Positions 1 through 64,000 of a stretch of DNA of 64,000 bases are shown here, piece by piece; position 1 is the stretch's first letter; each line of letters begins with the position of its first letter. The DNA comes from Chloroflexota bacterium (GTDB lineage: Bacteria; Chloroflexota; UBA11872; VXOZ01). A program made the position numbers and the translations under genes. Where the stretch lies: contig OY760183.1 of assembly GCA_963663275.1 (NCBI GenBank), forward strand, positions 32,001 to 96,000, written 5' to 3'. The notes beneath the pieces are model-generated. The model was not told where the DNA came from, did no database searches, and worked only from the letters and a program-made list of their open reading frames with translations.

Positions 1-104
1 TGGTTCAACGCTAACACTCTCCTTGAGAATGAGTGTGCTAGAATCGCACCAAAGTGTCGCCAGCGGTCCCGGTCCGGCGCGCGGCAGCCTGCAAGGGGGA
101 ACAC

Positions 105-488
105 ATGGCCAAACTGAGCATATTCGTGAGTTTCGAGTTCGACAAAGACAACGACCTCAGGGACAATTTCTACGCCCAGGCCAAAGGCAAGTCACCGCAT
201 CGGGTGCGCAATTGCTCGCTGAAAGAGGCGTATCCAACCGAGGCATGGAAGAAGAAGGCGAGAGAAGCCATCAAGGCGTGCGACGTGGTCGTCGTCCTGG
301 TCGGCGAGGACACGCACAACGCGCAAGGCGTCATAGTGGAAACGGACATGGCGCGCAACATGGAGAAGCCGATCATCCAGATCAGGCCGCAGCGCACGAC
401 ATTCACCGGGCTAAAGCATCTCGAACAGCCAATTGCGTGGCGGTGGAAGACCATCAACGCCAAGCTGGATGAAGTAGCGCCGCGCTAA
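105..488 (+). CDS. TIR-like domain protein (DUF1863/MTH538, Thoeris ThsB-like)
   Basis: IFVSFEFDKD start, 'IKACDVVVVLVGEDT', conserved Glu in 'GVIVETDMA', 'KPIIQI'; AAGGGGGA RBS before ATG 105; TGnTAGAAT extended -10 near 36-44. Confidence 0.75.
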   Translation: MAKLSIFVSFEFDKDNDLRDNFYAQAKGKSPHRVRNCSLKEAYPTEAWKKKAREAIKACDVVVVLVGEDTHNAQGVIVETDMARNMEKPIIQIRPQRTTFTGLKHLEQPIAWRWKTINAKLDEVAPR

Positions 489-537
489 CGCTGAGCCGCC
501 CTGCTTCACCGACGCATTGCGGAGAGAGGACTACGTG

Positions 538-975
538 ATGGCGAGCGCAAATCCGGACTTCGAATCCGCCGCCGTACAGACCCATCTCACCATCATGCAG
601 GACGTGATACAACGCATGGCGGAGAACAGCCGCTCGTGCAAGGTATGGTGCATTACGCTGGTTTCCGCGATCCTTGTCTTGTCAGCGCAGACCGGCGCCG
701 GGCAGCACGCCTTGATCGCGTTTGCCCCCGCTCTCCTCTTCGCCTCGCTCGACGCCTACTATCTGGCCTTGGAACGCGGCTTCCGCAATGCCTACGACGA
801 GTTCATAAGCAAACTGCATAGCGGCAAGCTACCTGCCTGCCGCCTCTACGTCGTCGCGCCAAGTGAACCCGCCCGCAAGCTGTTCTGTCACAGCCTGCGA
901 TCCTTTTCGATCTGGCCCTTTTACCTCATGGTGGCAATCATGGCGATCTTTGCCTGCTGGCTCATTTCTTCTTGA
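538..975 (+). CDS. Small ~3-TM membrane protein, putative TIR-associated effector
   Basis: HLTIMQDVIQRMAENS..KVW, LDAYYLALERGFR motifs, three hydrophobic segments; GAGAGG RBS; 49 bp after the TIR gene. Confidence 0.65.
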   Translation: MASANPDFESAAVQTHLTIMQDVIQRMAENSRSCKVWCITLVSAILVLSAQTGAGQHALIAFAPALLFASLDAYYLALERGFRNAYDEFISKLHSGKLPACRLYVVAPSEPARKLFCHSLRSFSIWPFYLMVAIMAIFACWLISS

Positions 976-1077
976 CGCTGCCACGAGCGGAATCTATGCA
1001 GACTTGTCGTAGTGGCCTTATATTGGTGAAATCACAAGGTACTTACCCCTGCGAGAGGCAGCGAAAAGGAGACGCCG

Positions 1078-1518
1078 GTGGCTGAGTCGCTCGATGACAT
1101 CAAGGATCGCTATGAGGCGCTGGACCTGCAATTGGAGGTTGCCGGCGAGGATGCCATAGACCCCTCGTTCTTGCTGGTGTTCCCCTATGAGTACGACGGC
1201 AATCCCGCCGAGATCGTGGTGAAGACCCATGAGTTTACGGCGGTCTGTCCCTGGACCGGCCTGCCGGACACCGGCGAACTGGCGATTTCGTACGTGCCGG
1301 ACGCGCACTGCATCGAGCTCAAATCGCTCAAGTACTACCTGCTCACGTATAGGCAGGTGGGCATCGTGCAGGAACACGCCGCCGGCCGCATTCTGGACGA
1401 CCTCGCGCGGGCGTGCAAACCCCGCACGATGACCGTGCGCCTGGACTATACGCCGCGCGGCGGACTGCACACCGTGGTGACGGCGCGGTATCCGCCAGAA
1501 GACCCTGCCGGAGATTAG
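1078..1518 (+). CDS. queF: NADPH-dependent 7-cyano-7-deazaguanine (preQ0) reductase
   Basis: EFTAVCPWTGLPD, QueF motif ELKSLKYYL, QEH, PRGG; AAGGAG RBS before GTG. Confidence 0.92.
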   Translation: MAESLDDIKDRYEALDLQLEVAGEDAIDPSFLLVFPYEYDGNPAEIVVKTHEFTAVCPWTGLPDTGELAISYVPDAHCIELKSLKYYLLTYRQVGIVQEHAAGRILDDLARACKPRTMTVRLDYTPRGGLHTVVTARYPPEDPAGD

Positions 1519-1520
1519 CT

Positions 1521-1818
1521 GTAGGGGCGGTCCGCGAACCGCCCCTACGCACCGTTAGGAAGCACGCAGCACGTGACTCCCCACATCTCTGGTGGCGCAA
1601 ATGCGCAACCTGTGACGCTGTAGGGTCAATCCTTTGCTCGCCGTTTGCTGGTCCGGCGGGGGACAAGCCCCCGCGCTACGGGATTGCCTGGCATGGCGTA
1701 GGGACGGTTCGTGAACCAATGCTGTCGCAGTCGTTTGTTCGCCCTCCGGCGGGGGACAAGCCCCCGCGCTACGGGATTGCCTGGCACGGTGTAGGGGCGG
1801 TTCGCGAACCGCCCCTAC
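1521..1818. repeat. REP-like palindrome cluster between convergent queF and yhhQ
   Basis: GTAGGGGCGGTYCGCGAACCGCCCCTAC at 1521-1548 and 1791-1818; GGCGGGGGACAAGCCCCCGCGCTAC twice (~1655, ~1748). Confidence 0.85.
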
Positions 1819-1910
1819 GTGCCGCAAGGCATCGCGCCGCTCCTGATATTCCGCGTCTCCGACGGCGTGGGATTCAATTGCAATCGCTGAAACTTTCGCG
1901 GGTGCGATGC

Positions 1911-2657
1911 TTAGGCCTCTTCCGCGGCGTTCACGCTGGTTGCCGGGTCGCCGCCGAAGATGCCGAACGGATTGAGCGAGCCGGGCGCGTCGTAGACGTC
2001 CATGCGCTCCGTGCGTTTGAGCCAGCCCACCACCAGGTAGGTCAGCGGCGTCGCGACGATTTCGTAGACCGTCTTGGCGATCCACGCCAGTATCATCGCG
2101 CGCAGCACTTCCTGCGCGGGCCAAATTCCGGATAGGCCGAACGCGATGCCGTAGAACATGACCGAATCGACGCCCTGGCCGACGAACGTAGACGAAATAG
2201 TGCGCAGCCATAGGTGGCGGCCGGCCGTGCGGTTCTTGAGCACCACCATCACCATGGCGTTGGCGAACTCGCCGATCAGGTACGCCGTGAAGGAGCCCGC
2301 CAGGATCCAGCCGGTAGTGCCCAGAATGACCACGTAGGCGTCCTGGTTTTCCCAAAAGACGGCGCCGGGGATGATGCCGCCAAGCCAGAAGAAGACGACC
2401 ATGAGCAGGTTGCAGGCGAAACCCAGCCAGATCACGCCGCGCGCCACCCGGAAGCCGTACACCTCGGTCAGCACGTCGCTGATGATGTAGCTCAGCGGGA
2501 AGCAGATGACCGACACGGACACCACGAAACCCGTGCCGCCCAGGAACTCGAACGGCAGGTCGAAGAGCGAGAGCGGCTTGGCGGCAATCACGTTGCTGAC
2601 CAGCAGCACGGTGACCGCTACCGCGGCGATGATGACGAGCTTGCCGGAAAACCGCAT
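1911..2657 (-). CDS. yhhQ: Queuosine precursor transporter (YhhQ/Vut_1 family)
   Basis: SNVIAAK, FPLSYIISDVLTEVYG, LWLRTISSTFVGQGVDS motifs; adjacent to queF. Confidence 0.88.
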   Translation of the reverse strand: MRFSGKLVIIAAVAVTVLLVSNVIAAKPLSLFDLPFEFLGGTGFVVSVSVICFPLSYIISDVLTEVYGFRVARGVIWLGFACNLLMVVFFWLGGIIPGAVFWENQDAYVVILGTTGWILAGSFTAYLIGEFANAMVMVVLKNRTAGRHLWLRTISSTFVGQGVDSVMFYGIAFGLSGIWPAQEVLRAMILAWIAKTVYEIVATPLTYLVVGWLKRTERMDVYDAPGSLNPFGIFGGDPATSVNAAEEA

Positions 2658-2810
2658 AGTTCTTCTGCCCCTTTCGCGCCGGTGGGTAGGACGTTCCGCA
2701 GTGTCGCAGGCAGTATAGTGCAAGACGCGCCGCCGGTTCAAGGCGCAGCGCGCTAACGCAGGCGCGCGTCCGTTGGCGGGGTCGCGCTTGGCAAAGCGGG
2801 AACGGGCTTA

Positions 2811-3007
2811 GAGCCTGTTTACGATCTGCTTAGGGGAGAGTTTTCAAAGCCGATAAAGACCGTTCGTGCTGAGCACTTCGGCAAGCTCAGTACAGGCCTG
2901 TCGAAGCATGAACGGGCTATTCGCCACCTTTCGGCGGTTCCGTTCACCCTTCGACGCGGTTCAGGGCGAACGGTCCTCGTGCTTACAAGACGATCGTAAA
3001 CAGTCTC
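2811..3007. mobile_element. MITE (197 bp), IS5-like ends, carrying REP hairpins
   Basis: TIR GAGCCTGTTTACGATC / GATCGTAAACAGTCTC (1 mismatch); TTA direct repeat on both flanks; no transposase. Confidence 0.7.
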
Positions 3008-3157
3008 TTAGGAAAAACGGGGCCGCGCCGGGAAAGCGGCAAAGGCATAGCGGCTTGCCCGCCTCATAGAATCGCGCCGCGCGCGAACGTAGTATGCTGG
3101 AAGGCGCGGGTCGAGCAACGGCGCGCGAATGCCTAGCGAACGCGGGAGGCTGACAAC

Positions 3158-4765
3158 GTGGACATAGATTCCGGCCTGGTCGGACATTGGATGCTGGAAG
3201 AGGATGCCGACGATCGCTCCGGCAGCGGCAATCACGGCCACATCACCGGCGCGGTAACGTTCGCGCCGCCCGTTCCGCTCGGCGGCGGTCCGGGCGCGGC
3301 TCAATTCGACGGGCGCGGCGGTCGCATTACCGTTCCACATAACGAGACACTGGACGTAGGCGCGGGGGATTTCTCAATCGCGGTCTGGGTTAATGCGAAT
3401 CGCGTTACCAAAGATGTGCCCGGCGACATTTTGAGCACGTTCTGCCCGGACACGCGGCGCGGCTTCAACTTCGGCATCCAATCCGCCGCGGGCGTCGGTT
3501 CGTCGCAGTCGAATTGGCGCAACGTCTTCTTTGGCATCGATAACGCTCAGGTGGAGCCGGTGTGGACCAACCACGGCCGGCCCGGCAATGCGGTCTACGC
3601 CATGGCGCTGGCGGTCCATGATGGCGCGCTCTACGCCGGCACGTACGAAGGCGGCGCGGGCGAAACGGGGCACGTCTATCGTTTCGCCGGCGGCGCGGAC
3701 TGGGAAGATTGCGGCGCGCCCGCCGGCTGCAACGCCGTGAGCGCCCTCGCCGAGTACAATGGCGATCTCTACGCGGCGGTGAGTTGCTACCGCGCCCAGG
3801 GCTCGGCGCAACCGAATTCGCCGAACCAACGGCCGGGCGGCAACGTCTACCGCTACGCCGGCGGTACCGAGTGGGTGGACTGCGGCCAACTGGGGAACGC
3901 CACTGACGTTTTCGGCCTGACGGTCTTCAACGGCGAACTCTACGGCTCCGCCATGTACTCGGCGGGCATGTTCCGCTACGCCGGCGGCAAGACCTGGCTG
4001 CCGTGCGGCGACCCAGGCACGCGGGTGGCGGTGCTGGGCGTCTTCCAGGGCGGGCTCTACGCCAGCGGCTACGACGTGGGCGGCGTCTTCCGCTACGAGG
4101 GCGACCAACGCTGGTCTTTTTGCGGCAACGCGGGCGCTTCCACCCAGCTTTACTCGTTTGCCTCCTACCAAGGCCAACTGCATACCGGCGTCTGGCCCAG
4201 CGGCTCCGTCTACCGCACTGAGGACGGCCGCGCGTGGCTCGACTGCGGCCGCCTGGACGAGGAACTGGAAGTGATGGGCATGATGGTCTATAACGGCAAA
4301 CTCTACGCCGGCACGCTGCCCGCCGCTCGCGTCTACCGCTACGACGGTGAGGGGAACTGGGTCTCCACCGGCCAGCTCGACACCACGCCGGACGTGCGCT
4401 ACCGCCGCGCCTGGACGATGGCGGTCTACCAGGGCCGCCTCTTCTGCACGACGCTGCCGTCCGGCAACGTGCTCTCGCTGGAGGCCGGCAGAAACGTCAC
4501 CCACGACCACGCCCTGCCCGCCGGCTGGCATCACCTCGCCGCCGTCCGTGAGGGCGGGCTGCTGCGCCTCTACGTGGACGGCGCGCTGGTAGCAGTGTCC
4601 GCGTCCTTCAACGCCGCCGATTACGACCTCACACTAGAAGAGCCGCTGCAATTCGGCGCCGGCCAAATCGGCCCCTTCAGCGGCAGCCTCTCCGACGTGC
4701 GGCTCTACAACCGGGGGCTGAGCGACACGCAAGTCGCGGCGATCTTTGCAAGACAGCGTATGTGA
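3158..4765 (+). CDS. LamG-like jellyroll protein with an inserted 7-blade beta-propeller
   Basis: N-terminal GLVGHWMLEE..FDG..FSIAVWV and C-terminal WHHLAAVR..LYVDG..LSDVRLYNRGLS; seven GxLY...VYRYxGxxxWxxCG repeats between them. Confidence 0.75.
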   Translation: MDIDSGLVGHWMLEEDADDRSGSGNHGHITGAVTFAPPVPLGGGPGAAQFDGRGGRITVPHNETLDVGAGDFSIAVWVNANRVTKDVPGDILSTFCPDTRRGFNFGIQSAAGVGSSQSNWRNVFFGIDNAQVEPVWTNHGRPGNAVYAMALAVHDGALYAGTYEGGAGETGHVYRFAGGADWEDCGAPAGCNAVSALAEYNGDLYAAVSCYRAQGSAQPNSPNQRPGGNVYRYAGGTEWVDCGQLGNATDVFGLTVFNGELYGSAMYSAGMFRYAGGKTWLPCGDPGTRVAVLGVFQGGLYASGYDVGGVFRYEGDQRWSFCGNAGASTQLYSFASYQGQLHTGVWPSGSVYRTEDGRAWLDCGRLDEELEVMGMMVYNGKLYAGTLPAARVYRYDGEGNWVSTGQLDTTPDVRYRRAWTMAVYQGRLFCTTLPSGNVLSLEAGRNVTHDHALPAGWHHLAAVREGGLLRLYVDGALVAVSASFNAADYDLTLEEPLQFGAGQIGPFSGSLSDVRLYNRGLSDTQVAAIFARQRM

Positions 4766-4855
4766 AGCGAGGGTCCGAGACTGTGCAGGCCCACCAACTG
4801 CCTGACGGACCAGGCTGCGCCCGCGTGCCAAATAGGGCAGTACGGTCGATCGTCG

Positions 4856-5239
4856 TTACGTCTGCATTATCTGGATCAGGTTGCCGCAGGTGTCGTCAAA
4901 GACCGCAATAGTGGCGGCGCCCAAATCTGTTGGCTCCATCGTAAAAGCTACGCCCAGTGACTTCAGTTTCTCATACTCTGCATGGATGTCCGTAACGCCA
5001 AAGGAATTCGCTGGGATGCCTTGGTCGAATAACCCTTTCTGATATGCTTGTGCTACCGGGTTTTCATTTGGTTCAAGCAGAAGCTCGGTCCCATCCGGGT
5101 TATCGGGCGAGACGACGGTAAGCCACCTGTATTCCCCCGCAGGCACGTCATGCTTCTTCACAAAGCCGAGGGTTTCTGTATAAAACCTCAGGGCTTCGTC
5201 CTGGTCACTTACGAAAACGCCGGTGAGTATAATGCGCAT
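4856..5239 (-). CDS. VOC/glyoxalase family protein
   Basis: VSDQDEALRFYTETLGF, RWLTV, FDDTCGNLIQI. Confidence 0.88.
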   Translation of the reverse strand: MRIILTGVFVSDQDEALRFYTETLGFVKKHDVPAGEYRWLTVVSPDNPDGTELLLEPNENPVAQAYQKGLFDQGIPANSFGVTDIHAEYEKLKSLGVAFTMEPTDLGAATIAVFDDTCGNLIQIMQT

Positions 5240-5266
5240 ATCTGGCCTCCTCTTCTTCTCATAGTG

Positions 5267-5539
5267 TCACTTGAGCCATCGATTCATGACACCCCTGATC
5301 GGTTCATCGTTGAAGACAAGCATCCGATACTTGCCACGCTTCTCTGAGCGTACGAGCCCTGCCTTCTCTAACACATCGATGTGCTTGGCTATGGCCTGCC
5401 GGGAGATGGCGACTTCATGCCGCACGATCAAGCGCGCCGTGAGCTCGTAAAGCGTCTGCTCCTTGCGCTCACAGAGCTCGTCGAGCATCAACCGCCGTGT
5501 TGGATCCGCGAGCGCCCTGTAGACCAAGTCTGTGTGCAT
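5267..5539 (-). CDS. ArsR/SmtB family transcriptional regulator
   Basis: YRALADPTRR, ISRQAIAKHIDVLEKAGLVRSEKRG. Confidence 0.85.
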   Translation of the reverse strand: MHTDLVYRALADPTRRLMLDELCERKEQTLYELTARLIVRHEVAISRQAIAKHIDVLEKAGLVRSEKRGKYRMLVFNDEPIRGVMNRWLK

Positions 5540-5547
5540 GCGCGCAT

Positions 5548-5577
5548 ATAATACACAACCATACGGTTGCATGTCAA
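5548..5577 (-). promoter_or_regulatory. Sigma70 promoter with overlapping operator for the arsR-VOC operon
   Basis: TTGACA-18 nt-TATTAT on the minus strand; palindrome CAACC-ATAC-GGTTG in the spacer; ATG only 8 nt downstream of the -10 box. Confidence 0.7.
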
Positions 5578-6014
5578 GGGAAGATTCTCCCGCCTGGCAG
5601 GAACCACATTCCCAGCCACTTGCAGGATTGGGTGAAGACATGGAACCAGCTAAGCTGGAATTGGAAGAGCTCCAAATCTAGTGGGCGGAGGGCTGGTGAA
5701 TGTCTATTCGGGGCTGATAGGCGCCTTCCTCACATAACGAACTCCCAGCAAGAAGTTCGCAATTCAGTCTTGGCAGTCCCACCCGCTCCCACCCGGCGCG
5801 GCGCCGCCGGAAGCCCTCTATTGCTCTTTTGAGGTTGGCGCGGTCCTGCGCCGGGGCGGGGACTAGATGCGCCACCGGCTTCCCGTGCCGGGCTATGGCA
5901 ACAGTCTCCCCACGCTCGACCTCGCGTTAAGCCCAATAGGGCGCGCCCGGGCTGGCTTCACCGGGGAATGGTCGCCACACTGGGCAAACCGTTAATTGCA
6001 TTGTTTGCCCGGTC

Positions 6015-7325
6015 TCACCCTTCGGCTGGCGCCGCGCGCAAGCGCGCCAGCGGCTTGTCATCGATTGGCAGGTGCACCAGGGCGGCGAATATGCCGAAGC
6101 CGACGCCGGCCCACCACATGGCGTCATAGGAGCCGGTTTGGTCGTAGAGCAGCCCGCCCAGCCACACGCCCAGAAAGCTGCCCACCTGATGGCTCAGGAA
6201 GACGATGCCGAACAGGGTGGCCATGAACCGCAGCCCGAATATCTGCGCCACGATTCCGGTGGTGAGCGGCACGGTGGAAAGCCACAGTAGTCCCATCGAG
6301 GCCGCGAAGAGGTAGACGGTCAACTCGTTGGCCGGCGCCAGCAGTAGTCCGAAGATGATACACGCCCGGCCGAAATAGATGGCGGAGAGACCGTACTTCT
6401 TGGAGTAACGTTGCCCAAACGCGCCCGACAGCAGCGAACCGCAGATGTTGAACAGGCCGACCAGCGAGAGCGCATACGCGCCCGCCCGCGCCGAAAGGCC
6501 GAGATCGGTAACGTACGTGGGGAAGTGCGCGGTGATGAACGCGACGTGGAACCCGCACACGAAGAAACCCGCCGTGAGGAGCACGTAACTCCGCTGGCGC
6601 ATTGCCTCGCCCAGGGCGTCTGCCAAGCTCTGGTCCGTGGCCGGTTCCGACCGCGATTGCGTGCCGCGCGGCAGGCTGAACGCCAGCGGCACCACCACCA
6701 AGGCGACGACGGACATTACCAGCAGGGAGTCGAACCAGCCGTAAGTGGCTATCAGGGTCTGATTGATGGGCGAAAAGAGCACCTGGCCCATGGAACCCGC
6801 GGCGGTGCCCAGCCCCAACGCCAACGAGCGCCGCTCCGGCCCGATATTCCGGGCAATGGCCGCCAACACCAGGGAGAACGAGCAGAAGGCCACGCCCAGC
6901 CCCACCAGAATCCCGCCGGTCAGGTAGAGCGCCGGCCCGCTGTCGGAGAGCGCCATACCGACCACACCGGCAGCGTATACCGCCGCCCCCAAGGCGACGA
7001 TCCTGGCCGTGCCGAACCGGTCCGCAATCGCGCCGGCCACTGGCACGCCCATGCCCCACACGAGATTCTGGAGCGCCAACGCCAGGGAAAAGGTTTCCCG
7101 CGACCAGCCGTGCTCGCTCGTCATCGGCTCCAAATAGAGGCCGAAACTCGACCGGATGCCGAACCCGATAAGCAAAATCAAACACGCCGCCGCGATCACC
7201 GCCGTCACGGCAGTGCGTCCGGGAGAATGGTTTGCGGAGGCTTGGCTCAAGAGAACTGGCTCTGCGGCAGCTTTGTAAGGTGGCGTGCGCGATAGACGGG
7301 CGTTCGCGGACGGAGGCTTACCCAA
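6015..7325 (-). CDS. MFS transporter (true start probably ~100 bp downstream of 7325)
   Basis: About 12 hydrophobic helices, GAIADRFG motif A, HQVGSFLGVWLGG. Confidence 0.85.
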   Translation of the reverse strand: MGKPPSANARLSRTPPYKAAAEPVLLSQASANHSPGRTAVTAVIAAACLILLIGFGIRSSFGLYLEPMTSEHGWSRETFSLALALQNLVWGMGVPVAGAIADRFGTARIVALGAAVYAAGVVGMALSDSGPALYLTGGILVGLGVAFCSFSLVLAAIARNIGPERRSLALGLGTAAGSMGQVLFSPINQTLIATYGWFDSLLVMSVVALVVVPLAFSLPRGTQSRSEPATDQSLADALGEAMRQRSYVLLTAGFFVCGFHVAFITAHFPTYVTDLGLSARAGAYALSLVGLFNICGSLLSGAFGQRYSKKYGLSAIYFGRACIIFGLLLAPANELTVYLFAASMGLLWLSTVPLTTGIVAQIFGLRFMATLFGIVFLSHQVGSFLGVWLGGLLYDQTGSYDAMWWAGVGFGIFAALVHLPIDDKPLARLRAAPAEG

Positions 7326-7353
7326 GGTCTAAAATCGGCACACCGCGAATCGC

Positions 7354-7746
7354 CTAGTCCAGAGCGGCTATCGCGTCGATTTCCACCAGCCAATCCGTAG
7401 ACGCCAGGGAGCCGATTTGCACCATGGTGGCGGCCGGGAAGGGGGGCTTGAGGATTTCGTTGCGCACCATGGTGATGGTTTCCCGGAAGCGGATGTCGGT
7501 GACGTACATGTTCATGAAGACGACGTTGTCGAACGTCGCGCCGCCGGCTTCCAGGAGCGACTGGATGTTGGCGAACACCTGGCGCACCTGCACCTCGATG
7601 TCGCCCGCGCCGACGATGCTGCCGTCGCCGGCCGTCGGCCCCTGGCCGGCAATGTAGAGCATCTCATTGGCTTGCACGCGCAGGGCCATCGAATACGGCG
7701 CGGCAGGCTGCGACATGCCCGCGCCCAGCAACGGTTCTTTCTTCAT
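7354..7746 (-). CDS. RidA/YjgF family protein
   Basis: PYS, LYIAGQ, FANIQSLLEAGG, LVEIDAIA. Confidence 0.88.
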   Translation of the reverse strand: MKKEPLLGAGMSQPAAPYSMALRVQANEMLYIAGQGPTAGDGSIVGAGDIEVQVRQVFANIQSLLEAGGATFDNVVFMNMYVTDIRFRETITMVRNEILKPPFPAATMVQIGSLASTDWLVEIDAIAALD

Positions 7747-8147
7747 GGTGTCTGCTCCTCTGCTCTCTTGATACTGTCATGGTTGTGCACACAACGGGCA
7801 TTATAGCCGCTGTGCCGGCATTCTCCAAGAGATGCGGCCGCGCGCCGGACAATGCGCGCACATTGGGCAGGTGGAGCGCTTTGAGCTTTGCATGGCTCAC
7901 GCCGGCGGTTAGTGCGACCGCATTGGGGCAATGCTGTCGCATGAGGCTATCGAGCACTGTACTACCCGTTCGTGCTGAGCCTGTCGAAGTATGAACGGGT
8001 AGTACAGTGCGGCACGATCGACCCGCCGCTCATCCCTTTCTCAAGATTCGGTGAAACGGCGGCATGCATTGCAAGTCAACGCGGCGCCACCGCAGCGTTG
8101 CCCCCTCACCCCGGCCCTCTCCCCAGGGAGACCTTTGCATAACTCTG

Positions 8148-9158
8148 TCATTCCGGCGAAAGCCGGAAGGTGGATTCACATTTCAAGTGCAACACCTGGT
8201 TGATGAATACTTCGGCTGGCGTTTGGAAGTCAAGACACTTGCGCGGGGTGTGGTTGTAGGCGTGGACCAGTTGCGCAAAGCGTTGTTGGCTCACCTGTGC
8301 CAGGTCGGTCTTGCGCGGCAGCCGGCGCCGCAGGCGGCCGATGGCGTTCTCGATGCCCCCTTTCTGCCAGGGCGAGTGGGTATCGCAGAAGAAGGTTTGG
8401 ATGCCCAAGTCATGGAGGCGGTAATGCTGTGCGAACTCCGTGCCATTGTCGAACGTGACGGTCTGGCTGCACGCTGGGGGCAGCGCGGCGAACAGGTCGT
8501 GCAGGATAGTGGCGATCGGCGCTGCCGCCTTGCCGGGCGGTCGCGCGGCCAGCAACAGGCGCGAGTGGCGCTCGTGCAGGGTCAAGACTGCTTGACCGTA
8601 GGTGCGAAAGAGCATCAGGTCCGCCTCCCAGTGGCCGGGCGTTTGGCGGTCTGCCGCCGCCTGGGGCCGTTCTGCCAGCGGTCGGCGCTGGGCAATGAAC
8701 GAGGCCGGACTGCCGCCCTTTCGCCCGCGCCAGCCCCGTTTGGACTTGGCGCGCGGCAGGTAATGCCGCCAGTTACCGTCCTTCGTGCGCGCCTGCTGCC
8801 CGTAGATGAAGCGATAGATGGTCTCGTGAGAGACGACCGGCGCGCCGTTCTCCCGCGCCAAACGTCCGGATACCTGCTCCGGCGACCAACAATCCCGCAA
8901 GTATCCCAACACCACCTCCCGCAACTCGGCATCCCGCTCCAGCTTGCTGCCGCGCCAGCACCGCGCCCACGCCTGATCATCGGCATACTTTGGCTCATAG
9001 CCTGCCGATTGCGATCCATTTCGTTTCACCTCCCGCGAAATCGTCGATGGCGCGCGACCCAGAGTTGCAGCGATTTGCCGGTGCGAGGTTCTCGCGGTGA
9101 GAAGTCGGGCAATTTCACACCGCTCTTCAATGGTAAGTTGTGTGTATTGTTTTCCCAT
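8148..9158 (-). CDS. IS30-family DDE transposase
   Basis: HTH 'IAATLGRAPSTISREVKRN', WSPEQ, ETIY, GHWEAD, TFDNGTEF, PWQKGGIEN, PRKCL. Confidence 0.95.
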   Translation of the reverse strand: MGKQYTQLTIEERCEIARLLTARTSHRQIAATLGRAPSTISREVKRNGSQSAGYEPKYADDQAWARCWRGSKLERDAELREVVLGYLRDCWSPEQVSGRLARENGAPVVSHETIYRFIYGQQARTKDGNWRHYLPRAKSKRGWRGRKGGSPASFIAQRRPLAERPQAAADRQTPGHWEADLMLFRTYGQAVLTLHERHSRLLLAARPPGKAAAPIATILHDLFAALPPACSQTVTFDNGTEFAQHYRLHDLGIQTFFCDTHSPWQKGGIENAIGRLRRRLPRKTDLAQVSQQRFAQLVHAYNHTPRKCLDFQTPAEVFINQVLHLKCESTFRLSPE

Positions 9159-9202
9159 GGCAACACCTTAGCAAAGTGTTGCACTTCGTTTGTGAGTCTA
9201 GG
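8169..9202 (-). mobile_element. IS30-family insertion sequence
   Basis: Imperfect TIRs GGATTCACATTTCAAGTGCAACAC / GTGTTGCACTTCGTTTGTGAGTCT; GAA duplicated at 8166-8168 and 9203-9205. Confidence 0.85.
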
Positions 9203-9458
9203 GAATCCAGACCGCATTTACAACTAAAAATAGCTTGTTTTCAATCCTTTGCACCCCCATCCCAACCTTCCCCCTCAATGGGGAAGGGGTTATGCAAAGG
9301 TCTCCAGGGGAGAGGGAGTCCCGTTGCGCCATTGGACGCGAAATTCAAAGTTCGCAGGAGGAAAGGGACGTGACCGCAAGCGCGCCGAAATTGGTACCAT
9401 GCGGAGTAGCGCGCGTCTACGGCGGCGCGCGCTGGCAATGCACATCAGGAGTATGACA

Positions 9459-10736
9459 ATGGAGCAAGACATCGCCTTTGAAATGGCGGCATCCAGTATC
9501 CGTTTCGGCTGGGGAGTCACCCGCGAGGTGGGCATGGACCTGGCGGACCGGGGCGCGCGGCGCGTGATAGTGGTCACGGATCCCGTGTTGCGGGAGTTGC
9601 CGCCGGTAGCCACCGTGCTCACCGCGCTGGACGAGGCCGCCGTGCCTTACGCGCTCTTCGACCGCGTGCAGATCGAGCCTACGGACGCATCGTTCCAAGA
9701 GGCGATTGCGTTTGCCATCGCGGAAGAAGCGGACGCCTTCGTGGCGGTGGGCGGCGGTTCCACCATCGACACGGCCAAAGCCGCCAATCTCTATGCCACC
9801 TATCCCGCCGACTTTCTCGACTATGTCAATGCGCCCATCGGCAAAGGGCTGCCGGTGCCCGCACCGCTCAAGCCCCTGATCGCGATTCCCACCACCGCCG
9901 GCACCGGCAGCGAGACCACCGGCACGGCCATCTTCGACCTGGTCTCGATGCACGCCAAGACGGGCATCGCCCACCGCAACCTGAAACCCACCCTGGGTAT
10001 CATCGATCCGGAAAACACCGCCACCCTCTCGCCCACGGCGGTGGCGTCCACCGGCTGCGACGTGCTGAGCCACGCCCTGGAGTCCTACACGGCCATCGCC
10101 TACACCGCGCGGCCCTATCCGGAGCGGCCTCTGCTGCGACCGGCGTACCAGGGGTCGAATCCGGTGAGCGACCTGTGGGCGCGGGAGACGCTGGCGATGG
10201 TGGCGGAATTCCTGCCGCGCGCCGTGGCGGACCCGCAGGACCGTGAGGCGCGGGAGAAGATGCTGCTGGCGGCGTCGTTTGCCGGTATCGGCTTTGGCAA
10301 CGCGGGCGTGCACCTACCCCACGGCATGTCCTATCCCGTGGCCGGCATGGTGCGCGGCTACCATCCGGACGGCTACGCCGGCGACCACCCAATCGTGCCC
10401 CACGGCATGGCGGTTATCTTGAACGCGCCCGCGGTATTCCGCTTTACCGGGGCCGCCGGGCCAACGCGCCACATCCAGGCGGCCGGGCTGCTGGGCGCGG
10501 ACGTGAGCCGGGCAAAGCCCCGCGACGCGGGCGCGATTCTGGCCGACCGCCTCATCGAGATCATGCGGGAGTTGCAGATACCAAACGGCCTCAGCGCCGT
10601 AGGGTACACCACGGCGGACATTCCGGCGCTGGTGGAAGGCACGCTGCCGCAGCACCGCGTGACCAAACTCTCGCCGCGCCAGGCTTCGGCGGACGACCTG
10701 GCGCGCATGTTCGAGGACGCCATGCGGTATTGGTGA
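9459..10736 (+). CDS. Hydroxyacid-oxoacid transhydrogenase (ADHFE1-like iron-containing alcohol dehydrogenase family)
   Basis: AFEMAASSIRFG, GGGSTIDTAK, PTTAGTGSE, HALES, RPAYQGSNP, GVHLPHGMSYP, PHG. Confidence 0.88.
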   Translation: MEQDIAFEMAASSIRFGWGVTREVGMDLADRGARRVIVVTDPVLRELPPVATVLTALDEAAVPYALFDRVQIEPTDASFQEAIAFAIAEEADAFVAVGGGSTIDTAKAANLYATYPADFLDYVNAPIGKGLPVPAPLKPLIAIPTTAGTGSETTGTAIFDLVSMHAKTGIAHRNLKPTLGIIDPENTATLSPTAVASTGCDVLSHALESYTAIAYTARPYPERPLLRPAYQGSNPVSDLWARETLAMVAEFLPRAVADPQDREAREKMLLAASFAGIGFGNAGVHLPHGMSYPVAGMVRGYHPDGYAGDHPIVPHGMAVILNAPAVFRFTGAAGPTRHIQAAGLLGADVSRAKPRDAGAILADRLIEIMRELQIPNGLSAVGYTTADIPALVEGTLPQHRVTKLSPRQASADDLARMFEDAMRYW

Positions 10737-11092
10737 TGCGCCCGCGCCGCACGCGCCTGATAGGGGTACGACACAGGGTAGATACACGCAATCCGCCGCA
10801 CACCCGGTAGGGGCACGACATGTCGTGCCCCTACACGAGGCGAGGGACCTATCTCGACACCGTGTCGCGCCCCGTGCTCCATTCGACGCCGTTCGCTTCA
10901 TTCCGGCTCTTGCCAGGGTCTACGCGAATAGCCGCCCTTTAGGCTAATTCTCCCTTGACATGCCAATATCTTGTGTTTTACCATTCTGTCTACACTAAAT
11001 ATAGTATGCGGTTTCCGCCATGCAGGGATTGCGCGGCTGCGGCATAATGGGACTACGCGCCCACGTATGCGCCCGCGCGTGCGTCTCGGCGC

Positions 11093-11169
11093 CTCCCTGT
11101 AGCTCAGTTGGATAGAGCAGCAGTTTCCTAAACTGCGTGTCGGGCGTTCGAGTCGCCCCAGGGAGGCCA
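11093..11169 (+). tRNA. tRNA-Arg(CCT)
   Basis: Cloverleaf: acceptor CTCCCTG/CAGGGAG, anticodon arm GCAGT-TTCCTAA-ACTGC, TTCGA T-loop, encoded CCA. Confidence 0.95.
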
Positions 11170-11366
11170 ACCGCGCCGGAATTCGACCGGCGCCGTCGGC
11201 TCAAGGGGCCATGCCGACCGTGCTGTCATGCTGACCGCGCGTCCGTGCCAATCGCGCGGTCATGCCGGCCGTGCTGTCGCGCCAACCGCGCGTTCGCGCC
11301 GGCCGTCCGCTCTTCCCGCACGGTGGCGCCACCGTCTCACCGCAACAACCCGCCCGGAGGTACTCA

Positions 11367-12371
11367 ATGGGTTCGTTCACGCGCGCGCGGCGCGCATTCC
11401 TCGGTACGTTGATTGTCCTAACGGCGCTCGCTGCCGGCTGCGCCGTGCAGCCGGCCGCCGCGCCGGAGACTGCGGCGGCTCCGCCGGAGACCGCAGAGCC
11501 CGCGCCCACCGCGACGGCGGCAGCCAGTGCGTTTCCCCGCACGATTACGGACGGTTTGGGGAACGCCGTAACCATCCCGCAGCAGCCCCAGCGCATCGTC
11601 TCGCTTACTTTGGCCACGGACGAAATCCTGCTCTCGCTGGTGGACCCAGCCCGCGTGCGCGCCGTCACCTACCTGGCCGGAGACTCCATGTGGACGAACG
11701 TCAGCGAGCAAGCCAAGCAGGTCGAACACACCGTGCAGTCCGATCCGGAGCAGATCATCGCCCTGGAACCGGACCTCGTCCTGGCCGCCGTCTATAACAA
11801 TCCCGATCACCTCACGCTGCTCCGGGACGCCGGCGTGCCGGTGGTGGTGGTCTCGCTCTTCGATTCGGTCGATCGGGTGGCGGACAACATCCGTTTCGTC
11901 GCGCAACTCACCGGGGACGAGGCCCGGGCGGAGGAAATCATTGCCGCCATGGATGAGCGGCTCGCGGCCATCGAAGCGCAGGTGGCTGAGGCCGAGACGA
12001 AACCCCGGGTGTTGTTCTACACCGCCTTTGGCAGTTCCGCCGGCAAAGGCTCCACGTTCAGCGACATCGTGCGGCGCGCCGGCGGCGTCAACCTGGGCGA
12101 CGAGGCGCTGGGCGGCCCCTTTGGCGAGATTTCGCTGGAGAAGATCGTGGAACTCGATCCCGACGTGATCATCACCGACGAGTTCGCGCCGGAGGATAAC
12201 CCCCAGTGGCAGGAAGAATTCGCCAATCATCCCGCGCTGGCTAACGTGAGCGCCAAGCGGAACGGCCGCATCTATACCGTGCCCGCGCGCCACCTATCGA
12301 CGCTCTCGCACTATATCGTGGAGGGCGTGTACGACGTGGCGCGGGTGTTGCATCCCGATCTGGTGCAATGA
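11367..12371 (+). CDS. ABC substrate-binding lipoprotein, cobalamin/iron-siderophore (BtuF-like)
   Basis: Lipobox LAAGC, PQRIVSL, EQIIALEPDLVL, EKIVELDPDVII. Confidence 0.85.
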   Translation: MGSFTRARRAFLGTLIVLTALAAGCAVQPAAAPETAAAPPETAEPAPTATAAASAFPRTITDGLGNAVTIPQQPQRIVSLTLATDEILLSLVDPARVRAVTYLAGDSMWTNVSEQAKQVEHTVQSDPEQIIALEPDLVLAAVYNNPDHLTLLRDAGVPVVVVSLFDSVDRVADNIRFVAQLTGDEARAEEIIAAMDERLAAIEAQVAEAETKPRVLFYTAFGSSAGKGSTFSDIVRRAGGVNLGDEALGGPFGEISLEKIVELDPDVIITDEFAPEDNPQWQEEFANHPALANVSAKRNGRIYTVPARHLSTLSHYIVEGVYDVARVLHPDLVQ

Positions 12372-12438
12372 GAGTGAAGGGGCGTTTTCCCCTCACCCCG
12401 GCCCTCTCCCCTGGGAGAGGGAGCGGAGGGAGCGGACT

Positions 12439-12860
12439 CTTTCGCTCCCGAAGGAGGCCCTGCGGTCCGTAGGGGCGGTTCGCGAACCGCCCCTACGTCA
12501 AACGCACTACCCCTTTCCCTTTGAGGCTGACAGGGGTATGAATGCTATGATCGACATCACGTGTCAGCCCTTTGAGGGAAAAGGTTGGAATGGGGGAGGC
12601 AGGTCGCGGATCCTTTCGCTCCCGGCAGAAACCCTGCGGTCCGTAGGGGCGGTTCGCGAACCGCCCCTACGTCAAACGCACTACACCTTTCCCTTTGAGG
12701 CTGACAGGGGTATGAATGCTATGATCGACATCACGTGTCAGCCCTTTGAGGGAAAAGGTTGGAATGGGGGAGGCAGGTCGCGGATCCTTTCGCTCCCGGC
12801 AGAAACCCTGCGGTCCGTAGGGGCGGTTCGCGAACCGCCCCTACGTCATACGCATTGCCC
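12439..12860. repeat. 174-bp tandem repeat (~2.4 copies) built from a REP plus a mini-MITE
   Basis: REP palindrome starts at 12469, 12643 and 12817 (exact 174-bp period). Confidence 0.9.
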
Positions 12861-12907
12861 CTTTCCCTTTCAGCGAAGATGTTGAGACGAGGGAGGTACA
12901 CGCTTAC

Positions 12908-13972
12908 GTGCTGCGACGGGTGTTTGACGTTGAAGCGCCGCTGGCGCTCAGGCTGGCGTTGGCGTTGGGCGCGCTCACGCTGCTGCTCTTCCTCTCGTTG
13001 GTGGTAACGCTGGCATTCGGCGCCGTGGACGTGCCGTTGGGCGTAACCGCCTCGATCATCGTGCAGCGGATGGGCATTCCGCTGGGCGCGGCGGCGAGCG
13101 ACGTGCAGTGGAGCGTCATCAGCCACGTGCGGCTGCCGCGCGTGCTGACGGCGGCGTTGGTGGGCGCGGCGCTGGCGGTGGCGGGCGCGACGATGCAGGG
13201 CATCTTCCGCAATCCGCTCGCCGATCCCGGCATCATCGGGGTCTCGGCCGGCGGCGCGTTGGGCGCGGTGGTCGCCATTCACTTCGGGTTGCGCGGCCTG
13301 CATTATCTGGCGACCCCGGCGCTGGCTTTTGGCGGCGCGCTGGGCGCGGCCATGCTGGTGTACGCCCTGGCAGCGGCGCGGGGCGTAGACCCGCTCATGA
13401 CGATGATACTGGCCGGCGTAGCGGTGCAAGCCTTCATCGGCGCTGTCATCTCGGCGGTTCTCACGCTCACCGCGGACGTCAACGCCATGCGCGAGATCGT
13501 CTTCTGGCTCACCGGCAGCCTGAGCGCGCGCAGTTGGACTCACGTGCAACTCATCTTGCCCTTCATCGCCGCCGGCAGCCTGCTTCTGCTCTGCTTTGCC
13601 CGCGACCTCAACCTGATGGCGTTGGGCGAGGAATCCGCCCGCAGCATGGGCGTGGACGCCCGGCGCGTGCGCCTGATCATGCTCACCCTGGCGGCGCTCA
13701 TCACCGCGGTGGCCGTGGCCGTGAGCGGCATCATCGGTTTCGTCGGGCTGGTAGTGCCCCACATGGTGCGCCTGGTGGTGGGCCCCGACCACCGGCTGGT
13801 GCTGCCCACCAGTCTCCTCGCCGGCGCGGTATTGCTCACGTGGGCGGATTTCGGCTCGCGGCTGCTCTTGCGGCCCCAGGAGTTGCGGGTGGGGTTGATC
13901 ACCGCCTTCTTCGGCGCGCCGTTCTTCCTCTTTCTCCTGTACCGCCACAAGCGGCAGGGAACGGTGCTATGA
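12908..13972 (+). CDS. ABC permease, FecCD/BtuC family
   Basis: RLPRV, MQGIFRNPLADP, LGEESARSMG, IGFVGLVVPH. Confidence 0.9.
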   Translation: MLRRVFDVEAPLALRLALALGALTLLLFLSLVVTLAFGAVDVPLGVTASIIVQRMGIPLGAAASDVQWSVISHVRLPRVLTAALVGAALAVAGATMQGIFRNPLADPGIIGVSAGGALGAVVAIHFGLRGLHYLATPALAFGGALGAAMLVYALAAARGVDPLMTMILAGVAVQAFIGAVISAVLTLTADVNAMREIVFWLTGSLSARSWTHVQLILPFIAAGSLLLLCFARDLNLMALGEESARSMGVDARRVRLIMLTLAALITAVAVAVSGIIGFVGLVVPHMVRLVVGPDHRLVLPTSLLAGAVLLTWADFGSRLLLRPQELRVGLITAFFGAPFFLFLLYRHKRQGTVL

Positions 13973-14784
13973 GCGCCCCGCCGGACGCTGAGCGCATCGC
14001 CGGCGCCGCGCTCAGCGCAGAGGGCGTTTCCTATGCCGTGGGCATGGCGCAGTTGCTGGAAGCGGTGTCTTTGGAAGCGCGCGCCGGCAGCCTGCTGGGG
14101 TTGATTGGGCCAAACGGGGCCGGCAAGTCCACCCTGCTCAAGTGCATCAGCCGCTTGCTTACGCCCGCCGCCGGACAGGTGCGCGTGGACGGCCAGGACC
14201 TGCTCCGGCAGTCGCCCCGGGAGATCGCCCGCCGGATCGCGCTCCTGCCTCAGAGCGCCGCGCTCGACTTTGCCTTCACCTGCCTGGAGGTGGTCTTGAT
14301 GGGGCGCAATCCCCACCTGGGGCGCTTTCAAGCCGAGGGCGCGCGGGACCGCTCCCTGGCGCGGCAGAACATGAAAGCCACCGGAACCGGGGCGTTCGCC
14401 ACGCGCCTGATCACCGAGGTTTCCGCCGGCGAGCGCCAGCGCGTGCTCCTGGCCCGCGCGCTCACCCAACAGCCGCGCCTGCTCCTGCTGGACGAGCCGA
14501 CCGCCGGACTGGACGTGCAGCACCAGCTCCAGGTGTTCGGGCTGATACGCGGTCTGGCGCGCCGGGGGCTGACGGCCATTGCCGTGGTGCACGACCTGAA
14601 CCTGGCGGCGCGCTACTGTGACCGGCTGCTGATGCTCGACCGGGGTAAGGTGCACGCGCGCGGCAGCGTGGCAGCGGTGCTGACGCCGGAGAATCTGGCG
14701 CGGGTCTTCCGCGTGGAGGCTACGGTGGAGCCGGACCCGGCGCTGGGCGCGCCGCGCGTGACCGTGCTTGCGGCCCTCGAGTGA
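13969..14784 (+). CDS. ABC ATPase, FepC/BtuD-like
   Basis: GPNGAGKST, SAGERQR, LLLLDEPT, VVHDL; ATGA overlap with the permease stop. Confidence 0.9.
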   Translation: MSAPPDAERIAGAALSAEGVSYAVGMAQLLEAVSLEARAGSLLGLIGPNGAGKSTLLKCISRLLTPAAGQVRVDGQDLLRQSPREIARRIALLPQSAALDFAFTCLEVVLMGRNPHLGRFQAEGARDRSLARQNMKATGTGAFATRLITEVSAGERQRVLLARALTQQPRLLLLDEPTAGLDVQHQLQVFGLIRGLARRGLTAIAVVHDLNLAARYCDRLLMLDRGKVHARGSVAAVLTPENLARVFRVEATVEPDPALGAPRVTVLAALE

Positions 14785-15030
14785 GCGCGCAATCTGGATC
14801 CCTCTTCCTGGGGAAGCCCTTTTATAGCCCCTTCCCCATTGAGGGCTGACAGGGGTAGGCATTCTAAATTCGACTTCACGTGTCATTCCGAGCGGAGCGC
14901 AGCGGAGAGAGGAATGACATGCTAAGCCGATAGTGGGTTGGGTACCCCGGGTTGCGTATCTCTGGGTGCACACCCCCTGGTTGCGTATCTCTGGTTGCGT
15001 ACCCCTATCGGCTGGGGAGAGGGCTGGGGA

Positions 15031-15852
15031 TTACGGCTTATTGGCTATAGCTTCGCCGTAGGCAACGCCGCAGAAGGCGCCGGGGTGTTCCCGCCACTTG
15101 TCGTAGGCCTCCTGAACTTGATCGGCCAGTTCTCGCGTCGAAGCGCCGTACTGAATGGCCGCTTCCACGATTTCGGGCGAGAGGAACCACTGAGTCGCCA
15201 CGCCGTAGATGAATTCCACGTCCCCGGCCGAGTGGTAATTATCGAACGAACCGGACGCCTGGATGTTCTGGAACCCGGCCGTAAGCAGGTGTTCCTTCAA
15301 TTCCTTCCCCATCTGGGGGTGGCCGTCGTCGGCCGCCAGCAGGTCTTCGAACATAGCCCACGCATTGCGCATGACGCCGAAATCGGGATGCGAGAAGGAA
15401 GACTCGCAAATCATCTCGCGGCAGGAGATGATGCCGCCGGGTTTCATGACGCGCTTCACTTCCGCCAGCACCGCCTGTGTATCCGGCACGTGCTGGAGCA
15501 GGGCGTGGCAGTGGGCCACTTCGAAGAAGTCGTCCTCGAAAGGCATGTCCGTCACGTCGGCGACGTGGAACGTCACGTTTGGGACGCTAAGCAGTTTGCA
15601 GGAGGTCCGCGCCAGTTCTACCTGCGACGCCTCCATGTCCACGCCGTGCAAGTGGCCGGGGTCTACGCGCGCGGCCAGGCCTGCCGATATGGTGCCCGGG
15701 CCGCAGCCAAAGTCGAGTATGCGCATGCCGGGCCTGAGATACGGCAATAGGTGCTTGGCGTGGCTCACGGCCGTGTAACGCTTCAGGGTCGCGATGAATT
15801 CATCGCTGAACCCCATCGTATAGTCGGGTGTCGCCGATTCGAATTCAGCCAT
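15031..15852 (-). CDS. Class I SAM-dependent methyltransferase (paralog 1)
   Basis: ILDFGCGPG motif I, MPFEDDFF, MKPGG. Confidence 0.88.
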   Translation of the reverse strand: MAEFESATPDYTMGFSDEFIATLKRYTAVSHAKHLLPYLRPGMRILDFGCGPGTISAGLAARVDPGHLHGVDMEASQVELARTSCKLLSVPNVTFHVADVTDMPFEDDFFEVAHCHALLQHVPDTQAVLAEVKRVMKPGGIISCREMICESSFSHPDFGVMRNAWAMFEDLLAADDGHPQMGKELKEHLLTAGFQNIQASGSFDNYHSAGDVEFIYGVATQWFLSPEIVEAAIQYGASTRELADQVQEAYDKWREHPGAFCGVAYGEAIANKP

Positions 15853-16026
15853 GCGCTCCCTTCCTTTCTGAGCCAATTAGATTAGCCATTATAGAGGTAT
15901 GCGCGCCTGCATTCAACAGCCCACCGTGCGGCGCTGCGCGTTCACGCGCCATGCTTCCGTCGTTGCCGGGCGCGCGAGCGCTGTTGGGAGCGCCAAGCCG
16001 CATTGCTCAGCGCCTGCGGGCCGGCG

Positions 16027-16851
16027 CTAGGGCTTCCGCCCGATGCCCTCGCCGTACGCGATGCCGGAAACCGCGCCGGGATGGTTCTTCCACTTCTCGT
16101 AGGCGTCGCGTATCCTATCGAAGAGCTTTGTGGTTGCCGCGCCGTACTTTATGGCCATGTCCACGTTGTCGGGCGCCAGGAACCATCTGGTGCCGCGCGT
16201 GTAGGCAACGGCAATGTCCGCGTGGGTGCTGTGGAGTTCGAAAGAAGCGGAGAGTTGCGTATCCTCAAATCCCGCGTCGGAGAGATGGGCCTTCAATTCC
16301 TTCCCCATCTGCGGGTGACCCTCGTCGGTCTCCACCACGTCCTGAAAGACTTCCCACGTCTCTTGCAGCACGCCGTAGTCGGGATACATGAAGCTGGAGC
16401 CGATAATCGCCTCGCGGCAGGCGATCATGCCGCCGGTTTTCAGGACACGCTTCGCCTCGGCCAGCACGGCGCCGGTATCCGGCACGTGCATGAGCAGGTT
16501 ATGGCAGTGGGCGACGTCGAAGGATTCATCCTCGAACGGCAGCGCGGTCACGTCGCCCACGTGGAAGACGGCGTTGCCGCACTCCTGCTCCTTGGCAGTG
16601 GCGCGCGCCCGCTCGATCGGGATTTCATCCATGTCGATGCCGTGCATCTCGCCCCCGGGCGCTACCGCCGCGGCGAGACCCACCGATATGGAGCCGGGGC
16701 CGCATCCAAGGTCGAGAATGCGCAAGCCGGGCTCGAGATGCGGCAGCAGATACGCGGCGCTGGTCTCCGCCTTCAGCCGCGCCTGATGCGCAAGTATCTC
16801 TTCGCCAAAGCCAATCGAATAGTCGGGTGTCGCCGACTCCGTACCTTCCAT
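16027..16851 (-). CDS. Class I SAM-dependent methyltransferase (paralog 2)
   Basis: ILDLGCGPG, LPFEDESFD, LKTGG; colinear with paralog 1. Confidence 0.88.
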   Translation of the reverse strand: MEGTESATPDYSIGFGEEILAHQARLKAETSAAYLLPHLEPGLRILDLGCGPGSISVGLAAAVAPGGEMHGIDMDEIPIERARATAKEQECGNAVFHVGDVTALPFEDESFDVAHCHNLLMHVPDTGAVLAEAKRVLKTGGMIACREAIIGSSFMYPDYGVLQETWEVFQDVVETDEGHPQMGKELKAHLSDAGFEDTQLSASFELHSTHADIAVAYTRGTRWFLAPDNVDMAIKYGAATTKLFDRIRDAYEKWKNHPGAVSGIAYGEGIGRKP

Positions 16852-17071
16852 ACACGCGCTCCTTTTGTGAGCATCAACCATTATATCACGTTTGCAGTTC
16901 GTTCAAAATAGCCCGCGGCGAAAAAATCCCCAGGCCGCGCCCGGGCGAGAACCGGCAGCGCGCCCTTGGATGAGCCGCCGCACCCCAGCGCCGCGCGTGT
17001 GTGACTATAATAGAGTCTGAGCGCGCCGCAGCGCGGCGAACCAATTTAATCGTACCGCTGGGGAGAAGCCA

Positions 17072-17773
17072 TTGCCACGGGATAAGGTCCTGATCATCGA
17101 GGACGACGACAACCTGCAAGAGGCGTTGCGCTACCGCCTGGAGCAGGACGGCTACAAGGTGCACAGCGCCCGGGATGGGGAAGAGGGGCTGGAACTGGCG
17201 CGGGAGACGCGGCCCGACATCATCATCCTCGACATCATGCTGCCCGTGCTGGACGGCCTGGAGGTCTGCCGCATCCTGCGCCAGGAAACCGCCGTGCCGG
17301 TCATCATGCTCACGGCGAAAGGCGAAGAGGTGGACCGGGTGGTGGGCCTGGAACTTGGCGCGGACGACTACGTGGTCAAGCCTTTCAGCACCCGCGAGTT
17401 GCTGGCGCGGATGCGCGCCGTGCGCCGCCGCGCCCGGCCGGGCGGCGACGCCGCTTCCCAGGCCGATGCGGCCGCCGTGCTGCGGGCCGGCGACCTGCGC
17501 GTGAACCAGACCAGCCACACCGCCACATTGGGCGACCGGACTCTGGCGCTGAAACCCAAGGAGTTCAGCCTGCTGGCGCTGCTCATGTCCAGCCCCGGCC
17601 GGGTCTTTACCCGCGACCGGATTCTGGAGCGCATCTGGGGCTTCGATTGGGTAGGCGACAGCCGCACGGTGGACGTGCACGTGCGGCGGCTGCGGGAGAA
17701 GATCGAAGCCGACCCCAGCGAACCGGCCCGCATCGTGACCGTGCGGGGCGTGGGCTACCGGTTTGAAGGATGA
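17072..17773 (+). CDS. phoB: OmpR/PhoB-family response regulator, probably PhoP/PhoB
   Basis: IIEDD, LDIMLP, GADDYVVKPF, TVDVHVRRLREK, VRGVGY; next to phoR and phoU; TATAAT near 17006. Confidence 0.8.
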   Translation: MPRDKVLIIEDDDNLQEALRYRLEQDGYKVHSARDGEEGLELARETRPDIIILDIMLPVLDGLEVCRILRQETAVPVIMLTAKGEEVDRVVGLELGADDYVVKPFSTRELLARMRAVRRRARPGGDAASQADAAAVLRAGDLRVNQTSHTATLGDRTLALKPKEFSLLALLMSSPGRVFTRDRILERIWGFDWVGDSRTVDVHVRRLREKIEADPSEPARIVTVRGVGYRFEG

Positions 17774-19569
17774 GATTTCCACGATCGCTGCATTGGCGCA
17801 TCACGCTGGCCTGCGCCGCGTTGATCGCCCTCACGCTCGGCGCGACGAGCATCTATCTCGTCACGTCCGTCCGCGGCGCGTACCTGGCGAACCTGGAAAC
17901 CCGCCTGGAACACGAGGCGCGCCTGGTCGCGGAAGCCAGCGCCCCCTACCTGGCCGGCCAGGCGGACGCGCCCACGCTCCAGGCGGCCAGCGAGCGCATG
18001 GGAGCAACCATCGACGCGCGCGTGACCCTCTACGCCCCTGACGGTACCGTGCTGGCCGATAGTTGGCAAGACCCAGCGGCAACGGCGAGCCAGGCCGTCC
18101 CGCCGGAGGCGCAACGCGCGCTGGACGGCGGCGTGGGCGTCAGCGCCCGGCGCGGGGGCGCCGCGAATGAGGACACGCTTCACGTGGCCGTGCCCATTGC
18201 CGCCCAGGACACCGTGCTGGGCGCGGCGCGGGTGGCGGCGCCGGCGGCGCAGGCTTACCCGAGCCTGAACCGCATCATCGCCGGTATCGCCGTGATCGGC
18301 CTGGTGGGCGCGGCGCTGGCGGCGCTGATCGGCTACCGTGCCGCCGGAGGCGCTTCCCGTTCGCTCGGCGCGCTTACCGAAGGCGCCCGCCAACTCGCCG
18401 CCGGCCAACTGGAATACCGCGTGCAGGCCCCGGACAGCCGCGAAATGCAAGAACTCGCCCAGGCCTTCAACCGCATGGCCGCCTCCCTGCGCGACGTGGT
18501 GCGCGACCTTTCGGTGGAACGCGGCAAGCTGTCGGCGGTGCTCGATACCATGGCCGACGGCGTGGTGGTCATCGACGGCAACGGCCGCATCGCGCTGGTG
18601 AACCACGCCGCCGAACAGATCCTCAACCTCACGCGCGGGGACGTCCTGGACCGCCGCTTCAGCGAGGCCATCCGCGACTACAGCCTGCAACAACTGGTGA
18701 CCCGCTGCACGGAGGAGCGCGCGGTGCAGCACGGCGAGGTGGAAATCCCCCAGTGGCGCCGCTATCTCAGCGTGATCACCACACCGCTGGCCGAGCACGG
18801 CGACGCCGGTATCCTGCTCACCATGCACGACCTGACGCGCATCCGCCAGGTGGAGACCACCCGCCGGGAGTTCGTGAGCAACGTTTCCCACGAACTGCGC
18901 GGGCCGCTGGCCGCGGTGAAAGGCCTGGTAGAGTCCCTGCAAAGCGGCGCGCTGAAGGATAAGAAGCGCGCGAAGGACTTCCTGCGCCGCATCAATAGCG
19001 ACGTGGACCGCATGGCCGCCATGGTGGACGAGTTGATGGAACTCTCCCGCCTGGAGAGCGAGCAGGCCGGCCTGGAACTCGCGCCGCTTGACCTGCGCCC
19101 GCTCATGGCCGAGCTTCAGGACGAGCACCGCCAGCGCGCGGAAAAGTCGAAGATCACGCTGGAGGTGACGCTGCCGGAACGCCTGCCGCGCGTGCGCGGC
19201 GATGAGGAGAAACTGCGCCAGGTGCTCGGCAACCTGCTGAACAACGCGTTCAAGTTCACGCCCAAGCACGGGCAAATCCTGCTGGCGGCGCAGGCGGAGA
19301 ACGGCGCGGTCCGCCTGCGGGTGACGGATACCGGCGTGGGCATTCCCCCCAAGCACCTGCCCCATGTCTTCGAGCGCTTCTATAAGGTGGACCGCTCGCG
19401 GCGCAGCGAGGGCTTCGGCCTGGGGCTGGCCATCGTCAAGCACGTGGTGCAGACCCACGGCGGCGAAATCGACGCGGATAGCGTGGAAGGCCAGGGCACG
19501 ACCTTTACGGTAACCCTCCCCGCCGCCCCCGACGACGACGCGCACGACCGTTCGCCCCTCGACACCTAA
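17770..19569 (+). CDS. phoR: Sensor histidine kinase PhoR-like (TM-Cache-HAMP-PAS-HisKA-HATPase)
   Basis: FVSNVSHELRGP, NAFKFT, DTGVGI, FERFYKVD, GLGLAI; PAS 'MADGVVVID'. Confidence 0.8.
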   Translation: MRFPRSLHWRITLACAALIALTLGATSIYLVTSVRGAYLANLETRLEHEARLVAEASAPYLAGQADAPTLQAASERMGATIDARVTLYAPDGTVLADSWQDPAATASQAVPPEAQRALDGGVGVSARRGGAANEDTLHVAVPIAAQDTVLGAARVAAPAAQAYPSLNRIIAGIAVIGLVGAALAALIGYRAAGGASRSLGALTEGARQLAAGQLEYRVQAPDSREMQELAQAFNRMAASLRDVVRDLSVERGKLSAVLDTMADGVVVIDGNGRIALVNHAAEQILNLTRGDVLDRRFSEAIRDYSLQQLVTRCTEERAVQHGEVEIPQWRRYLSVITTPLAEHGDAGILLTMHDLTRIRQVETTRREFVSNVSHELRGPLAAVKGLVESLQSGALKDKKRAKDFLRRINSDVDRMAAMVDELMELSRLESEQAGLELAPLDLRPLMAELQDEHRQRAEKSKITLEVTLPERLPRVRGDEEKLRQVLGNLLNNAFKFTPKHGQILLAAQAENGAVRLRVTDTGVGIPPKHLPHVFERFYKVDRSRRSEGFGLGLAIVKHVVQTHGGEIDADSVEGQGTTFTVTLPAAPDDDAHDRSPLDT

Positions 19570-19575
19570 GACAGT

Positions 19576-20300
19576 TTCAGAACCTGTCGAAAGGCGATGC
19601 CCCGCTCAGCCGTTCGCCCTGAGCCTGTCGAAGGGTGCCGCCGCGCTCAGCCGTTCGCCCAGAGCCTGTCGAAGGGTGAACGGCGGGTTGGTTGTGCCGC
19701 GCTGTCCTCCCCGTTCGCCCAGAGCCTGTCATATAGTGATGCCCCGCATAACCCGTTCGCCTTGAGCTTGTCGAAAGGCGATGCCCCCCACAGCCGTTCG
19801 CCCTGAGCCTGTCGAAGGGTGGCGCCCCCCACAGCCGTTCGCCCTGAGCCTGTCGAAGGGTGAACGGCGGGTTGGTTGTGCCGCACTGTACTCCCCGTTC
19901 ATACTTCGACGGGCTCAGCACGAACGGGGAGTACAGTGCTCACTTCCAATTCGACACCATTCGGGCTTGTGCCCCGTCTCACGGGTCTTAACCTCGTAGC
20001 GCGGGGGCTTGTCCCCCGCCTCGCACGTCTACACCTCGTTACACGGAGGCTTGTCCCCCGCCTCCCGATTCCGCACTGGATTCTGAATTGGGCAATCCCG
20101 GCAATTCCACCCGCCAAAATGATTGACCTTTCGTCACCCGGTGTAGGGGCACGACATGTCGTGCCCCTACACCGGGTGACGAACCATCCAGAGGCATCTT
20201 ACTCGTATCGCTCCACGCTGCGCTCGGAATGACACGTGCACACCCCTGCCTTCCCCCCTCACGCGCCTACACCCCGTTGCGCGGGGGCTTGTCCCCCGCC
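19576..20300. repeat. Large mixed REP cluster
   Basis: About seven copies of CCGTTCGCCCTGAGCCTGTCGAAGGG-like units in 19580-19865; also GTAGCGCGGGGGCTTGTCCCCCG, GTAGGGGCACGACATGTCGTGCCCCTAC (20143-20170) and CTCGGAATGAC units. Confidence 0.85.
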
Positions 20301-20304
20301 GCGA

Positions 20305-20348
20305 TTTCACACGGTGTTCATCCTGCGCTAACCCTCCGTACATGCCGC
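20305..20348 (+). promoter_or_regulatory. Candidate PHO-box array (four 11-bp direct-repeat units)
   Basis: TTTCACACGGT GTTCATCCTGC GCTAACCCTCC GTACATGCCGC in 11-bp register, upstream of the Zn-ribbon gene and phoU. Confidence 0.45.
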
Positions 20349-20419
20349 CCCTTTACGCTTGATATTAACGAATTATCAAAACGGAACGCGCGCGGGTGGC
20401 GCGCGGAGGAGAAGGGTCT

Positions 20420-20689
20420 ATGGCAAAGGCGGCGTTGGCGGAGAAGCGGCAGGACGACGGCGGCATATTGCGGTCGCTCTTTCCCGCGGACGAGCGGTCG
20501 CGGCCGTGCCCGCGCTGCGGCGAGGAGGCGCCCCAGACGCGGGATCGGGTCGTCGAACGCATCGTGGAGCATCCCCGCGTCATCGTGCGCGGCACCCAAT
20601 TCTGGCGCTGCCCCCGGTGCAACGCCATCAGCGGCCAGGAGTCCCGGGACTACGTGGAGCCAATTGAGTACATCACCGGCCAGTCGTAG
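20420..20689 (+). CDS. Small zinc-ribbon protein (YgiT/MqsA-like CxxC..CxxC)
   Basis: Two CPRC motifs; GGAGGAG RBS. Confidence 0.6.
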   Translation: MAKAALAEKRQDDGGILRSLFPADERSRPCPRCGEEAPQTRDRVVERIVEHPRVIVRGTQFWRCPRCNAISGQESRDYVEPIEYITGQS

Positions 20690-20874
20690 CGGCGGCGCGC
20701 GGGCAATCAACCGCGTTCCGGCGCGGGCTAGCCAAATGCGCGCAAAGAGTGCATGATAGTATATTGAAAAGGGGTACACCGCAGCATCGATGCTGCCGGG
20801 CGGCTGAACGTCAATGTCCAGTGGCTTGCCGGGCGGACGGCTTCCCCGGAGACGCAGCAGAGGGAGAGAGCAAC

Positions 20875-21537
20875 GTGGCGCGCACGAACGTCGAGATCCA
20901 GCTAGAAGAAATCCAGGATGGCGTCCTTGCGCTGGCGAGCATGGTGGAGAAGGCCATTGCGCACGCCATCGACGCCCTGCGGGAACGCGACCTGGAGGCG
21001 TCGCAAGCCGTGGTAGCCTTCGACGACGTGATCGACGAGAAGCGCTTCGTCATCGAGGAACGCTGCGTAGACCTGCTCGCCACCCAGCAGCCCGCTGCCC
21101 GCGACCTGCGCTGGGTGGTGGCGCTGCTCCACATCGCGGTCGAGTTGGAACGCATGGGCGACTATGCGGAAGGCATCGGCAAGATCAGCCTCATGATGGG
21201 CGACGAGCCGCCGCTCAAGCCGCTGATCGACATCCCGCGCATGGCGGACATGTCCATCAGCATGCTCCATCGCAGCATCGACGCCCTCGTCACCCGCGAC
21301 GTAGAACTGGCCCGGGAGGTGTGCGCCGACGACGATGAGGTGGACGCGCTCCACGAACAAATCTACCACGAGTTGCTGCTCTACATGATCCGAGATCCCC
21401 GCAGCATCCAACGGGCCACTTACTTGCTCTGGGTGACCCACGACCTGGAGCGCACCGCCGACCGCGCCACCAACATCGCCGAGCGCGTGATCTACCTGGT
21501 AACCGGCAAGATGCTGGACCTGAACCTCTCGAAATAG
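20875..21537 (+). CDS. phoU: Phosphate signalling complex protein PhoU
   Basis: ATQQPAARDLR, ELERMGDYA, DDEVD, LERTADRATNIAERVIY. Confidence 0.95.
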   Translation: MARTNVEIQLEEIQDGVLALASMVEKAIAHAIDALRERDLEASQAVVAFDDVIDEKRFVIEERCVDLLATQQPAARDLRWVVALLHIAVELERMGDYAEGIGKISLMMGDEPPLKPLIDIPRMADMSISMLHRSIDALVTRDVELAREVCADDDEVDALHEQIYHELLLYMIRDPRSIQRATYLLWVTHDLERTADRATNIAERVIYLVTGKMLDLNLSK

Positions 21538-21732
21538 GTCAGTTGACTACCATTGGAATCGGAAACAACCTCTCTGCGGTCTGGCTCAATCGCTTGGATA
21601 CATCCAATGGTGCCAACTCACCACGCCAATTCACTGGAAAGGGCATCAACGGCAAGAGTTCAAATTGGAACTGAAGGGCAAGTTCTTCCCATTCTTGCAC
21701 CATGTGACTCTTTCGAGTTGTAACGGTCGCAG

Positions 21733-22197
21733 TCACGACTCAAAACTTGCAAGAATACTGATTACTTCCTCCCTGAATTCTCGGCGGTAGACGCTCAACC
21801 TATCTAAGCGATCAAGCCTATCGGAGAATTCACTTCTCCATTCGGATTCAATCGTGACAGTTGACTTAATGGGATGCGGCGTGTCATCTTCCCCTTCCTT
21901 GTTCTCTGTTCGGATATTCATGTCAACCGAACTCTGGCCCGAATTACTGCTAGATTGCAGACTCATTACCCATGAATTCTTGAAGATCTTGAGTAAAGCC
22001 TCCCCAAGGTCCCAGTTCGTTCGAATCCACAACAATGCACAGACTCGAACCATCCACCTGTGCTTCAGCAGCCAAATTGATAACGTATAGATTGTGAGTT
22101 TTCCAAAGAACCAAACCCAGCGAGCGAAGACCAGCAGGACGAACGATGTGAACACTGAGAGTTCGCCCACTTTCCAATCCAAGAACGAAAAATCCAC
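21733..22197 (-). CDS. Hypothetical membrane protein in a low-GC islet
   Basis: AGGAGG RBS before GTG; hydrophobic N-terminus; AT-richer than the flanks. Confidence 0.45.
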   Translation of the reverse strand: MDFSFLDWKVGELSVFTSFVLLVFARWVWFFGKLTIYTLSIWLLKHRWMVRVCALLWIRTNWDLGEALLKIFKNSWVMSLQSSSNSGQSSVDMNIRTENKEGEDDTPHPIKSTVTIESEWRSEFSDRLDRLDRLSVYRREFREEVISILASFES

Positions 22198-22307
22198 TAT
22201 TCTCCTCCTGTTGCAATGGGGCCACTACTTATAGTTTGCATAGACACTTAAGATTATAGGGGCTCAAGTAAAGAGACGGAAAGCCACACATAGCAAGGAG
22301 ACTTCAC

Positions 22308-22703
22308 TTGAAGCGCGTGCTCTTCGTCTGCGTGCACAACGCCGGGCGCAGCCAGATGGCGGAGGCGTTTCTCCGAGACCTGGCCGGCGGCAAGGCCGAG
22401 GCGCGCTCGGCGGGGATGGCGCCCGGCGAGCGCGTGAATCCTATTGCCGCGCAGGTCATGGCCGAGCGCGGCGTCAGCCTGGCCGCGCACACGCCCAAAC
22501 TGCTGACGCAGGACCTGGCGGACTGGGCGGATAGGATCATCACCATGGGCTGCGCCATCGACGAGTACTGCCCGGCGGCCTTGCCGGACGTGGAGGATTG
22601 GGGCCTCCCCGATCCCAGCGGGCAGCCTATCGCCGCGGTGCGCGGCATCCGCGACCAGATCGAGGAGAAAGTCCGCTCGCTGCTCCGCGAAACGGATGCG
22701 TGA
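22308..22703 (+). CDS. arsC: Arsenate reductase (LMW-PTP family)
   Basis: VLFVCVHNAGRSQMAE, ITMGC, CP, DWGLPDP; AAGGAG RBS before TTG. Confidence 0.88.
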   Translation: MKRVLFVCVHNAGRSQMAEAFLRDLAGGKAEARSAGMAPGERVNPIAAQVMAERGVSLAAHTPKLLTQDLADWADRIITMGCAIDEYCPAALPDVEDWGLPDPSGQPIAAVRGIRDQIEEKVRSLLRETDA

Positions 22704-22725
22704 GGCCCCTGCCGCGCCGCGCCTG

Positions 22726-23451
22726 TCAGCTTGCCGACCGCCGCGTCTGCTCCGCCAGGTAGTCCGAAACCACGCTGCTGATCTGCTTGTGGATCTTCTT
22801 CGGGCTGGGCGTAGCGTCGATCATGTGGAAGCCGTATTCCCTGCCCAGCCGGTGGAAGTGCTTGCGCAGCGAGGCCTGGTACTTCAGGAAACTCTCGAAC
22901 ATGCTGCTGCCCATGGGCAGATCCATGCCGGATTCCCAGTAGTTCAGTTCGCCGTACTTTGTCAGGGTGCGGTGGAAGAGCACCTCCGGCTCGGCGTCCA
23001 GGAAGACGATCAGGTCCGGCTCCAGCGCGATGCCGAAGAGGCGTTTCAGCCACTTCAGGTCGGCCCCGCGCGCCAGGTCCCGCGCCATCAGCGTGTAGAT
23101 GTAGCGGTCCGCCAGCACCACGAAACCGGCCTGCATCGCCGGCACGAGCCGGTTCTCCAACTGGTCGGCAAGGTCGGTGGCGTAGAGCAGGCTCAGCGTG
23201 GTCTTGCCCAGCAGGTTGCCCCGCTTGGCCGCGGAGATCGCCTTGGCCATCAGGGCCGAACGGCGGATGCCCATCTCCAGCACGGCGTGCCCGCCCGCTT
23301 CCAGCGATTCCTTGAGCATCTGCGTCTGGGTGGAACGCCCGGAACAGTCCGAGCCTTCGATGACGATCAACGGCCCGGTGGGCTCCAGGTCGTCCAGGTA
23401 CGGCAGGCCGCAGCCATAGAAGCGCGCCCGCACCGGCAACATGGATGACAC
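22726..23451 (-). CDS. Thymidylate-kinase-like protein with degenerate P-loop (putative PPK3-type partner subunit); alternative start 23496
   Basis: LIVIEGSDCSGRST (Lys replaced by Arg), LADRYIYT, WESGMDL. Confidence 0.75.
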   Translation of the reverse strand: MSSMLPVRARFYGCGLPYLDDLEPTGPLIVIEGSDCSGRSTQTQMLKESLEAGGHAVLEMGIRRSALMAKAISAAKRGNLLGKTTLSLLYATDLADQLENRLVPAMQAGFVVLADRYIYTLMARDLARGADLKWLKRLFGIALEPDLIVFLDAEPEVLFHRTLTKYGELNYWESGMDLPMGSSMFESFLKYQASLRKHFHRLGREYGFHMIDATPSPKKIHKQISSVVSDYLAEQTRRSAS

Positions 23452-23565
23452 TCGCTCTTCTCCCTTGTCGGAATTGTCAACGTTCTCTATTTCCACATTT
23501 CCACCGGGAATGGCCCGGAGCCCGCCCCGCGCCCCCGGTAGCGCAGGTTTGTAACCTGCGCCGGG

Positions 23566-24291
23566 CTAGGCAACCACTTCCTGGGAGAGCAGGGGCTGTC
23601 TGGACGGCGGCTCGTAGTCCTCCAGCTTGTCCAGTACAACCTTTTGCACTTCCTCCCACGTCTCGTGGATCGTGCGCGTGGCGTCGATAACCACGAACTG
23701 CTCGCTGCGCGCCATCTGATCGTACTGCTCCTTGATCCTCCCTTGAAACAGCTTGAAGCTTTCCACCGGATCCAGGGAGAGGCCGGTATCCATGCCGGCC
23801 TCGTAGTACTTCAACGACGGGCGGCCAAACAAAATGCGCGAGATCGACACCTCCAACGGCGCGTGGAAGTAGAACGCGATGGTGGGTCGCACGGCAAAAC
23901 GATAGGTGTTGCGCACCCACTGGAGGTCGCAGCCCCGCGCCACGTCCCGCGCGTAGGCGGTGTAGACGTAGCGGTCGGCCAGCACGATGCAGCCGGCGTG
24001 AAGCGGCGGCAGAATGACCTTCTCGTAGCGATCGGCAAAATCGCAGGCGTGGATGAGGCTGAACGTGGTCGGCGTGAGCAACTCCTTGCGTTTCGCCCGC
24101 CGCGTCGCCTGCTTGACGATGGCCGACGAGTTCCACTCGGTATAGACCACCGGATACCCCTGCGACTGCAACCAGACGCGCAACAGGTGGAGTTGCGTGC
24201 TCTTGCCGGAACCGTCGCAACCCTCCACCACGATGAGGCGGCCGGGGTACTTCTTATTCATGCCCAGGCCGCGAATCTTCTTCAGAGCCAC
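23566..24291 (-). CDS. Thymidylate-kinase-like protein with intact P-loop (putative PPK3-type catalytic subunit); alternative start 24261
   Basis: LIVVEGCDGSGKSTQ, TEWNSS, FADRYE, LADRYVYT, YYEAGMD. Confidence 0.8.
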   Translation of the reverse strand: MALKKIRGLGMNKKYPGRLIVVEGCDGSGKSTQLHLLRVWLQSQGYPVVYTEWNSSAIVKQATRRAKRKELLTPTTFSLIHACDFADRYEKVILPPLHAGCIVLADRYVYTAYARDVARGCDLQWVRNTYRFAVRPTIAFYFHAPLEVSISRILFGRPSLKYYEAGMDTGLSLDPVESFKLFQGRIKEQYDQMARSEQFVVIDATRTIHETWEEVQKVVLDKLEDYEPPSRQPLLSQEVVA

Positions 24292-24400
24292 GTGCGGTTT
24301 CCCCCTTTCGTGCCCCCGCTTACCGTTCTCGCGAACGCTTCGAGCCGCGCGCCCGCTTGCGGCGAAGATGCCGGGCGGCCGGATGCGTCCCTCGCTCACT

Positions 24401-26080
24401 CTACCAGAGCGAATCGGCCTGATTCCCTCTCTCGCGTTCGCGCAGGCCGTCGAGATTAAAGTGTACACCAAATGCCGCTGCAATGTCAGTAAGCGTTGCC
24501 TGCGTCTCGCGGAATTCGCACACCGCGTCGGGATCCGCGGCCAGGCGCAGCGTTACCCGGCGGCCTTTGCCCGCAATTTCGCACCGCACCGCCTCTACCA
24601 GCCGCGACTCGCTGCGGTCCAGCGCCTCGCTCAGTTGCAGAATCGCGCCCAACCGGGTCACGGCCTCCGCGTCGCCCTTCGCCAGCAGGGCGCGGTACGC
24701 CGGCCGGCGCTTCAATTGCACGCCGTTGCCGTTGTGCGCGGCCACCAGGCTGGCGACGATGAGCAACTCCCGGTGAGTGAGGCCGTCGATGCCCGCGCGC
24801 GTGAGCAGATAGAAGCCGTGCTCGTCGTGATTGTAGTAATTCACGGCCACGCCCACGTCGTGGAGCAGCGCCGCGATGCGCAGCAGTTTGCGCGCCCCGG
24901 CGTCCAGCCCGTGGAGCGGCGCGAGTTGATCGAAGAGCGAGAGCGCCAATGCCGCCACGTGGCCCGCGTGGGCTTCGTCCACGTTGTAGTAGCGCATGAG
25001 GTTGGTGGCGCCGAAGAGCGCCGGATCCGGCACGCGCGGGTCGGCGCGTTCACCGCCCAGCACGTGATTGAGAAACAGCCCCTCGCGCAATCCCCGGCCG
25101 CTGATGGCCAGCGCACCGGCGCCGGTCGCCCGCGCCAGGCCGCACACCACCGCCGCGCCCGCCACGATGATGTCCGCCCGCTTGGTGGAAAGCCCGGGCA
25201 GTTTGCGCCGCTCCTCCAGGTTGAGCTTGCGCAGCATGGCGTAGATCTCTTCCACCGCGTCGATCGGGAGGATCATGCCGTGGAGGAGTTGGAGCGGATA
25301 ACCGGCCCGCCGCCGGTAGATCTTCGCCAGATTGCGCACCGTGCCGCCAATACCGATCAAGAGCGGCGTGCCGTTCTGTCCGAGCGCGTCCTGGAGTCCC
25401 GGCGCGGTCGCGGGGTTGGCGGCAATCGCGCGGGCCGCGCCTCCGGCGGCGTCGTGCTCCGCGCCGGCATCACCGTTCTCGCTTCCATCGAGCCAGGCAA
25501 GTGTCCGCAGACTGGCCCGGATGTGTTTCTCGAGCGTGCGAATCTGCTTGTTCGTCGCCCGATCGCGGTCCAGGAACGCGCCGGTGAGGGTGATCGCGCC
25601 CAAGGGCAGGCTGGCCAGGTGCGTGGCCACGCGCCGGCGCGTGCGCACGACCTGTATGCTGCCGCCGCCAATGTCCACGGCCACGCCATTGGCCGCCGCG
25701 GAACTATTGACCGCCGCCACGTAGTCGTAGTAGGCTTCCTGCTTGCCGGAGATGATGCGGACGGGCAGGCCGGTCTCGGCCTTGATGCGGGCCACGATTT
25801 CCGGCCCGTTGCGGGCGCGGCGCAGGGCGCTGGTGGCAACCCCGATCACGTGCGTCACCCGGTGCGACTCGCAGAAGCGCGCCAGCACCCGGCAGATTTC
25901 CAGCGTGCGCTGGACAGCTTCCGCCGTCAGGCAGCCCTCCGCGTCCAGTTGCTCGCCCAGCCGCAGCGTCTCGCGCAGTTCGTCCACCAGCTTGAACGCC
26001 CGGTCTTCATACACCTCCAGCAGCGCCAGGCGCGCTGAATTGGAGCCAATGTCGATGACGGCAACCCGTTCTCCGGCCAT
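24401..26080 (-). CDS. ppx: Ppx/GppA exopolyphosphatase with C-terminal HD domain
   Basis: IDIGSNS, ATSALR, SGKQEA, DIGGGS, GIGGT, GLREG, LLHDVG. Confidence 0.92.
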   Translation of the reverse strand: MAGERVAVIDIGSNSARLALLEVYEDRAFKLVDELRETLRLGEQLDAEGCLTAEAVQRTLEICRVLARFCESHRVTHVIGVATSALRRARNGPEIVARIKAETGLPVRIISGKQEAYYDYVAAVNSSAAANGVAVDIGGGSIQVVRTRRRVATHLASLPLGAITLTGAFLDRDRATNKQIRTLEKHIRASLRTLAWLDGSENGDAGAEHDAAGGAARAIAANPATAPGLQDALGQNGTPLLIGIGGTVRNLAKIYRRRAGYPLQLLHGMILPIDAVEEIYAMLRKLNLEERRKLPGLSTKRADIIVAGAAVVCGLARATGAGALAISGRGLREGLFLNHVLGGERADPRVPDPALFGATNLMRYYNVDEAHAGHVAALALSLFDQLAPLHGLDAGARKLLRIAALLHDVGVAVNYYNHDEHGFYLLTRAGIDGLTHRELLIVASLVAAHNGNGVQLKRRPAYRALLAKGDAEAVTRLGAILQLSEALDRSESRLVEAVRCEIAGKGRRVTLRLAADPDAVCEFRETQATLTDIAAAFGVHFNLDGLRERERGNQADSLW

Positions 26081-26307
26081 GCCTGCTCCTCGTCGTTCGG
26101 TCTCATCCCCTAATGTTGTCGCATTTACCTAATGAGAATAAAACTACGCTCGTTTCTCCGGTAGCGCAGGTTCGCACGGGAGGTGCGCGCAACCTGCGTC
26201 TTCCGTAGGGTCAGTCCATTCCACTCCCATTTTCCTTGTTCCGGCGGGGGACAAGCCCCCGCGCTACGTTAACGCGACAGCATTGGTGTCTTCTCCTGGC
26301 GCGGGTT

Positions 26308-27495
26308 TCACGGCGCGGCGGCCATGATCTCGCGCAGGCACTCGCGGAACTCGTCTCCGGTGAGACGCTCCCACAGCGCCGGAAACGTCTGGGCGTTCGT
26401 CCGCACCCGGTCGTCGCAGTGCGCCAGGTAGCCGCAGAGCGCCTCCCGCGCCGCAAGCGGGTAACGCGCGTCGTCCCCGGCGCGCTGCCACTTCTGCAGC
26501 AGTTTGCGCAGGGATTCACCGGCCACGTACGCGTCGTTCAGGTCGCCCAGGTGGTCTTGGGCCCGCTTGACGTCCTCGATTGCCGCTGCCGCCGGCGCGC
26601 TCAGGATTTCGCGCAGAAATTCCAGCGCGTAGCGCAGGCGCTTGCAGTCGATGCGCAGGTCGTGCAGCGTCTCGATGGAAGCGCCGTGCAGCGACGGGCC
26701 GTAGGCGAGCAGCCTCTCATAGCGGGCGGCCAGCAGGCGCGGCGCCGCCTCGGTTACCGCCGGCAGCGAGGGCGGAGCGGCTGCCGGCGCGTCCGCGACT
26801 TCCAGGCAGGCGGCTATCTTGCGCTTGGACACGCGGTAGCGTTTGCTTGCCAGATAGCGCAGCATCGCCTTGCGGGCCCGGGCGCGCCGCTTCCGCCAGC
26901 GCCGGGTGAGCGGGTCGAACGCCTCCTGAGTGCGCCCCGGCGCTGCCGCGCGGTACGCCTCCAGGTTCGCCAGCATCACGTCGCAGTCGCGCGCGGGGCC
27001 CAGGGCGCGCCCGATACGGCGCAGGTCCTTGCGCAGCCAGGCGGCCTGCTTCCTGGGCAGTGCGGGACGGAACAACTCCACCGCCGCGCGCATGCGGCGC
27101 ACGGCCACGCGCATGTCGTGCAGTTCCTCGATGTCGCTGCCGTCAATCGTCCCGGCTTCGCGCTTCACCATGCGGCCAAAGTGGAAGCGCAGCGTCTTGC
27201 GCGCCGCCTCCCGCGCCGTATCACCCCGCTCGAGGCCGGGACGATTCGACTTCTTCGACGCAGTCGGCGGCTTCGACCCAGTCGGCGTTCCCGATGCAGT
27301 CGGCGGCTGCGGTGAAATCGGTTGTCGGTTCGGCTTGGATGTCGGTGTAACGGCTCTTCTCTCAATTTCAAGTAAACGCGCGGGTGCGAAAAGAGACGCG
27401 GCGTTCCACGCGCTCCGCCGCTCCGCTAGCACAGGCGGCAAACCGGCGTTCACCAGGCGTCCAAGTGCAACCAAGCAATCCCTCGACCGTCCCAA
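26308..27495 (-). CDS. CHAD-domain (polyphosphate-binding) protein; start uncertain
   Basis: LHDMRVAVRRMR, LGPARDCDV, LHDLRIDCKRLRY, QDHLGDLND. Confidence 0.88.
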   Translation of the reverse strand: MGRSRDCLVALGRLVNAGLPPVLAERRSAWNAASLFAPARLLEIERRAVTPTSKPNRQPISPQPPTASGTPTGSKPPTASKKSNRPGLERGDTAREAARKTLRFHFGRMVKREAGTIDGSDIEELHDMRVAVRRMRAAVELFRPALPRKQAAWLRKDLRRIGRALGPARDCDVMLANLEAYRAAAPGRTQEAFDPLTRRWRKRRARARKAMLRYLASKRYRVSKRKIAACLEVADAPAAAPPSLPAVTEAAPRLLAARYERLLAYGPSLHGASIETLHDLRIDCKRLRYALEFLREILSAPAAAAIEDVKRAQDHLGDLNDAYVAGESLRKLLQKWQRAGDDARYPLAAREALCGYLAHCDDRVRTNAQTFPALWERLTGDEFRECLREIMAAAP

Positions 27496-27784
27496 TGGCG
27501 GATCCGGCCCGCGTACAGCCTTAAGCTACCAAGATCAGCGTGAGATTGCCAGAAATCTCGTGCCTCATGCGGCGCGTCTTCTTCCGCTGCGGCATTGCGC
27601 GCACGTCCCGCTGAGACGCACGGCCGGAGTCCGGTGACCGGCCTCGCGCTTTGCTTTGCGGTGGCGCTGGCGCATAGCAGGTGCTACGCTCCAGGGTAGT
27701 GGTGTCCTCTCGCGTGGGCTTTGCCTCGGGTCGGGCCATCGTGTGTGCGATTTCCAAACGCACCGTGACACGGGAGCAGGCGTC

Positions 27785-29743
27785 TTGACCCGAGAGCAGC
27801 GGCTGAGTTTCATAGGCATTAGTCTGGCGCTCTTCCTGGGGGCGCTGGATCAAACGATCGTGACCACGGCGCTGCCGCGCATCACGGAAGAGCTTGGCGG
27901 GCTGAACTACTACGCCTGGGTGGTAACGGCCTACCTGCTGGCATCGGTGCTGGGTCTGCCGCTCTTCGGGCGTCTGGTCGAACTCTTCCCGGCCAAATGG
28001 ATGCTGCTTGGCGCCGTGAGCGTCTTTCTGGCCGGCTCGGTGCTCTCCGGCTTGGCGCCGGGCATCGAGGCGCTGATTGCCTTTCGGGCGCTGCAGGGCT
28101 TTGGCGGGGGCGGCATCTTCGCCCTGTCGTTCACGTTGATCGGCCTGCTCTTTCCACCCCGCCAGCGGGGGCGCATGCAAGGCATGTTGGGCGGCGTGTT
28201 CGGCGTCTCCAGCGTGGCGGGGCCGTGGCTCGGCGGCCTCCTGACCGACCTGCTCTCCTGGCGCTGGATCTTCTACATCAACCTGCCGGTGGGTGTGATC
28301 GCCGTCGTCTTTCTCGTGGGCTTCATGCCCCGGCTGCAATCCGAGCAACGCGGCCGCCTCGACCTGCTCGGTGTGGCCATGCTCGCGCTCTGGGTAGTGC
28401 CGCTGGTGACCGCGCTCTCTTTGGGCGGCTCCGCCTACCCCTGGCTCTCTCCTCAGATTCTGGGCTTGGCCGCCATCGCGCTTGCGGGGCTGCTCGCATT
28501 CATCTGGTGGCAGCGGCGCAGTGTCGAGCCGCTGATCGAACTAAAGCTCTTCCAAATCAAGGTCTTTCGCTGGGCGGTGGTGGGCAGTTTCTTCTTTGGC
28601 GGCGCGTTCTTTGGCTCCCTGGTCTTTCTGCCGCTCTATCTCGTGAACGTGAAGGGCTTTTCGGCGACGAACTCCGGCCTTTCCATCATGCCGCTGGTCA
28701 TGGGCGTGGTGGCGGGCAGTACGCTGGGCGGCCAGTTGGCCAGCCGCATCGGCCGCTACAAGCTGCCGCTGGTTGCTTCCCTGTGCGTCGGCGTCATCGC
28801 CATTGCCGCCTTTGCCGTCAACCTGCGCGTCGCTACGCCGCTGTGGCAGGTGCTCCCGCTGATGGTGGTGATCGGCCTCAGCCTGGGGCCGTCGCTGCCG
28901 CTCTACACCCTCGCCGTCCAGAACGCCGTGCCCCGTTCCCGCCTGGGCGCCGCCACCAGCACGCTGCAATTCGTGCGCCAGGTGGGGTCTACGGCGGTCG
29001 TGGCGTTGCTGGGCACCGTGCTCGTCGCCACCGTCTCCGCCACCGCCGCGGCGCAAGCGCCGGCGGAGATGCGCGCGCACGTGGCGGGGCTGGGAGCGGC
29101 AGACGTGAACAGTGTCGGCAACCTCGCTACCGCGGTTGAGGCGCGGTTTGCCGTGCTCGAACAGCAGGCAGCGGCGGCGCTGCACGGCGATGAAAGCGCG
29201 CGCCGGGCGCTGCTGGCAGACCCGGCGCTGCCGCCGGCGCTCGCGCCACGCCTGGAATCCGGCAGCGTCCGTGAGCAGGTACGGCTGCGTTTGGCGCGGG
29301 CGCTCACGCAAGTCGAGGCGGCGCTGGCAGGTGACGCCGCCGCCCGCGACGAGGCGCTGCGGAATCCGCTTGTCCCGGAAGTGATTAAGCCGGCGCTGCA
29401 AGATCCGCCTGCCAGCGCCGCCGCGCGCGCGGAAGTCCTGCAGACGGCCCACCGGCGCATGCAGGCTCAGGAAGAGACGATCGTCAGCGATGCGCTGGCG
29501 CAGGCAGTCTCCCAGATGCAAGCGGAACTGCGCCGCCGGGCGGCCGCGGTAGCCGGCGCGCTCACCGTCGCGTTCAATACCGGCATTACCGCGGGTGTGA
29601 AGCGCGTCTACACTATCGCTACCGGTTTGATTCTCGTCAGCTTCCTGGCCGCGTTGCTGCTCCCGGACGTCGCTTTGGGAGCGGCGCCGCCCGCGCAAAG
29701 CGAGCATACCCCGGCCCCGCCTGATGGCGCCGCTGGCGAATGA
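27785..29743 (+). CDS. DHA2/EmrB-QacA-type 14-TM MFS efflux transporter with a large loop before the last TM
   Basis: LGALDQTIVTTALP, WVVTAYLL, FRALQGFGGG, WRWIFYINLP. Confidence 0.88.
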   Translation: MTREQRLSFIGISLALFLGALDQTIVTTALPRITEELGGLNYYAWVVTAYLLASVLGLPLFGRLVELFPAKWMLLGAVSVFLAGSVLSGLAPGIEALIAFRALQGFGGGGIFALSFTLIGLLFPPRQRGRMQGMLGGVFGVSSVAGPWLGGLLTDLLSWRWIFYINLPVGVIAVVFLVGFMPRLQSEQRGRLDLLGVAMLALWVVPLVTALSLGGSAYPWLSPQILGLAAIALAGLLAFIWWQRRSVEPLIELKLFQIKVFRWAVVGSFFFGGAFFGSLVFLPLYLVNVKGFSATNSGLSIMPLVMGVVAGSTLGGQLASRIGRYKLPLVASLCVGVIAIAAFAVNLRVATPLWQVLPLMVVIGLSLGPSLPLYTLAVQNAVPRSRLGAATSTLQFVRQVGSTAVVALLGTVLVATVSATAAAQAPAEMRAHVAGLGAADVNSVGNLATAVEARFAVLEQQAAAALHGDESARRALLADPALPPALAPRLESGSVREQVRLRLARALTQVEAALAGDAAARDEALRNPLVPEVIKPALQDPPASAAARAEVLQTAHRRMQAQEETIVSDALAQAVSQMQAELRRRAAAVAGALTVAFNTGITAGVKRVYTIATGLILVSFLAALLLPDVALGAAPPAQSEHTPAPPDGAAGE

Positions 29744-29883
29744 CGGCGTCGCAGAGGTACGACCGTTTCGCAGATCAGTGACCGCGTCACAGACGTATGG
29801 CTCGCCTGGCGTTGGCGGCATGTGCCTGGAATCATGACGGCGGCGCGCCGTGGATATGCTACAATTGGAAAGGCAACCGTCAA

Positions 29884-29955
29884 GCCGACGTAGCTCAGTG
29901 GTAGAGCAATGGTTTCGTAAACCATAGGCCGCCGGTTCAAATCCGGCCGTCGGCT
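29884..29955 (+). tRNA. tRNA-Thr(CGT), CCA not encoded
   Basis: Acceptor GCCGACG/CGTCGGC, anticodon arm ATGGT-TTCGTAA-ACCAT, TTCAAAT T-loop; TGcTACAAT extended -10 upstream. Confidence 0.95.
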
Positions 29956-30223
29956 CCTCCGTGTATGGATACTGCCGAGTGAAGCAGCGCATTCGCCGGG
30001 CTCGTCGCGAGGCGCTGCTTCTCTATTGGGCGCTGGCGCCGCCGCGACTGGGCGCCCGCGCCACGATTGGGTGTCTGCGCCGCGACTGGGCGTCTGCGCC
30101 ACCGCGTCAGGACGCCGGCCTTTGGGAAGCATCGTGGGAGAACACGTGAACGTGGTATCGTCCGGTACGTGGGAACGCCGCTCCCGCCGTACCCGCCTTG
30201 CGCGCCGGCGCTAGTCCAGCGCC

Positions 30224-31123
30224 ATGGCATCTTCTTCAGGCGCGAACCGGCAACCGGACGCCGGCATCATCGCGCTGGTGCTCTTCCTGGCCTTGCTCTG
30301 GGGCGGCAACTCCGTTGCCATCAAGATCGGCTTGCAGGACATTCCGCCGCTGGCCCTGGCCGGTTTCCGTTTCATCGTCGGGCTGGCGGCGGTCACCGGC
30401 TGGGCCTGGTGGCAGCGCGTGCCGATCAAGATGGAGCGCGGCGAACTGCTGCCGCTGGTCTACATCTCGCTGATCTTCCTGCTGCAGATCATCGCCCTGA
30501 ACGTCGGCACGCATTACACTACCTCGTCCCGCTCCATCGTGCTGAACAGCACCTATCCCCTCTTCACCACGCTCTTCGCGCACTTTCTGCTGCAGGGCGA
30601 CCGCCTGACCGTGCCGAAGACGCTGGGCATCCTGCTGGCCTTTGGCGGCGTGACCCTGACCTTTGCCGAGGGCCTGAACCTCGCCTCGGGCGCGTACCTG
30701 CTCGGCGACGCGGTGGTGCTGGCCAGCGGCGGCTTGCTGGGGCTGCGGGTGGTTGTCACCAAGCGGCTGGTGCAGAGCATCCATCCCTACCGCCTGCTGA
30801 TCTGGTCCATGCTCTTCAGCCTGCCTTGGTTCTTTCTCCTGAGCCTGTTGTTCGAGCAGGGCTGGGAGTACCGGCTGTCGGTCGCCAGCCTGACCGCCAT
30901 TCTCTATCAGGGCCTTGCCGTGGCCGGCTTCTGCTTTGTGGCCTGGACGTCCATCCTCCAGCACTTCAGCGCCAGCCGCTTGGTGGTGCTCTTCTTTGCC
31001 ACGCCGCTCTTCGGCGTGGTGCTGAGCAATCTGCTCCTGGATGAACCGCTGGGGGCGGAACTGCTCGCCGGCGCCGTGCTGGTAGCGGCGGGGATCTATC
31101 TGGTAAACCGCACGCAAGAGTGA
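30224..31123 (+). CDS. DMT/EamA family transporter
   Basis: LWGGNSVAIK, PPLALAGFRF, ten TM helices, TPLFGV..LLLDE. Confidence 0.9.
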   Translation: MASSSGANRQPDAGIIALVLFLALLWGGNSVAIKIGLQDIPPLALAGFRFIVGLAAVTGWAWWQRVPIKMERGELLPLVYISLIFLLQIIALNVGTHYTTSSRSIVLNSTYPLFTTLFAHFLLQGDRLTVPKTLGILLAFGGVTLTFAEGLNLASGAYLLGDAVVLASGGLLGLRVVVTKRLVQSIHPYRLLIWSMLFSLPWFFLLSLLFEQGWEYRLSVASLTAILYQGLAVAGFCFVAWTSILQHFSASRLVVLFFATPLFGVVLSNLLLDEPLGAELLAGAVLVAAGIYLVNRTQE

Positions 31124-31348
31124 AACCGACAGCGCGGGAGTGAGACCGGTAGCGCAGGTTTGCAACCTGCGTCCCCGTACAGGCTTCTATGCGTACTTGT
31201 GTCTCATGCTCTGGCGGGGGACAAGCCCCCGCGCTACGCTGTCCCGACACAATGGCGCCCTTCCGTCTGGGAGAGAGAAGAATTTCCGCTGCCTGGCGGA
31301 GTCGCGCAAGGATCGCCCCTTGGATAGGAGTCGGTTGGCGCAAGACCT

Positions 31349-31391
31349 TAAAAAGCACGGGAGGAGGGTGACGGTTTGCCACCCTCCTCCC
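31349..31391 (-). terminator. Probable intrinsic terminator of the dksA-like gene
   Basis: GGGAGGAGGGTG..CACCCTCCTCCC stem followed on the minus strand by GTGCTTTTT. Confidence 0.55.
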
Positions 31392-31436
31392 AAAGGGAGT
31401 GAGAGGGTAAGAGACGGCTAGTGAACGTTCGGCGGT

Positions 31437-31823
31437 TTAGCGGGCGCCGAACCAGGCGCGCTCGCGCCGGGTCTGGCAGGCCACGCACAGCGTGGCTTCC
31501 GGCATGAACTCCAGGCGTTCCGCCGGGATGCCCTCGCCGCAGTCCTCGCAGACGCCGTAGGTGCCGGCCTCGGCCTTCTGCCACGCCTGATCGAAAGCGC
31601 GCAGGTCGCGCCGCAGCACGTCCAGCACCGCTTCGCGGTCTTCCTGAATTGCCACTTCCTGCGCCAGGTCCACGAAGTCGTCGTCGTCTGCCGACGCGTC
31701 GCTGCCGCGCTCACGTTCCCGCAGATCGGTTTCCAGAGAACTCGCGAGGAGCGACGCCAGCGCCTCTCGCGCTTCCTGCAGGCGCTGCACGCGCCCGGCT
31801 TCCTGCTTTAGCTCTGTTGCCAT
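31437..31823 (-). CDS. TraR/DksA C4 zinc-finger protein
   Basis: DFVDLA coiled-coil tip, GTYGVCEDCGEGIPAERLE.MPEATLCVACQ; AAGGAGG RBS. Confidence 0.88.
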   Translation of the reverse strand: MATELKQEAGRVQRLQEAREALASLLASSLETDLRERERGSDASADDDDFVDLAQEVAIQEDREAVLDVLRRDLRAFDQAWQKAEAGTYGVCEDCGEGIPAERLEFMPEATLCVACQTRRERAWFGAR

Positions 31824-31997
31824 GGGTCTACCTCCTTCACCGCACGCGGGCCGCCGTCCGCGGCAACCCCAAACGCCGTGCCATGGTGTGGTCCGGGCGG
31901 GTCGCAGCGCAACTCCTTTGTCGCGCTTCCATCGGCCCGCCGTGTCGCTACGAGCTATTTACGCCAGCATAGCACCGGATATGGATACTGTAAATAG

Positions 31998-32050
31998 ATT
32001 CTAAGGAAATTCTTAGGATTAAGGGCTTATTCTAAGGATATTCTAAGAAA
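31998..32050. promoter_or_regulatory. Two pairs of 11-bp direct repeats, probable response-regulator operator
   Basis: ATTCTAAGGAA ATTCTTAGGAT -9 nt- ATTCTAAGGAT ATTCTAAGAAA in an AT-rich divergent promoter region. Confidence 0.6.
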
Positions 32051-32284
32051 GCTACTTTCATTCTGCTAGCTATAGTATCTATAGTATCGCCTGCCGCGCC
32101 GCGCGAGCGCCGATTCTCTAAAGTTGCTGCTCACAATCGCGCCGCTCGCGCCGCAAACGGCCAACACCGGCCTCCCAAATCCGGCCAAATTCGCAACCGG
32201 CGGCGCTACAACAAGCAATGCCGGTGGCGGCGCGGGACGCAACGTGGCACAATGCTCTACACGCTCCGGAGGGGCGCTCCCACC

Positions 32285-33325
32285 ATGAAAGCACACAGCC
32301 TGGCGGTGGCCGGTCTCGGCTCCTTTACGCAACGGGTACTGCTGCCCGGCCTCCTGGCCTGCGAGCGGGTGCGCGTGGCCGGCGCTTTCACCCGCAGCCG
32401 GGCGCGCGCGGACGAGATGCAGGCGCAATACCCCGCGCTGCCGCTCTATACCGATTACGCGGAGATGCTGGACGCCGCCGCGCCGGAGATTGTCTTGGTC
32501 GCCACTCCCAACGCGGCGCACGCGCCCATGACGCTGGCGGCGGCGCAACGCGGCTGCCACGTCATCTGCGAGAAACCGCTCGCGTCCACGCTGGCCGACG
32601 CCGAAGCGATGGCGGCCGCCGCGGACAGCGCCGGCATTCGCACCGCGGTCAACTTTACCTTTCGCTCGATTGGCGCCGCCCGCTACGTCAAGCATCTCCT
32701 GGATGAAGGCCGCGTGGGGCGCGTTCTGCACGTTGCCCTCGTCTATTTGCAAGATATTCGCCACGGCGCGGACCGACCCCGGGTCTGGCGCATGGACGCC
32801 CAAGCGGCCGGCCCCGGCGCGCTGGGCGACGTGGGCAGCCACGCGGTCGACCTGGTGCGCTGGTGGCTGGGCGAATTCAGCGCCGTAGCCGCGCAGACCG
32901 CCACGCATACCGCGGACCGGCGCGGCGGCCCGGTGACCAATGACGATACCGCGCTTTCGCTGGCGCGGCTGGCCTGCGGCGCGCCGGCAACCCTGCACGT
33001 GAGCCAAGCGGCCGCCGGGCGCTCCAACTCGCTGCGCGTGGAAGTGTACGGCGAAACGGGTAGCCTGGCTTTCACGGCGGAACGCGGCGCGGAACCGGCG
33101 GCGCTCGCGGCCAAACCGGGGGACATTGGCTTTACGCCGCTGCCGCTGCCTGAGGAGTTCGCGGTCGCCTACGAGGCGTTCCCAGCATACCACAGCGACC
33201 GGCTGGTGGGTACGGTTCTGGGCACGGATTTTGTCGCCGATTTCGCCGACGGCCTGGCGGCGCAGCGCGTGCTCGACGCTATCCAACGGGCGGCGGCGGA
33301 GAACGCCTGGGTTACGCTACCGTAG
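32285..33325 (+). CDS. Gfo/Idh/MocA oxidoreductase
   Basis: GLGSF, VATPNAAH, VICEKP, GALGDVGSHAVD. Confidence 0.9.
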   Translation: MKAHSLAVAGLGSFTQRVLLPGLLACERVRVAGAFTRSRARADEMQAQYPALPLYTDYAEMLDAAAPEIVLVATPNAAHAPMTLAAAQRGCHVICEKPLASTLADAEAMAAAADSAGIRTAVNFTFRSIGAARYVKHLLDEGRVGRVLHVALVYLQDIRHGADRPRVWRMDAQAAGPGALGDVGSHAVDLVRWWLGEFSAVAAQTATHTADRRGGPVTNDDTALSLARLACGAPATLHVSQAAAGRSNSLRVEVYGETGSLAFTAERGAEPAALAAKPGDIGFTPLPLPEEFAVAYEAFPAYHSDRLVGTVLGTDFVADFADGLAAQRVLDAIQRAAAENAWVTLP

Positions 33326-33381
33326 TTCCGCTTACGTACGTCCGCTCCCGTCAGCCCGCCGGCGCAATCCGCGCCGACGAC

Positions 33382-34584
33382 CTAGGGCCGCCGCGTGGGC
33401 GCGGCTCCGGCCGCGGGCGGGGGAGAACTTTCGCCGGACGCGGCCTCGTCCTCAACGCTTTCCTCGCTGGCGGGCGTCCCGTCCGCGCCCGCTTCCGGCG
33501 GCGGCGCGGAATCGTCGCCGAGTTGGGTGATGAGCCACGGCAGGAAGATGCGCATGAACAACACTTGCAACGCGGCCACCAGCGGCACGGCGATGACGAT
33601 GCCCAGCACCCCGTAGAGCACACCCCCCGCCAGCACGCTGAACATCACCAGCAGCGGATGCAAACCGACGGCGCGCTCCATGACTTTCGGGACGAGGATG
33701 TTGCCCTCCAGTTGCTGCACGACAACGTACAGGATCGCCGTGGCCAGCGCGAGCAACGGCGAGACGGTGAACGCCACGATTATCGCCGGTATGGCGCCGA
33801 GGAACGGCCCGATGATGGGCACGATTTCCATCAGGCTGGCCCACGCGGCCAGGGCAACCGGATAGGGCACGCCTATCAGAAAGAGCCCGATGAAGGTCAC
33901 CACGCCGATGAAGACCATCAGAATCACCTGGCCCCGCACCCAACCGCCGGCGCGCTGGGAGAGTTCGGCGGCCAGGCCGCGGGTGGCGGTGGCGTGGCGG
34001 GGCGGCAGGCGCGCAATCACCGAGCGGTTGAGCTTCTCAGTCGCGCTCATCCAGAAGTAGCCGATCACCAGCACGGACACCAGGCCAAAGAGGAAGCCCA
34101 GTATCTGAAACGGCACCGCGGCCAACGCGCCGATGAACCCGGTGAGGGCCGTGGTCAGGCTGGTGCCGACTTCCCGCACCTGTTCGTCGATGCCCATGTC
34201 CACGGAAAGCTGGTAGAGCGGCGGCGCAATGTCCAGGAACCTCTGGGTAAGCTGATCGGAAAGTTCCGGCGCCCGCTCGGCAACGCCGCTGATCTGCACC
34301 ACCAACGGCGGAATGACGATCAGGCCGATGCCGGTCAAGACCAGCGCCAGCGCGAGGTAGACGATGAGCACGGCCACGCCGCGCGGTATCCTCCACGCCC
34401 GCAGCTTGTTGGCGATCGGCCGGATCGACTCCGCCAGCAGGATGCCGAGGAAGAGCAGCACCAGCACGCTCACGATGCGCGTGGCCAGAACACCGATGAA
34501 GAGCACAAGCAAAACCACGCCCGCACCGAGCAAGAAGCTCATGGGCGTGATCTGAATGACTCGCGGTTCAGGAAGGTCGTCCAT
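33382..34584 (-). CDS. AI-2E family transporter
   Basis: WVRGQ, EIVPIIGP, QQLEGNILVPKVM, GLHP. Confidence 0.88.
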   Translation of the reverse strand: MDDLPEPRVIQITPMSFLLGAGVVLLVLFIGVLATRIVSVLVLLFLGILLAESIRPIANKLRAWRIPRGVAVLIVYLALALVLTGIGLIVIPPLVVQISGVAERAPELSDQLTQRFLDIAPPLYQLSVDMGIDEQVREVGTSLTTALTGFIGALAAVPFQILGFLFGLVSVLVIGYFWMSATEKLNRSVIARLPPRHATATRGLAAELSQRAGGWVRGQVILMVFIGVVTFIGLFLIGVPYPVALAAWASLMEIVPIIGPFLGAIPAIIVAFTVSPLLALATAILYVVVQQLEGNILVPKVMERAVGLHPLLVMFSVLAGGVLYGVLGIVIAVPLVAALQVLFMRIFLPWLITQLGDDSAPPPEAGADGTPASEESVEDEAASGESSPPPAAGAAPTRRP

Positions 34585-35148
34585 AGCGTTTCTGGGATTC
34601 AGCATAGCACGCCCCAAACCCCACGGGCAACGCGGCCCGCCCCAAACCACGCGGGAACGCGGCACACCCCCGGCGCAAGTCTGTGGCTCCTGTCATGCCA
34701 AGCGCACTGCGTGACTATGACTTTCATTCCGAGCGCACTGTGTGACTATGACTGTCATTCCGAGCGGAGCGAGGAATCTAGGGTGTTCAGCAAGCAGGTT
34801 GCACTACGGTTCTAGATTCCTCGCTGCGCTCGGAATGACACGTGGACTACGCCCGCTCTGACACGTTGATTACGCCCGGTCCGACACGAGGACCGCGCCC
34901 GGCACAGAGCGAGGTTGCAGTCGGCATGACGTGACGATCGCGCTTGGAATAACGGTCAACCGCGCTCCCGCCAGGGCAACCCGCCCACAATCCACTCACT
35001 CCGTCCTTCGCGCCGTTTGTGCTAGCCGCCTCCGATTGGGTAGAGTGAGGCGGGAGCGGCGGCTGGTCTGTTGCCCGTCACTCCGGCGGAAGCCGGAGTC
35101 CAGGTACGCGGCGGAGGTGGAATCCGGCCTGCGCCGGAATGACACACC

Positions 35149-35880
35149 GTGCCGCAGACTTCGGCACCCGTGCCGCAGGCCTCGGCGTCTTTCCCGCACG
35201 CCGCCGGCAGCGACGGCCAGGTACGTGAAGAGTCAACACCATTGCAATTGCCAAAGGCGAAGCCGGTGATAGAGGACGATCCCAGGCCGGCGCCGCCGGA
35301 CGCGGGCGCGGCCCACGAATCGCTCCAATGGCTGGAGCGCAACCGCCTGGGCATCGTGCTCCTGCTGGTCGTCCTCACGGCCGTCGCGTTGGGATTGTAC
35401 GCCCTGCAACTGCGCAACGCGGCGCCGCTTACGGTGACGCCGGTGCGAACCGAGTTGCGCGACATCAAGGTCTACGTCACCGGCGCGGTGGCGCAACCGG
35501 GGGTCTACGCCGCCAAATCCGGCAAGCGCGTGGGCGACGTGGTGGCCCGGGCCGGCGGCCTGACGGCGGAGGCCGATCCCGTGGCGGTCAACCTGGCGCG
35601 GCGCACCCGGGACGAGATGCACGTTCACGTCCCGGCCAAGGGCGAGACCGCTTCCGCCGCCGCGTCGAACACGGCCCCCTCGGCGCTCAAACCGCTCAAC
35701 CTCAACACGGCCACGCAGCGGGAACTGGAATCGCTGCCCGGCATCGGCGAGGTGACGGCCCGCAGAATCCTGGCCGCGCGCGCCGCCGACGGGCCCTTTG
35801 GCAGCGTGGACGATCTGAGCCGCGCCGACGTGCGTCCCGCGGTGATCGAACAGATTCGCAATCTGGTCGTTGCCGAATGA
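35149..35880 (+). CDS. comEA: ComEA DNA-binding protein (TM, SLBB, helix-hairpin-helix); start uncertain
   Basis: VYVTGAVAQPGVY, VNLAR, LNLNTATQRELESLPGIG. Confidence 0.85.
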   Translation: MPQTSAPVPQASASFPHAAGSDGQVREESTPLQLPKAKPVIEDDPRPAPPDAGAAHESLQWLERNRLGIVLLLVVLTAVALGLYALQLRNAAPLTVTPVRTELRDIKVYVTGAVAQPGVYAAKSGKRVGDVVARAGGLTAEADPVAVNLARRTRDEMHVHVPAKGETASAAASNTAPSALKPLNLNTATQRELESLPGIGEVTARRILAARAADGPFGSVDDLSRADVRPAVIEQIRNLVVAE

Positions 35881-35946
35881 GGGCGGCCAAGCCATGCCGG
35901 CGCGTAGTCTCGCGCTGCCGGCTTCTCGCACGCGGCGCGCCCTTTG

Positions 35947-36085
35947 GAGACCTGTGCTTCACCCCTTCTCCATCGAGGTGAAGGTTGGGATGGGGGTGAA
36001 ATGGCTTGACCTCAAGCCACCTTTAGTTGTAGGTGCCGTCTGGATTCCGGCGTCCGCCGGAATGACAGAGTTATGCAAAGGCCTC
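35947..36085. mobile_element. MITE-A, uninterrupted 139-bp copy
   Basis: GAGACCTGTGC..GTTATGCAAAGGCCTC ends; CTTTG on both flanks; internal TGGATTCCGGC..GCCGGAATGAC hairpin. Confidence 0.75.
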
Positions 36086-36126
36086 CTTTGGCGGCGGCCT
36101 GCCTAACTGAGGCTATGAAGGCGCGG

Positions 36127-36882
36127 CTACGCCGGTATCCCCTTGCGCGCGCACGCCCCGGCCAGGTGCTCCGTCAGCCACGTCCCCTGGCGCGTGACGA
36201 AGTATTCCAGGAGCGCCCGGCCCGCGCTGGCGGTGGCTACGGCGGCGTCGCTCTCGGCGTACGCTCCCCAACTGCCGTCCGGCGCGATCTTCTCCCACGG
36301 CACGTAGTCCATGTAGTCCTGTTCGTCCGCCGGTACCGCTTGGCCGAACGGGCCGGGGAGCACGCAATCCGGCGCGAGGTAGAGCGCCAGGGCGCGGGAT
36401 TCGGCCCCGCCGTGCACCTCGCCGCGGCCGGCCAGGCCGGCGTGTTCCCGCGCCTCTTCCCAGACGCCCGCGCCGCCCTGGTGGGCGTTCACGACCACGA
36501 TGTCCGGAAACTGCCGGTTGACGTGCTTGATGAAGGCGGTCAGCCAGTACGACCCGCCGTGCCCGCACGTCAGCACCTGCTTGGAAAAGCCCTGCGCCCG
36601 CAGCCCGGCCACGATCTCTTCCAGCACGAGCATCACGGTAGCGGGCTGCAGCGTGACCGTGCCCGCGAAACCGGCGTGCTCCTCAGCCGTATTGAACGGC
36701 AGGGTCGGCAGCACGTAGGCGTTGAGCCGCTCGCCAAAGGCCCGCGCGAAATACTCCGCCACGAGCGTGTCGATGTGCAACGGCAGGCACGGGCCGCACT
36801 GCTCGGTGGAGCCGACGCTGATGATCGCGGTGTCAATACCGGCATCGGCAAGCTGTTTGGTGGTGTTGCGAAACGAAAGCAT
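36127..36882 (-). CDS. Creatininase/amidohydrolase family protein
   Basis: GSTEQCGPCLPLHID, EH..FAGT, GHGGS, HGGAES. Confidence 0.82.
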   Translation of the reverse strand: MLSFRNTTKQLADAGIDTAIISVGSTEQCGPCLPLHIDTLVAEYFARAFGERLNAYVLPTLPFNTAEEHAGFAGTVTLQPATVMLVLEEIVAGLRAQGFSKQVLTCGHGGSYWLTAFIKHVNRQFPDIVVVNAHQGGAGVWEEAREHAGLAGRGEVHGGAESRALALYLAPDCVLPGPFGQAVPADEQDYMDYVPWEKIAPDGSWGAYAESDAAVATASAGRALLEYFVTRQGTWLTEHLAGACARKGIPA

Positions 36883-37153
36883 GGTTCTTCTCTTTCGAGA
36901 TCGAGGGTAGTCAGGTGAAGGAGGGTTCTGGCGGCCCGCCGGGTCTCTTCAGGAAATGGCGAGCGACACCCCGGTGTAGGGGCACGACATGTCGTGCCTC
37001 TACTGTTTGGTGGTGTTGCGAAACGAAAGCATGGTTCTTCTCTTTCGAGATTGAGGGTAATCAGGGGAAGGAGAGTTCTAGCATCCCGCCGGGCCTCTTT
37101 GGGAATTGGCGAGCGACACGCCGGTGTAGGGGCACGACATGTCGTGCCCCTAC
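36853..37153. repeat. 150-bp tandem duplication covering the creatininase start, its RBS region and a REP
   Basis: CTGTTTGGTGGTGTTGCGAAACGAAAGCATGGTTCTTCTCTTTCGAGA at 36853 and 37003; REP at 36976 and 37126. Confidence 0.85.
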
Positions 37154-37235
37154 ACCTTATGTGAGGCGAGGCCAAGCATATTGAACACGCGAATAAGGCG
37201 AGTTTCCGGCGGGATAGGAAAACGCATCTCATCGA

Positions 37236-37387
37236 ACCGGAGGCTCACGCCAGCACCGGATGCTTACGCCAACAGGAGTGACTCATGCCAGCACAGGAGG
37301 CTCACGCCAATACGAGTGACTCACGCCAACACAGCAGGCTCACGACAGCACCGGAGGCTTACGCCAACACGGAAGGCTTACGCCAGC
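37236..37387. repeat. Degenerate 19-bp tandem repeat x8 overlapping the stop codon of the adjacent gene
   Basis: Consensus ACCGGAGGCTYACGCCARC in strict 19-bp register. Confidence 0.8.
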
Positions 37388-38586
37388 GCCGGATAGAGCA
37401 ATTCGTCGAACGCCACCGCCCGGTTGTTGTGGGCGATGCTCAGGCGCACGGCCTCGGCGACGGCGGTGCCGACCACGGCCTGTTGCGGCAGCGGCCGCGT
37501 CTTGGCAAACTCGGCGAGCAAACCGCGCCGCGTTTGCAGCGCCTCCGCCGCGTCCATGCCCTCGGTTTCGCGCAGGATGCGGCGCGAGTCGTGCACGCCC
37601 TGCATCACGCTATCGTAGCCGTAGCCCACGTACTCCGTGCCCGGGCCGTCCCAGGGTTCGTACTGCTTGAAGAAGTTGGGATTGAAGTGCTCGAAGCCCT
37701 TGTCCTGGGTCACAAAGTGCAGTTTGCGGTCCTTGTGGTCGGCCCAGTACTCGCCCTGCGTGCCGGAAAGCTGCATGCCCTGGTTGGTGAGGGCGCTGTT
37801 CGCCTCGGCGCAGACCCATGAGGTCTGCACCCAGAGCACCGAGCCGTCGCTCCACTCGATCACCCCCTGCACCGCGTCGAAGGCGTCCTGGCCCTGGGTA
37901 GGCAGGAATTTTTTCTGGCCGTAACCCCACACGCGCTTGGGCTTGAGGCCGGTGATGAAGTAGTAAGCGTCGGCGTAGTGCACGCCGATATACTCAAAAG
38001 GAGAGCTTTCCTCCGCCCAACGGGAAAAAATATCCAGGGGCATCTCGCGCCGTTCCTCGATCCAGGCGTGGCCGTGCAGCATCTCTCCCAGGTGTCCCTG
38101 CCGGTAGTAGCGTTGGGCGGCGCGAATGGCGCGGTCGTGGCGCTTGTGGTAGTCGGTGTAGACGTACACGCCTTTGTTTTCGGCGGCGGTGAGGATGGTG
38201 TAGACGTCGGCAACCTTGAGGCAGAGCGGCTTCTGCACCACCACGTGATGGCCGCGCTCGATAGCCGCCAGGATCATCTCGGTGTGCAGGTGATCGGGCG
38301 TCGCCACCATCACCACGCCGTGGGGGTCCAGGTCGTCCAGAGCCGCCTTATAGGAATCCGGCACGGACGCCTCGGGATCGCCGGCATCCGGGTCGGGATA
38401 GCCCTTGAATTGGTAATCGGAAAAGAGTTCGCGCACCGTGCGCAGCGTGCTCGCCCGCCGCGAGGCGATAGACACGTCGCCCACCACGCCGCGGTCCTGC
38501 TCCTGGAAGAGCGTCGGAATGATCACGTCCTGGCTGATCATGCCGCCGCCGATGAGGAGAATTGGTACTCTACCGTCCCACGCCAT
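37378..38586 (-). CDS. Gfo/Idh/MocA oxidoreductase
   Basis: LIGGGMI, VATPDHLH, VQKP, DYHKR, IGVHYAD. Confidence 0.85.
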   Translation of the reverse strand: MAWDGRVPILLIGGGMISQDVIIPTLFQEQDRGVVGDVSIASRRASTLRTVRELFSDYQFKGYPDPDAGDPEASVPDSYKAALDDLDPHGVVMVATPDHLHTEMILAAIERGHHVVVQKPLCLKVADVYTILTAAENKGVYVYTDYHKRHDRAIRAAQRYYRQGHLGEMLHGHAWIEERREMPLDIFSRWAEESSPFEYIGVHYADAYYFITGLKPKRVWGYGQKKFLPTQGQDAFDAVQGVIEWSDGSVLWVQTSWVCAEANSALTNQGMQLSGTQGEYWADHKDRKLHFVTQDKGFEHFNPNFFKQYEPWDGPGTEYVGYGYDSVMQGVHDSRRILRETEGMDAAEALQTRRGLLAEFAKTRPLPQQAVVGTAVAEAVRLSIAHNNRAVAFDELLYPALA

Positions 38587-38734
38587 CAGGCCTTACCTCG
38601 AATCGTCTAATGCATAATGCTATTCGGCATACCAAACGTTGCGTAGAAAGCTCCATCCTCGTGCTGGCGCGATCGGCGCGCAATCACGGAGAAACGCGCC
38701 TCTGCATCCGCGGACGGGTAGACAGGGGGAGCGC

Positions 38735-38959
38735 TCAACCAAGCCAAAACCTCACGACGATGGTGCCAATCGCCACGAGTACCGAAACGCCAATACTGAT
38801 GTATGCGACCAGCAAAGCGTACTTCGCGTTCGCCACGTCTTCTTTCGTCGCGAATGATTCCATCCTGCCCTCGATGTAGGCGACGCGCGCGTGCACGTCG
38901 TCGAGGCGCTGCTGGTGATACCCTTCGGAACGCAACGAACCGTTGGAGGAGTCAGACAC
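38735..38959 (-). CDS. Small coiled-coil protein with C-terminal TM helix
   Basis: RVAYIEGRMESFATKEDV followed by a hydrophobic tail; overlaps the stop of the upstream gene. Confidence 0.55.
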   Translation of the reverse strand: MSDSSNGSLRSEGYHQQRLDDVHARVAYIEGRMESFATKEDVANAKYALLVAYISIGVSVLVAIGTIVVRFWLG

Positions 38960-39236
38960 CTACTTCCCTAGCTTTCTTCAACCAGTCCCAAAGACTGTCA
39001 TAGTAGTGGCCGTAGTAGGATCCATTGAGCTTGAAGACCACACCCACGTTCGCGGAACCCGCCTCGTCCGACAGACCCAATGGCGCGCTCAGGTACTGAG
39101 GGTTGCTAATGGGCGACTGCACCAACAGAGCATGATCCGATAGCTCGAAGACGCCATCCAGAGAATCTGACGACTCTGCTTGCTCCTTGACCTCGGATGC
39201 AATTGCTTCCTCGAAAAACACCAGGTACAGATTCAT
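38952..39236 (-). CDS. Small hypothetical protein (94 aa)
   Basis: GGAGGT RBS; MNLYLVFF..GSYYGHYYDSLWDWLKK. Confidence 0.55.
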   Translation of the reverse strand: MNLYLVFFEEAIASEVKEQAESSDSLDGVFELSDHALLVQSPISNPQYLSAPLGLSDEAGSANVGVVFKLNGSYYGHYYDSLWDWLKKAREVGV

Positions 39237-39517
39237 GGCGCCACCTCCCGCATTATCCGCTCGCGCGCAACACGTTTCAGTGTACCCCCTACACGCAATC
39301 GAATCAATTGCGCCTCGCGCAATGTAATCCCCCCAACGGGAAACATCAGACCCATGCCCGGCGCCCCTGCGCTCTTGCGCGCCGGAAAGAAACTCGCGGA
39401 CGGTGTCCACGTATCCGCTGCTGCCGGCCGCTCTTCCAATTCTCTTGACAACCGAGTCTGCTCAGTACCATACTTGACACTGGTGGCACTCTAGTCAAGC
39501 TCCGAGGAGGCAGAGCG

Positions 39518-40876
39518 ATGCAAGGCGAACGCAAACGAATGACACGCCGGTTCCTGTTGGCGGGTGCGGCGAGCGGCGCGGGCATGGCGGCATTGGCGGC
39601 CTGCGGCACGGCGGTCATGGCGCCGGAAAGCGGCGATGCCCCGCAGGAAGAAGAGGCCAAGGCCGAAGAAGCGCCCCAGGCCATGGAGCCGACCGTCGTC
39701 AACGCCCTCATGGTCTTGCAGGGCCAGAACGAGACCTGGATCAACTCCTGGAACACCATCTTCGCCAACTTCGAGGCCGCAAACCCCGAATACACCATGG
39801 AAATTACCGATTCCACGTTCGGCGAAGTCACCACCAAGGCCGGCGCGGCCCTGGCGGCCGGCATCTCCTTCGACGACATCTACGGCTACTTCGGTTGGCT
39901 GGGCCCGTTCGTGGACGGCGGCATCATCCAGCCGGTCACGCCGTTGCTGGCGAAAGACACTGAGGTCTCCCCGGACGACTTCTACGAATCCGGCATTCTC
40001 AAGTACAAGGGCGTGGCGTACGGCCTGGCCTGGCTGCTCACCGCGCATCCCATCTGGTCGAACAACGACAAGTTCGTCGAGGCCGGCCTGAAGACGCCCG
40101 CGGAGTTGGAAGCCGAGGGCAACTGGACGTGGGAAGCCGTGCTGGAAGCCGCAACCAGGCTCACCAAGCGCGAGGGTGATGAAATCGTGTTTGGCGGCCT
40201 GCGCATCTACCCCACGCACACGTCCTACCTGCCCTACTACGCCTGGGCCTGGGGCGCGGACCTCTGGAATGAAGGGTGCACGCAAGCCACCTTCAACACA
40301 CCGGAGTTTGCCGACGCGGTGCAGTTCTGCGTAGACCTCTTTGCCAAGCACAAGGTTATCGGCGGCAACTTCCTGGAAGGCACGCTGGGCATGTTCGAGC
40401 GCGCCACCGGCGGCGTGCGCCAGTTCGAGGAGCGCATCACGGCCAACGACCTCTTCGAAATCGGCATGGCGGGACGCCCCAAGGGGCCGAACGGCGATAG
40501 CGCGACGGTGATGACGCCCATCGGCATCTTCATCGGCGAAGGCGCGAAGAACCCGGAGGGCGGCTGGGCCTTCCTGAAGTACACGGTGAGCGCCGACGCG
40601 CTGCCGGAAGTGGCGGCCACCGGCCAGGGCCGCTTCACCGCCAACAAGCATCTGGAACCGCTGACGCTCTTCCCCTACGAGAATCCCGAGGTCTACAAGC
40701 AGATGGCGAGCGAGGGCCGTCCGGTGCCGCAACTGCTGAAGCAAGGCGACTTCAATACCGAGTGGCGCGCCACCTGGGACGCCATGGTGGAAGGCTCGCT
40801 GACGGTGGCCGAGGGCATGGCCAAAACCCAGGAACAGGTACAGGGCTGGATCAACGAAGGCGGCTGCCTGCGGTAG
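39518..40876 (+). CDS. Extracellular solute-binding lipoprotein (carbohydrate-type), Tat signal
   Basis: TRRFLL twin-arginine, LAAC lipobox, NNDKFVEAGLKTP, WTWE, GWAFLKY. Confidence 0.85.
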   Translation: MQGERKRMTRRFLLAGAASGAGMAALAACGTAVMAPESGDAPQEEEAKAEEAPQAMEPTVVNALMVLQGQNETWINSWNTIFANFEAANPEYTMEITDSTFGEVTTKAGAALAAGISFDDIYGYFGWLGPFVDGGIIQPVTPLLAKDTEVSPDDFYESGILKYKGVAYGLAWLLTAHPIWSNNDKFVEAGLKTPAELEAEGNWTWEAVLEAATRLTKREGDEIVFGGLRIYPTHTSYLPYYAWAWGADLWNEGCTQATFNTPEFADAVQFCVDLFAKHKVIGGNFLEGTLGMFERATGGVRQFEERITANDLFEIGMAGRPKGPNGDSATVMTPIGIFIGEGAKNPEGGWAFLKYTVSADALPEVAATGQGRFTANKHLEPLTLFPYENPEVYKQMASEGRPVPQLLKQGDFNTEWRATWDAMVEGSLTVAEGMAKTQEQVQGWINEGGCLR

Positions 40877-40919
40877 GAGCATAGAGCGCCGCGTCTCTCT
40901 CCCGCGTTTCGACCGCACG

Positions 40920-41183
40920 GTAAGGGCACGACACGCCGGGTCTGTCCCGCGCCGGATCTGCCGCCGGTGGGGGCACGACTCGCCGCGCCATTCCCGCTCC
41001 GGGCCTACCGTACGTAGGGGCACGGCACGCCTCGCCATTCCCGCTCCGGGCCTACCGTACGTAGGGGCACGACACGCCGCGCCATTCCCGCGCCGGGCTT
41101 ACCGGCGATACGGGCACGACACGCCGCGCCATTCCCGCGCCGGATCTACCGCCGCGTAGGGGCACGACATGTCGTGCCCCTAC
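40920..41183. repeat. Degenerate tandem array of REP half-sites
   Basis: About six GGGCACGACACGCCGCGCCATTCCCGC-like units ending in a complete GTAGGGGCACGACATGTCGTGCCCCTAC (41156-41183). Confidence 0.75.
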
Positions 41184-41374
41184 GCGGCGCGTGACGATAT
41201 CTGCGAGAAATCCTTGCAAATTGACGCACAGTGTGCGTAGAATTACCATATAAGCAGTCTATGGGGGCGAGGCCTGCGCGCAAGCGGAAGAGGAAACCGC
41301 CCGCGGCAGCGTTTGTGTCTCGATAGAGTGCGGAGTGAGTTCATTCATTAGTCAACCCAGGAGGGGTGAACGCG

Positions 41375-42754
41375 ATGGCATCACTGTCCAGACGACATTT
41401 CCTCGGCACGGCTGCCCTGACCGGCGCGGGCGCGCTGCTTGCGGCCTGCGGCGCGCAGGCGGGCACCGGGGCCATGGAGGAAGCGCCCGCGGCTGAGGGC
41501 GATGGCGACGCCGGCGAGGCGATGATGGAGAAGTCGCCCGTCGTCTTCTGGTATACGGGCTTCGACCCGTGGAACTTCGATAGGGAAGAGATTCCCATGC
41601 AGATCCGCCAGGAGTTCGACGAAACCACCAACTACACAATCGTGCCGCTCATTCGCGGCAACGGCGGTTTCCGTGACATTCCCACCGTGGTAGCGGCAGG
41701 CGTCGCGCCGGACAACTCCAAGACCCAGTCGTACATCCAGCCCCAGTGGGGTCTGCTGGAACTCGTCCGTCCAATGGACGCCTACATCTCTGCCTCGGCC
41801 AATGTGCCGTTGGACGACCTCTGGCCGGGCAAGTACGAGGCCATGCAGTGGGCCGGCAAGACCTACGGCATCAGCTATAGCATCGATGCCCGCGTCATCT
41901 ATTTGAACGTGGACCATTCGCTGGAAGCCGGCCTCGACCCGGAAACTCCGCCGGCCTCCCGGGATGAGATGGACGAGGCGCTGCTCAAGGTGCACAAGAC
42001 TGAGGGCGACAACATCACCCGTCTCGGCTGGGACCCGTTCCGCGGCTCCGGCGGCATCCACACGTGGATGGTCGGCTACTGGCAGCAGGGCGGCGAGATG
42101 CTCAGCCCGGACCGGACGAAGATCCAGGTCAACAACGATCTCGCCATCAACACCGTGACCTGGCTCAAGAAAGTCCTGGACGGCCAGGGCGGTTACGATA
42201 AGGTCCGCGAGTTCCACGGCACCTTCGAGAACCGCTTGCAGGAGTACGGCAGCGGCGGCAACACCTACATGTATCTGACCAATGCTACTCGTGCCTCCCT
42301 CGGTCCTTACGCCGAGGGCCTCGAATACGACTTTGGGCCGTATCCGGCGCTGGATCCCAGCACCGCCCTGCAAGCCACCTACTCCGGCGACTGGGCGTTC
42401 TGCCTGCCCAACGGCAGCAGCAACCCCGACGGCGGTTTCGCCTGGGCCGACTTCATGTACGGCGCCGACGTCAACCTGCGATGGTCGATTGCCATGGACC
42501 GTATCCCAGTGCGTCAGAGCGTTGCCCAAAGCGAGGCCTACATTGGCGACGACAAGCTGCGCAAACTCGCCATCGACGAGATGGTTGGCGCCCGCTTCGT
42601 CGTGAGTGTGCCCGGCGCCGGTGACATTCTGCCGATCACGAGCAGGAGCCTCCAGGCCATCATGCGCAACGAGGTTACGGTTGCTGAAGGCATGCGCACG
42701 TTCGAGGAGCAGGCGCAGACGGCGATGGACGACTTCATTGCCGAGTTTGGCTAG
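41375..42754 (+). CDS. Extracellular solute-binding lipoprotein (carbohydrate-type), Tat signal
   Basis: SRRHFL, LAAC, GKTYGI, EAGLDPETPP, IPVRQS. Confidence 0.85.
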   Translation: MASLSRRHFLGTAALTGAGALLAACGAQAGTGAMEEAPAAEGDGDAGEAMMEKSPVVFWYTGFDPWNFDREEIPMQIRQEFDETTNYTIVPLIRGNGGFRDIPTVVAAGVAPDNSKTQSYIQPQWGLLELVRPMDAYISASANVPLDDLWPGKYEAMQWAGKTYGISYSIDARVIYLNVDHSLEAGLDPETPPASRDEMDEALLKVHKTEGDNITRLGWDPFRGSGGIHTWMVGYWQQGGEMLSPDRTKIQVNNDLAINTVTWLKKVLDGQGGYDKVREFHGTFENRLQEYGSGGNTYMYLTNATRASLGPYAEGLEYDFGPYPALDPSTALQATYSGDWAFCLPNGSSNPDGGFAWADFMYGADVNLRWSIAMDRIPVRQSVAQSEAYIGDDKLRKLAIDEMVGARFVVSVPGAGDILPITSRSLQAIMRNEVTVAEGMRTFEEQAQTAMDDFIAEFG

Positions 42755-42992
42755 ACACCGGCACTATGACGTGAGGAGTGCGCCCGCTAACCAGGCGGCA
42801 TAGGTGCTCACGGCAAGCGCGGAAGTCTGAAAAACACGAGCGCGGCGGCGGTTGCAAGAACCGCCGCCGCGCTCGCTGTCTTTGGGGATTGTGCCCTGGC
42901 CGCTGCGCTCGTTGTCTTTGGGAATTGTGCCCTGACCCCCGCGCGGCGGCGCGCCTACGGCGGCGGCGACGTGGTGGGCTATGGTTCCGGTC

Positions 42993-43289
42993 AAGCCCTT
43001 TGCATAACCCCTTCCTCATCGAGGGCTGACAGGGGTAGGCACGTGTCATTCCGAGCGGAGCGAGGAATCTAGAACCGACGTTTTTGCAGCGAAAGCCTTA
43101 GATTCCTCTCTCCGCTGCGCTCCGCTCGGAATGACACGTGAAGTCGGATGTACAATGCCTACCCCTGTCAGCCCATTGAGGGAGAAGGTTAGGATGGGGG
43201 TGCAATGGATTGACATCATCCTATGTTTCGTTGCAAACACCCTCTGGATTCCGGCTTTCGCCGGAATGACGGAGCTTTGCAGAGGTCTC
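42993..43289. mobile_element. MITE-A copy carrying a nested 152-bp MITE-C at 43023-43174
   Basis: Inner perfect 19-bp TIR GGGCTGACAGGGGTAGGCA / TGCCTACCCCTGTCAGCCC with ATCGA/ATTGA flanks; removing it leaves 140 bp matching MITE-A. Confidence 0.8.
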
Positions 43290-43907
43290 CGGAGAGGAGT
43301 CCGGCGGTGCGGGAACCGCGCGGCGGTTGAAGCGCGTCATGGTCTTTTCCAGCCCCTCGGCAACGAGGCTCAGCGCCGCTGCCACCGCCTCTTCGATCGT
43401 CTTCTCGATTGCCGGTTGCTCTGACGGCAGGAAGTCGCTGAGCACGTGGGCAATCGGGTCCATGCCCGCCGGCGGGCGCCCCACGCCGATGCGCAGGCGC
43501 GGGAACGCGCGCGTGCCCAGCGCGTCGATGACCGATTCCACGCCCCGGTGCCCACCGTGGCTGCCGCCGGCCCGCAGCCGCAGCCGCGCGAACTCCAGGT
43601 CGATGTCGTCGTAGACCACCACGACCTGCGCCGGCGCGATCTTGTAGAAACGGGCCGCCTGGGCCGCGGCCGCGCCGCTGTCGTTCATGAAAGTGGTCGG
43701 CTTGAGCAGCAGCATCGTCCGCCGCCCCACCGCCGCCCGGCCGAACCAACCCTGAAAGCGCCGGTCGTTGATGGACACGCCGGTCTTGGCCGCGATGCGG
43801 TCGAGCACGTGAAACCCGACGTTGTGACGGTTGGCGGCGTACTTCTTCTCCGGGTTGCCCAACCCGACGATGAGCCAACGGGTGGGATCCTCCGGTGTTC
43901 GTGTCAT
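43221..43907 (-). CDS. pth: Peptidyl-tRNA hydrolase with MITE-derived C-terminal tail
   Basis: LIVGLGNP, RHNVGF, KPTTFMNDSG, YDDID, GGHRG, RLRIGVGRP. Confidence 0.95.
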   Translation of the reverse strand: MTRTPEDPTRWLIVGLGNPEKKYAANRHNVGFHVLDRIAAKTGVSINDRRFQGWFGRAAVGRRTMLLLKPTTFMNDSGAAAAQAARFYKIAPAQVVVVYDDIDLEFARLRLRAGGSHGGHRGVESVIDALGTRAFPRLRIGVGRPPAGMDPIAHVLSDFLPSEQPAIEKTIEEAVAAALSLVAEGLEKTMTRFNRRAVPAPPDSSPETSAKLRHSGESRNPEGVCNET

Positions 43908-43982
43908 GTGAGCGCCTGGACTATTGGTTTCAACTGCCTTACTCTTGCGGAGACCCCCTCACCCTAACCCTCTCCCTGGGAG

Positions 43983-45248
43983 TGTACAGTCCGGGGACAT
44001 GGGTAACAGTTATTCAGGGAGATAGGTTACACATTTTGTTCACTGAGGTCTACCGTTCTTATCGGATTGACAGCGAAGTATACGTTCCAGACGCCGTCGG
44101 TTTGCGTGGGTCGCAGGGCGACGCGGGTGTGGGCGAAAGCTCGCCCCACGCGGAGGGTCTTGCCCTGGAACGAGATGCGGCCGCTGACGTCGACGGCGCG
44201 CACCTGGTCGTCGGGAGCGTAGGTGATGGGGGGCAGCGTTTCGGGAAAGGGCTGTGGACTGGGCGTGTACCGGCTGACGGGCGTGTTGAGCGTGAGGGCG
44301 TGGTGCGGGCGTTCCCGGTTGTAGAAGTGCCGCCAAGCGTCGAAGGCGCGCTGGCAGTGCTCCAGGTTGGTGAAGGTGCGACCGGCCAGGACTTCGCTTT
44401 TCAGGGAGCGGTGGAAGCGTTCCAGCTTGCCGAGGGTCTGGGGATGGTAGGGACGGCTGTGAAGCACCTTGATGCCCAGGCGCATGAGCCAGACGGTGAG
44501 CGGCGTGAAGGGATGGGCGCTGTCGTTGCCCCAGGGGGCGCCGTTGTCCATGAGCATGGCCGCAGGCAGGCCGTAGCGCCGAAAGACGCGGGTGAGGCGC
44601 TCCTGGACGGTCTGACCCCGCTCGTCGGCGCAGGCCTCCACAGCCAGGTTGTAGCGGGAATGGTCGTCGAGCACGGTGAGCGGATGGCAGCGGTCGCGAG
44701 ACATGGCGAAATGCCCCTTGAAGTCCATCTGCCAGAGTTCGTTGGGCAGCGGGCGCTCAAAGCGAATGAAGGGCATGCGCTTGGCGCTCTCGGCCGGGTC
44801 GATCAACCCGTGGCGCTTGAGAATGGCGTTGATGGTGCTCCTGGCGGGCACGTCGGCGTAGCCGCGGTTCCGCAGCATCCGGCCCAGCGCGTCCGCGCCC
44901 TTCCCCGGATGTGCCAGGCGCAAGGCGATGATGTGCCGCTCCATCTCTGGACGCGTGCGCTGTGGGCTGGTGTGCGGACGCCGCGACCGGTCCCCCAGGT
45001 TCTCCATCCCGCCCTGCCTGTAGCGCGTGCGCCACTTGTAGCCGGTCTTGCGGCTGATGCCCATACGCTTGCACAGTGCGCTCATGCTCACCTCACCCGT
45101 CAGCATCACGGCTATAAACTCTTCCCGCTCAGACATAGGTGTACTCACTTTCCACGACATGGTCGTCCTCCTCTAGTGACGAATTCCCATGCCTTATGGT
45201 GTAACCTATGTCCCTGAAAATGTGTTACCTATGTCCCCGGGCTCTACA
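43983..45248 (-). mobile_element. IS481-family insertion sequence
   Basis: TGT..ACA ends; 26-bp TIR TGTACAGTCCGGGGACATGGGTAACA / TGTTACCTATGTCCCCGGGCTCTACA (3 mismatches); subterminal repeats. Confidence 0.9.
44027..45160 (-). CDS. IS481-family transposase
   Basis: GISRKTGYKW, DRSRRP, LWQMDFKG, DDHSR, MDNG, PQTLGKLERFH, YNRERPH. Confidence 0.95.
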   Translation of the reverse strand: MSWKVSTPMSEREEFIAVMLTGEVSMSALCKRMGISRKTGYKWRTRYRQGGMENLGDRSRRPHTSPQRTRPEMERHIIALRLAHPGKGADALGRMLRNRGYADVPARSTINAILKRHGLIDPAESAKRMPFIRFERPLPNELWQMDFKGHFAMSRDRCHPLTVLDDHSRYNLAVEACADERGQTVQERLTRVFRRYGLPAAMLMDNGAPWGNDSAHPFTPLTVWLMRLGIKVLHSRPYHPQTLGKLERFHRSLKSEVLAGRTFTNLEHCQRAFDAWRHFYNRERPHHALTLNTPVSRYTPSPQPFPETLPPITYAPDDQVRAVDVSGRISFQGKTLRVGRAFAHTRVALRPTQTDGVWNVYFAVNPIRTVDLSEQNV

Positions 45249-45656
45249 TCCCAAAGGAGAGGGAACCGGAGGCCGCGTCGCGGGGGCTCGTCCCCCGCCT
45301 CTTCGGTTGACAGATAGCGCGGGGACTCATCCCCATTGATCTCGCACTAACCGTAGCGCGGGGGCTTGTCCTCCGCCTTCTTCTGACAGGGGTTTGCATC
45401 CTAGATCCGACTTCACGTGTCATTCCGAGCGGAGCGCAGCGGAGAGAGGAATCTAATGCATTGCCTTACAAATATCACCACTAGATTCCTCGCTCCGCTC
45501 GGAATGACACGTCCATACCCCTGCCTGTCCGCCCCCTGACTGAGACGCAGCGCGGGGACTTGTCCCCCGCCTCGCTGAGGCAACCGGTATTCGTAGCGCG
45601 GGGGCTTGTCCCCCGCCTCTTGTCAACCTTTGACGATACCATCGCGGGCACGGCGC

Positions 45657-46550
45657 CTAGCTTCCAATCAACAGGCCGTCGGCGCGCACAGCCTGGTAGA
45701 GCGCAAACCATTCGTCCAGCGACAATTCCTGCGGACGCCGCTGCGGCGCGATGCCCGCTTCCCGCAGGAGCCAGCGCATGTGCTCGTCGTCGACGCGCAG
45801 CAGCGCGCGCACCGAGTTGTGCACCTGCTTGCGGCGCTGGGAGAAGCCCGCGCGGGCCAAGCGCAGCACGTCGTCTACCGCCTCCGCCGGATAGTACGGC
45901 TGGGGGCGCTTGACCGCCTCCACCACCGCCGAATCCACCTGCGGCGGCGGAAAGTACGCCTGGGCGGGCACGTCGAACAGGCGCTTCGTTTCCATATACG
46001 TTTGCATGAACAGGGAAAGGTAACTCATCGCGCCCGGCGCGGCGCAGACGCGCTCGGCCACCTCGCGTTGCAGCATCACCACCATGCGCCGCGGGCCGGC
46101 GGGATGCGCCGCGAGACGCCGGATGACCGGTGTGGCGACGCTGTACGGCAGGTTCGCCGCCAACGTGTACGGCTCCGCGCCAAAGTGCGGCTCCGGCTCG
46201 AACGCCACGGCATCCTGGTGAACCGTCTCGACATTCGTGTGAAAAGCGAGCGTAGATTCCAGCAGCGCCACCATGCGGGCGTCGATCTCCACCGTCACCA
46301 CGCGCCGCGCCGCCGCCGCCAGACAAACGGTCAGACTGCCCAGGCCGGGTCCGATCTCCAGGATTTGGTCGTGGTCGCCGCGCCGCACGTGGCGCATGAG
46401 CGCCCGCAGCACACCGGGATCCGCCAGCAGATGCTGGCCCAGCTTGCGGCTCAAACGCAAATCCACCTGGCGCAACAGCGCGCGCATCGCGCCCGGACGG
46501 CACAGATCCCGCGCTTGCGCGGGAATGTCATGGACTTTGGAGTCGATCAT
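45657..46550 (-). CDS. rsmA: 16S rRNA m6,2A dimethyltransferase
   Basis: LGQHLL, LEIGPGLGSLT, VEID, ANLPY, MLQREVAER, FPPPQVDSAV, FSQRRK. Confidence 0.93.
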   Translation of the reverse strand: MIDSKVHDIPAQARDLCRPGAMRALLRQVDLRLSRKLGQHLLADPGVLRALMRHVRRGDHDQILEIGPGLGSLTVCLAAAARRVVTVEIDARMVALLESTLAFHTNVETVHQDAVAFEPEPHFGAEPYTLAANLPYSVATPVIRRLAAHPAGPRRMVVMLQREVAERVCAAPGAMSYLSLFMQTYMETKRLFDVPAQAYFPPPQVDSAVVEAVKRPQPYYPAEAVDDVLRLARAGFSQRRKQVHNSVRALLRVDDEHMRWLLREAGIAPQRRPQELSLDEWFALYQAVRADGLLIGS

Positions 46551-46725
46551 CTATCTATTCAAAGTGGTATTTCGGGTCCGGTAGCGCAGGTTTGTAACCT
46601 GCGTCAGCGCCGGCGTCGGCCCGGTTCCGGCCCAGCGCGCGGCGCCGCTAGTGCGGCGCGTCCCTAATTCATATAATACCGTAGAGAGCACAACGACATT
46701 CCCTCACACATCAAGGAGCGAAACC

Positions 46726-47448
46726 ATGCGGGTGCAGGCAATCGGCGCGCATCCTGACGACATCGAACTGCTTTGTGCGGGCACGTTGGCAAAGTACGCC
46801 CAGCAGGGGCACCACGTCACCATGTGCTACGTGTGCAACGGCGGTCTGGGCCACGTGGAGATCATGCCGCCGGAACTGAAAGAGGTGCGCAAGCAGGAGT
46901 CCAAGAACAGCGCGGACGTGATCGGCGCGGACTTCCAATGGCTCGACATCGACGACGCCGACGTGCGCCAGAGCACGAACGAGGCGCTGGCGCGCTTGGT
47001 CGACGCCGTGCGCGCGGCCCAGCCGGACGTGATCATCACCCACGCGCCCAACGACTACATGGACGACCACCGCCTGGTGGGCGAACTGGTGCTGAAAGCC
47101 AGTTTCGACGCCACCATTCCCCATCTGGTCTCCAAGCAGGAAAATCCGGCGCAACTCGTGCCCATCTTCCACATGGACACCCTGATGGGCGTGGACTTCC
47201 TGCCGGAAATGTGGGTGGACATCAGCGAGACCATCGAAACCAAGCGGCAAATGCTGGCCTGCCACGAGAGCCAGTACGCCTGGCTGATGGAACACGACAA
47301 CATCGACTACATCGATTCCATGGTCACCGTGGCCAAGTACCGCGGCCTCCAAGTGGGCACGCCCTACGCGGAAGGCTTCCGCCAGGTGCGCGTCTGGGGC
47401 CGCACAACCACCGTGCCGCTGCTGCCGACCGACATCGCGCGGGGATAG
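46726..47448 (+). CDS. PIG-L family deacetylase
   Basis: GAHPDDIE, PDVIITH, DDH, CHESQ, YAEGF. Confidence 0.88.
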   Translation: MRVQAIGAHPDDIELLCAGTLAKYAQQGHHVTMCYVCNGGLGHVEIMPPELKEVRKQESKNSADVIGADFQWLDIDDADVRQSTNEALARLVDAVRAAQPDVIITHAPNDYMDDHRLVGELVLKASFDATIPHLVSKQENPAQLVPIFHMDTLMGVDFLPEMWVDISETIETKRQMLACHESQYAWLMEHDNIDYIDSMVTVAKYRGLQVGTPYAEGFRQVRVWGRTTTVPLLPTDIARG

Positions 47449-47489
47449 TAATCATGCGCATGTCAGGCCGTCCAGGCGGAGAGTAGAAT

Positions 47490-48644
47490 CTAGCCAGTAG
47501 TTGCGGGTGCGTCAAGTATATCGACCAAATCGCGAACGACATACAGTCTCGGCCAAGTTTCTGGATGGAATTCAACTATCTCGATTCTGGCGAATCTGTC
47601 GAGTATCCGTCTAGCGCCGGCAGGAGAAATGTCCAACAATTCCGCCGCAGTCGGAGCGGTCATGAATGGCATCTCGAAGAGCGTGTCGAGCAACTTGAGG
47701 GCGCTTGCTGACTCCCGTTTGCTTTGTAGGAACTTTTTCATGCTGTCGTGAAGATCCCTCAGTTGCCTTGCACGGTGAAGGGCATCCCGAGCCTGCTCAA
47801 CGACTCCATCCAGAAAGTACCCGGTCCAAGTTTGCCAGTCTCCGGTTACGCTTACTCTGAACAATTGGCCATAGTAGGCGCCTCTATCGCGCTCGAAAAA
47901 GGCGCTGAGGTAGAGCAGTGGTTGCTTCAACACCTTCTTTTCGCAGAGAAAGAGGATGATGAGCAGGCGCCCCAGCCGCCCGTTGCCGTCTACGTAGGGG
48001 TGTATAGCCTCAAATTGGTAGTGCATCAGCGCGCATTGCACCAATGGCGGCAAGACCGATTCGAGGTTAACGAACTCTTCCCAATCTTGCAGCAAGTCAC
48101 GGACATATCTGGCTGGCGGCGGAACGTACGTAGCCTCTGCAAGCGGGCTGCCGTGCGAACCTATCCACACCTGCTGCTGTCGCAGTCTTCCTGTGTACGC
48201 GCCGGCTCCTCTCACTCCTTCAAGCAGCACTTCATGCATCTCGTTTGTTAGACGTACACAGAGCGGCAACTCCTCAAGTCGCCCAAGACCATGCTCTAGC
48301 GCCTTCACGTAATTGGCCACTTCAGCCACGTCTCCTTTGGGACGACGGGCTGTGGACGCTTCATAGAGGAATAGGTCTGAGAGTGACGCCTGCGTGCCCT
48401 CGATTCTGGACGAAAGCACGGCTTCCCGGCGCACAAAGGGCCTGATCAGCAGGTAAGGGTTAGGAATTGTCTCGCCAACACCGGAAAGTGTAGCTACTGC
48501 CCGCGACGCCTCGTCCAGTCGATAGATCAACTGGGGGTTGAGTTCGATTTGACGAGGAAGTTCGTCCGGCACAAAAGCTTGGTTGCCATCCGAGACCGGT
48601 ACCAAGCTACCGCACGGACTATTGATTAGTTGGTCGAGGGGCAT
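47490..48644 (-). CDS. Fic family protein (N-terminal inhibitory helix, Fic core, C-terminal wHTH)
   Basis: SSRIEG inhibitory motif; HPYVDGNGRLGR active motif; lower GC; next to tRNA-Gln. Confidence 0.9.
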   Translation of the reverse strand: MPLDQLINSPCGSLVPVSDGNQAFVPDELPRQIELNPQLIYRLDEASRAVATLSGVGETIPNPYLLIRPFVRREAVLSSRIEGTQASLSDLFLYEASTARRPKGDVAEVANYVKALEHGLGRLEELPLCVRLTNEMHEVLLEGVRGAGAYTGRLRQQQVWIGSHGSPLAEATYVPPPARYVRDLLQDWEEFVNLESVLPPLVQCALMHYQFEAIHPYVDGNGRLGRLLIILFLCEKKVLKQPLLYLSAFFERDRGAYYGQLFRVSVTGDWQTWTGYFLDGVVEQARDALHRARQLRDLHDSMKKFLQSKRESASALKLLDTLFEMPFMTAPTAAELLDISPAGARRILDRFARIEIVEFHPETWPRLYVVRDLVDILDAPATTG

Positions 48645-48801
48645 TGCGTACTCCAGTTGCAAATTCTGAGCCAATCGATACTAATCGACTGAATAGTATC
48701 GATTGTATCACAAATTGCAACCAGAGTATCGAATTGCGTTATTGCCGACAGGTGATGATATGGCTGCGTCCAAGCCAATCTAGGCCTAGCAGTTAGGAAT
48801 T

Positions 48802-48875
48802 TGGCTGGGGAACCAGGATTCGAACCTGGACTTATGGATCCAGAGTCCACTGTCCTACCATTAGACGATTCCCCA
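48802..48875 (-). tRNA. tRNA-Gln(CTG)
   Basis: TGGGGAA/TTCCCCA acceptor, anticodon arm GTGGA-CTCTGGA-TCCAT, TTCGAAT, encoded CCA. Confidence 0.95.
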
Positions 48876-49071
48876 AAGCGGCCGCCGCGTGTGCGGCCAC
48901 TTTCATGGTACTAAGCCGCTCCGACTTTCGTCAACAGGTTGCCGCGGGCATTGGGAACGAGGCGCGCCTCGGTTACAATGTGAGACGGGGAGGCCGCAAA
49001 GCAGGCGTGCGCCGGAGCGGGCGGTCTGAGCCAGGCGGCAAGCAGGACTGAATTAGGAAAGGAAAAAACAC

Positions 49072-49821
49072 GTGCGACGGTTCGAGGAGCAGGTAGCGAT
49101 CGTCACCGGCGCGGGCAGCGGCATTGGCTTGGGCATCGCCAAGCGGCTCGGCAGCGAGGGCGCGCGAGTGCTCATTACCGACATCGACGGCCCCACAGCG
49201 GACGAGGCCGCGGCCGCGCTCACGGCGCAAGGCATCACCGCGCTGGCCGTGTGCGGCGATACGGCAGACGAGTCGACGGCTGAAACTGCCGTGGCGCGGG
49301 CCATGGCCGCCTGGGGGCGCATCGACGTGCTCGTGAACAACACCGGCATTATCGGCCGCACCGCGCCGCTGTGGGAGTTGCCGGTCAGCGAACTGGATCG
49401 GGTCTACGCGGTCAATCTACGCGGCACGTACCTCTTCTGCCAGCAGGCAATCCCCCACATGCTCGCCCGCGATTACGGCCGCATCGTGAACATGGCCTCG
49501 ATCGCGGGCAAAGAGGGCAACCCCAACATGGTTCCCTACTCCGCCACCAAAGCCGCCGTCATCGGCCTCACCAAGTCGCTGGGCAAGGAACTGGCGGAAA
49601 CCGGCGTCCGCGTGAACTGCCTCACGCCGGCCGTGGTGCGCACCCCCATCTGGGAGCAGACCACACAGGCGCAGATGGACATGCTGCTGGCGCGCATTCC
49701 CATGAAACGCAGCGGCGAAATCAGCGAGGTGGCGGCAATGGTAGCGTGGCTGGCGTCGGCGGAATGCTCCTTCAGCACCGGCGCGGTCTTCGACCTCAGC
49801 GGCGGCCGGGCAACGTACTAG
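49072..49821 (+). CDS. Classical SDR oxidoreductase
   Basis: TGAGSGIG, NNTG, S..YSATK, DLSGGRATY. Confidence 0.92.
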   Translation: MRRFEEQVAIVTGAGSGIGLGIAKRLGSEGARVLITDIDGPTADEAAAALTAQGITALAVCGDTADESTAETAVARAMAAWGRIDVLVNNTGIIGRTAPLWELPVSELDRVYAVNLRGTYLFCQQAIPHMLARDYGRIVNMASIAGKEGNPNMVPYSATKAAVIGLTKSLGKELAETGVRVNCLTPAVVRTPIWEQTTQAQMDMLLARIPMKRSGEISEVAAMVAWLASAECSFSTGAVFDLSGGRATY

Positions 49822-50109
49822 GCGGCATCGTCTCGACACGTCATTCCTGTAAGTGCCAGACAATTCGTCTGCAGATTTGGTACAAGGGAACTCGGGGACT
49901 TAGCGGATAACTCGTCTACATGTCATTCCGAACGAAGCGCAGCGTAGTGAGGAATCCAGAGTGCTGAGCCTGTCAAACTCCGTGCAGCGTAGACTCTAGA
50001 TTCCTCGCTGCGCTCGGAATGACATGAGCGGCCAACACCGCCTCGTGGGAAGGCGATTCTGTCAACGAATTACTCAACACTGACGTTACCGAGCATAGAT
50101 AGCGCAGGG

Positions 50110-50433
50110 ATGAGTTCCGGCACACTCAAGCAGGCTGAAGTCATGAACGCAAATTCACCTGAGACAATTAGTAATCGAGTGCAAGCCTATCTTGACGGGG
50201 CGCTCTCTTTGCAGGCGCTGTCTGCGTGGCTTCTTTCGCAGACAGCGTACTATGCCGACGAGTCGCGCCCGGAAACAGGCCATTCTCACGATGCCAACCT
50301 GTGGGCGCGAGCGTGCAACCTGGTTTTCCTCTGGGGCGACAACGCGCTTTCGGAAGAAGAAGTGCGCGCCGCCCTCCGGGGTTGGCTTGCGGAACATCCA
50401 GGCACACTTGCCCACACGTCGGTTCCCCGCTAA
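50110..50433 (+). CDS. Hypothetical protein
   Basis: Helical, non-shadow-like ORF between a REP cluster and the convergent dehydratase. Confidence 0.4.
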   Translation: MSSGTLKQAEVMNANSPETISNRVQAYLDGALSLQALSAWLLSQTAYYADESRPETGHSHDANLWARACNLVFLWGDNALSEEEVRAALRGWLAEHPGTLAHTSVPR

Positions 50434-50492
50434 GGCGGTGCGCTCCCTCAGCGCGCGTACGCGCCGGTGTGGTTGAGCCTCTGCGTTACCGC

Positions 50493-51635
50493 CTAGATGA
50501 ACGCCGCCGAGCCGTCCGGACCTACGTCGAACGGCCTATGCCAGGAGCGAATCGGCTGGCCGCGCACGTAGTCCTCGTTCAGTTCAATTCCCCAGCCGGG
50601 CTTTTCGGGTATCTCCAGATACCCGTCCACCAGCTTGACCGGCTCGTGCAGGATGTCCGTGCGCGGCGGCGCGTCGTCGGCGTGGTACTCCAGGATGATG
50701 AAGCTGTGGGTAGCCGCCGCAAAGTGGACGTTCACAGCGGTCGCTACCGGCCCCAGCGGGTTGTGCGGCGCGACTTTCACGTAGTGCGCCTCGGCCAGCG
50801 CCGCGATCTTGCGCATCTCGGTCAGGCCGCCGCAGACGCAGATGTCCGGCTGGATGATGGTCGCCGCCTGCTTTTCCAGCAGTTCGCGAAAGCCGAACGA
50901 GGTATAGAGCATCTCGCCGGTGGCGACCGGCACCGGCGACTTCCGCGCGAACCAGGCGAGGGCGTCGATGTTCTCCGGCCGCAGCGGTTCCTCGAAGAAG
51001 AACGGCTGGGAGGGCGCCACCGCCGCCGCCATCTCCAAAGCCCGCGCCGGCTCGAAAATCTTCGCGTGGGGATCCAGCCCGATGTCCACGTCCGGGCCGA
51101 CGGCTTCCCGCACTGCGGCGATGCGCTCGCCGGCCGCCGCCACCACGGCGTTCCACGACATCTGGCTGGCGTTCGGCGGATGCGGCGCCATCTTGAGCGC
51201 GGTATAGCCGTACTTTGCCACCAGCGCCTTGGCACTCTCCGCGCAGTCCTCCGGAGTCGCGCCGCCGCAACCCTGGTAGACGCGAATGCGGTCGCGGCAC
51301 TTGCCGCCCAACATGCGGTAGACCGGCTGCCCGGCCGCTTTGCCGCTGATGTCCCACAGGGCGTGGTCGATGCCGCTGATGGCCGCGTTGATCACCGACC
51401 CGCCGGGAAAGCGCGAGTGGACGTACATGTGGTACCAGATGCCGTTGACGTCGCGCGGGTCCTTGCCCACAATCCAGTCGCCGAAATCATCGACGGCGGC
51501 CGCCACCGCCCGGTTCGGCCCCACCGGATAGGCTTCGCCAATGCCGCTGATGCCTTCTGACGTGTTGATCTTCACGATGAGCACGTCGCGCGATACGATC
51601 GGCGCGGCAAAGGTCTCGACTGAGGTGATCTTCAT
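50493..51635 (-). CDS. Mandelate racemase/enolase superfamily acid-sugar dehydratase (DgoD-like)
   Basis: GIGEA, AISGIDHALWDI.GK, LDPH, FEEP, ATGE, IQPD, APHNP, PGWG. Confidence 0.88.
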   Translation of the reverse strand: MKITSVETFAAPIVSRDVLIVKINTSEGISGIGEAYPVGPNRAVAAAVDDFGDWIVGKDPRDVNGIWYHMYVHSRFPGGSVINAAISGIDHALWDISGKAAGQPVYRMLGGKCRDRIRVYQGCGGATPEDCAESAKALVAKYGYTALKMAPHPPNASQMSWNAVVAAAGERIAAVREAVGPDVDIGLDPHAKIFEPARALEMAAAVAPSQPFFFEEPLRPENIDALAWFARKSPVPVATGEMLYTSFGFRELLEKQAATIIQPDICVCGGLTEMRKIAALAEAHYVKVAPHNPLGPVATAVNVHFAAATHSFIILEYHADDAPPRTDILHEPVKLVDGYLEIPEKPGWGIELNEDYVRGQPIRSWHRPFDVGPDGSAAFI

Positions 51636-52033
51636 TGGTGGGTTACTCCTGAAGAAGGGCAAGAGCACGGCGGGGAACAAGCCCCCGCGCTACGTCTGTT
51701 CGGCAGCGCTGGGGGAATTTCCCGACCCGCGCTACGTTCGTGCGTCTCAATTGGGGCCAAACCCCCGCGCTACCGCTTCCGGTTCCCTCTCCCAGCGGGG
51801 AGAGGGTTAGGGTGAGGGGGGTTCTACTCACCGCCTTGGTTCAGTATCCTTATGTGTCGTTCCAACAGGCGGGGGACAAGCCCCCGCGCTACGTCTGTGC
51901 GGCAGCGCTGGGGGAATTTCCCGACCCGCGCTACGCTAATGCGTCTCAATTGGGGCCAAACCCCCGTGCTACGGCAAGAGCAAAACGCGCACGCCCGCCG
52001 CCGTTGAAAGCAGCGTCACGTTTGCCAAATAAC

Positions 52034-53005
52034 CTACGCGCACACCGGATGATCGGACGACCAGCGGTTGAAGTTCCCGGTATGGGAGGCGGCCAATTTG
52101 GGGCGGGCGTCTTCCCACATTTGCGTCCAGGTGTCGGCGTCGCGCAGTTCCGACTCCGGCTTGGCGCGGCTGCGGGCCACGAAATCGGGGAAGACCGGGC
52201 GGCCGGTAGGTTGGCCGATCGGCTGGTAGCGCAGGTCGAAGCTCCAGCGCACCTGGTCCTGGGTCTTGTTGTCGTACGAGCAGTGCATGGTCTTGCGGTG
52301 CATCAGCAGAATGCTGCCCGCCTTCATCGGCAGCGGCACGGCGTTCTCGATGTCTATCAGCTTTTCCGGTATCCACACGCCGCCCACGCCCGGGCAGTGC
52401 ACCGCCAGTTCTTCCTCCCGGTGCGAGTAGGGCACGGCGTACATGCAGCTATTCTCGATTGTGGCGTCGTTCAGGGGCAGCCACACCGTCAGCATCTCGG
52501 TCTCGTCCGCCTCTTCCACCACCACGCCGTTATCCTGGTGCCAGGGCACCGCCACCGACAGGTTGCTCGGGTTTTCCACGTGAACCACGTGGCGCGGCAG
52601 TTTCATGCGCACGTGCTGCACCGGGTTGGAAAGGATTTCAGGCCCAACCACGCTCTCGGCGCAATCGAGCAGACGCGGGTTTACCAGCAGATTGAAAACC
52701 GCCGGCCCGGTGTGCATGGGCGCGTCGGCCCCGATGGCTTTCTGCGGCAGCGAAATATCGAACGGCTGGGCGAAGATCTGGCCGCTCTCATCGCACACCT
52801 GGATCAGGCGCTGATCGAACGGCAGGTCGGCGTACGTCGAGGAAATCTCGCCCTCCGCGTAGAGGTCGTGGGCGATGCCGTCCAGCACGTCGGCGTACTC
52901 CGCCATCACCGGCGCCAGGTCTTCCTCCGGATCCAGTACGTCTTCTACCACCACGTAGCCTTGGTCTTCGAGATGATCGAGTTGCGCTTGCGTCAAGCCG
53001 GCCAT
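52034..53005 (-). CDS. Phytanoyl-CoA dioxygenase (PhyH) family Fe/2OG enzyme, paralog 1
   Basis: QGYVVVEDVL, WHQD, TVWLPL, MHRKTMH, RWSFDLRY. Confidence 0.88.
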   Translation of the reverse strand: MAGLTQAQLDHLEDQGYVVVEDVLDPEEDLAPVMAEYADVLDGIAHDLYAEGEISSTYADLPFDQRLIQVCDESGQIFAQPFDISLPQKAIGADAPMHTGPAVFNLLVNPRLLDCAESVVGPEILSNPVQHVRMKLPRHVVHVENPSNLSVAVPWHQDNGVVVEEADETEMLTVWLPLNDATIENSCMYAVPYSHREEELAVHCPGVGGVWIPEKLIDIENAVPLPMKAGSILLMHRKTMHCSYDNKTQDQVRWSFDLRYQPIGQPTGRPVFPDFVARSRAKPESELRDADTWTQMWEDARPKLAASHTGNFNRWSSDHPVCA

Positions 53006-53182
53006 TTCCTGCTGCTCCTTATCTTTCGCCAAATATCGCGTAGCCGCGTTTGCGCGGCTTCCACCTGGACGGTACGTCTCCGTTGCGCGCGGCTTTCACG
53101 CGCCAAAGTAATACAACTATAGCACATTCGGCAAGCCCTCAGACGCCGCGGCGTGCGGCAGTCCCCAAGCCCGTCAAATCGC

Positions 53183-54151
53183 CTACGCGCACGCCGGATG
53201 GTCGGCGGACCAGCGGTTGAAACGTTGTTTCGCGGAAGCGGCCAGGCGAACGCGCGTATCCTCCCAAAGCTGCGCCCACGCGGCCGCGTCGCGCAGTTCC
53301 GACTCCGGCCTGGCGCGGCTGCGGGCCACGAAATCCGGGAAGAGCGGGCGGCCGGAGGGTTGCCCCGCTGGCTGGTAGCGCAGGTCGAAACTCCAGCGCA
53401 CCTGGTCCTGGGTGGTATTGTCGAACGAACAGTGCATGGTTCTCCGGTGCATGAACAAGACGCTGCCCGCCCGCATGGGTACCGGCACGGCCCGCGCCTC
53501 ATCCATCGCTGCTTCCGGTATCCGCAGACCGCCGGCGCCCGGACAGTGCACGGCAACGCCGTCCCGGTGCGAGCGAGGCACCACGTTCAGGCAGCTATTC
53601 TCGATGGTAGCGTCGTTCAAGGGCAGCCACACCGTCAGCATATCGGTCTCGTCCGCCTCCGCCACCGTTACGCCGTTGTCCTGGTGCCAGGGCACGGCGC
53701 CGGCGAGGCCGCCCGGCTTTTCCACGTGCACCGCGTGGAGCGGCAACTTCATGCGCACGTGCTGTATCGGATTGGACAGGATTTCGGGCCCGATAATGCT
53801 CTCCACGCAATCGAGCAGGCGCGGGTTCACCAGCAGGCTGAAGACGGCCGGGCCCGTGTGCATGGGCGCGTCGGCGCGCTCGGCGCTCTGCGGCAGCGAG
53901 ATGTCGAACGGCTGGGTGAAGAGTTGGCGGCTTTCGTCGCAGACGCGCATGAGCCGCCGGTCGAACGGCAAGCCGGCATAGGTCGAGGATATGACGCCTT
54001 CGGCATAGAGTTCGCGGGCGATGTTGTCCAGCACGTCGCCGTACTCCGCCATCACCGGCGCCAGGTCTGCCGCCGGGTCCAGTACGTCTTCCACGACCAC
54101 GTACCCTTGTTCGTCGAATTGTTCGATCTGCGCTTGCGTTAGGCCGCCCAT
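53183..54151 (-). CDS. PhyH family Fe/2OG dioxygenase, paralog 2
   Basis: Same motifs; colinear with and very similar to paralog 1. Confidence 0.88.
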   Translation of the reverse strand: MGGLTQAQIEQFDEQGYVVVEDVLDPAADLAPVMAEYGDVLDNIARELYAEGVISSTYAGLPFDRRLMRVCDESRQLFTQPFDISLPQSAERADAPMHTGPAVFSLLVNPRLLDCVESIIGPEILSNPIQHVRMKLPLHAVHVEKPGGLAGAVPWHQDNGVTVAEADETDMLTVWLPLNDATIENSCLNVVPRSHRDGVAVHCPGAGGLRIPEAAMDEARAVPVPMRAGSVLFMHRRTMHCSFDNTTQDQVRWSFDLRYQPAGQPSGRPLFPDFVARSRARPESELRDAAAWAQLWEDTRVRLAASAKQRFNRWSADHPACA

Positions 54152-54325
54152 GGGTAACGCTCCTCCGCTTAGTGAATGAACCGCTTGCGCACGTGTTTGC
54201 GCCTGTTCCAGAGTCTGGGAATCCTCTATGTCTCCCGCCCGCTTCTATCATATCCGAGCGTAGCTGTCTGCACGAGTCCCGTAGGCAGTTACAATACGGG
54301 AAAGAGGAAAGGACGGAGAGGTGTA

Positions 54326-54766
54326 ATGCGTGAAGCCGCTTGCCGCTCTGGCCGCGCGCCGGCCTGGATGCTGCTGATACTGTTGCTGGCGGCCTGCGGC
54401 GGCACGGAAAGCCCGGGGAGCGAGACGGCGCGCCCTCGCGACGCGCGTGCCCAGGCGGGGAGTCCGGTCGATAGCAAAGAGGCGGCGCTTGCGGCGGTGT
54501 ACGCGCATCTCTCCCAGGTCACCTCTTGCCGGGCGGCGCGCATGCGGCTGGATGATGACTTTGCCGCGGGTAAGTTCGACGCGCGTTTGACCTCGGCGTA
54601 CTCGCTCCGGCGGCAGCATCCGGTGTGGGAGGTTGACTACGCCGGCGATCTCCACATTCCGTACGTCATCTGGTTTGTGGAACAGACCGACGGCGCGGTG
54701 CTGGCCAGCATCAGCGCGGCGACATATTATGAATCGCCGCTGCTCCACGTGTGCCGCCGCGATTGA
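54326..54766 (+). CDS. Hypothetical lipoprotein
   Basis: GAGGT RBS; hydrophobic stretch plus LAAC lipobox. Confidence 0.6.
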   Translation: MREAACRSGRAPAWMLLILLLAACGGTESPGSETARPRDARAQAGSPVDSKEAALAAVYAHLSQVTSCRAARMRLDDDFAAGKFDARLTSAYSLRRQHPVWEVDYAGDLHIPYVIWFVEQTDGAVLASISAATYYESPLLHVCRRD

Positions 54767-54900
54767 GCGGCAAGAACCTCGCCAATCGCATCATGTCCCG
54801 GCCGCATATAGATGCCGTCCGGCGCGCACGAACAGCGCCTGGAAGGGCTTCGTGCGGTTCTGTCGCGCGGAAATTCCGTCAGGCGCGCAAGAATTGCGCC

Positions 54901-55626
54901 TTACCGATCCGTTTCCCGTATCGCGGCCAACGCTTCCGGCAGGGTGAACGCGCCGCGATAGAGCGCCGCGCCGACGATTGACCCCTCGACGCCCAGGGTC
55001 GCCAGCCGCGCCAGGTGGTCGAGGCTGGCCACGCCGCCGGAGGCGATTACCGGCACGCTCACCGCCGCCGCCAGCGCGCCGGTGGCCGCGAAATTCGGCT
55101 GCGAAAGCGTGCCGTCGCGCTCCACGTCGGTATAGAGAAAGCGGCTCACGCCGCAATCCACCATGCGCCGCGCCAGGTCGAACATGTCAACCGCGCTTTC
55201 CCGCTGCCAGCCGTGGGTCGTAATCTTGCCGTTGCGGGCGTCCAGCGCCACCACCACCCGGCCGGGATAGCGCGCGCACGCTTCCGCCACCAAGTCCGGC
55301 TGCTCCAGCGCCACGGTGCCCAGCACCACCCGCGCGGCGCCCGCCGCCACCGCCTGCTCGATGGCGTCCAGGTCGCGCAAGCCGCCGCCCATCTGCACCG
55401 GAATATCCAGCGCCGCCGTGACCGCGGCCACCACCGGCAGATTCTTGCCGCTGCCGCTCTGCGTGCCGTCCAAGTCCACCACGTGGAGCAGCGCCGCGCC
55501 CTGTTCCTCCCAGCCGCGGGCGGTCGCCACCGGCTCGTGCGAAAACACCGTGCGCTGCGCGAAGTCGCCCTTGTAGAGCCGCACCACCGCGCCGTCTTTT
55601 ATGTCAATCGCGGGAATAACTTGCAT
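54901..55626 (-). CDS. hisA: ProFAR isomerase
   Basis: VIPAIDIKDG.VVRL, LHVVDLDG, GGGLR, TDVERDG, VIASGG. Confidence 0.95.
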   Translation of the reverse strand: MQVIPAIDIKDGAVVRLYKGDFAQRTVFSHEPVATARGWEEQGAALLHVVDLDGTQSGSGKNLPVVAAVTAALDIPVQMGGGLRDLDAIEQAVAAGAARVVLGTVALEQPDLVAEACARYPGRVVVALDARNGKITTHGWQRESAVDMFDLARRMVDCGVSRFLYTDVERDGTLSQPNFAATGALAAAVSVPVIASGGVASLDHLARLATLGVEGSIVGAALYRGAFTLPEALAAIRETDR

Positions 55627-55719
55627 GTCTCTTGTAATTGCCCTGAGCGCCATTGGCGTCGCGGCGGCATTCAACAACGCTCTACGACCCTGCTCTGCCA
55701 GCATTCTCTTGCGGTTGTA

Positions 55720-56080
55720 CGCTCGCTACCCAGCGGCATTACGGTAGCGCGGGGGCTTGTCCCCCGCTACCCAGCGACATTACTGTAGCGCGGGGGCTTG
55801 TCCCCCGCTACCCATCGGCATTACGGTAGCGCGGGGGCTTGTCCCCCGCCTCTTGGCGCCAAAGGCAAACACCCCTTTGGAGGAAACATGCCTTGCGCTC
55901 GCAGCATCCGTTCATCCTTCGACACGCTCAGGACGAACGGATGCTGAATCCTCTCACAAACGACGAAACCTCTCACCGCTGCTAATCTCATCCGTTCGCG
56001 CTGAGCCAGCTTGTCCTGAGCTTGACGAAGGGCCGAAGCGTTCTCGCCGCCGTTCGCGCTGAGCCTGTCGAAGCGCTCTT
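55720..56080. repeat. REP cluster between hisH and hisA
   Basis: Three tandem GTAGCGCGGGGGCTTGTCCCCCGC plus CCGTTCGCGCTGAGCCTGTCGAAG-type units. Confidence 0.85.
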
Positions 56081-56088
56081 CCTGAGCT

Positions 56089-56718
56089 TTACGATGCTTT
56101 CGCGCTGGCCGCGCCCGTCGCCCACGCCACGAAATTCTCGTACAACCTTAACCCCATCGCCGCGCTCTTCTCCGGGTGGAACTGGGTCGCAAACACGTTA
56201 TCCCGCGCCAGCACGCTGGGAAAGGTCACGCCGTAGTCGGTGGCGCCGGCCGTCAGCGCGGCGTCGTCCGGCATGGTGTAGTACGAGTGCACGAAGTAGA
56301 AATACGCCTCGTCCGGGATGCCGGCGAACATCGGATGCGCCTGCGTCTGCCGCACCTGGTTCCAGCCCATGTGCGGCACGGTCAACCCCTTGGGGAAGCG
56401 CCGCACCGTGCCGGGATACACGTCCAGGCAGGGCGTGCCGCCGTCCTCCTCGCTGGCCGTGAGCAAGACCTGCAACCCCATGCAGATGCCGAAATAGGGC
56501 GTGCCGGCCGCAATCACCGCCTTCACCGCGTCGATCATGCCGTGCCGCTCCAACCCCCGTATCGTATCCCCCGCCGCCCCCACACCCGGCAAGATCACCG
56601 CCGCCGCCCCCGCCACCACCGCCGGCTCCGACGTCACCACATAATCCGCCGCATACAACCCCACCGCCCGGCTCACACTGCGAATGTTCCCAGCGCCGTA
56701 GTCGATAATCGCAATCAT
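56089..56718 (-). CDS. hisH: Imidazole glycerol phosphate synthase glutaminase subunit
   Basis: IIDYGAGN, LPGVG, GICMG, PHMGWN, YFVHSY, QFHPEKS. Confidence 0.96.
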   Translation of the reverse strand: MIAIIDYGAGNIRSVSRAVGLYAADYVVTSEPAVVAGAAAVILPGVGAAGDTIRGLERHGMIDAVKAVIAAGTPYFGICMGLQVLLTASEEDGGTPCLDVYPGTVRRFPKGLTVPHMGWNQVRQTQAHPMFAGIPDEAYFYFVHSYYTMPDDAALTAGATDYGVTFPSVLARDNVFATQFHPEKSAAMGLRLYENFVAWATGAASAKAS

Positions 56719-56768
56719 GGTATACCGTCTATTTCTATGAAACGCGCATACTCAATTAAACTACATCT

Positions 56769-57338
56769 CTATAGCCGCCTGAACCCAAATACGTATCCAT
56801 CAAGGCCAGTAAGAACCTCCCCTCTGAAATTGTCACATTCGAACTCGAAGGCATATCCGGCGGTCCCGGTCTCAGTCGCACGTGTCAAGGATACAGCCGC
56901 TTCTTGACCAAACTTCCACCGCAAGTACTCAATTGCTTTCGCTTCGCAGGCTTCTAAACCAACTGCGCGAGTCTCGTCTAAATGGCGCGACTGAGTGGAT
57001 GCTGAATCCTTACCGAAGAGCTTTTGAATTAGCGTATAGGCTAAAGCCCCAGACGCGCCAGAAACAGCGGCTTCTATGAAAGGGGCAATATAGGCTACAA
57101 TTTCCCCCGTAGAGGCTTCAGCACCCCAATTTAGTGTTCGACTGCTGGCATTGATGTTGTATCGATAGCAGCCTAACTCATGCAATGTATCTATTATTGT
57201 GTTCTCGATTTCTGATAGCGCCGCATCGCTTGGCTCGCACTCCAAATAGACCAGGACATCTTCCGGAGCGTCTAGGTTTTGAGACTCCATGAGCCTTTCA
57301 TGTGGAATGGTAGTTATCCGAATGCTCAGCATGTCCAT
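56769..57338 (-). CDS. Hypothetical protein in a low-GC islet
   Basis: AGGAG RBS before ATG 57338; AT-richer than the flanks. Confidence 0.5.
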   Translation of the reverse strand: MDMLSIRITTIPHERLMESQNLDAPEDVLVYLECEPSDAALSEIENTIIDTLHELGCYRYNINASSRTLNWGAEASTGEIVAYIAPFIEAAVSGASGALAYTLIQKLFGKDSASTQSRHLDETRAVGLEACEAKAIEYLRWKFGQEAAVSLTRATETGTAGYAFEFECDNFRGEVLTGLDGYVFGFRRL

Positions 57339-57585
57339 CTTGAATGCTCCTGCAAGCAACAGACGCTGTGTGCTTTGTTTCAAATTGACGTTCTGCAAAC
57401 TCTCAATTGCCTTGCAGGCCGCGCAACCCTTTCGCACTCATGGCAACACATCTCATAGTCTTGCGCGCACATGGCAACTGCGTACTTACATGATAGCAGC
57501 CAACAAAGTCACCGTGCCTAGGCCGCAAGCTACGAACGTACACGGTTGTGCTGTGCTAGGCTGGGATGGAGAAAGGGGCAGCCCC

Positions 57586-58197
57586 ATGTTCAAGTCGCTC
57601 AAAGACATTCTGCCGGGCACGATTGAGGAGCTTGGCATTGGCGAGCGGCTGGAGGCGGCGGCGGTGTTTAGCGCGTGGCGGACGGTAGTGTCGCGGTTGC
57701 CGGCTCATGCGCGGGAGGCGCGGCCGCGACGGTTCCGGCACGGCGCGCTGGAGGTGGAAGCGCCCTCTTCCGCCGCCGTGCACGAGTTGCACATGCGCGT
57801 GCCCCAACTCATGCGCGATGTGAACACCATCCTGGGGCGTCCGCTGGTCACCAAGCTGGACTTTCGCGCCCGCGGCCGGCGCGCCCCGACCCGCATCGCG
57901 CCGCCCCAGCCCCGGCCGGCAGCCGAGAGCGCGGACACTACACCTGCGGACACAACCGCCGCGCAGGAAGCCGCCGCGCCCAAAGCGGCCGCCGCCAACG
58001 ACCCCGCCGATCGCGAACGCCGCCTGCGCCAGGCAATCGACCTGATCCAGAACCCCGCCGTGCGCCAACAAGCCCTCGCCCGCCTAACGGAGCGCGGCCA
58101 TCAACCCGCCCGCTGCGCCACGTGCGGTACCCAGGTCACCACCCCCGGCCTCTGCCCCCTCTGCCAGGCGCACGAAAAGCAGGATAGCGGCGCATAA
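57586..58197 (+). CDS. DUF721/DciA-family protein with C-terminal Zn ribbon
   Basis: AWRTVV..RP..FRHGALEVEAPSSAAVHEL..VN..LG..V..L.F; CATC..CPLC. Confidence 0.75.
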   Translation: MFKSLKDILPGTIEELGIGERLEAAAVFSAWRTVVSRLPAHAREARPRRFRHGALEVEAPSSAAVHELHMRVPQLMRDVNTILGRPLVTKLDFRARGRRAPTRIAPPQPRPAAESADTTPADTTAAQEAAAPKAAAANDPADRERRLRQAIDLIQNPAVRQQALARLTERGHQPARCATCGTQVTTPGLCPLCQAHEKQDSGA

Positions 58198-58498
58198 GGC
58201 CGGTTCGCGCATAGCGCGGTGGGGAATTCACTCTTAGGCGGAACCAGCCGAGAAACCATGTCCGCGACTAGCCATCCAACGTTGCCAGAGACTCCATTGG
58301 CACGTTTATAGAGGTCCAGGGCGAACACTGCAAGCAATCGACCATTGTAGATCCACGTAGGGTCCTAATTGTCGAAGACGGGCCCAAGGGATCACGCGTG
58401 TAAGGGCTTCTGAAGTCTGTTGTCTGAGGGTTTGGGATGTTGTAGTCTGTTACTCGCTGGCGGCTCCCTCTGCTCTGTTCTACGTTAGGTAGCGAGAC

Positions 58499-59740
58499 AT
58501 GGCATCTTCCAAGTATGGGAATCTCATACGCTTACGTCCCAACGACTGCGAAGTCTTGGAAGTGATCAAGCAAGTCCCCTTGGGGGAGGGTGCTTCACAA
58601 GGCAGTGTTAGCGAAGACGAACTCAGGAACTTGCTGTTCGAACATCCCGATTCGCTTCCACTGGCGGACATCGATGCAGCCTATGCCAATGCGGTGCCAA
58701 TCTGCAAAGAGATGCGGACGCCTGCCGGCCCAATAGATGCTCTATATGTCAACGCTGACGGTCGAATCACCCTTGCCGAATTCAAACTTTGGCGTAACCC
58801 GCAAGCGCGGCGTGAGGTAATCGGCCAGATCCTGGATTACGCGAAGGAACTTGCTTCCTGGAGCTACGAGGATTTGCAGCGCCAAGTGTCGCTTGCGCTC
58901 AAGAAGAGTGGGAATGTCCTCTTCGACTTAGTTGAAACGCGGTCATCGGGGATCGATGAGGCAGAGTTCATTGACAGTGTGACGCGACACTTGAGGCGCG
59001 GCGAATTCTTGCTGCTCATTGTGGGTGATGGAATTCGAGAGGGTGTAGAGAGCATAGTCGATTTCGTCCAGACCTACAGCGGCCTGCACTTCAATCTGGC
59101 GCTGGTGGAAGCAGCATTATACCGGGATGCTGCCAACCACCTCATCGTCCAGCCCCGCGTCATGGCCCAGACCGAAATCGTGCAACGTTTCGTCGTTGAA
59201 GTAGATTCAGTCAGGGAAGTCATTGAAGACGATCAGGAAACCCAGCAAGATACCCAATCAGACCAGGAAGAGGAAAACCTCCGGTTCTGGAGAGCAGTGG
59301 TCCAGGATTATTCCTTCTCGGATACCTCTGCGGTTGTACCCCCTCCCAGCAAGGAATCCACTCTATACGTGAGAGTGCAGGGCTCAGGACACGGGGGCTT
59401 TGGCCTTTGCTTTGACGGGTTCTTGGACCGCAAAGCTTCATATGTGGGTTGCTTCCTGATGGCTCGTAGTGACCTACCCCACGCTGTCCGGATTTTTGAG
59501 GAACTTGCATCATCGTTTGAAGAGTTGAGAATGGAGTTAGGAGAGGATCCAGAGGTCTGGAAAAGCTCAGCAGGTCGTCCCAGACTGGGGTTTCGGAAAA
59601 AAGACAGCTTATCATTCCTTGCTGGTAGGGAATCCGATGTTGACTACCAGGAATCAGTCTCTTGGATGCGAGACCGCTTGAATACTCTAGTAAGCGGACT
59701 ACATCCGCGTATTCGGCTGCGGCTCGATGAAGATGCATAG
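58499..59740 (+). CDS. PD-(D/E)xK nuclease-like protein (NucS/DUF4268-like architecture)
   Basis: E..PIDALY..LAEFK..ARREVIGQILDYA; lower GC. Confidence 0.7.
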   Translation: MASSKYGNLIRLRPNDCEVLEVIKQVPLGEGASQGSVSEDELRNLLFEHPDSLPLADIDAAYANAVPICKEMRTPAGPIDALYVNADGRITLAEFKLWRNPQARREVIGQILDYAKELASWSYEDLQRQVSLALKKSGNVLFDLVETRSSGIDEAEFIDSVTRHLRRGEFLLLIVGDGIREGVESIVDFVQTYSGLHFNLALVEAALYRDAANHLIVQPRVMAQTEIVQRFVVEVDSVREVIEDDQETQQDTQSDQEEENLRFWRAVVQDYSFSDTSAVVPPPSKESTLYVRVQGSGHGGFGLCFDGFLDRKASYVGCFLMARSDLPHAVRIFEELASSFEELRMELGEDPEVWKSSAGRPRLGFRKKDSLSFLAGRESDVDYQESVSWMRDRLNTLVSGLHPRIRLRLDEDA

Positions 59741-59833
59741 GACACCAAGGGATATTGACCGCCTTCGTATCTGGCAGCCCGCTGTATCCCCATGACGGCT
59801 TCCCACTCAGAGTCTCCGGCTAAGTCGCGATTC

Positions 59834-60568
59834 CTAGTTTGTCTTTTCATAGACAGAAGTGTGCGCGCGGCTTTGGGCAGTGAAGGGTGAGCGGCGCCAG
59901 TCGGCCCATCTGGCGCGGAGTTGCAGGCCGGCGAGGCGGGCCATGAGGTCCAGTTCGGACGGCCAGACGTAGCGGAGGCGGCCGGGGTAGATGCGGATGC
60001 CCGCTTCCGCTAGAACCACGTGGCGGAAGTCCAGCACCTGGTTCAGGGCATCGTGGATCGACACATCCAGGCGGACGGAGTCCAGATCGGGCAGGCTCGT
60101 CCGCACGTGTTCGCCTTCTGCGAACTTGGCGACGTCGGGGACGAAGGCGTGTACCAGGAATACGCCGGAATCATCCAGGCGCGCTGCCACGTTCTGGATG
60201 CACCGGATCTGCTCCTCCTGTGACGCGAGCATGAAGAACGTGTTGTTTATCACGAAAACGAGCGAGAAGGCGCCCGCGACCGCGACATCCGCGAAGTCGC
60301 CGAGGATCACGGGCAAGTCCTCCCCGCCTGGCTTAGCCCGGAGTTGGTCGAGCATGGCCTGGGACGACTCTATGCCGTGCACCTCGCAGCCTGTGGCGGC
60401 CAAGGGCAGCGCAAAGGTCCCGGTGCCAATCCCCAATTCGAGCGCCCTGCCGCCGGCCGCAAACTCCGCGAGCAGTTCGACACACGCGCCGACCTTTGCC
60501 GGTCGGTAGAATTCGTCGTACACACCGGCGATCCGGTCGCCATACGTCGCCGCATCGTACCCCTGCAT
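59834..60568 (-). CDS. Class I SAM-dependent methyltransferase
   Basis: YGDRIAGVYD, ALELGIGTG, RYVWPSELDLMARLAG; AAGGAG RBS. Confidence 0.88.
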   Translation of the reverse strand: MQGYDAATYGDRIAGVYDEFYRPAKVGACVELLAEFAAGGRALELGIGTGTFALPLAATGCEVHGIESSQAMLDQLRAKPGGEDLPVILGDFADVAVAGAFSLVFVINNTFFMLASQEEQIRCIQNVAARLDDSGVFLVHAFVPDVAKFAEGEHVRTSLPDLDSVRLDVSIHDALNQVLDFRHVVLAEAGIRIYPGRLRYVWPSELDLMARLAGLQLRARWADWRRSPFTAQSRAHTSVYEKTN

Positions 60569-60598
60569 GATTCGTCTCCTTTCCTTGCACACAGACAA

Positions 60599-60631
60599 TA
60601 GAAAAAGGCCTCCCGTTTGCGGGGAGGCCTT
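60599..60631 (-). terminator. Intrinsic terminator (attenuator) just upstream of the methyltransferase RBS
   Basis: Minus strand AAGGCCTCCCCGCAAACGGGAGGCCTTTTTCTA. Confidence 0.8.
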
Positions 60632-60656
60632 GCATTGGACAACGAGAACGCGGCCG

Positions 60657-60746
60657 CTAGGTACTCCCCACTATAAGACGCGGCGGCGCCGCAGCCGCAG
60701 CGACACTATTGGCATCGGTTGGGAAGTATCCGGCTAGCGATAGCAT
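60657..60746 (-). CDS. Putative 29-aa leader peptide MLSLAGYFPTDANSVAAAAAPPRLIVGST
   Basis: AAGGA RBS; TGcTACCAT extended -10 near 60777-60785; last codons complementary to the terminator 5' arm. Confidence 0.6.
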   Translation of the reverse strand: MLSLAGYFPTDANSVAAAAAPPRLIVGST

Positions 60747-60952
60747 GGCACTTGTCCTTCGTTCACTACGCAGGGCATGGTAGCACACTCTTCTATGTTT
60801 GATAAGAGCCACCGCGCGGTAAGGCCGCGGTTTGTGACTTATTCCCTGCCGGTTATGAACTCTGCGACGGCGTTGGGAGACGGGTAGTTTACGGCTTGGG
60901 CCGCCTCGGTCGATTCGACGAGGCGGCCCAAGCCAGATGTGGCGCGCGTGCC

Positions 60953-62158
60953 TTAGCGCCAGGATGGTTCGCCGCTGGCGGTGGCGATGGCTTCGGCGGC
61001 GGCGTAGAGGTAGCGTTCGGCCCAGGCGGTGGTGGCCTGGATGTCGTAGTTCCACGACTGCACGGCGTAGAACATGCAGTGGGGGTGCAGGCGCGCCAGG
61101 TTGGTGGTGAAGAACGCCGCCGGTTTCCACCATTGGCCGATGGGCCGGTGGTCGTTGTGCGTGCCCAGCCATTGGCGCATCACGGCGTTGAAGCGGTCCA
61201 CGTAGGCCGGGTCGGTTTCCGGCGGGTAGATGTCCGCCATGCCGGGATTGAGCAGGTGCAGTTTGCGCACGCCCAGGTGGTCTTCCTGTCCCGGCGGGAT
61301 TGTGCGGTAGTGGGCGTGGAACTCCAGGTAGGCGTGGGTAGGCGCCAGGCGCACGTAATCCGCCAGGGCCTTGCTCTCAACCGGACAGGGTTCCCCGGCC
61401 ACCGCTGCCTTGTAGCCGCCGGCCACCACCTCGCCGACGCCGTTCAGCAGGCTGTGCCCTTCCGCCGCGCCGTCGGGATTGATCATGGGCACCAGGCAGA
61501 CCTGGTAGTTGTCCAGCAGCCAGCGCGAATCCGTCAGGTCCACCGTCAGCCGCCGCGCCAGTTCCACCAGGCGTTCCGCCACCGGCTCCGCTCCCTGGGA
61601 GGTGCCCGCCATCACGATGCGCTTGGCGCGGGGCGCGGTTTCCAGCGCCCAGATCTTGCGCCCCTTTGCCGTCTCGTCCAGGACGCGCGCCGACCAGGTG
61701 TGCCCCTCGATTCGCTCCAGGAAGGCGACTTGCGCCTCCAGCTCCGTGGGCGCGATGAACGGCATGCTGCCGAGAATGACGGATTCCCCTTCACGCAAGG
61801 CGAGCGTGATGAGCACGTCGCTGGTGTCCGGCACGTTGACGGCGTTTTCCAGCGGAATCGGCTCCCATCCCCCGGCGCGCTTGAGGAAGCCGCCGAACTG
61901 GATGTACCAACCGCCCAATTCCTTGTCCGTGTGCACGTGGATGCGCAAGGCGGGTGTCTGCCGGTGGGCGGTAATGCGCACGCTATAGCGGTATTGCGTG
62001 GGCACGCCTTTGAAGTGCTCGTCGAAGCCCGTGGGCTTGGGGTCGACGCGGGTATGGAGATGGACGACGCCGTCTGCGTCCAGGCTGACGTCTTCCGCCG
62101 CCGCGGCCTCGAACTCGGTGTCGAAGGTCACGCCCAGTTCGTCGAGGGTACGTTTCAT
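60953..62158 (-). CDS. M14 zinc-carboxypeptidase-like protein with variant Zn site
   Basis: TAKGRKIWAL, GTSQGAEP (Gln at the usual His), VPMINPDG, LEFHAH. Confidence 0.65.
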   Translation of the reverse strand: MKRTLDELGVTFDTEFEAAAAEDVSLDADGVVHLHTRVDPKPTGFDEHFKGVPTQYRYSVRITAHRQTPALRIHVHTDKELGGWYIQFGGFLKRAGGWEPIPLENAVNVPDTSDVLITLALREGESVILGSMPFIAPTELEAQVAFLERIEGHTWSARVLDETAKGRKIWALETAPRAKRIVMAGTSQGAEPVAERLVELARRLTVDLTDSRWLLDNYQVCLVPMINPDGAAEGHSLLNGVGEVVAGGYKAAVAGEPCPVESKALADYVRLAPTHAYLEFHAHYRTIPPGQEDHLGVRKLHLLNPGMADIYPPETDPAYVDRFNAVMRQWLGTHNDHRPIGQWWKPAAFFTTNLARLHPHCMFYAVQSWNYDIQATTAWAERYLYAAAEAIATASGEPSWR

Positions 62159-62225
62159 GCTGAAAATCCTCCTTAGGGAATTTCGTAGTGTACAGCCATC
62201 TGCTTCAGAATCTTTTGCCACCGAT

Positions 62226-62485
62226 CGTCCGCGTAGGGGTACCCCTGGTGGGTACCCTTCCGGTTCAAGATGATTCGCCCCCCTTCACGCTTGTTTTTCC
62301 ATCGCGCGCGCCAGGGCGCCCACGAGGGACACCCCTACACCAAACCGTCCGCGTCGGGGTACCTCTGGTGGGTACCCTTCCGGTTCGCGATGGTTCGCTC
62401 CCCTCACGTTTGTTTTTCCATCGCGCACGCCAGGGCGCCCACGAGAGGCGCCCCTACACCGAACCGTCCGCATAGGGACGCCCCG
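62226..62485. repeat. ~120-bp tandem REP-doublet duplication
   Basis: CGTCCGCGTMGGGGTACCYCTGGTGGGTACCCTTCCGGTTC at 62226 and 62346, each closed by CCCCTAC. Confidence 0.8.
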
Positions 62486-62502
62486 ACGCGGATCGTGATA
62501 AT

Positions 62503-64000
62503 TCACCCGGTGTCCTCATTCCGCACCACCCACACCGGGCTGGACCACGCCTGCGCCACACGGCCGGCGACGGGCGTTTGCTGACGCAGGCGCACGTAGT
62601 AGAGCGCGTTGGCGACCGGTTGCGGCTCGTCCCAGGTAAAGGCGGCCTCCGCGGCGTCCGGCTCATGGCGGTAGACCACCTCGAAGCGCTTCGCGTCCAG
62701 GTCGCCGCGCAGGATTTCGACCCAGGCAATTGCCGCCGTGCCCACGGCCCACACGCGCACGCTCACGCCCTCGCCGCCGGCGGTCTCCTGCCCCATGAAC
62801 GTGTCGTTCACCCATACTTTCAGCAAAATGCGCGCGCCGGTGGTGCCGTAGGTTTGGCGGTTGTGGATGCTATCGAAAACGCCGCCGCGCGTGAGCGCCG
62901 GCGCCCAGACCGCCGCCAGGCCGGTCTGCCGTTTGCCCGGCTGCGCTTGATGGTTGTCCGATGAACAGATCGTGCCCATGCGCTGCCCACTGAGCCAGCC
63001 GTCCTGCGCGTAGTACGGGCCTATGGCCGAGTCGTTGAGGGAAAAATCGCACTGCTGGTATGCCAGCGGGTGTTCGGGAGCGTAGTATTCGCAGAGGCCG
63101 TGGCCGGAATAGACCTCCACCACCCGGCGGAAGGCGTCGTTGGCGTACTGCCAATCGATGTTGGGGTCGGTGCCGCCGGGCAGGTTGCTGGCTTTCGGCG
63201 AGAAGCGCACGCCGGTGTGGTGGGGAATGGTCATCGCTTCGCCGGGCCTGAGGCGCCGCCAGAGGTCTTGCACGGTACCGTTGTGGCGGCCGATACGCAC
63301 GTCGCCGTCATCGCGAAAGTAGACGTTGTGGTGCGCCCACGGCGCGGGGAAGGTGGCCTCATAGCCGAGTATCGTGGCGAACCGGCCGGGGTCGTACCAG
63401 TCCTGCGCCGCCAGCCGGATTTCCTCCCACATTTCGTCCGACAGCCCCTCCACGTGGTCGGTCAGGGCGTAGAAATCGAGCCGCGCCACGTCCCGCGCGT
63501 AGTGGAACGGCAGGTCGCCGGTGGCGTCGAAACTGCGCCGGGCGTGGGAGTGGATATCGCCCCAGTAGACGCGCTCGGCGGGCAGTTCGGCGGCGCAGAG
63601 AATTGGGTTGGACTCTACTCCAAATGGCTCTTCTCCGTTCGACTCAAACTCACCGCAGTCCTCTTTTCCACTCGCCCTCAGCCTGTCCTCACCGCTCGTG
63701 CTGAGCCTGTCCCCTCCGTTCGCCCTGAGCCTGTCGAAGGGCAAGCCGGATTCCGTAAGCGCCGTCACCGCCAGCCGCAGCACCCCCGGCGCGGTCGGCG
63801 TGAACGGCAGCGCGCACCGGCCGGTCTCCGGATTGAGCGTCACCGTTTCCGGGCACTCCGCATGGCCTTCCGCCACCGATACCGCAAACGTGAGGCGCGC
63901 GGACGCAGCGGCATTCTGCCAGGCATCCAGGGGCAATCACGTGGCAGACCGCTTCAGCGCCGACCCGGGCGTGGGAGGGCGCGTACGCCACGACCTCTAC
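62503..64000 (-). CDS. PHP-like metallohydrolase (DUF3604/CehA-McbA-like); 5'-truncated by the window, apparent frameshift near 63930
   Basis: YWGDIHSH, TDH, GYE, IPHH, VEVYSGHG, SSDNH, YGTTG, YYVRL.Q, AWSSPVWV. Confidence 0.75.

Follow-up and report, generated by a model that had tools for sequence, protein, structure and literature searches.

The question raised by this locus is whether two adjacent genes of the thymidylate kinase (Tmk) fold, which lie downstream of genes for a CHAD-domain protein and an exopolyphosphatase, act on dTMP or on polyphosphate. Polyphosphate is a store of phosphate and energy, and many genomes have no enzyme assigned to its synthesis or use. In the 64-kb stretch of Chloroflexota DNA analyzed here (hereafter, the window), the initial annotation had proposed that the two kinase genes, here named A and B, are mis-annotated and encode a heteromer for polyphosphate synthesis or recycling. 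Our results support this proposal: both proteins fall outside the five canonical Tmks compared, their closest relative of solved structure is the archaeal chain STK_15430, and their homologs are linked to ppx and CHAD genes. Given their homology and signature residues, the conserved order of the genes, and the occurrence of natural fusions, A and B probably constitute a bacterial family-3 polyphosphate kinase (PPK3), in which A is the catalytic subunit and B an activating partner with low or no activity of its own.

All four genes of the cluster are encoded on the minus strand and were identified by Pfam matches, in agreement with the arrangement first described. The CHAD gene (26308..27495) encodes a member of a polyphosphate-granule-binding family; its match to PF05235 (2.7e-61, residues 102-330) spans model positions 3-228 of 228. 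The start codon of this gene is uncertain, and the region 27420-27495, corresponding to the first ~25 residues of the longest open reading frame (ORF), is unaligned among related loci. The next gene (24401..26080) encodes a Ppx/GppA-family exopolyphosphatase with an HD-like domain III and has matches to both PF02541 (2.8e-53) and PF21447 (1.5e-24). Its score for TIGR03706 (280.3) is below the cut-off of 307, such that Ppx and GppA are not distinguished by this model. Gene A (23566..24291; PF02223, 2.4e-21) encodes the predicted cPPK3-like catalytic subunit of 241 aa, which is identical to the 241-aa protein P0001. It starts at GTG 24291, which is preceded by GAAAGGGGGA and kept across 10 related loci. 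Gene B (22726..23451, or to 23496; PF02223, 8.6e-20) encodes the predicted rPPK3-like partner subunit and has three candidate starts, namely, GTG 23451 (with AAGGGAGAAGAG 8 nt upstream), ATG 23442, and GTG 23496. As first noted, one kinase has an intact Walker A motif (GCDGSGKST in A, 24196-24222) and the other a degenerate P-loop (GSDCSGRST in B, 23329-23355); B also has a DRY motif at 23101-23109. The spacing between A and B in this Chloroflexota lineage is ~70-115 nt, depending on the start of B, and the two genes are translationally uncoupled here.

Comparisons with canonical dTMP kinase (E. coli Tmk, b1098; TIGR00041) revealed a shared P-loop kinase fold, DRX motif, lid region, and PF02223 match, yet several differences set A and B apart. 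The scores for the TIGR00041 equivalog are 82.0 for A and 79.8 for B, both below the cut-off of 83.25. The best match of A among PDB chains is STK_15430 (2plr/5h70; 2.3e-59, 204 bits), compared with 77 bits for the best canonical Tmk; the best match of B is also 2plr (1.1e-38, 136 bits), compared with 45 bits. With family profiles, the scores against STK_15430 are 278.7 bits for the A family and 211.2 bits for the B family. The EP motif, Phe74, and Arg78 of E. coli Tmk, which we take to be dTMP-site residues, are all altered. The EP motif is replaced by EW in A and GI in B, with EWNSS in A at the site of E. coli EPGGT; REPGG is present in three of the five canonical Tmks examined. The Phe74 column has His in A and Tyr in B, while the Arg78 column has Phe in A and Leu/Phe in B. 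Conversely, both kinases carry the E(A/S)GMD motif (EAGMD at 23788-23802 in A and ESGMD at 22921-22935 in B), located in a lid insertion that has no counterpart in E. coli Tmk. The initial impression that this motif is foreign to canonical Tmk was borne out, as E[AS]G[MLIVA]D was found in 199/200 A-family and 191/191 B-family sequences and in none of the five canonical Tmks.

A phylogeny against canonical Tmks, part of the check that had been proposed, gave a consistent picture. In the maximum likelihood tree, the five canonical Tmks are separated from 70 PPK3-like sequences with support of 99/92, and A is placed inside a clade of 27 sequences with support of 97/91. The genomic contexts differ as well: canonical tmk adjoins holB in both of two records inspected, whereas A and B are found among polyphosphate genes. 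When plasmid records were searched with tblastn, all matches were canonical tmk-like genes with identities of ≤35% (16 records), five of which served as outgroups or for comparison. The identity between A and B is 37% (82/219), and those to E. coli Tmk are 23% for A and 27% for B; these values are within the ranges given in the SaPPK3 preprint.

PPK3 was defined by Hofmann et al. (JBC 2026; PMC12995831), and this is the report of a Sulfolobus kinase pair beside ppx to which the initial annotation referred; its content is as stated there. The enzyme from Sulfolobus acidocaldarius, SaPPK3, consists of cPPK3 (Saci_2019) and rPPK3 (Saci_2020), and the order ppx-A-B in the window is that of saci_2018-2019-2020 (PMC12995831, section 4). 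Both loci have two adjacent Tmk-fold paralogs directly downstream of ppx and a CHAD gene in the operon. In both, one paralog has the full catalytic set while the other is impaired, and the EP motif is lost. The differences are that the window operon is bacterial and lacks a SixA gene, that its CHAD gene lies upstream of ppx rather than after the second kinase gene, and that it is adjacent to genes for PhoU and a PhoR/PhoB-like pair, unlike the SaPPK3 operon. Operons of this type, with PPX and CHAD, had already been predicted for bacteria in the same source, where section 8 assigns dTMPK paralogs from bacteria to the PPK3 clade and names PPX and CHAD among their neighbors. Thus, the proposal of a bacterial PPK3 has a published precedent, and the pair in the window is most likely a further bacterial example of the known kind, not a new system. 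Among the literature searched, we found no characterized bacterial PPK3.

The connection between A/B and the characterized SaPPK3 would run through a single sequence, the S. tokodaii chain STK_15430, which is named as a cPPK3 homolog in sections 4 and 7 of PMC12995831. This chain from Sulfurisphaera tokodaii (PDB 2plr, 4nzy, 4rzx, and 5h70) is, for A as well as for B, the closest relative with a solved structure. It shares with A the motifs GxDGSGKS, EWNSS, DRY, and E-A-G-x-D, a His at the E. coli Phe74 column, and His71 and Arg78 of A, the last of which lies within SDRYE in the chain. It differs in its source, an archaeal thermoacidophile, and in having a Lys at the Arg147 column of A. We know of no heteromer structure for STK_15430.

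Conservation of gene order indicates that A and B have been passed on together. Among 80 related loci from seven phyla, B is located directly after A on the same strand in every case (79 by automated count, and locus L043 fits on inspection); a second Tmk-fold paralog immediately following cPPK3 is one of the features expected of an rPPK3. Outside Chloroflexota and Armatimonadota, the coding start of B abuts or overlaps the stop of A. The distance matrices of A and B are correlated (r = 0.93), and none of 999 permutations reached a value as high. Natural fusions were also found: P0241 is a fusion of A and B, and four proteins (P0256, P0265, P0291, and P0359) each consist of a single chain in which A is joined to a B-like domain and to Ppx domain III. 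Another apparent A-B fusion of 444 aa (P0135) was rejected as a likely frameshift artifact, as neither its linker nor its C-terminus appears to be in frame.

The survey also upheld the linkage to polyphosphate genes. Full-length Ppx is adjacent in 62/80 related loci (45/52 when counting those with 3 kb or more of flanking sequence on each side), and a CHAD gene occurs in 35/80. In ~19 of 24 sampled Bacillota loci, Ppx domain III is encoded as a separate gene after B, and genes for SixA-like proteins, PPK2, or Ppx domain III only were seen in sampled loci. A cPPK3 is expected to be encoded with polyphosphate genes (PPX, CHAD, SixA, or Pst), and the CHAD-ppx-A-B order of the window has this composition. 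PPK2 is beside the pair in six of the 80 loci, suggesting that the PPK3-like genes are not a simple substitute for PPK2.

The signature residues were evaluated using 200 A-family and 191 B-family sequences. In A, conservation is ≥0.99 at every one of Lys20, Asp96-Arg97-Tyr98, Arg142, Arg147, and Lys151, and Arg78 is invariant in the family; A therefore has the intact P-loop Lys, DRX Arg, and basic lid residues of a cPPK3. In B, the Walker Lys position is occupied by Arg in 191/191 sequences, and Gln94, Tyr163, and Asn167 are found at the positions of Arg78, Arg147, and Lys151 of A (Gln, Tyr, and Asp/Asn in the B family). One feature expected of a cPPK3 is a positively charged polyphosphate cleft that rPPK3 does not conserve. 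Positions that are basic in A and not in B include Lys50, Arg/Lys54, 55, and 58, Lys59, Arg78, Arg147, Lys151, Lys170, and Lys177. B also diverges faster than A, with a mean p-distance of 0.447 compared with 0.325. Judging from these residues, B looks like an impaired partner. Its lesion differs from that of the Sulfolobus subunit: rPPK3s have the DRX arginine replaced, which is given as the reason for the inactivity of Saci_2020 (PMC12995831, section 7), whereas B has the P-loop Lys-to-Arg change and retains the DRX arginine (Arg113, conserved at 1.00 among the 191 B sequences). For this reason, B may be active or may be non-orthologous to Saci_2020. Types that lack the DRX Arg were sought among 150 cluster representatives. 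P0376, which has NKY in place of DRY, was considered as a Saci_2020-like type and rejected, as it occurs in Margulisbacteria and Obscuribacterales and lies inside the A clade. P0382, with EQY and a Lys P-loop, is a long branch at the base of the B clade.

Three other explanations may be considered. That A, B, or both are true thymidylate kinases, with their proximity to ppx and CHAD being incidental, could be argued from the PF02223 matches of both proteins, the margin of only 1-3 bits by which they miss the TIGR00041 cut-off, and the naming of close homologs as dTMP kinase in databases; STK_15430 itself was first described as an unusual type of thymidylate kinase, in a study that PMC12995831 cites. 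Nevertheless, we regard this as very unlikely given the absence of the EP motif and the changed Phe74 and Arg78 columns, the clade separate from the canonical Tmks, the invariable A-B pairing and strong ppx linkage, and a context other than the holB neighborhood of canonical tmk in the two records inspected. Moreover, neither Saci_2019 nor Saci_2020 produced dTDP in the 31P NMR assays described in section 4 of PMC12995831. It is similarly improbable that A alone is the kinase while B acts independently, for example, as a sensor of phosphate or polyphosphate that does not bind A. Such an arrangement would fit the spacer between the two genes in the Chloroflexota lineage, as well as the activity of Saci_2019 alone at about one tenth of the holoenzyme level (PMC12995831, section 4), but it is at odds with the adjacency in 80/80 loci, the co-divergence, the natural fusions, and the overlapping or abutting coding regions in other phyla.

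A less improbable alternative, still an unlikely one in our assessment, is a polyphosphate-linked kinase with a chemistry or division of labor unlike that of SaPPK3. B would then provide a second active site or a nucleotide- or polyphosphate-binding site with its Arg P-loop and DRY, or the acceptor would be another nucleotide, such as AMP or GDP. B keeps DRY, Arg121, Arg125, and Arg158, and the Arg in its P-loop is invariant and shows no sign of decay, which argues for a conserved phosphate-binding role; P0285 and P0293, two sequences that branch basally in the B clade, retain the P-loop Lys and EWNSS. As for the acceptor, SaPPK3 itself has reduced activity with GDP (PMC12995831, section 4). 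Against an active B stand the lack of equivalents to Arg78 and to the lid residues Arg147 and Lys151 of A and the faster evolution of B. Replacement of the Walker A Lys by Arg generally abolishes phosphoryl transfer in P-loop enzymes, and this also counts against B as an active site. A broader possibility, which we put forward tentatively and consider somewhat doubtful, is that the common PPK3 of bacteria (and Methanocellaceae) is unlike the Sulfolobus enzyme. In such a PPK3, B may be a phosphate- or polyphosphate-binding module, with an invariant Arg P-loop and intact DRX, that senses or holds the polymer or nucleotide instead of being a dead scaffold. Ppx domain III may often be a third component, PPK3 may be widespread and not confined to a few bacteria, and the system may be under Pho control in Chloroflexota.

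For the favored PPK3 assignment, we infer the reaction, the A-B heteromer, and its regulation as follows. A would catalyze reversible phosphate transfer between ADP/ATP and the terminus of polyphosphate and would have no dTMPK activity; a canonical dTMPK would then be expected elsewhere in the genome. B, being diverged and having little or no catalytic activity, would assemble with A and activate it. An rPPK3 is expected to form an alpha2-beta2 heterotetramer with its cPPK3, and for A and B the natural fusions and the co-divergence (r = 0.93) lend indirect support to such an assembly. If the pair behaves like the Sulfolobus enzyme, it would mainly convert ADP and polyphosphate to ATP and would build polyphosphate only at a high ATP/ADP ratio. 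The upstream Ppx would hydrolyze polyphosphate, and the CHAD protein would bind polyphosphate granules.

Two other systems offer partial parallels. Two-domain class II PPK2, represented by P. aeruginosa PA3455, combines an inactive kinase-like module with an active one, and the inactive module is thought to drive oligomerization and activation (PMC12995831, section 9). Like the predicted A/B, it is a polyphosphate-dependent nucleotide kinase, but it belongs to another family, has its modules fused in one chain, and uses AMP or GMP as the acceptor. No match to PF03976 (PPK2) was found in A or B at E-values up to 0.01. In the E. coli ppk-ppx operon, a polyphosphate kinase gene adjoins ppx as predicted for the window; however, that kinase is PPK1, which is unrelated in fold, and its gene precedes ppx. 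The absence of ppk1 and ppk2 from the window, as claimed initially, was confirmed. Of the 130 ORFs in the 64-kb window with lengths of 150 aa or more, 122 were scanned with Pfam and gave no match to PPK1 or PPK2; the other eight are shadow ORFs that overlap the four operon genes. Furthermore, phmmer searches with E. coli PPK1 and the PPK2 seed found no match among all stop-to-stop ORFs of at least 70 aa in the window.

On the broader reading above, PPK3 would occur in 533 or more of the species genomes scanned, among them those of soil Acidobacteriota and Chloroflexota, where it is annotated as dTMP kinase. If the pair is a PPK3, two "dTMP kinase" genes per genome are mislabeled across hundreds of bacterial species. 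Inventories of phosphorus cycling that are based on only ppk1 and ppk2 would also overlook a polyphosphate kinase of lineages that are common in soil (Pyrinomonadaceae, Chloroflexota, and Bacillota). In practice, a mesophilic bacterial PPK3 would be useful for ATP regeneration, and the different lesion in B offers a direct test of the role of the second subunit.

The location of the operon beside PhoU and a PhoR/PhoB-like pair in this Chloroflexota lineage suggests that it is tied to phosphate status. Of the phoB, phoR, and phoU neighbors named in the initial annotation, PhoU (20749..21537, plus strand) was confirmed as a phosphate signaling complex protein (TIGR02135, 194.7 against a cut-off of 130.25; PF01895, 1.3e-44); it is convergent with the operon and adjacent in 12/12 related Chloroflexota loci. 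The other two could be assigned only as PhoB-like and PhoR-like. An OmpR-family response regulator (17072..17773, plus strand), identified by Pfam domains, has PhoB among its best matches (TIGR02154, 247.6 against 296.2), and a PAS/HisKA histidine kinase (17770..19569, plus strand) has PnpS/PhoR among its best matches (PnpS, 364.8 against 400; TIGR02966, 300 against 334.2). These assignments are tentative because every equivalog score is below its cut-off.

Upstream of CHAD, a conserved promoter-like block (27516..27553, minus strand; TCTGGCAATCTCACGCTGATCTTGGTAGCTTAAGGCTG) contains a pair of AATCT/GATCT repeats with a spacing of 11 bp and, after them, TAGCTT. In an intergenic alignment of the window and 11 related Chloroflexota loci, this block is the main segment that aligns in 12/12 sequences; it occurs once in the window compared with 0.03 expected, and six of 12 related loci match a strict pattern. 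We infer that the block may serve as a promoter or Pho box. No other gene in the window has the 11-bp-spaced repeat upstream of it, such that support for Pho control is confined to gene adjacency. A candidate internal promoter, a sigma-70-like site at 24489-24460, was rejected because it is unconserved and one such site is expected by chance (1 found, 1.0 expected). An Rfam scan of 16500-30000 yielded one tRNA and one sub-threshold match and nothing else. On the other side of the operon, a low-molecular-weight phosphatase/ArsC-like gene (22308..22703, plus strand; PF01451, 8e-24) is convergent with B and occupies the same position in 12/12 related Chloroflexota loci.

Four co-oriented genes lie at 22726-27495, all on the minus strand, and their Pfam domains agree with the initial annotation of this row: a CHAD gene (26308-27495; PF05235, 2.7e-61), a Ppx/GppA gene with an HD-like domain III (24401-26080; PF02541, 2.8e-53; PF21447, 1.5e-24), and two genes of the thymidylate-kinase fold, namely, A (23566-24291; PF02223, 2.4e-21) and B (22726-23451/23496; PF02223, 8.6e-20). 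Translation places the P-loop motif GCDGSGKST of A at 24196-24222 and its EAGMD motif at 23788-23802; the equivalent motifs of B are GSDCSGRST (23329-23355) and ESGMD (22921-22935). Gene A starts at a GTG codon at 24291 that follows a purine-rich ribosome-binding site and is kept in 10 related loci, and a 241-aa entry in our protein collection (P0001) is identical to the product started there. For B, there are three candidate starts (23496, 23451, or 23442), and the exact start codon of CHAD is uncertain. The window has a G+C content of about 64%, and its nearest relatives among the matches listed are Chloroflexota metagenome-assembled genomes, with 91-95% identity in the protein of gene A.

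Both kinase-fold proteins score just under the cut-off of the curated dTMP-kinase equivalog model (82.0 for A and 79.8 for B; cut-off 83.25). The top solved-structure match for both is the Sulfurisphaera tokodaii chain 2plr/5h70 (STK_15430), which is named as a homolog of the catalytic polyphosphate kinase subunit cPPK3 in the main text of Hofmann et al. (J Biol Chem 2026; PMC12995831). A matches this protein at 204 bits vs 77 bits for the best canonical thymidylate kinase (Tmk), and B at 136 vs 45 bits. With family profiles, STK_15430 scores 278.7 bits against the A-family profile and 211.2 against the B-family profile; the best canonical Tmks reach 87 and 83, respectively. The higher score with the A profile indicates that the archaeal catalytic subunit is closer to A.

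A search with B found 6578 proteins at E <=0.001, 1161 at 1e-10, and 141 at 1e-30, and 150 cluster representatives were inspected. We inferred a maximum-likelihood tree of 75 rows, comprising A and B of the window, the A and B pairs of 16 loci out of the 80 related ones, 35 representatives hand-picked from 64 full-length single-domain ones that were themselves taken from the 150, five canonical Tmks (E. coli and four plasmid records), and one Clostridium Tmk-like protein. The five canonical Tmks are split from all 70 other rows (support 99/92), such that A and B do not cluster with true Tmks. A falls within a 27-row clade (97/91) and B within a 35-row clade (90/85), and taxa branch in similar order in the two clades. 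Two rows that are basal in the B clade (P0285 and P0293) have an A-type N-terminal half (Lys P-loop and EWNSS) and a B-type C-terminal half (YWESGMD), and may represent a transitional form between the A and B subunits.

The residues that distinguish the two families were compared in an alignment of 200 A-family and 191 B-family sequences with E. coli Tmk. The P-loop lysine is Lys20 in A (conservation 0.99) and Arg36 in B (1.00), and the DRX motif is kept as DRY in both (Arg113 in B, 1.00). At the position of the dTMPK EP-motif, A has an invariant EWNSS and B has Gly-x-Arg-Arg-Ser; the column of E. coli Phe74 holds His71 in A and Tyr87 in B. Arg78 of A (1.00) corresponds to Gln94 (0.81) in B, the lid residues Arg147 (1.00) and Lys151 (0.99) of A correspond to Tyr163 (0.64) and Asp/Asn167 (0.81), and several more conserved basic positions of A are non-basic in B. 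The two families share a lid insertion with the E(A/S)GMD motif, found in 199/200 A and 191/191 B sequences and in none of the five canonical Tmks, in line with the initial annotation, which did not associate this motif with canonical Tmk. The signature of A (EWNSS, His, SDRYE, and DRY) is also present in STK_15430. This comparison indicates that A carries a complete P-loop kinase catalytic set but no dTMP site, and B looks impaired. The regulatory subunits (rPPK3) in PMC12995831, including Saci_2020, are described as having lost the DRX arginine; in contrast, B keeps this arginine and appears to be impaired in a different way.

The Sulfolobus precedent named in the initial annotation is real, and the main text of Hofmann et al. 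(PMC12995831; preprint 10.1101/2024.08.28.610084) agrees with that description. There, saci_2019 (cPPK3) and saci_2020 (rPPK3) of Sulfolobus acidocaldarius follow ppx in an operon that also has SixA and CHAD. According to the same text, the two proteins together act as a heteromeric polyphosphate kinase that works in both directions, with a preference for making ATP from ADP and polyphosphate, and they behave as an alpha2-beta2 tetramer; neither makes dTDP. It further describes a PPK3 clade of the dTMPK superfamily that consists chiefly of bacterial paralogs, with neighborhoods that include PPX and CHAD. Thus, by what that text contains, the kind of system is already known and its bacterial occurrence already predicted. 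A full-text literature search found no further paper on c/rPPK3 and no characterized bacterial enzyme.

To place the pair among other genomes, two peptide patterns derived from the A-family alignment were run against 185,579 species genomes, and at least 599 stretches matched. Of the 599 matches listed, 533 were confirmed by tblastn, and the best 80 of these 533 loci were kept: 31 from Acidobacteriota, 24 from Bacillota, 12 from Chloroflexota, four each from Methanocellaceae (archaea) and Bacteroidota, three from Ignavibacteriota, and two from Armatimonadota. In all 80, the gene after the A-type one, on the same strand, is of B type (79 by script; the miss of the last one, L043, is an ORF-extension artefact). 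The proposed linkage to ppx and CHAD holds in this sample of the best 80 of 533: full-length Ppx is adjacent in 62 loci (45/52 among those flanked by 3 kb or more on each side) and CHAD was detected in 35, a figure that is probably too low, as the profile came from Chloroflexota CHAD sequences. Outside Chloroflexota and Armatimonadota, there is no gap between the stop codon of A and the B coding region, which adjoin or overlap; a spacer is present in the window and its relatives. Pairwise distances of A and B are correlated over 78 loci (r = 0.93; 0/999 permutations as high), with B being the faster-evolving subunit.

Pfam annotation of 74 neighbor ORFs from ten sample loci (125 ORFs minus A, B, and short or overlapping ones) revealed varied arrangements: PPK2-PPX-A-B in Armatimonadota, CHAD-SixA-like-PPX-A-B in Methanocellaceae, CHAD-A-B-PPX in Ignavibacteriota, and PPX-A-B followed by a gene with Ppx domain III only in Sulfoacidibacillus. 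Such a small domain III-only gene follows B in about 19 of the 24 Bacillota loci. In the flanking sequence retrieved for the loci (a few kb around the A-B pair), PPK2 was found in 6/80 loci and PPK1 in 0/80. In one Armatimonadota locus (L013, 4780-9675), PPK2 immediately precedes PPX-A-B, the four genes forming an operon-like row, and in five Acidobacteriota loci it lies within a few kb of the pair, indicating that PPK3-like pairs coexist with PPK2 in some genomes.

Among the 150 cluster representatives, P0241 carries an A domain and then a B-like domain in one chain, and P0256, P0265, P0291, and P0359 are single chains in which A is joined to a degenerate B-like domain and then to Ppx domain III, mirroring the order of the separate genes in Bacillota. 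The strongest evidence at hand, at the level of sequence, that A, B, and Ppx domain III act together comes from these fusions. P0135 was dropped as a fusion because it appears to be a frameshift artefact. Other combinations of a PPK3-like kinase domain are with an inorganic pyrophosphatase domain (P0365, 1610 aa) and with an N-terminal SPX domain and DUF2252 (P0379, 794 aa). A CYTH (triphosphate tunnel) domain gene on a Clostridium estertheticum plasmid (NZ_CP086250.1, 3224-4642) is immediately followed by a solitary, divergent Tmk-like 'hypothetical protein', a further setting linked to phosphate polymers in which this fold occurs.

Taken as a whole, the observations of the initial annotation are confirmed and its PPK3 reading of A and B is supported; the pair is most likely a new bacterial member of the family published in 2026 (PMC12995831). 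In the proposed mechanism, the P-loop of A would hold ATP or ADP in the manner of dTMP kinases, with polyphosphate replacing dTMP, and A would transfer the terminal phosphate in either direction; B would partner A and stabilize the active assembly, Ppx would trim the polymer, and CHAD would decorate granules. From the Sulfolobus work and the gene context, we infer which reaction takes place and which direction it favors, as well as the stoichiometry and any Pho control. Four aspects go beyond the main text of PMC12995831: the breadth (at least 533 species genomes match, vs 'a few bacteria' in its abstract; its survey covered 47,545 GenBank genomes), a second subunit with an invariant Arg P-loop and a retained DRX motif, a recurrent third component (Ppx domain III as separate gene or fused domain), and the Pho neighborhood in Chloroflexota. 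Some of these may already be in its supplements.

This Pho neighborhood, with PhoU and a kinase/regulator pair adjacent, was found only in Chloroflexota (12/12) among the 80 loci. In the window, PhoU (20749-21537, plus strand) scores above its NCBIfam equivalog cut-off. PhoB is among the best matches of the response regulator (17072-17773), and PnpS/PhoR among those of the histidine kinase (17770-19569); both score below the cut-offs and are thus named PhoB/PhoR-like only, such that the reported phoB/phoR/phoU adjacency stands for PhoU and in this weaker form for the other two. The absence of ppk1 and ppk2 from the window agrees with Pfam, which found no PPK1/PPK2 domain in the 122 ORFs covered out of 130 with 150 aa or more (the other eight are other-frame overlaps of the four genes), and with phmmer, in which E. 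coli PPK1 and a PPK2 seed had no match among all stop-to-stop ORFs of at least 70 aa.

Upstream of CHAD, a conserved 38-nt block (27516-27553, minus strand) contains a pair of AATCT/GATCT repeats spaced 11 bp apart and, after them, a -10-like TAGCTT. Most of what aligns in this intergenic region across 12 sequences (the window and 11 related loci) is this block, and the sequence further upstream does not align among them. The block occurs once in the window and is a candidate for a putative promoter and OmpR-family regulator binding site; with no further copies of its motif in the window, this reading stays a lead. Divergent from CHAD is an MFS transporter gene (from 27656), and just beyond it lies a tRNA gene (29884-29955, plus strand; RF00005, 77.7 bits).

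On the other side of the row, a low-molecular-weight phosphatase/ArsC-like gene (22308-22703, plus strand) is convergent with B. Between it and PhoU, a 770-bp stretch (21538-22307) has a G+C content of 46.8%, compared with at least 62% in its flanks; none of the 12 related Chloroflexota loci has this stretch, which appears to have been inserted recently. Its orphan 154-aa ORF (21733-22197, minus strand) matched nothing in Pfam, NCBIfam, or PADLOC. A 175-aa ORF between the histidine kinase and PhoU (20229-20756, plus strand) has no family match, and neither does a small ORF at the equivalent place in a related locus (L002, 11198-11506). Elsewhere, the minus strand carries a candidate anti-phage defense gene for a Fic/DOC-domain protein (47490-48674; PADLOC SoFic model, 1.5e-114) and two transposase genes (8148-9158 and 44027-45160), one IS30-like (HTH_38 and rve) and the other IS481-like (rve and LZ_Tnp_IS481).
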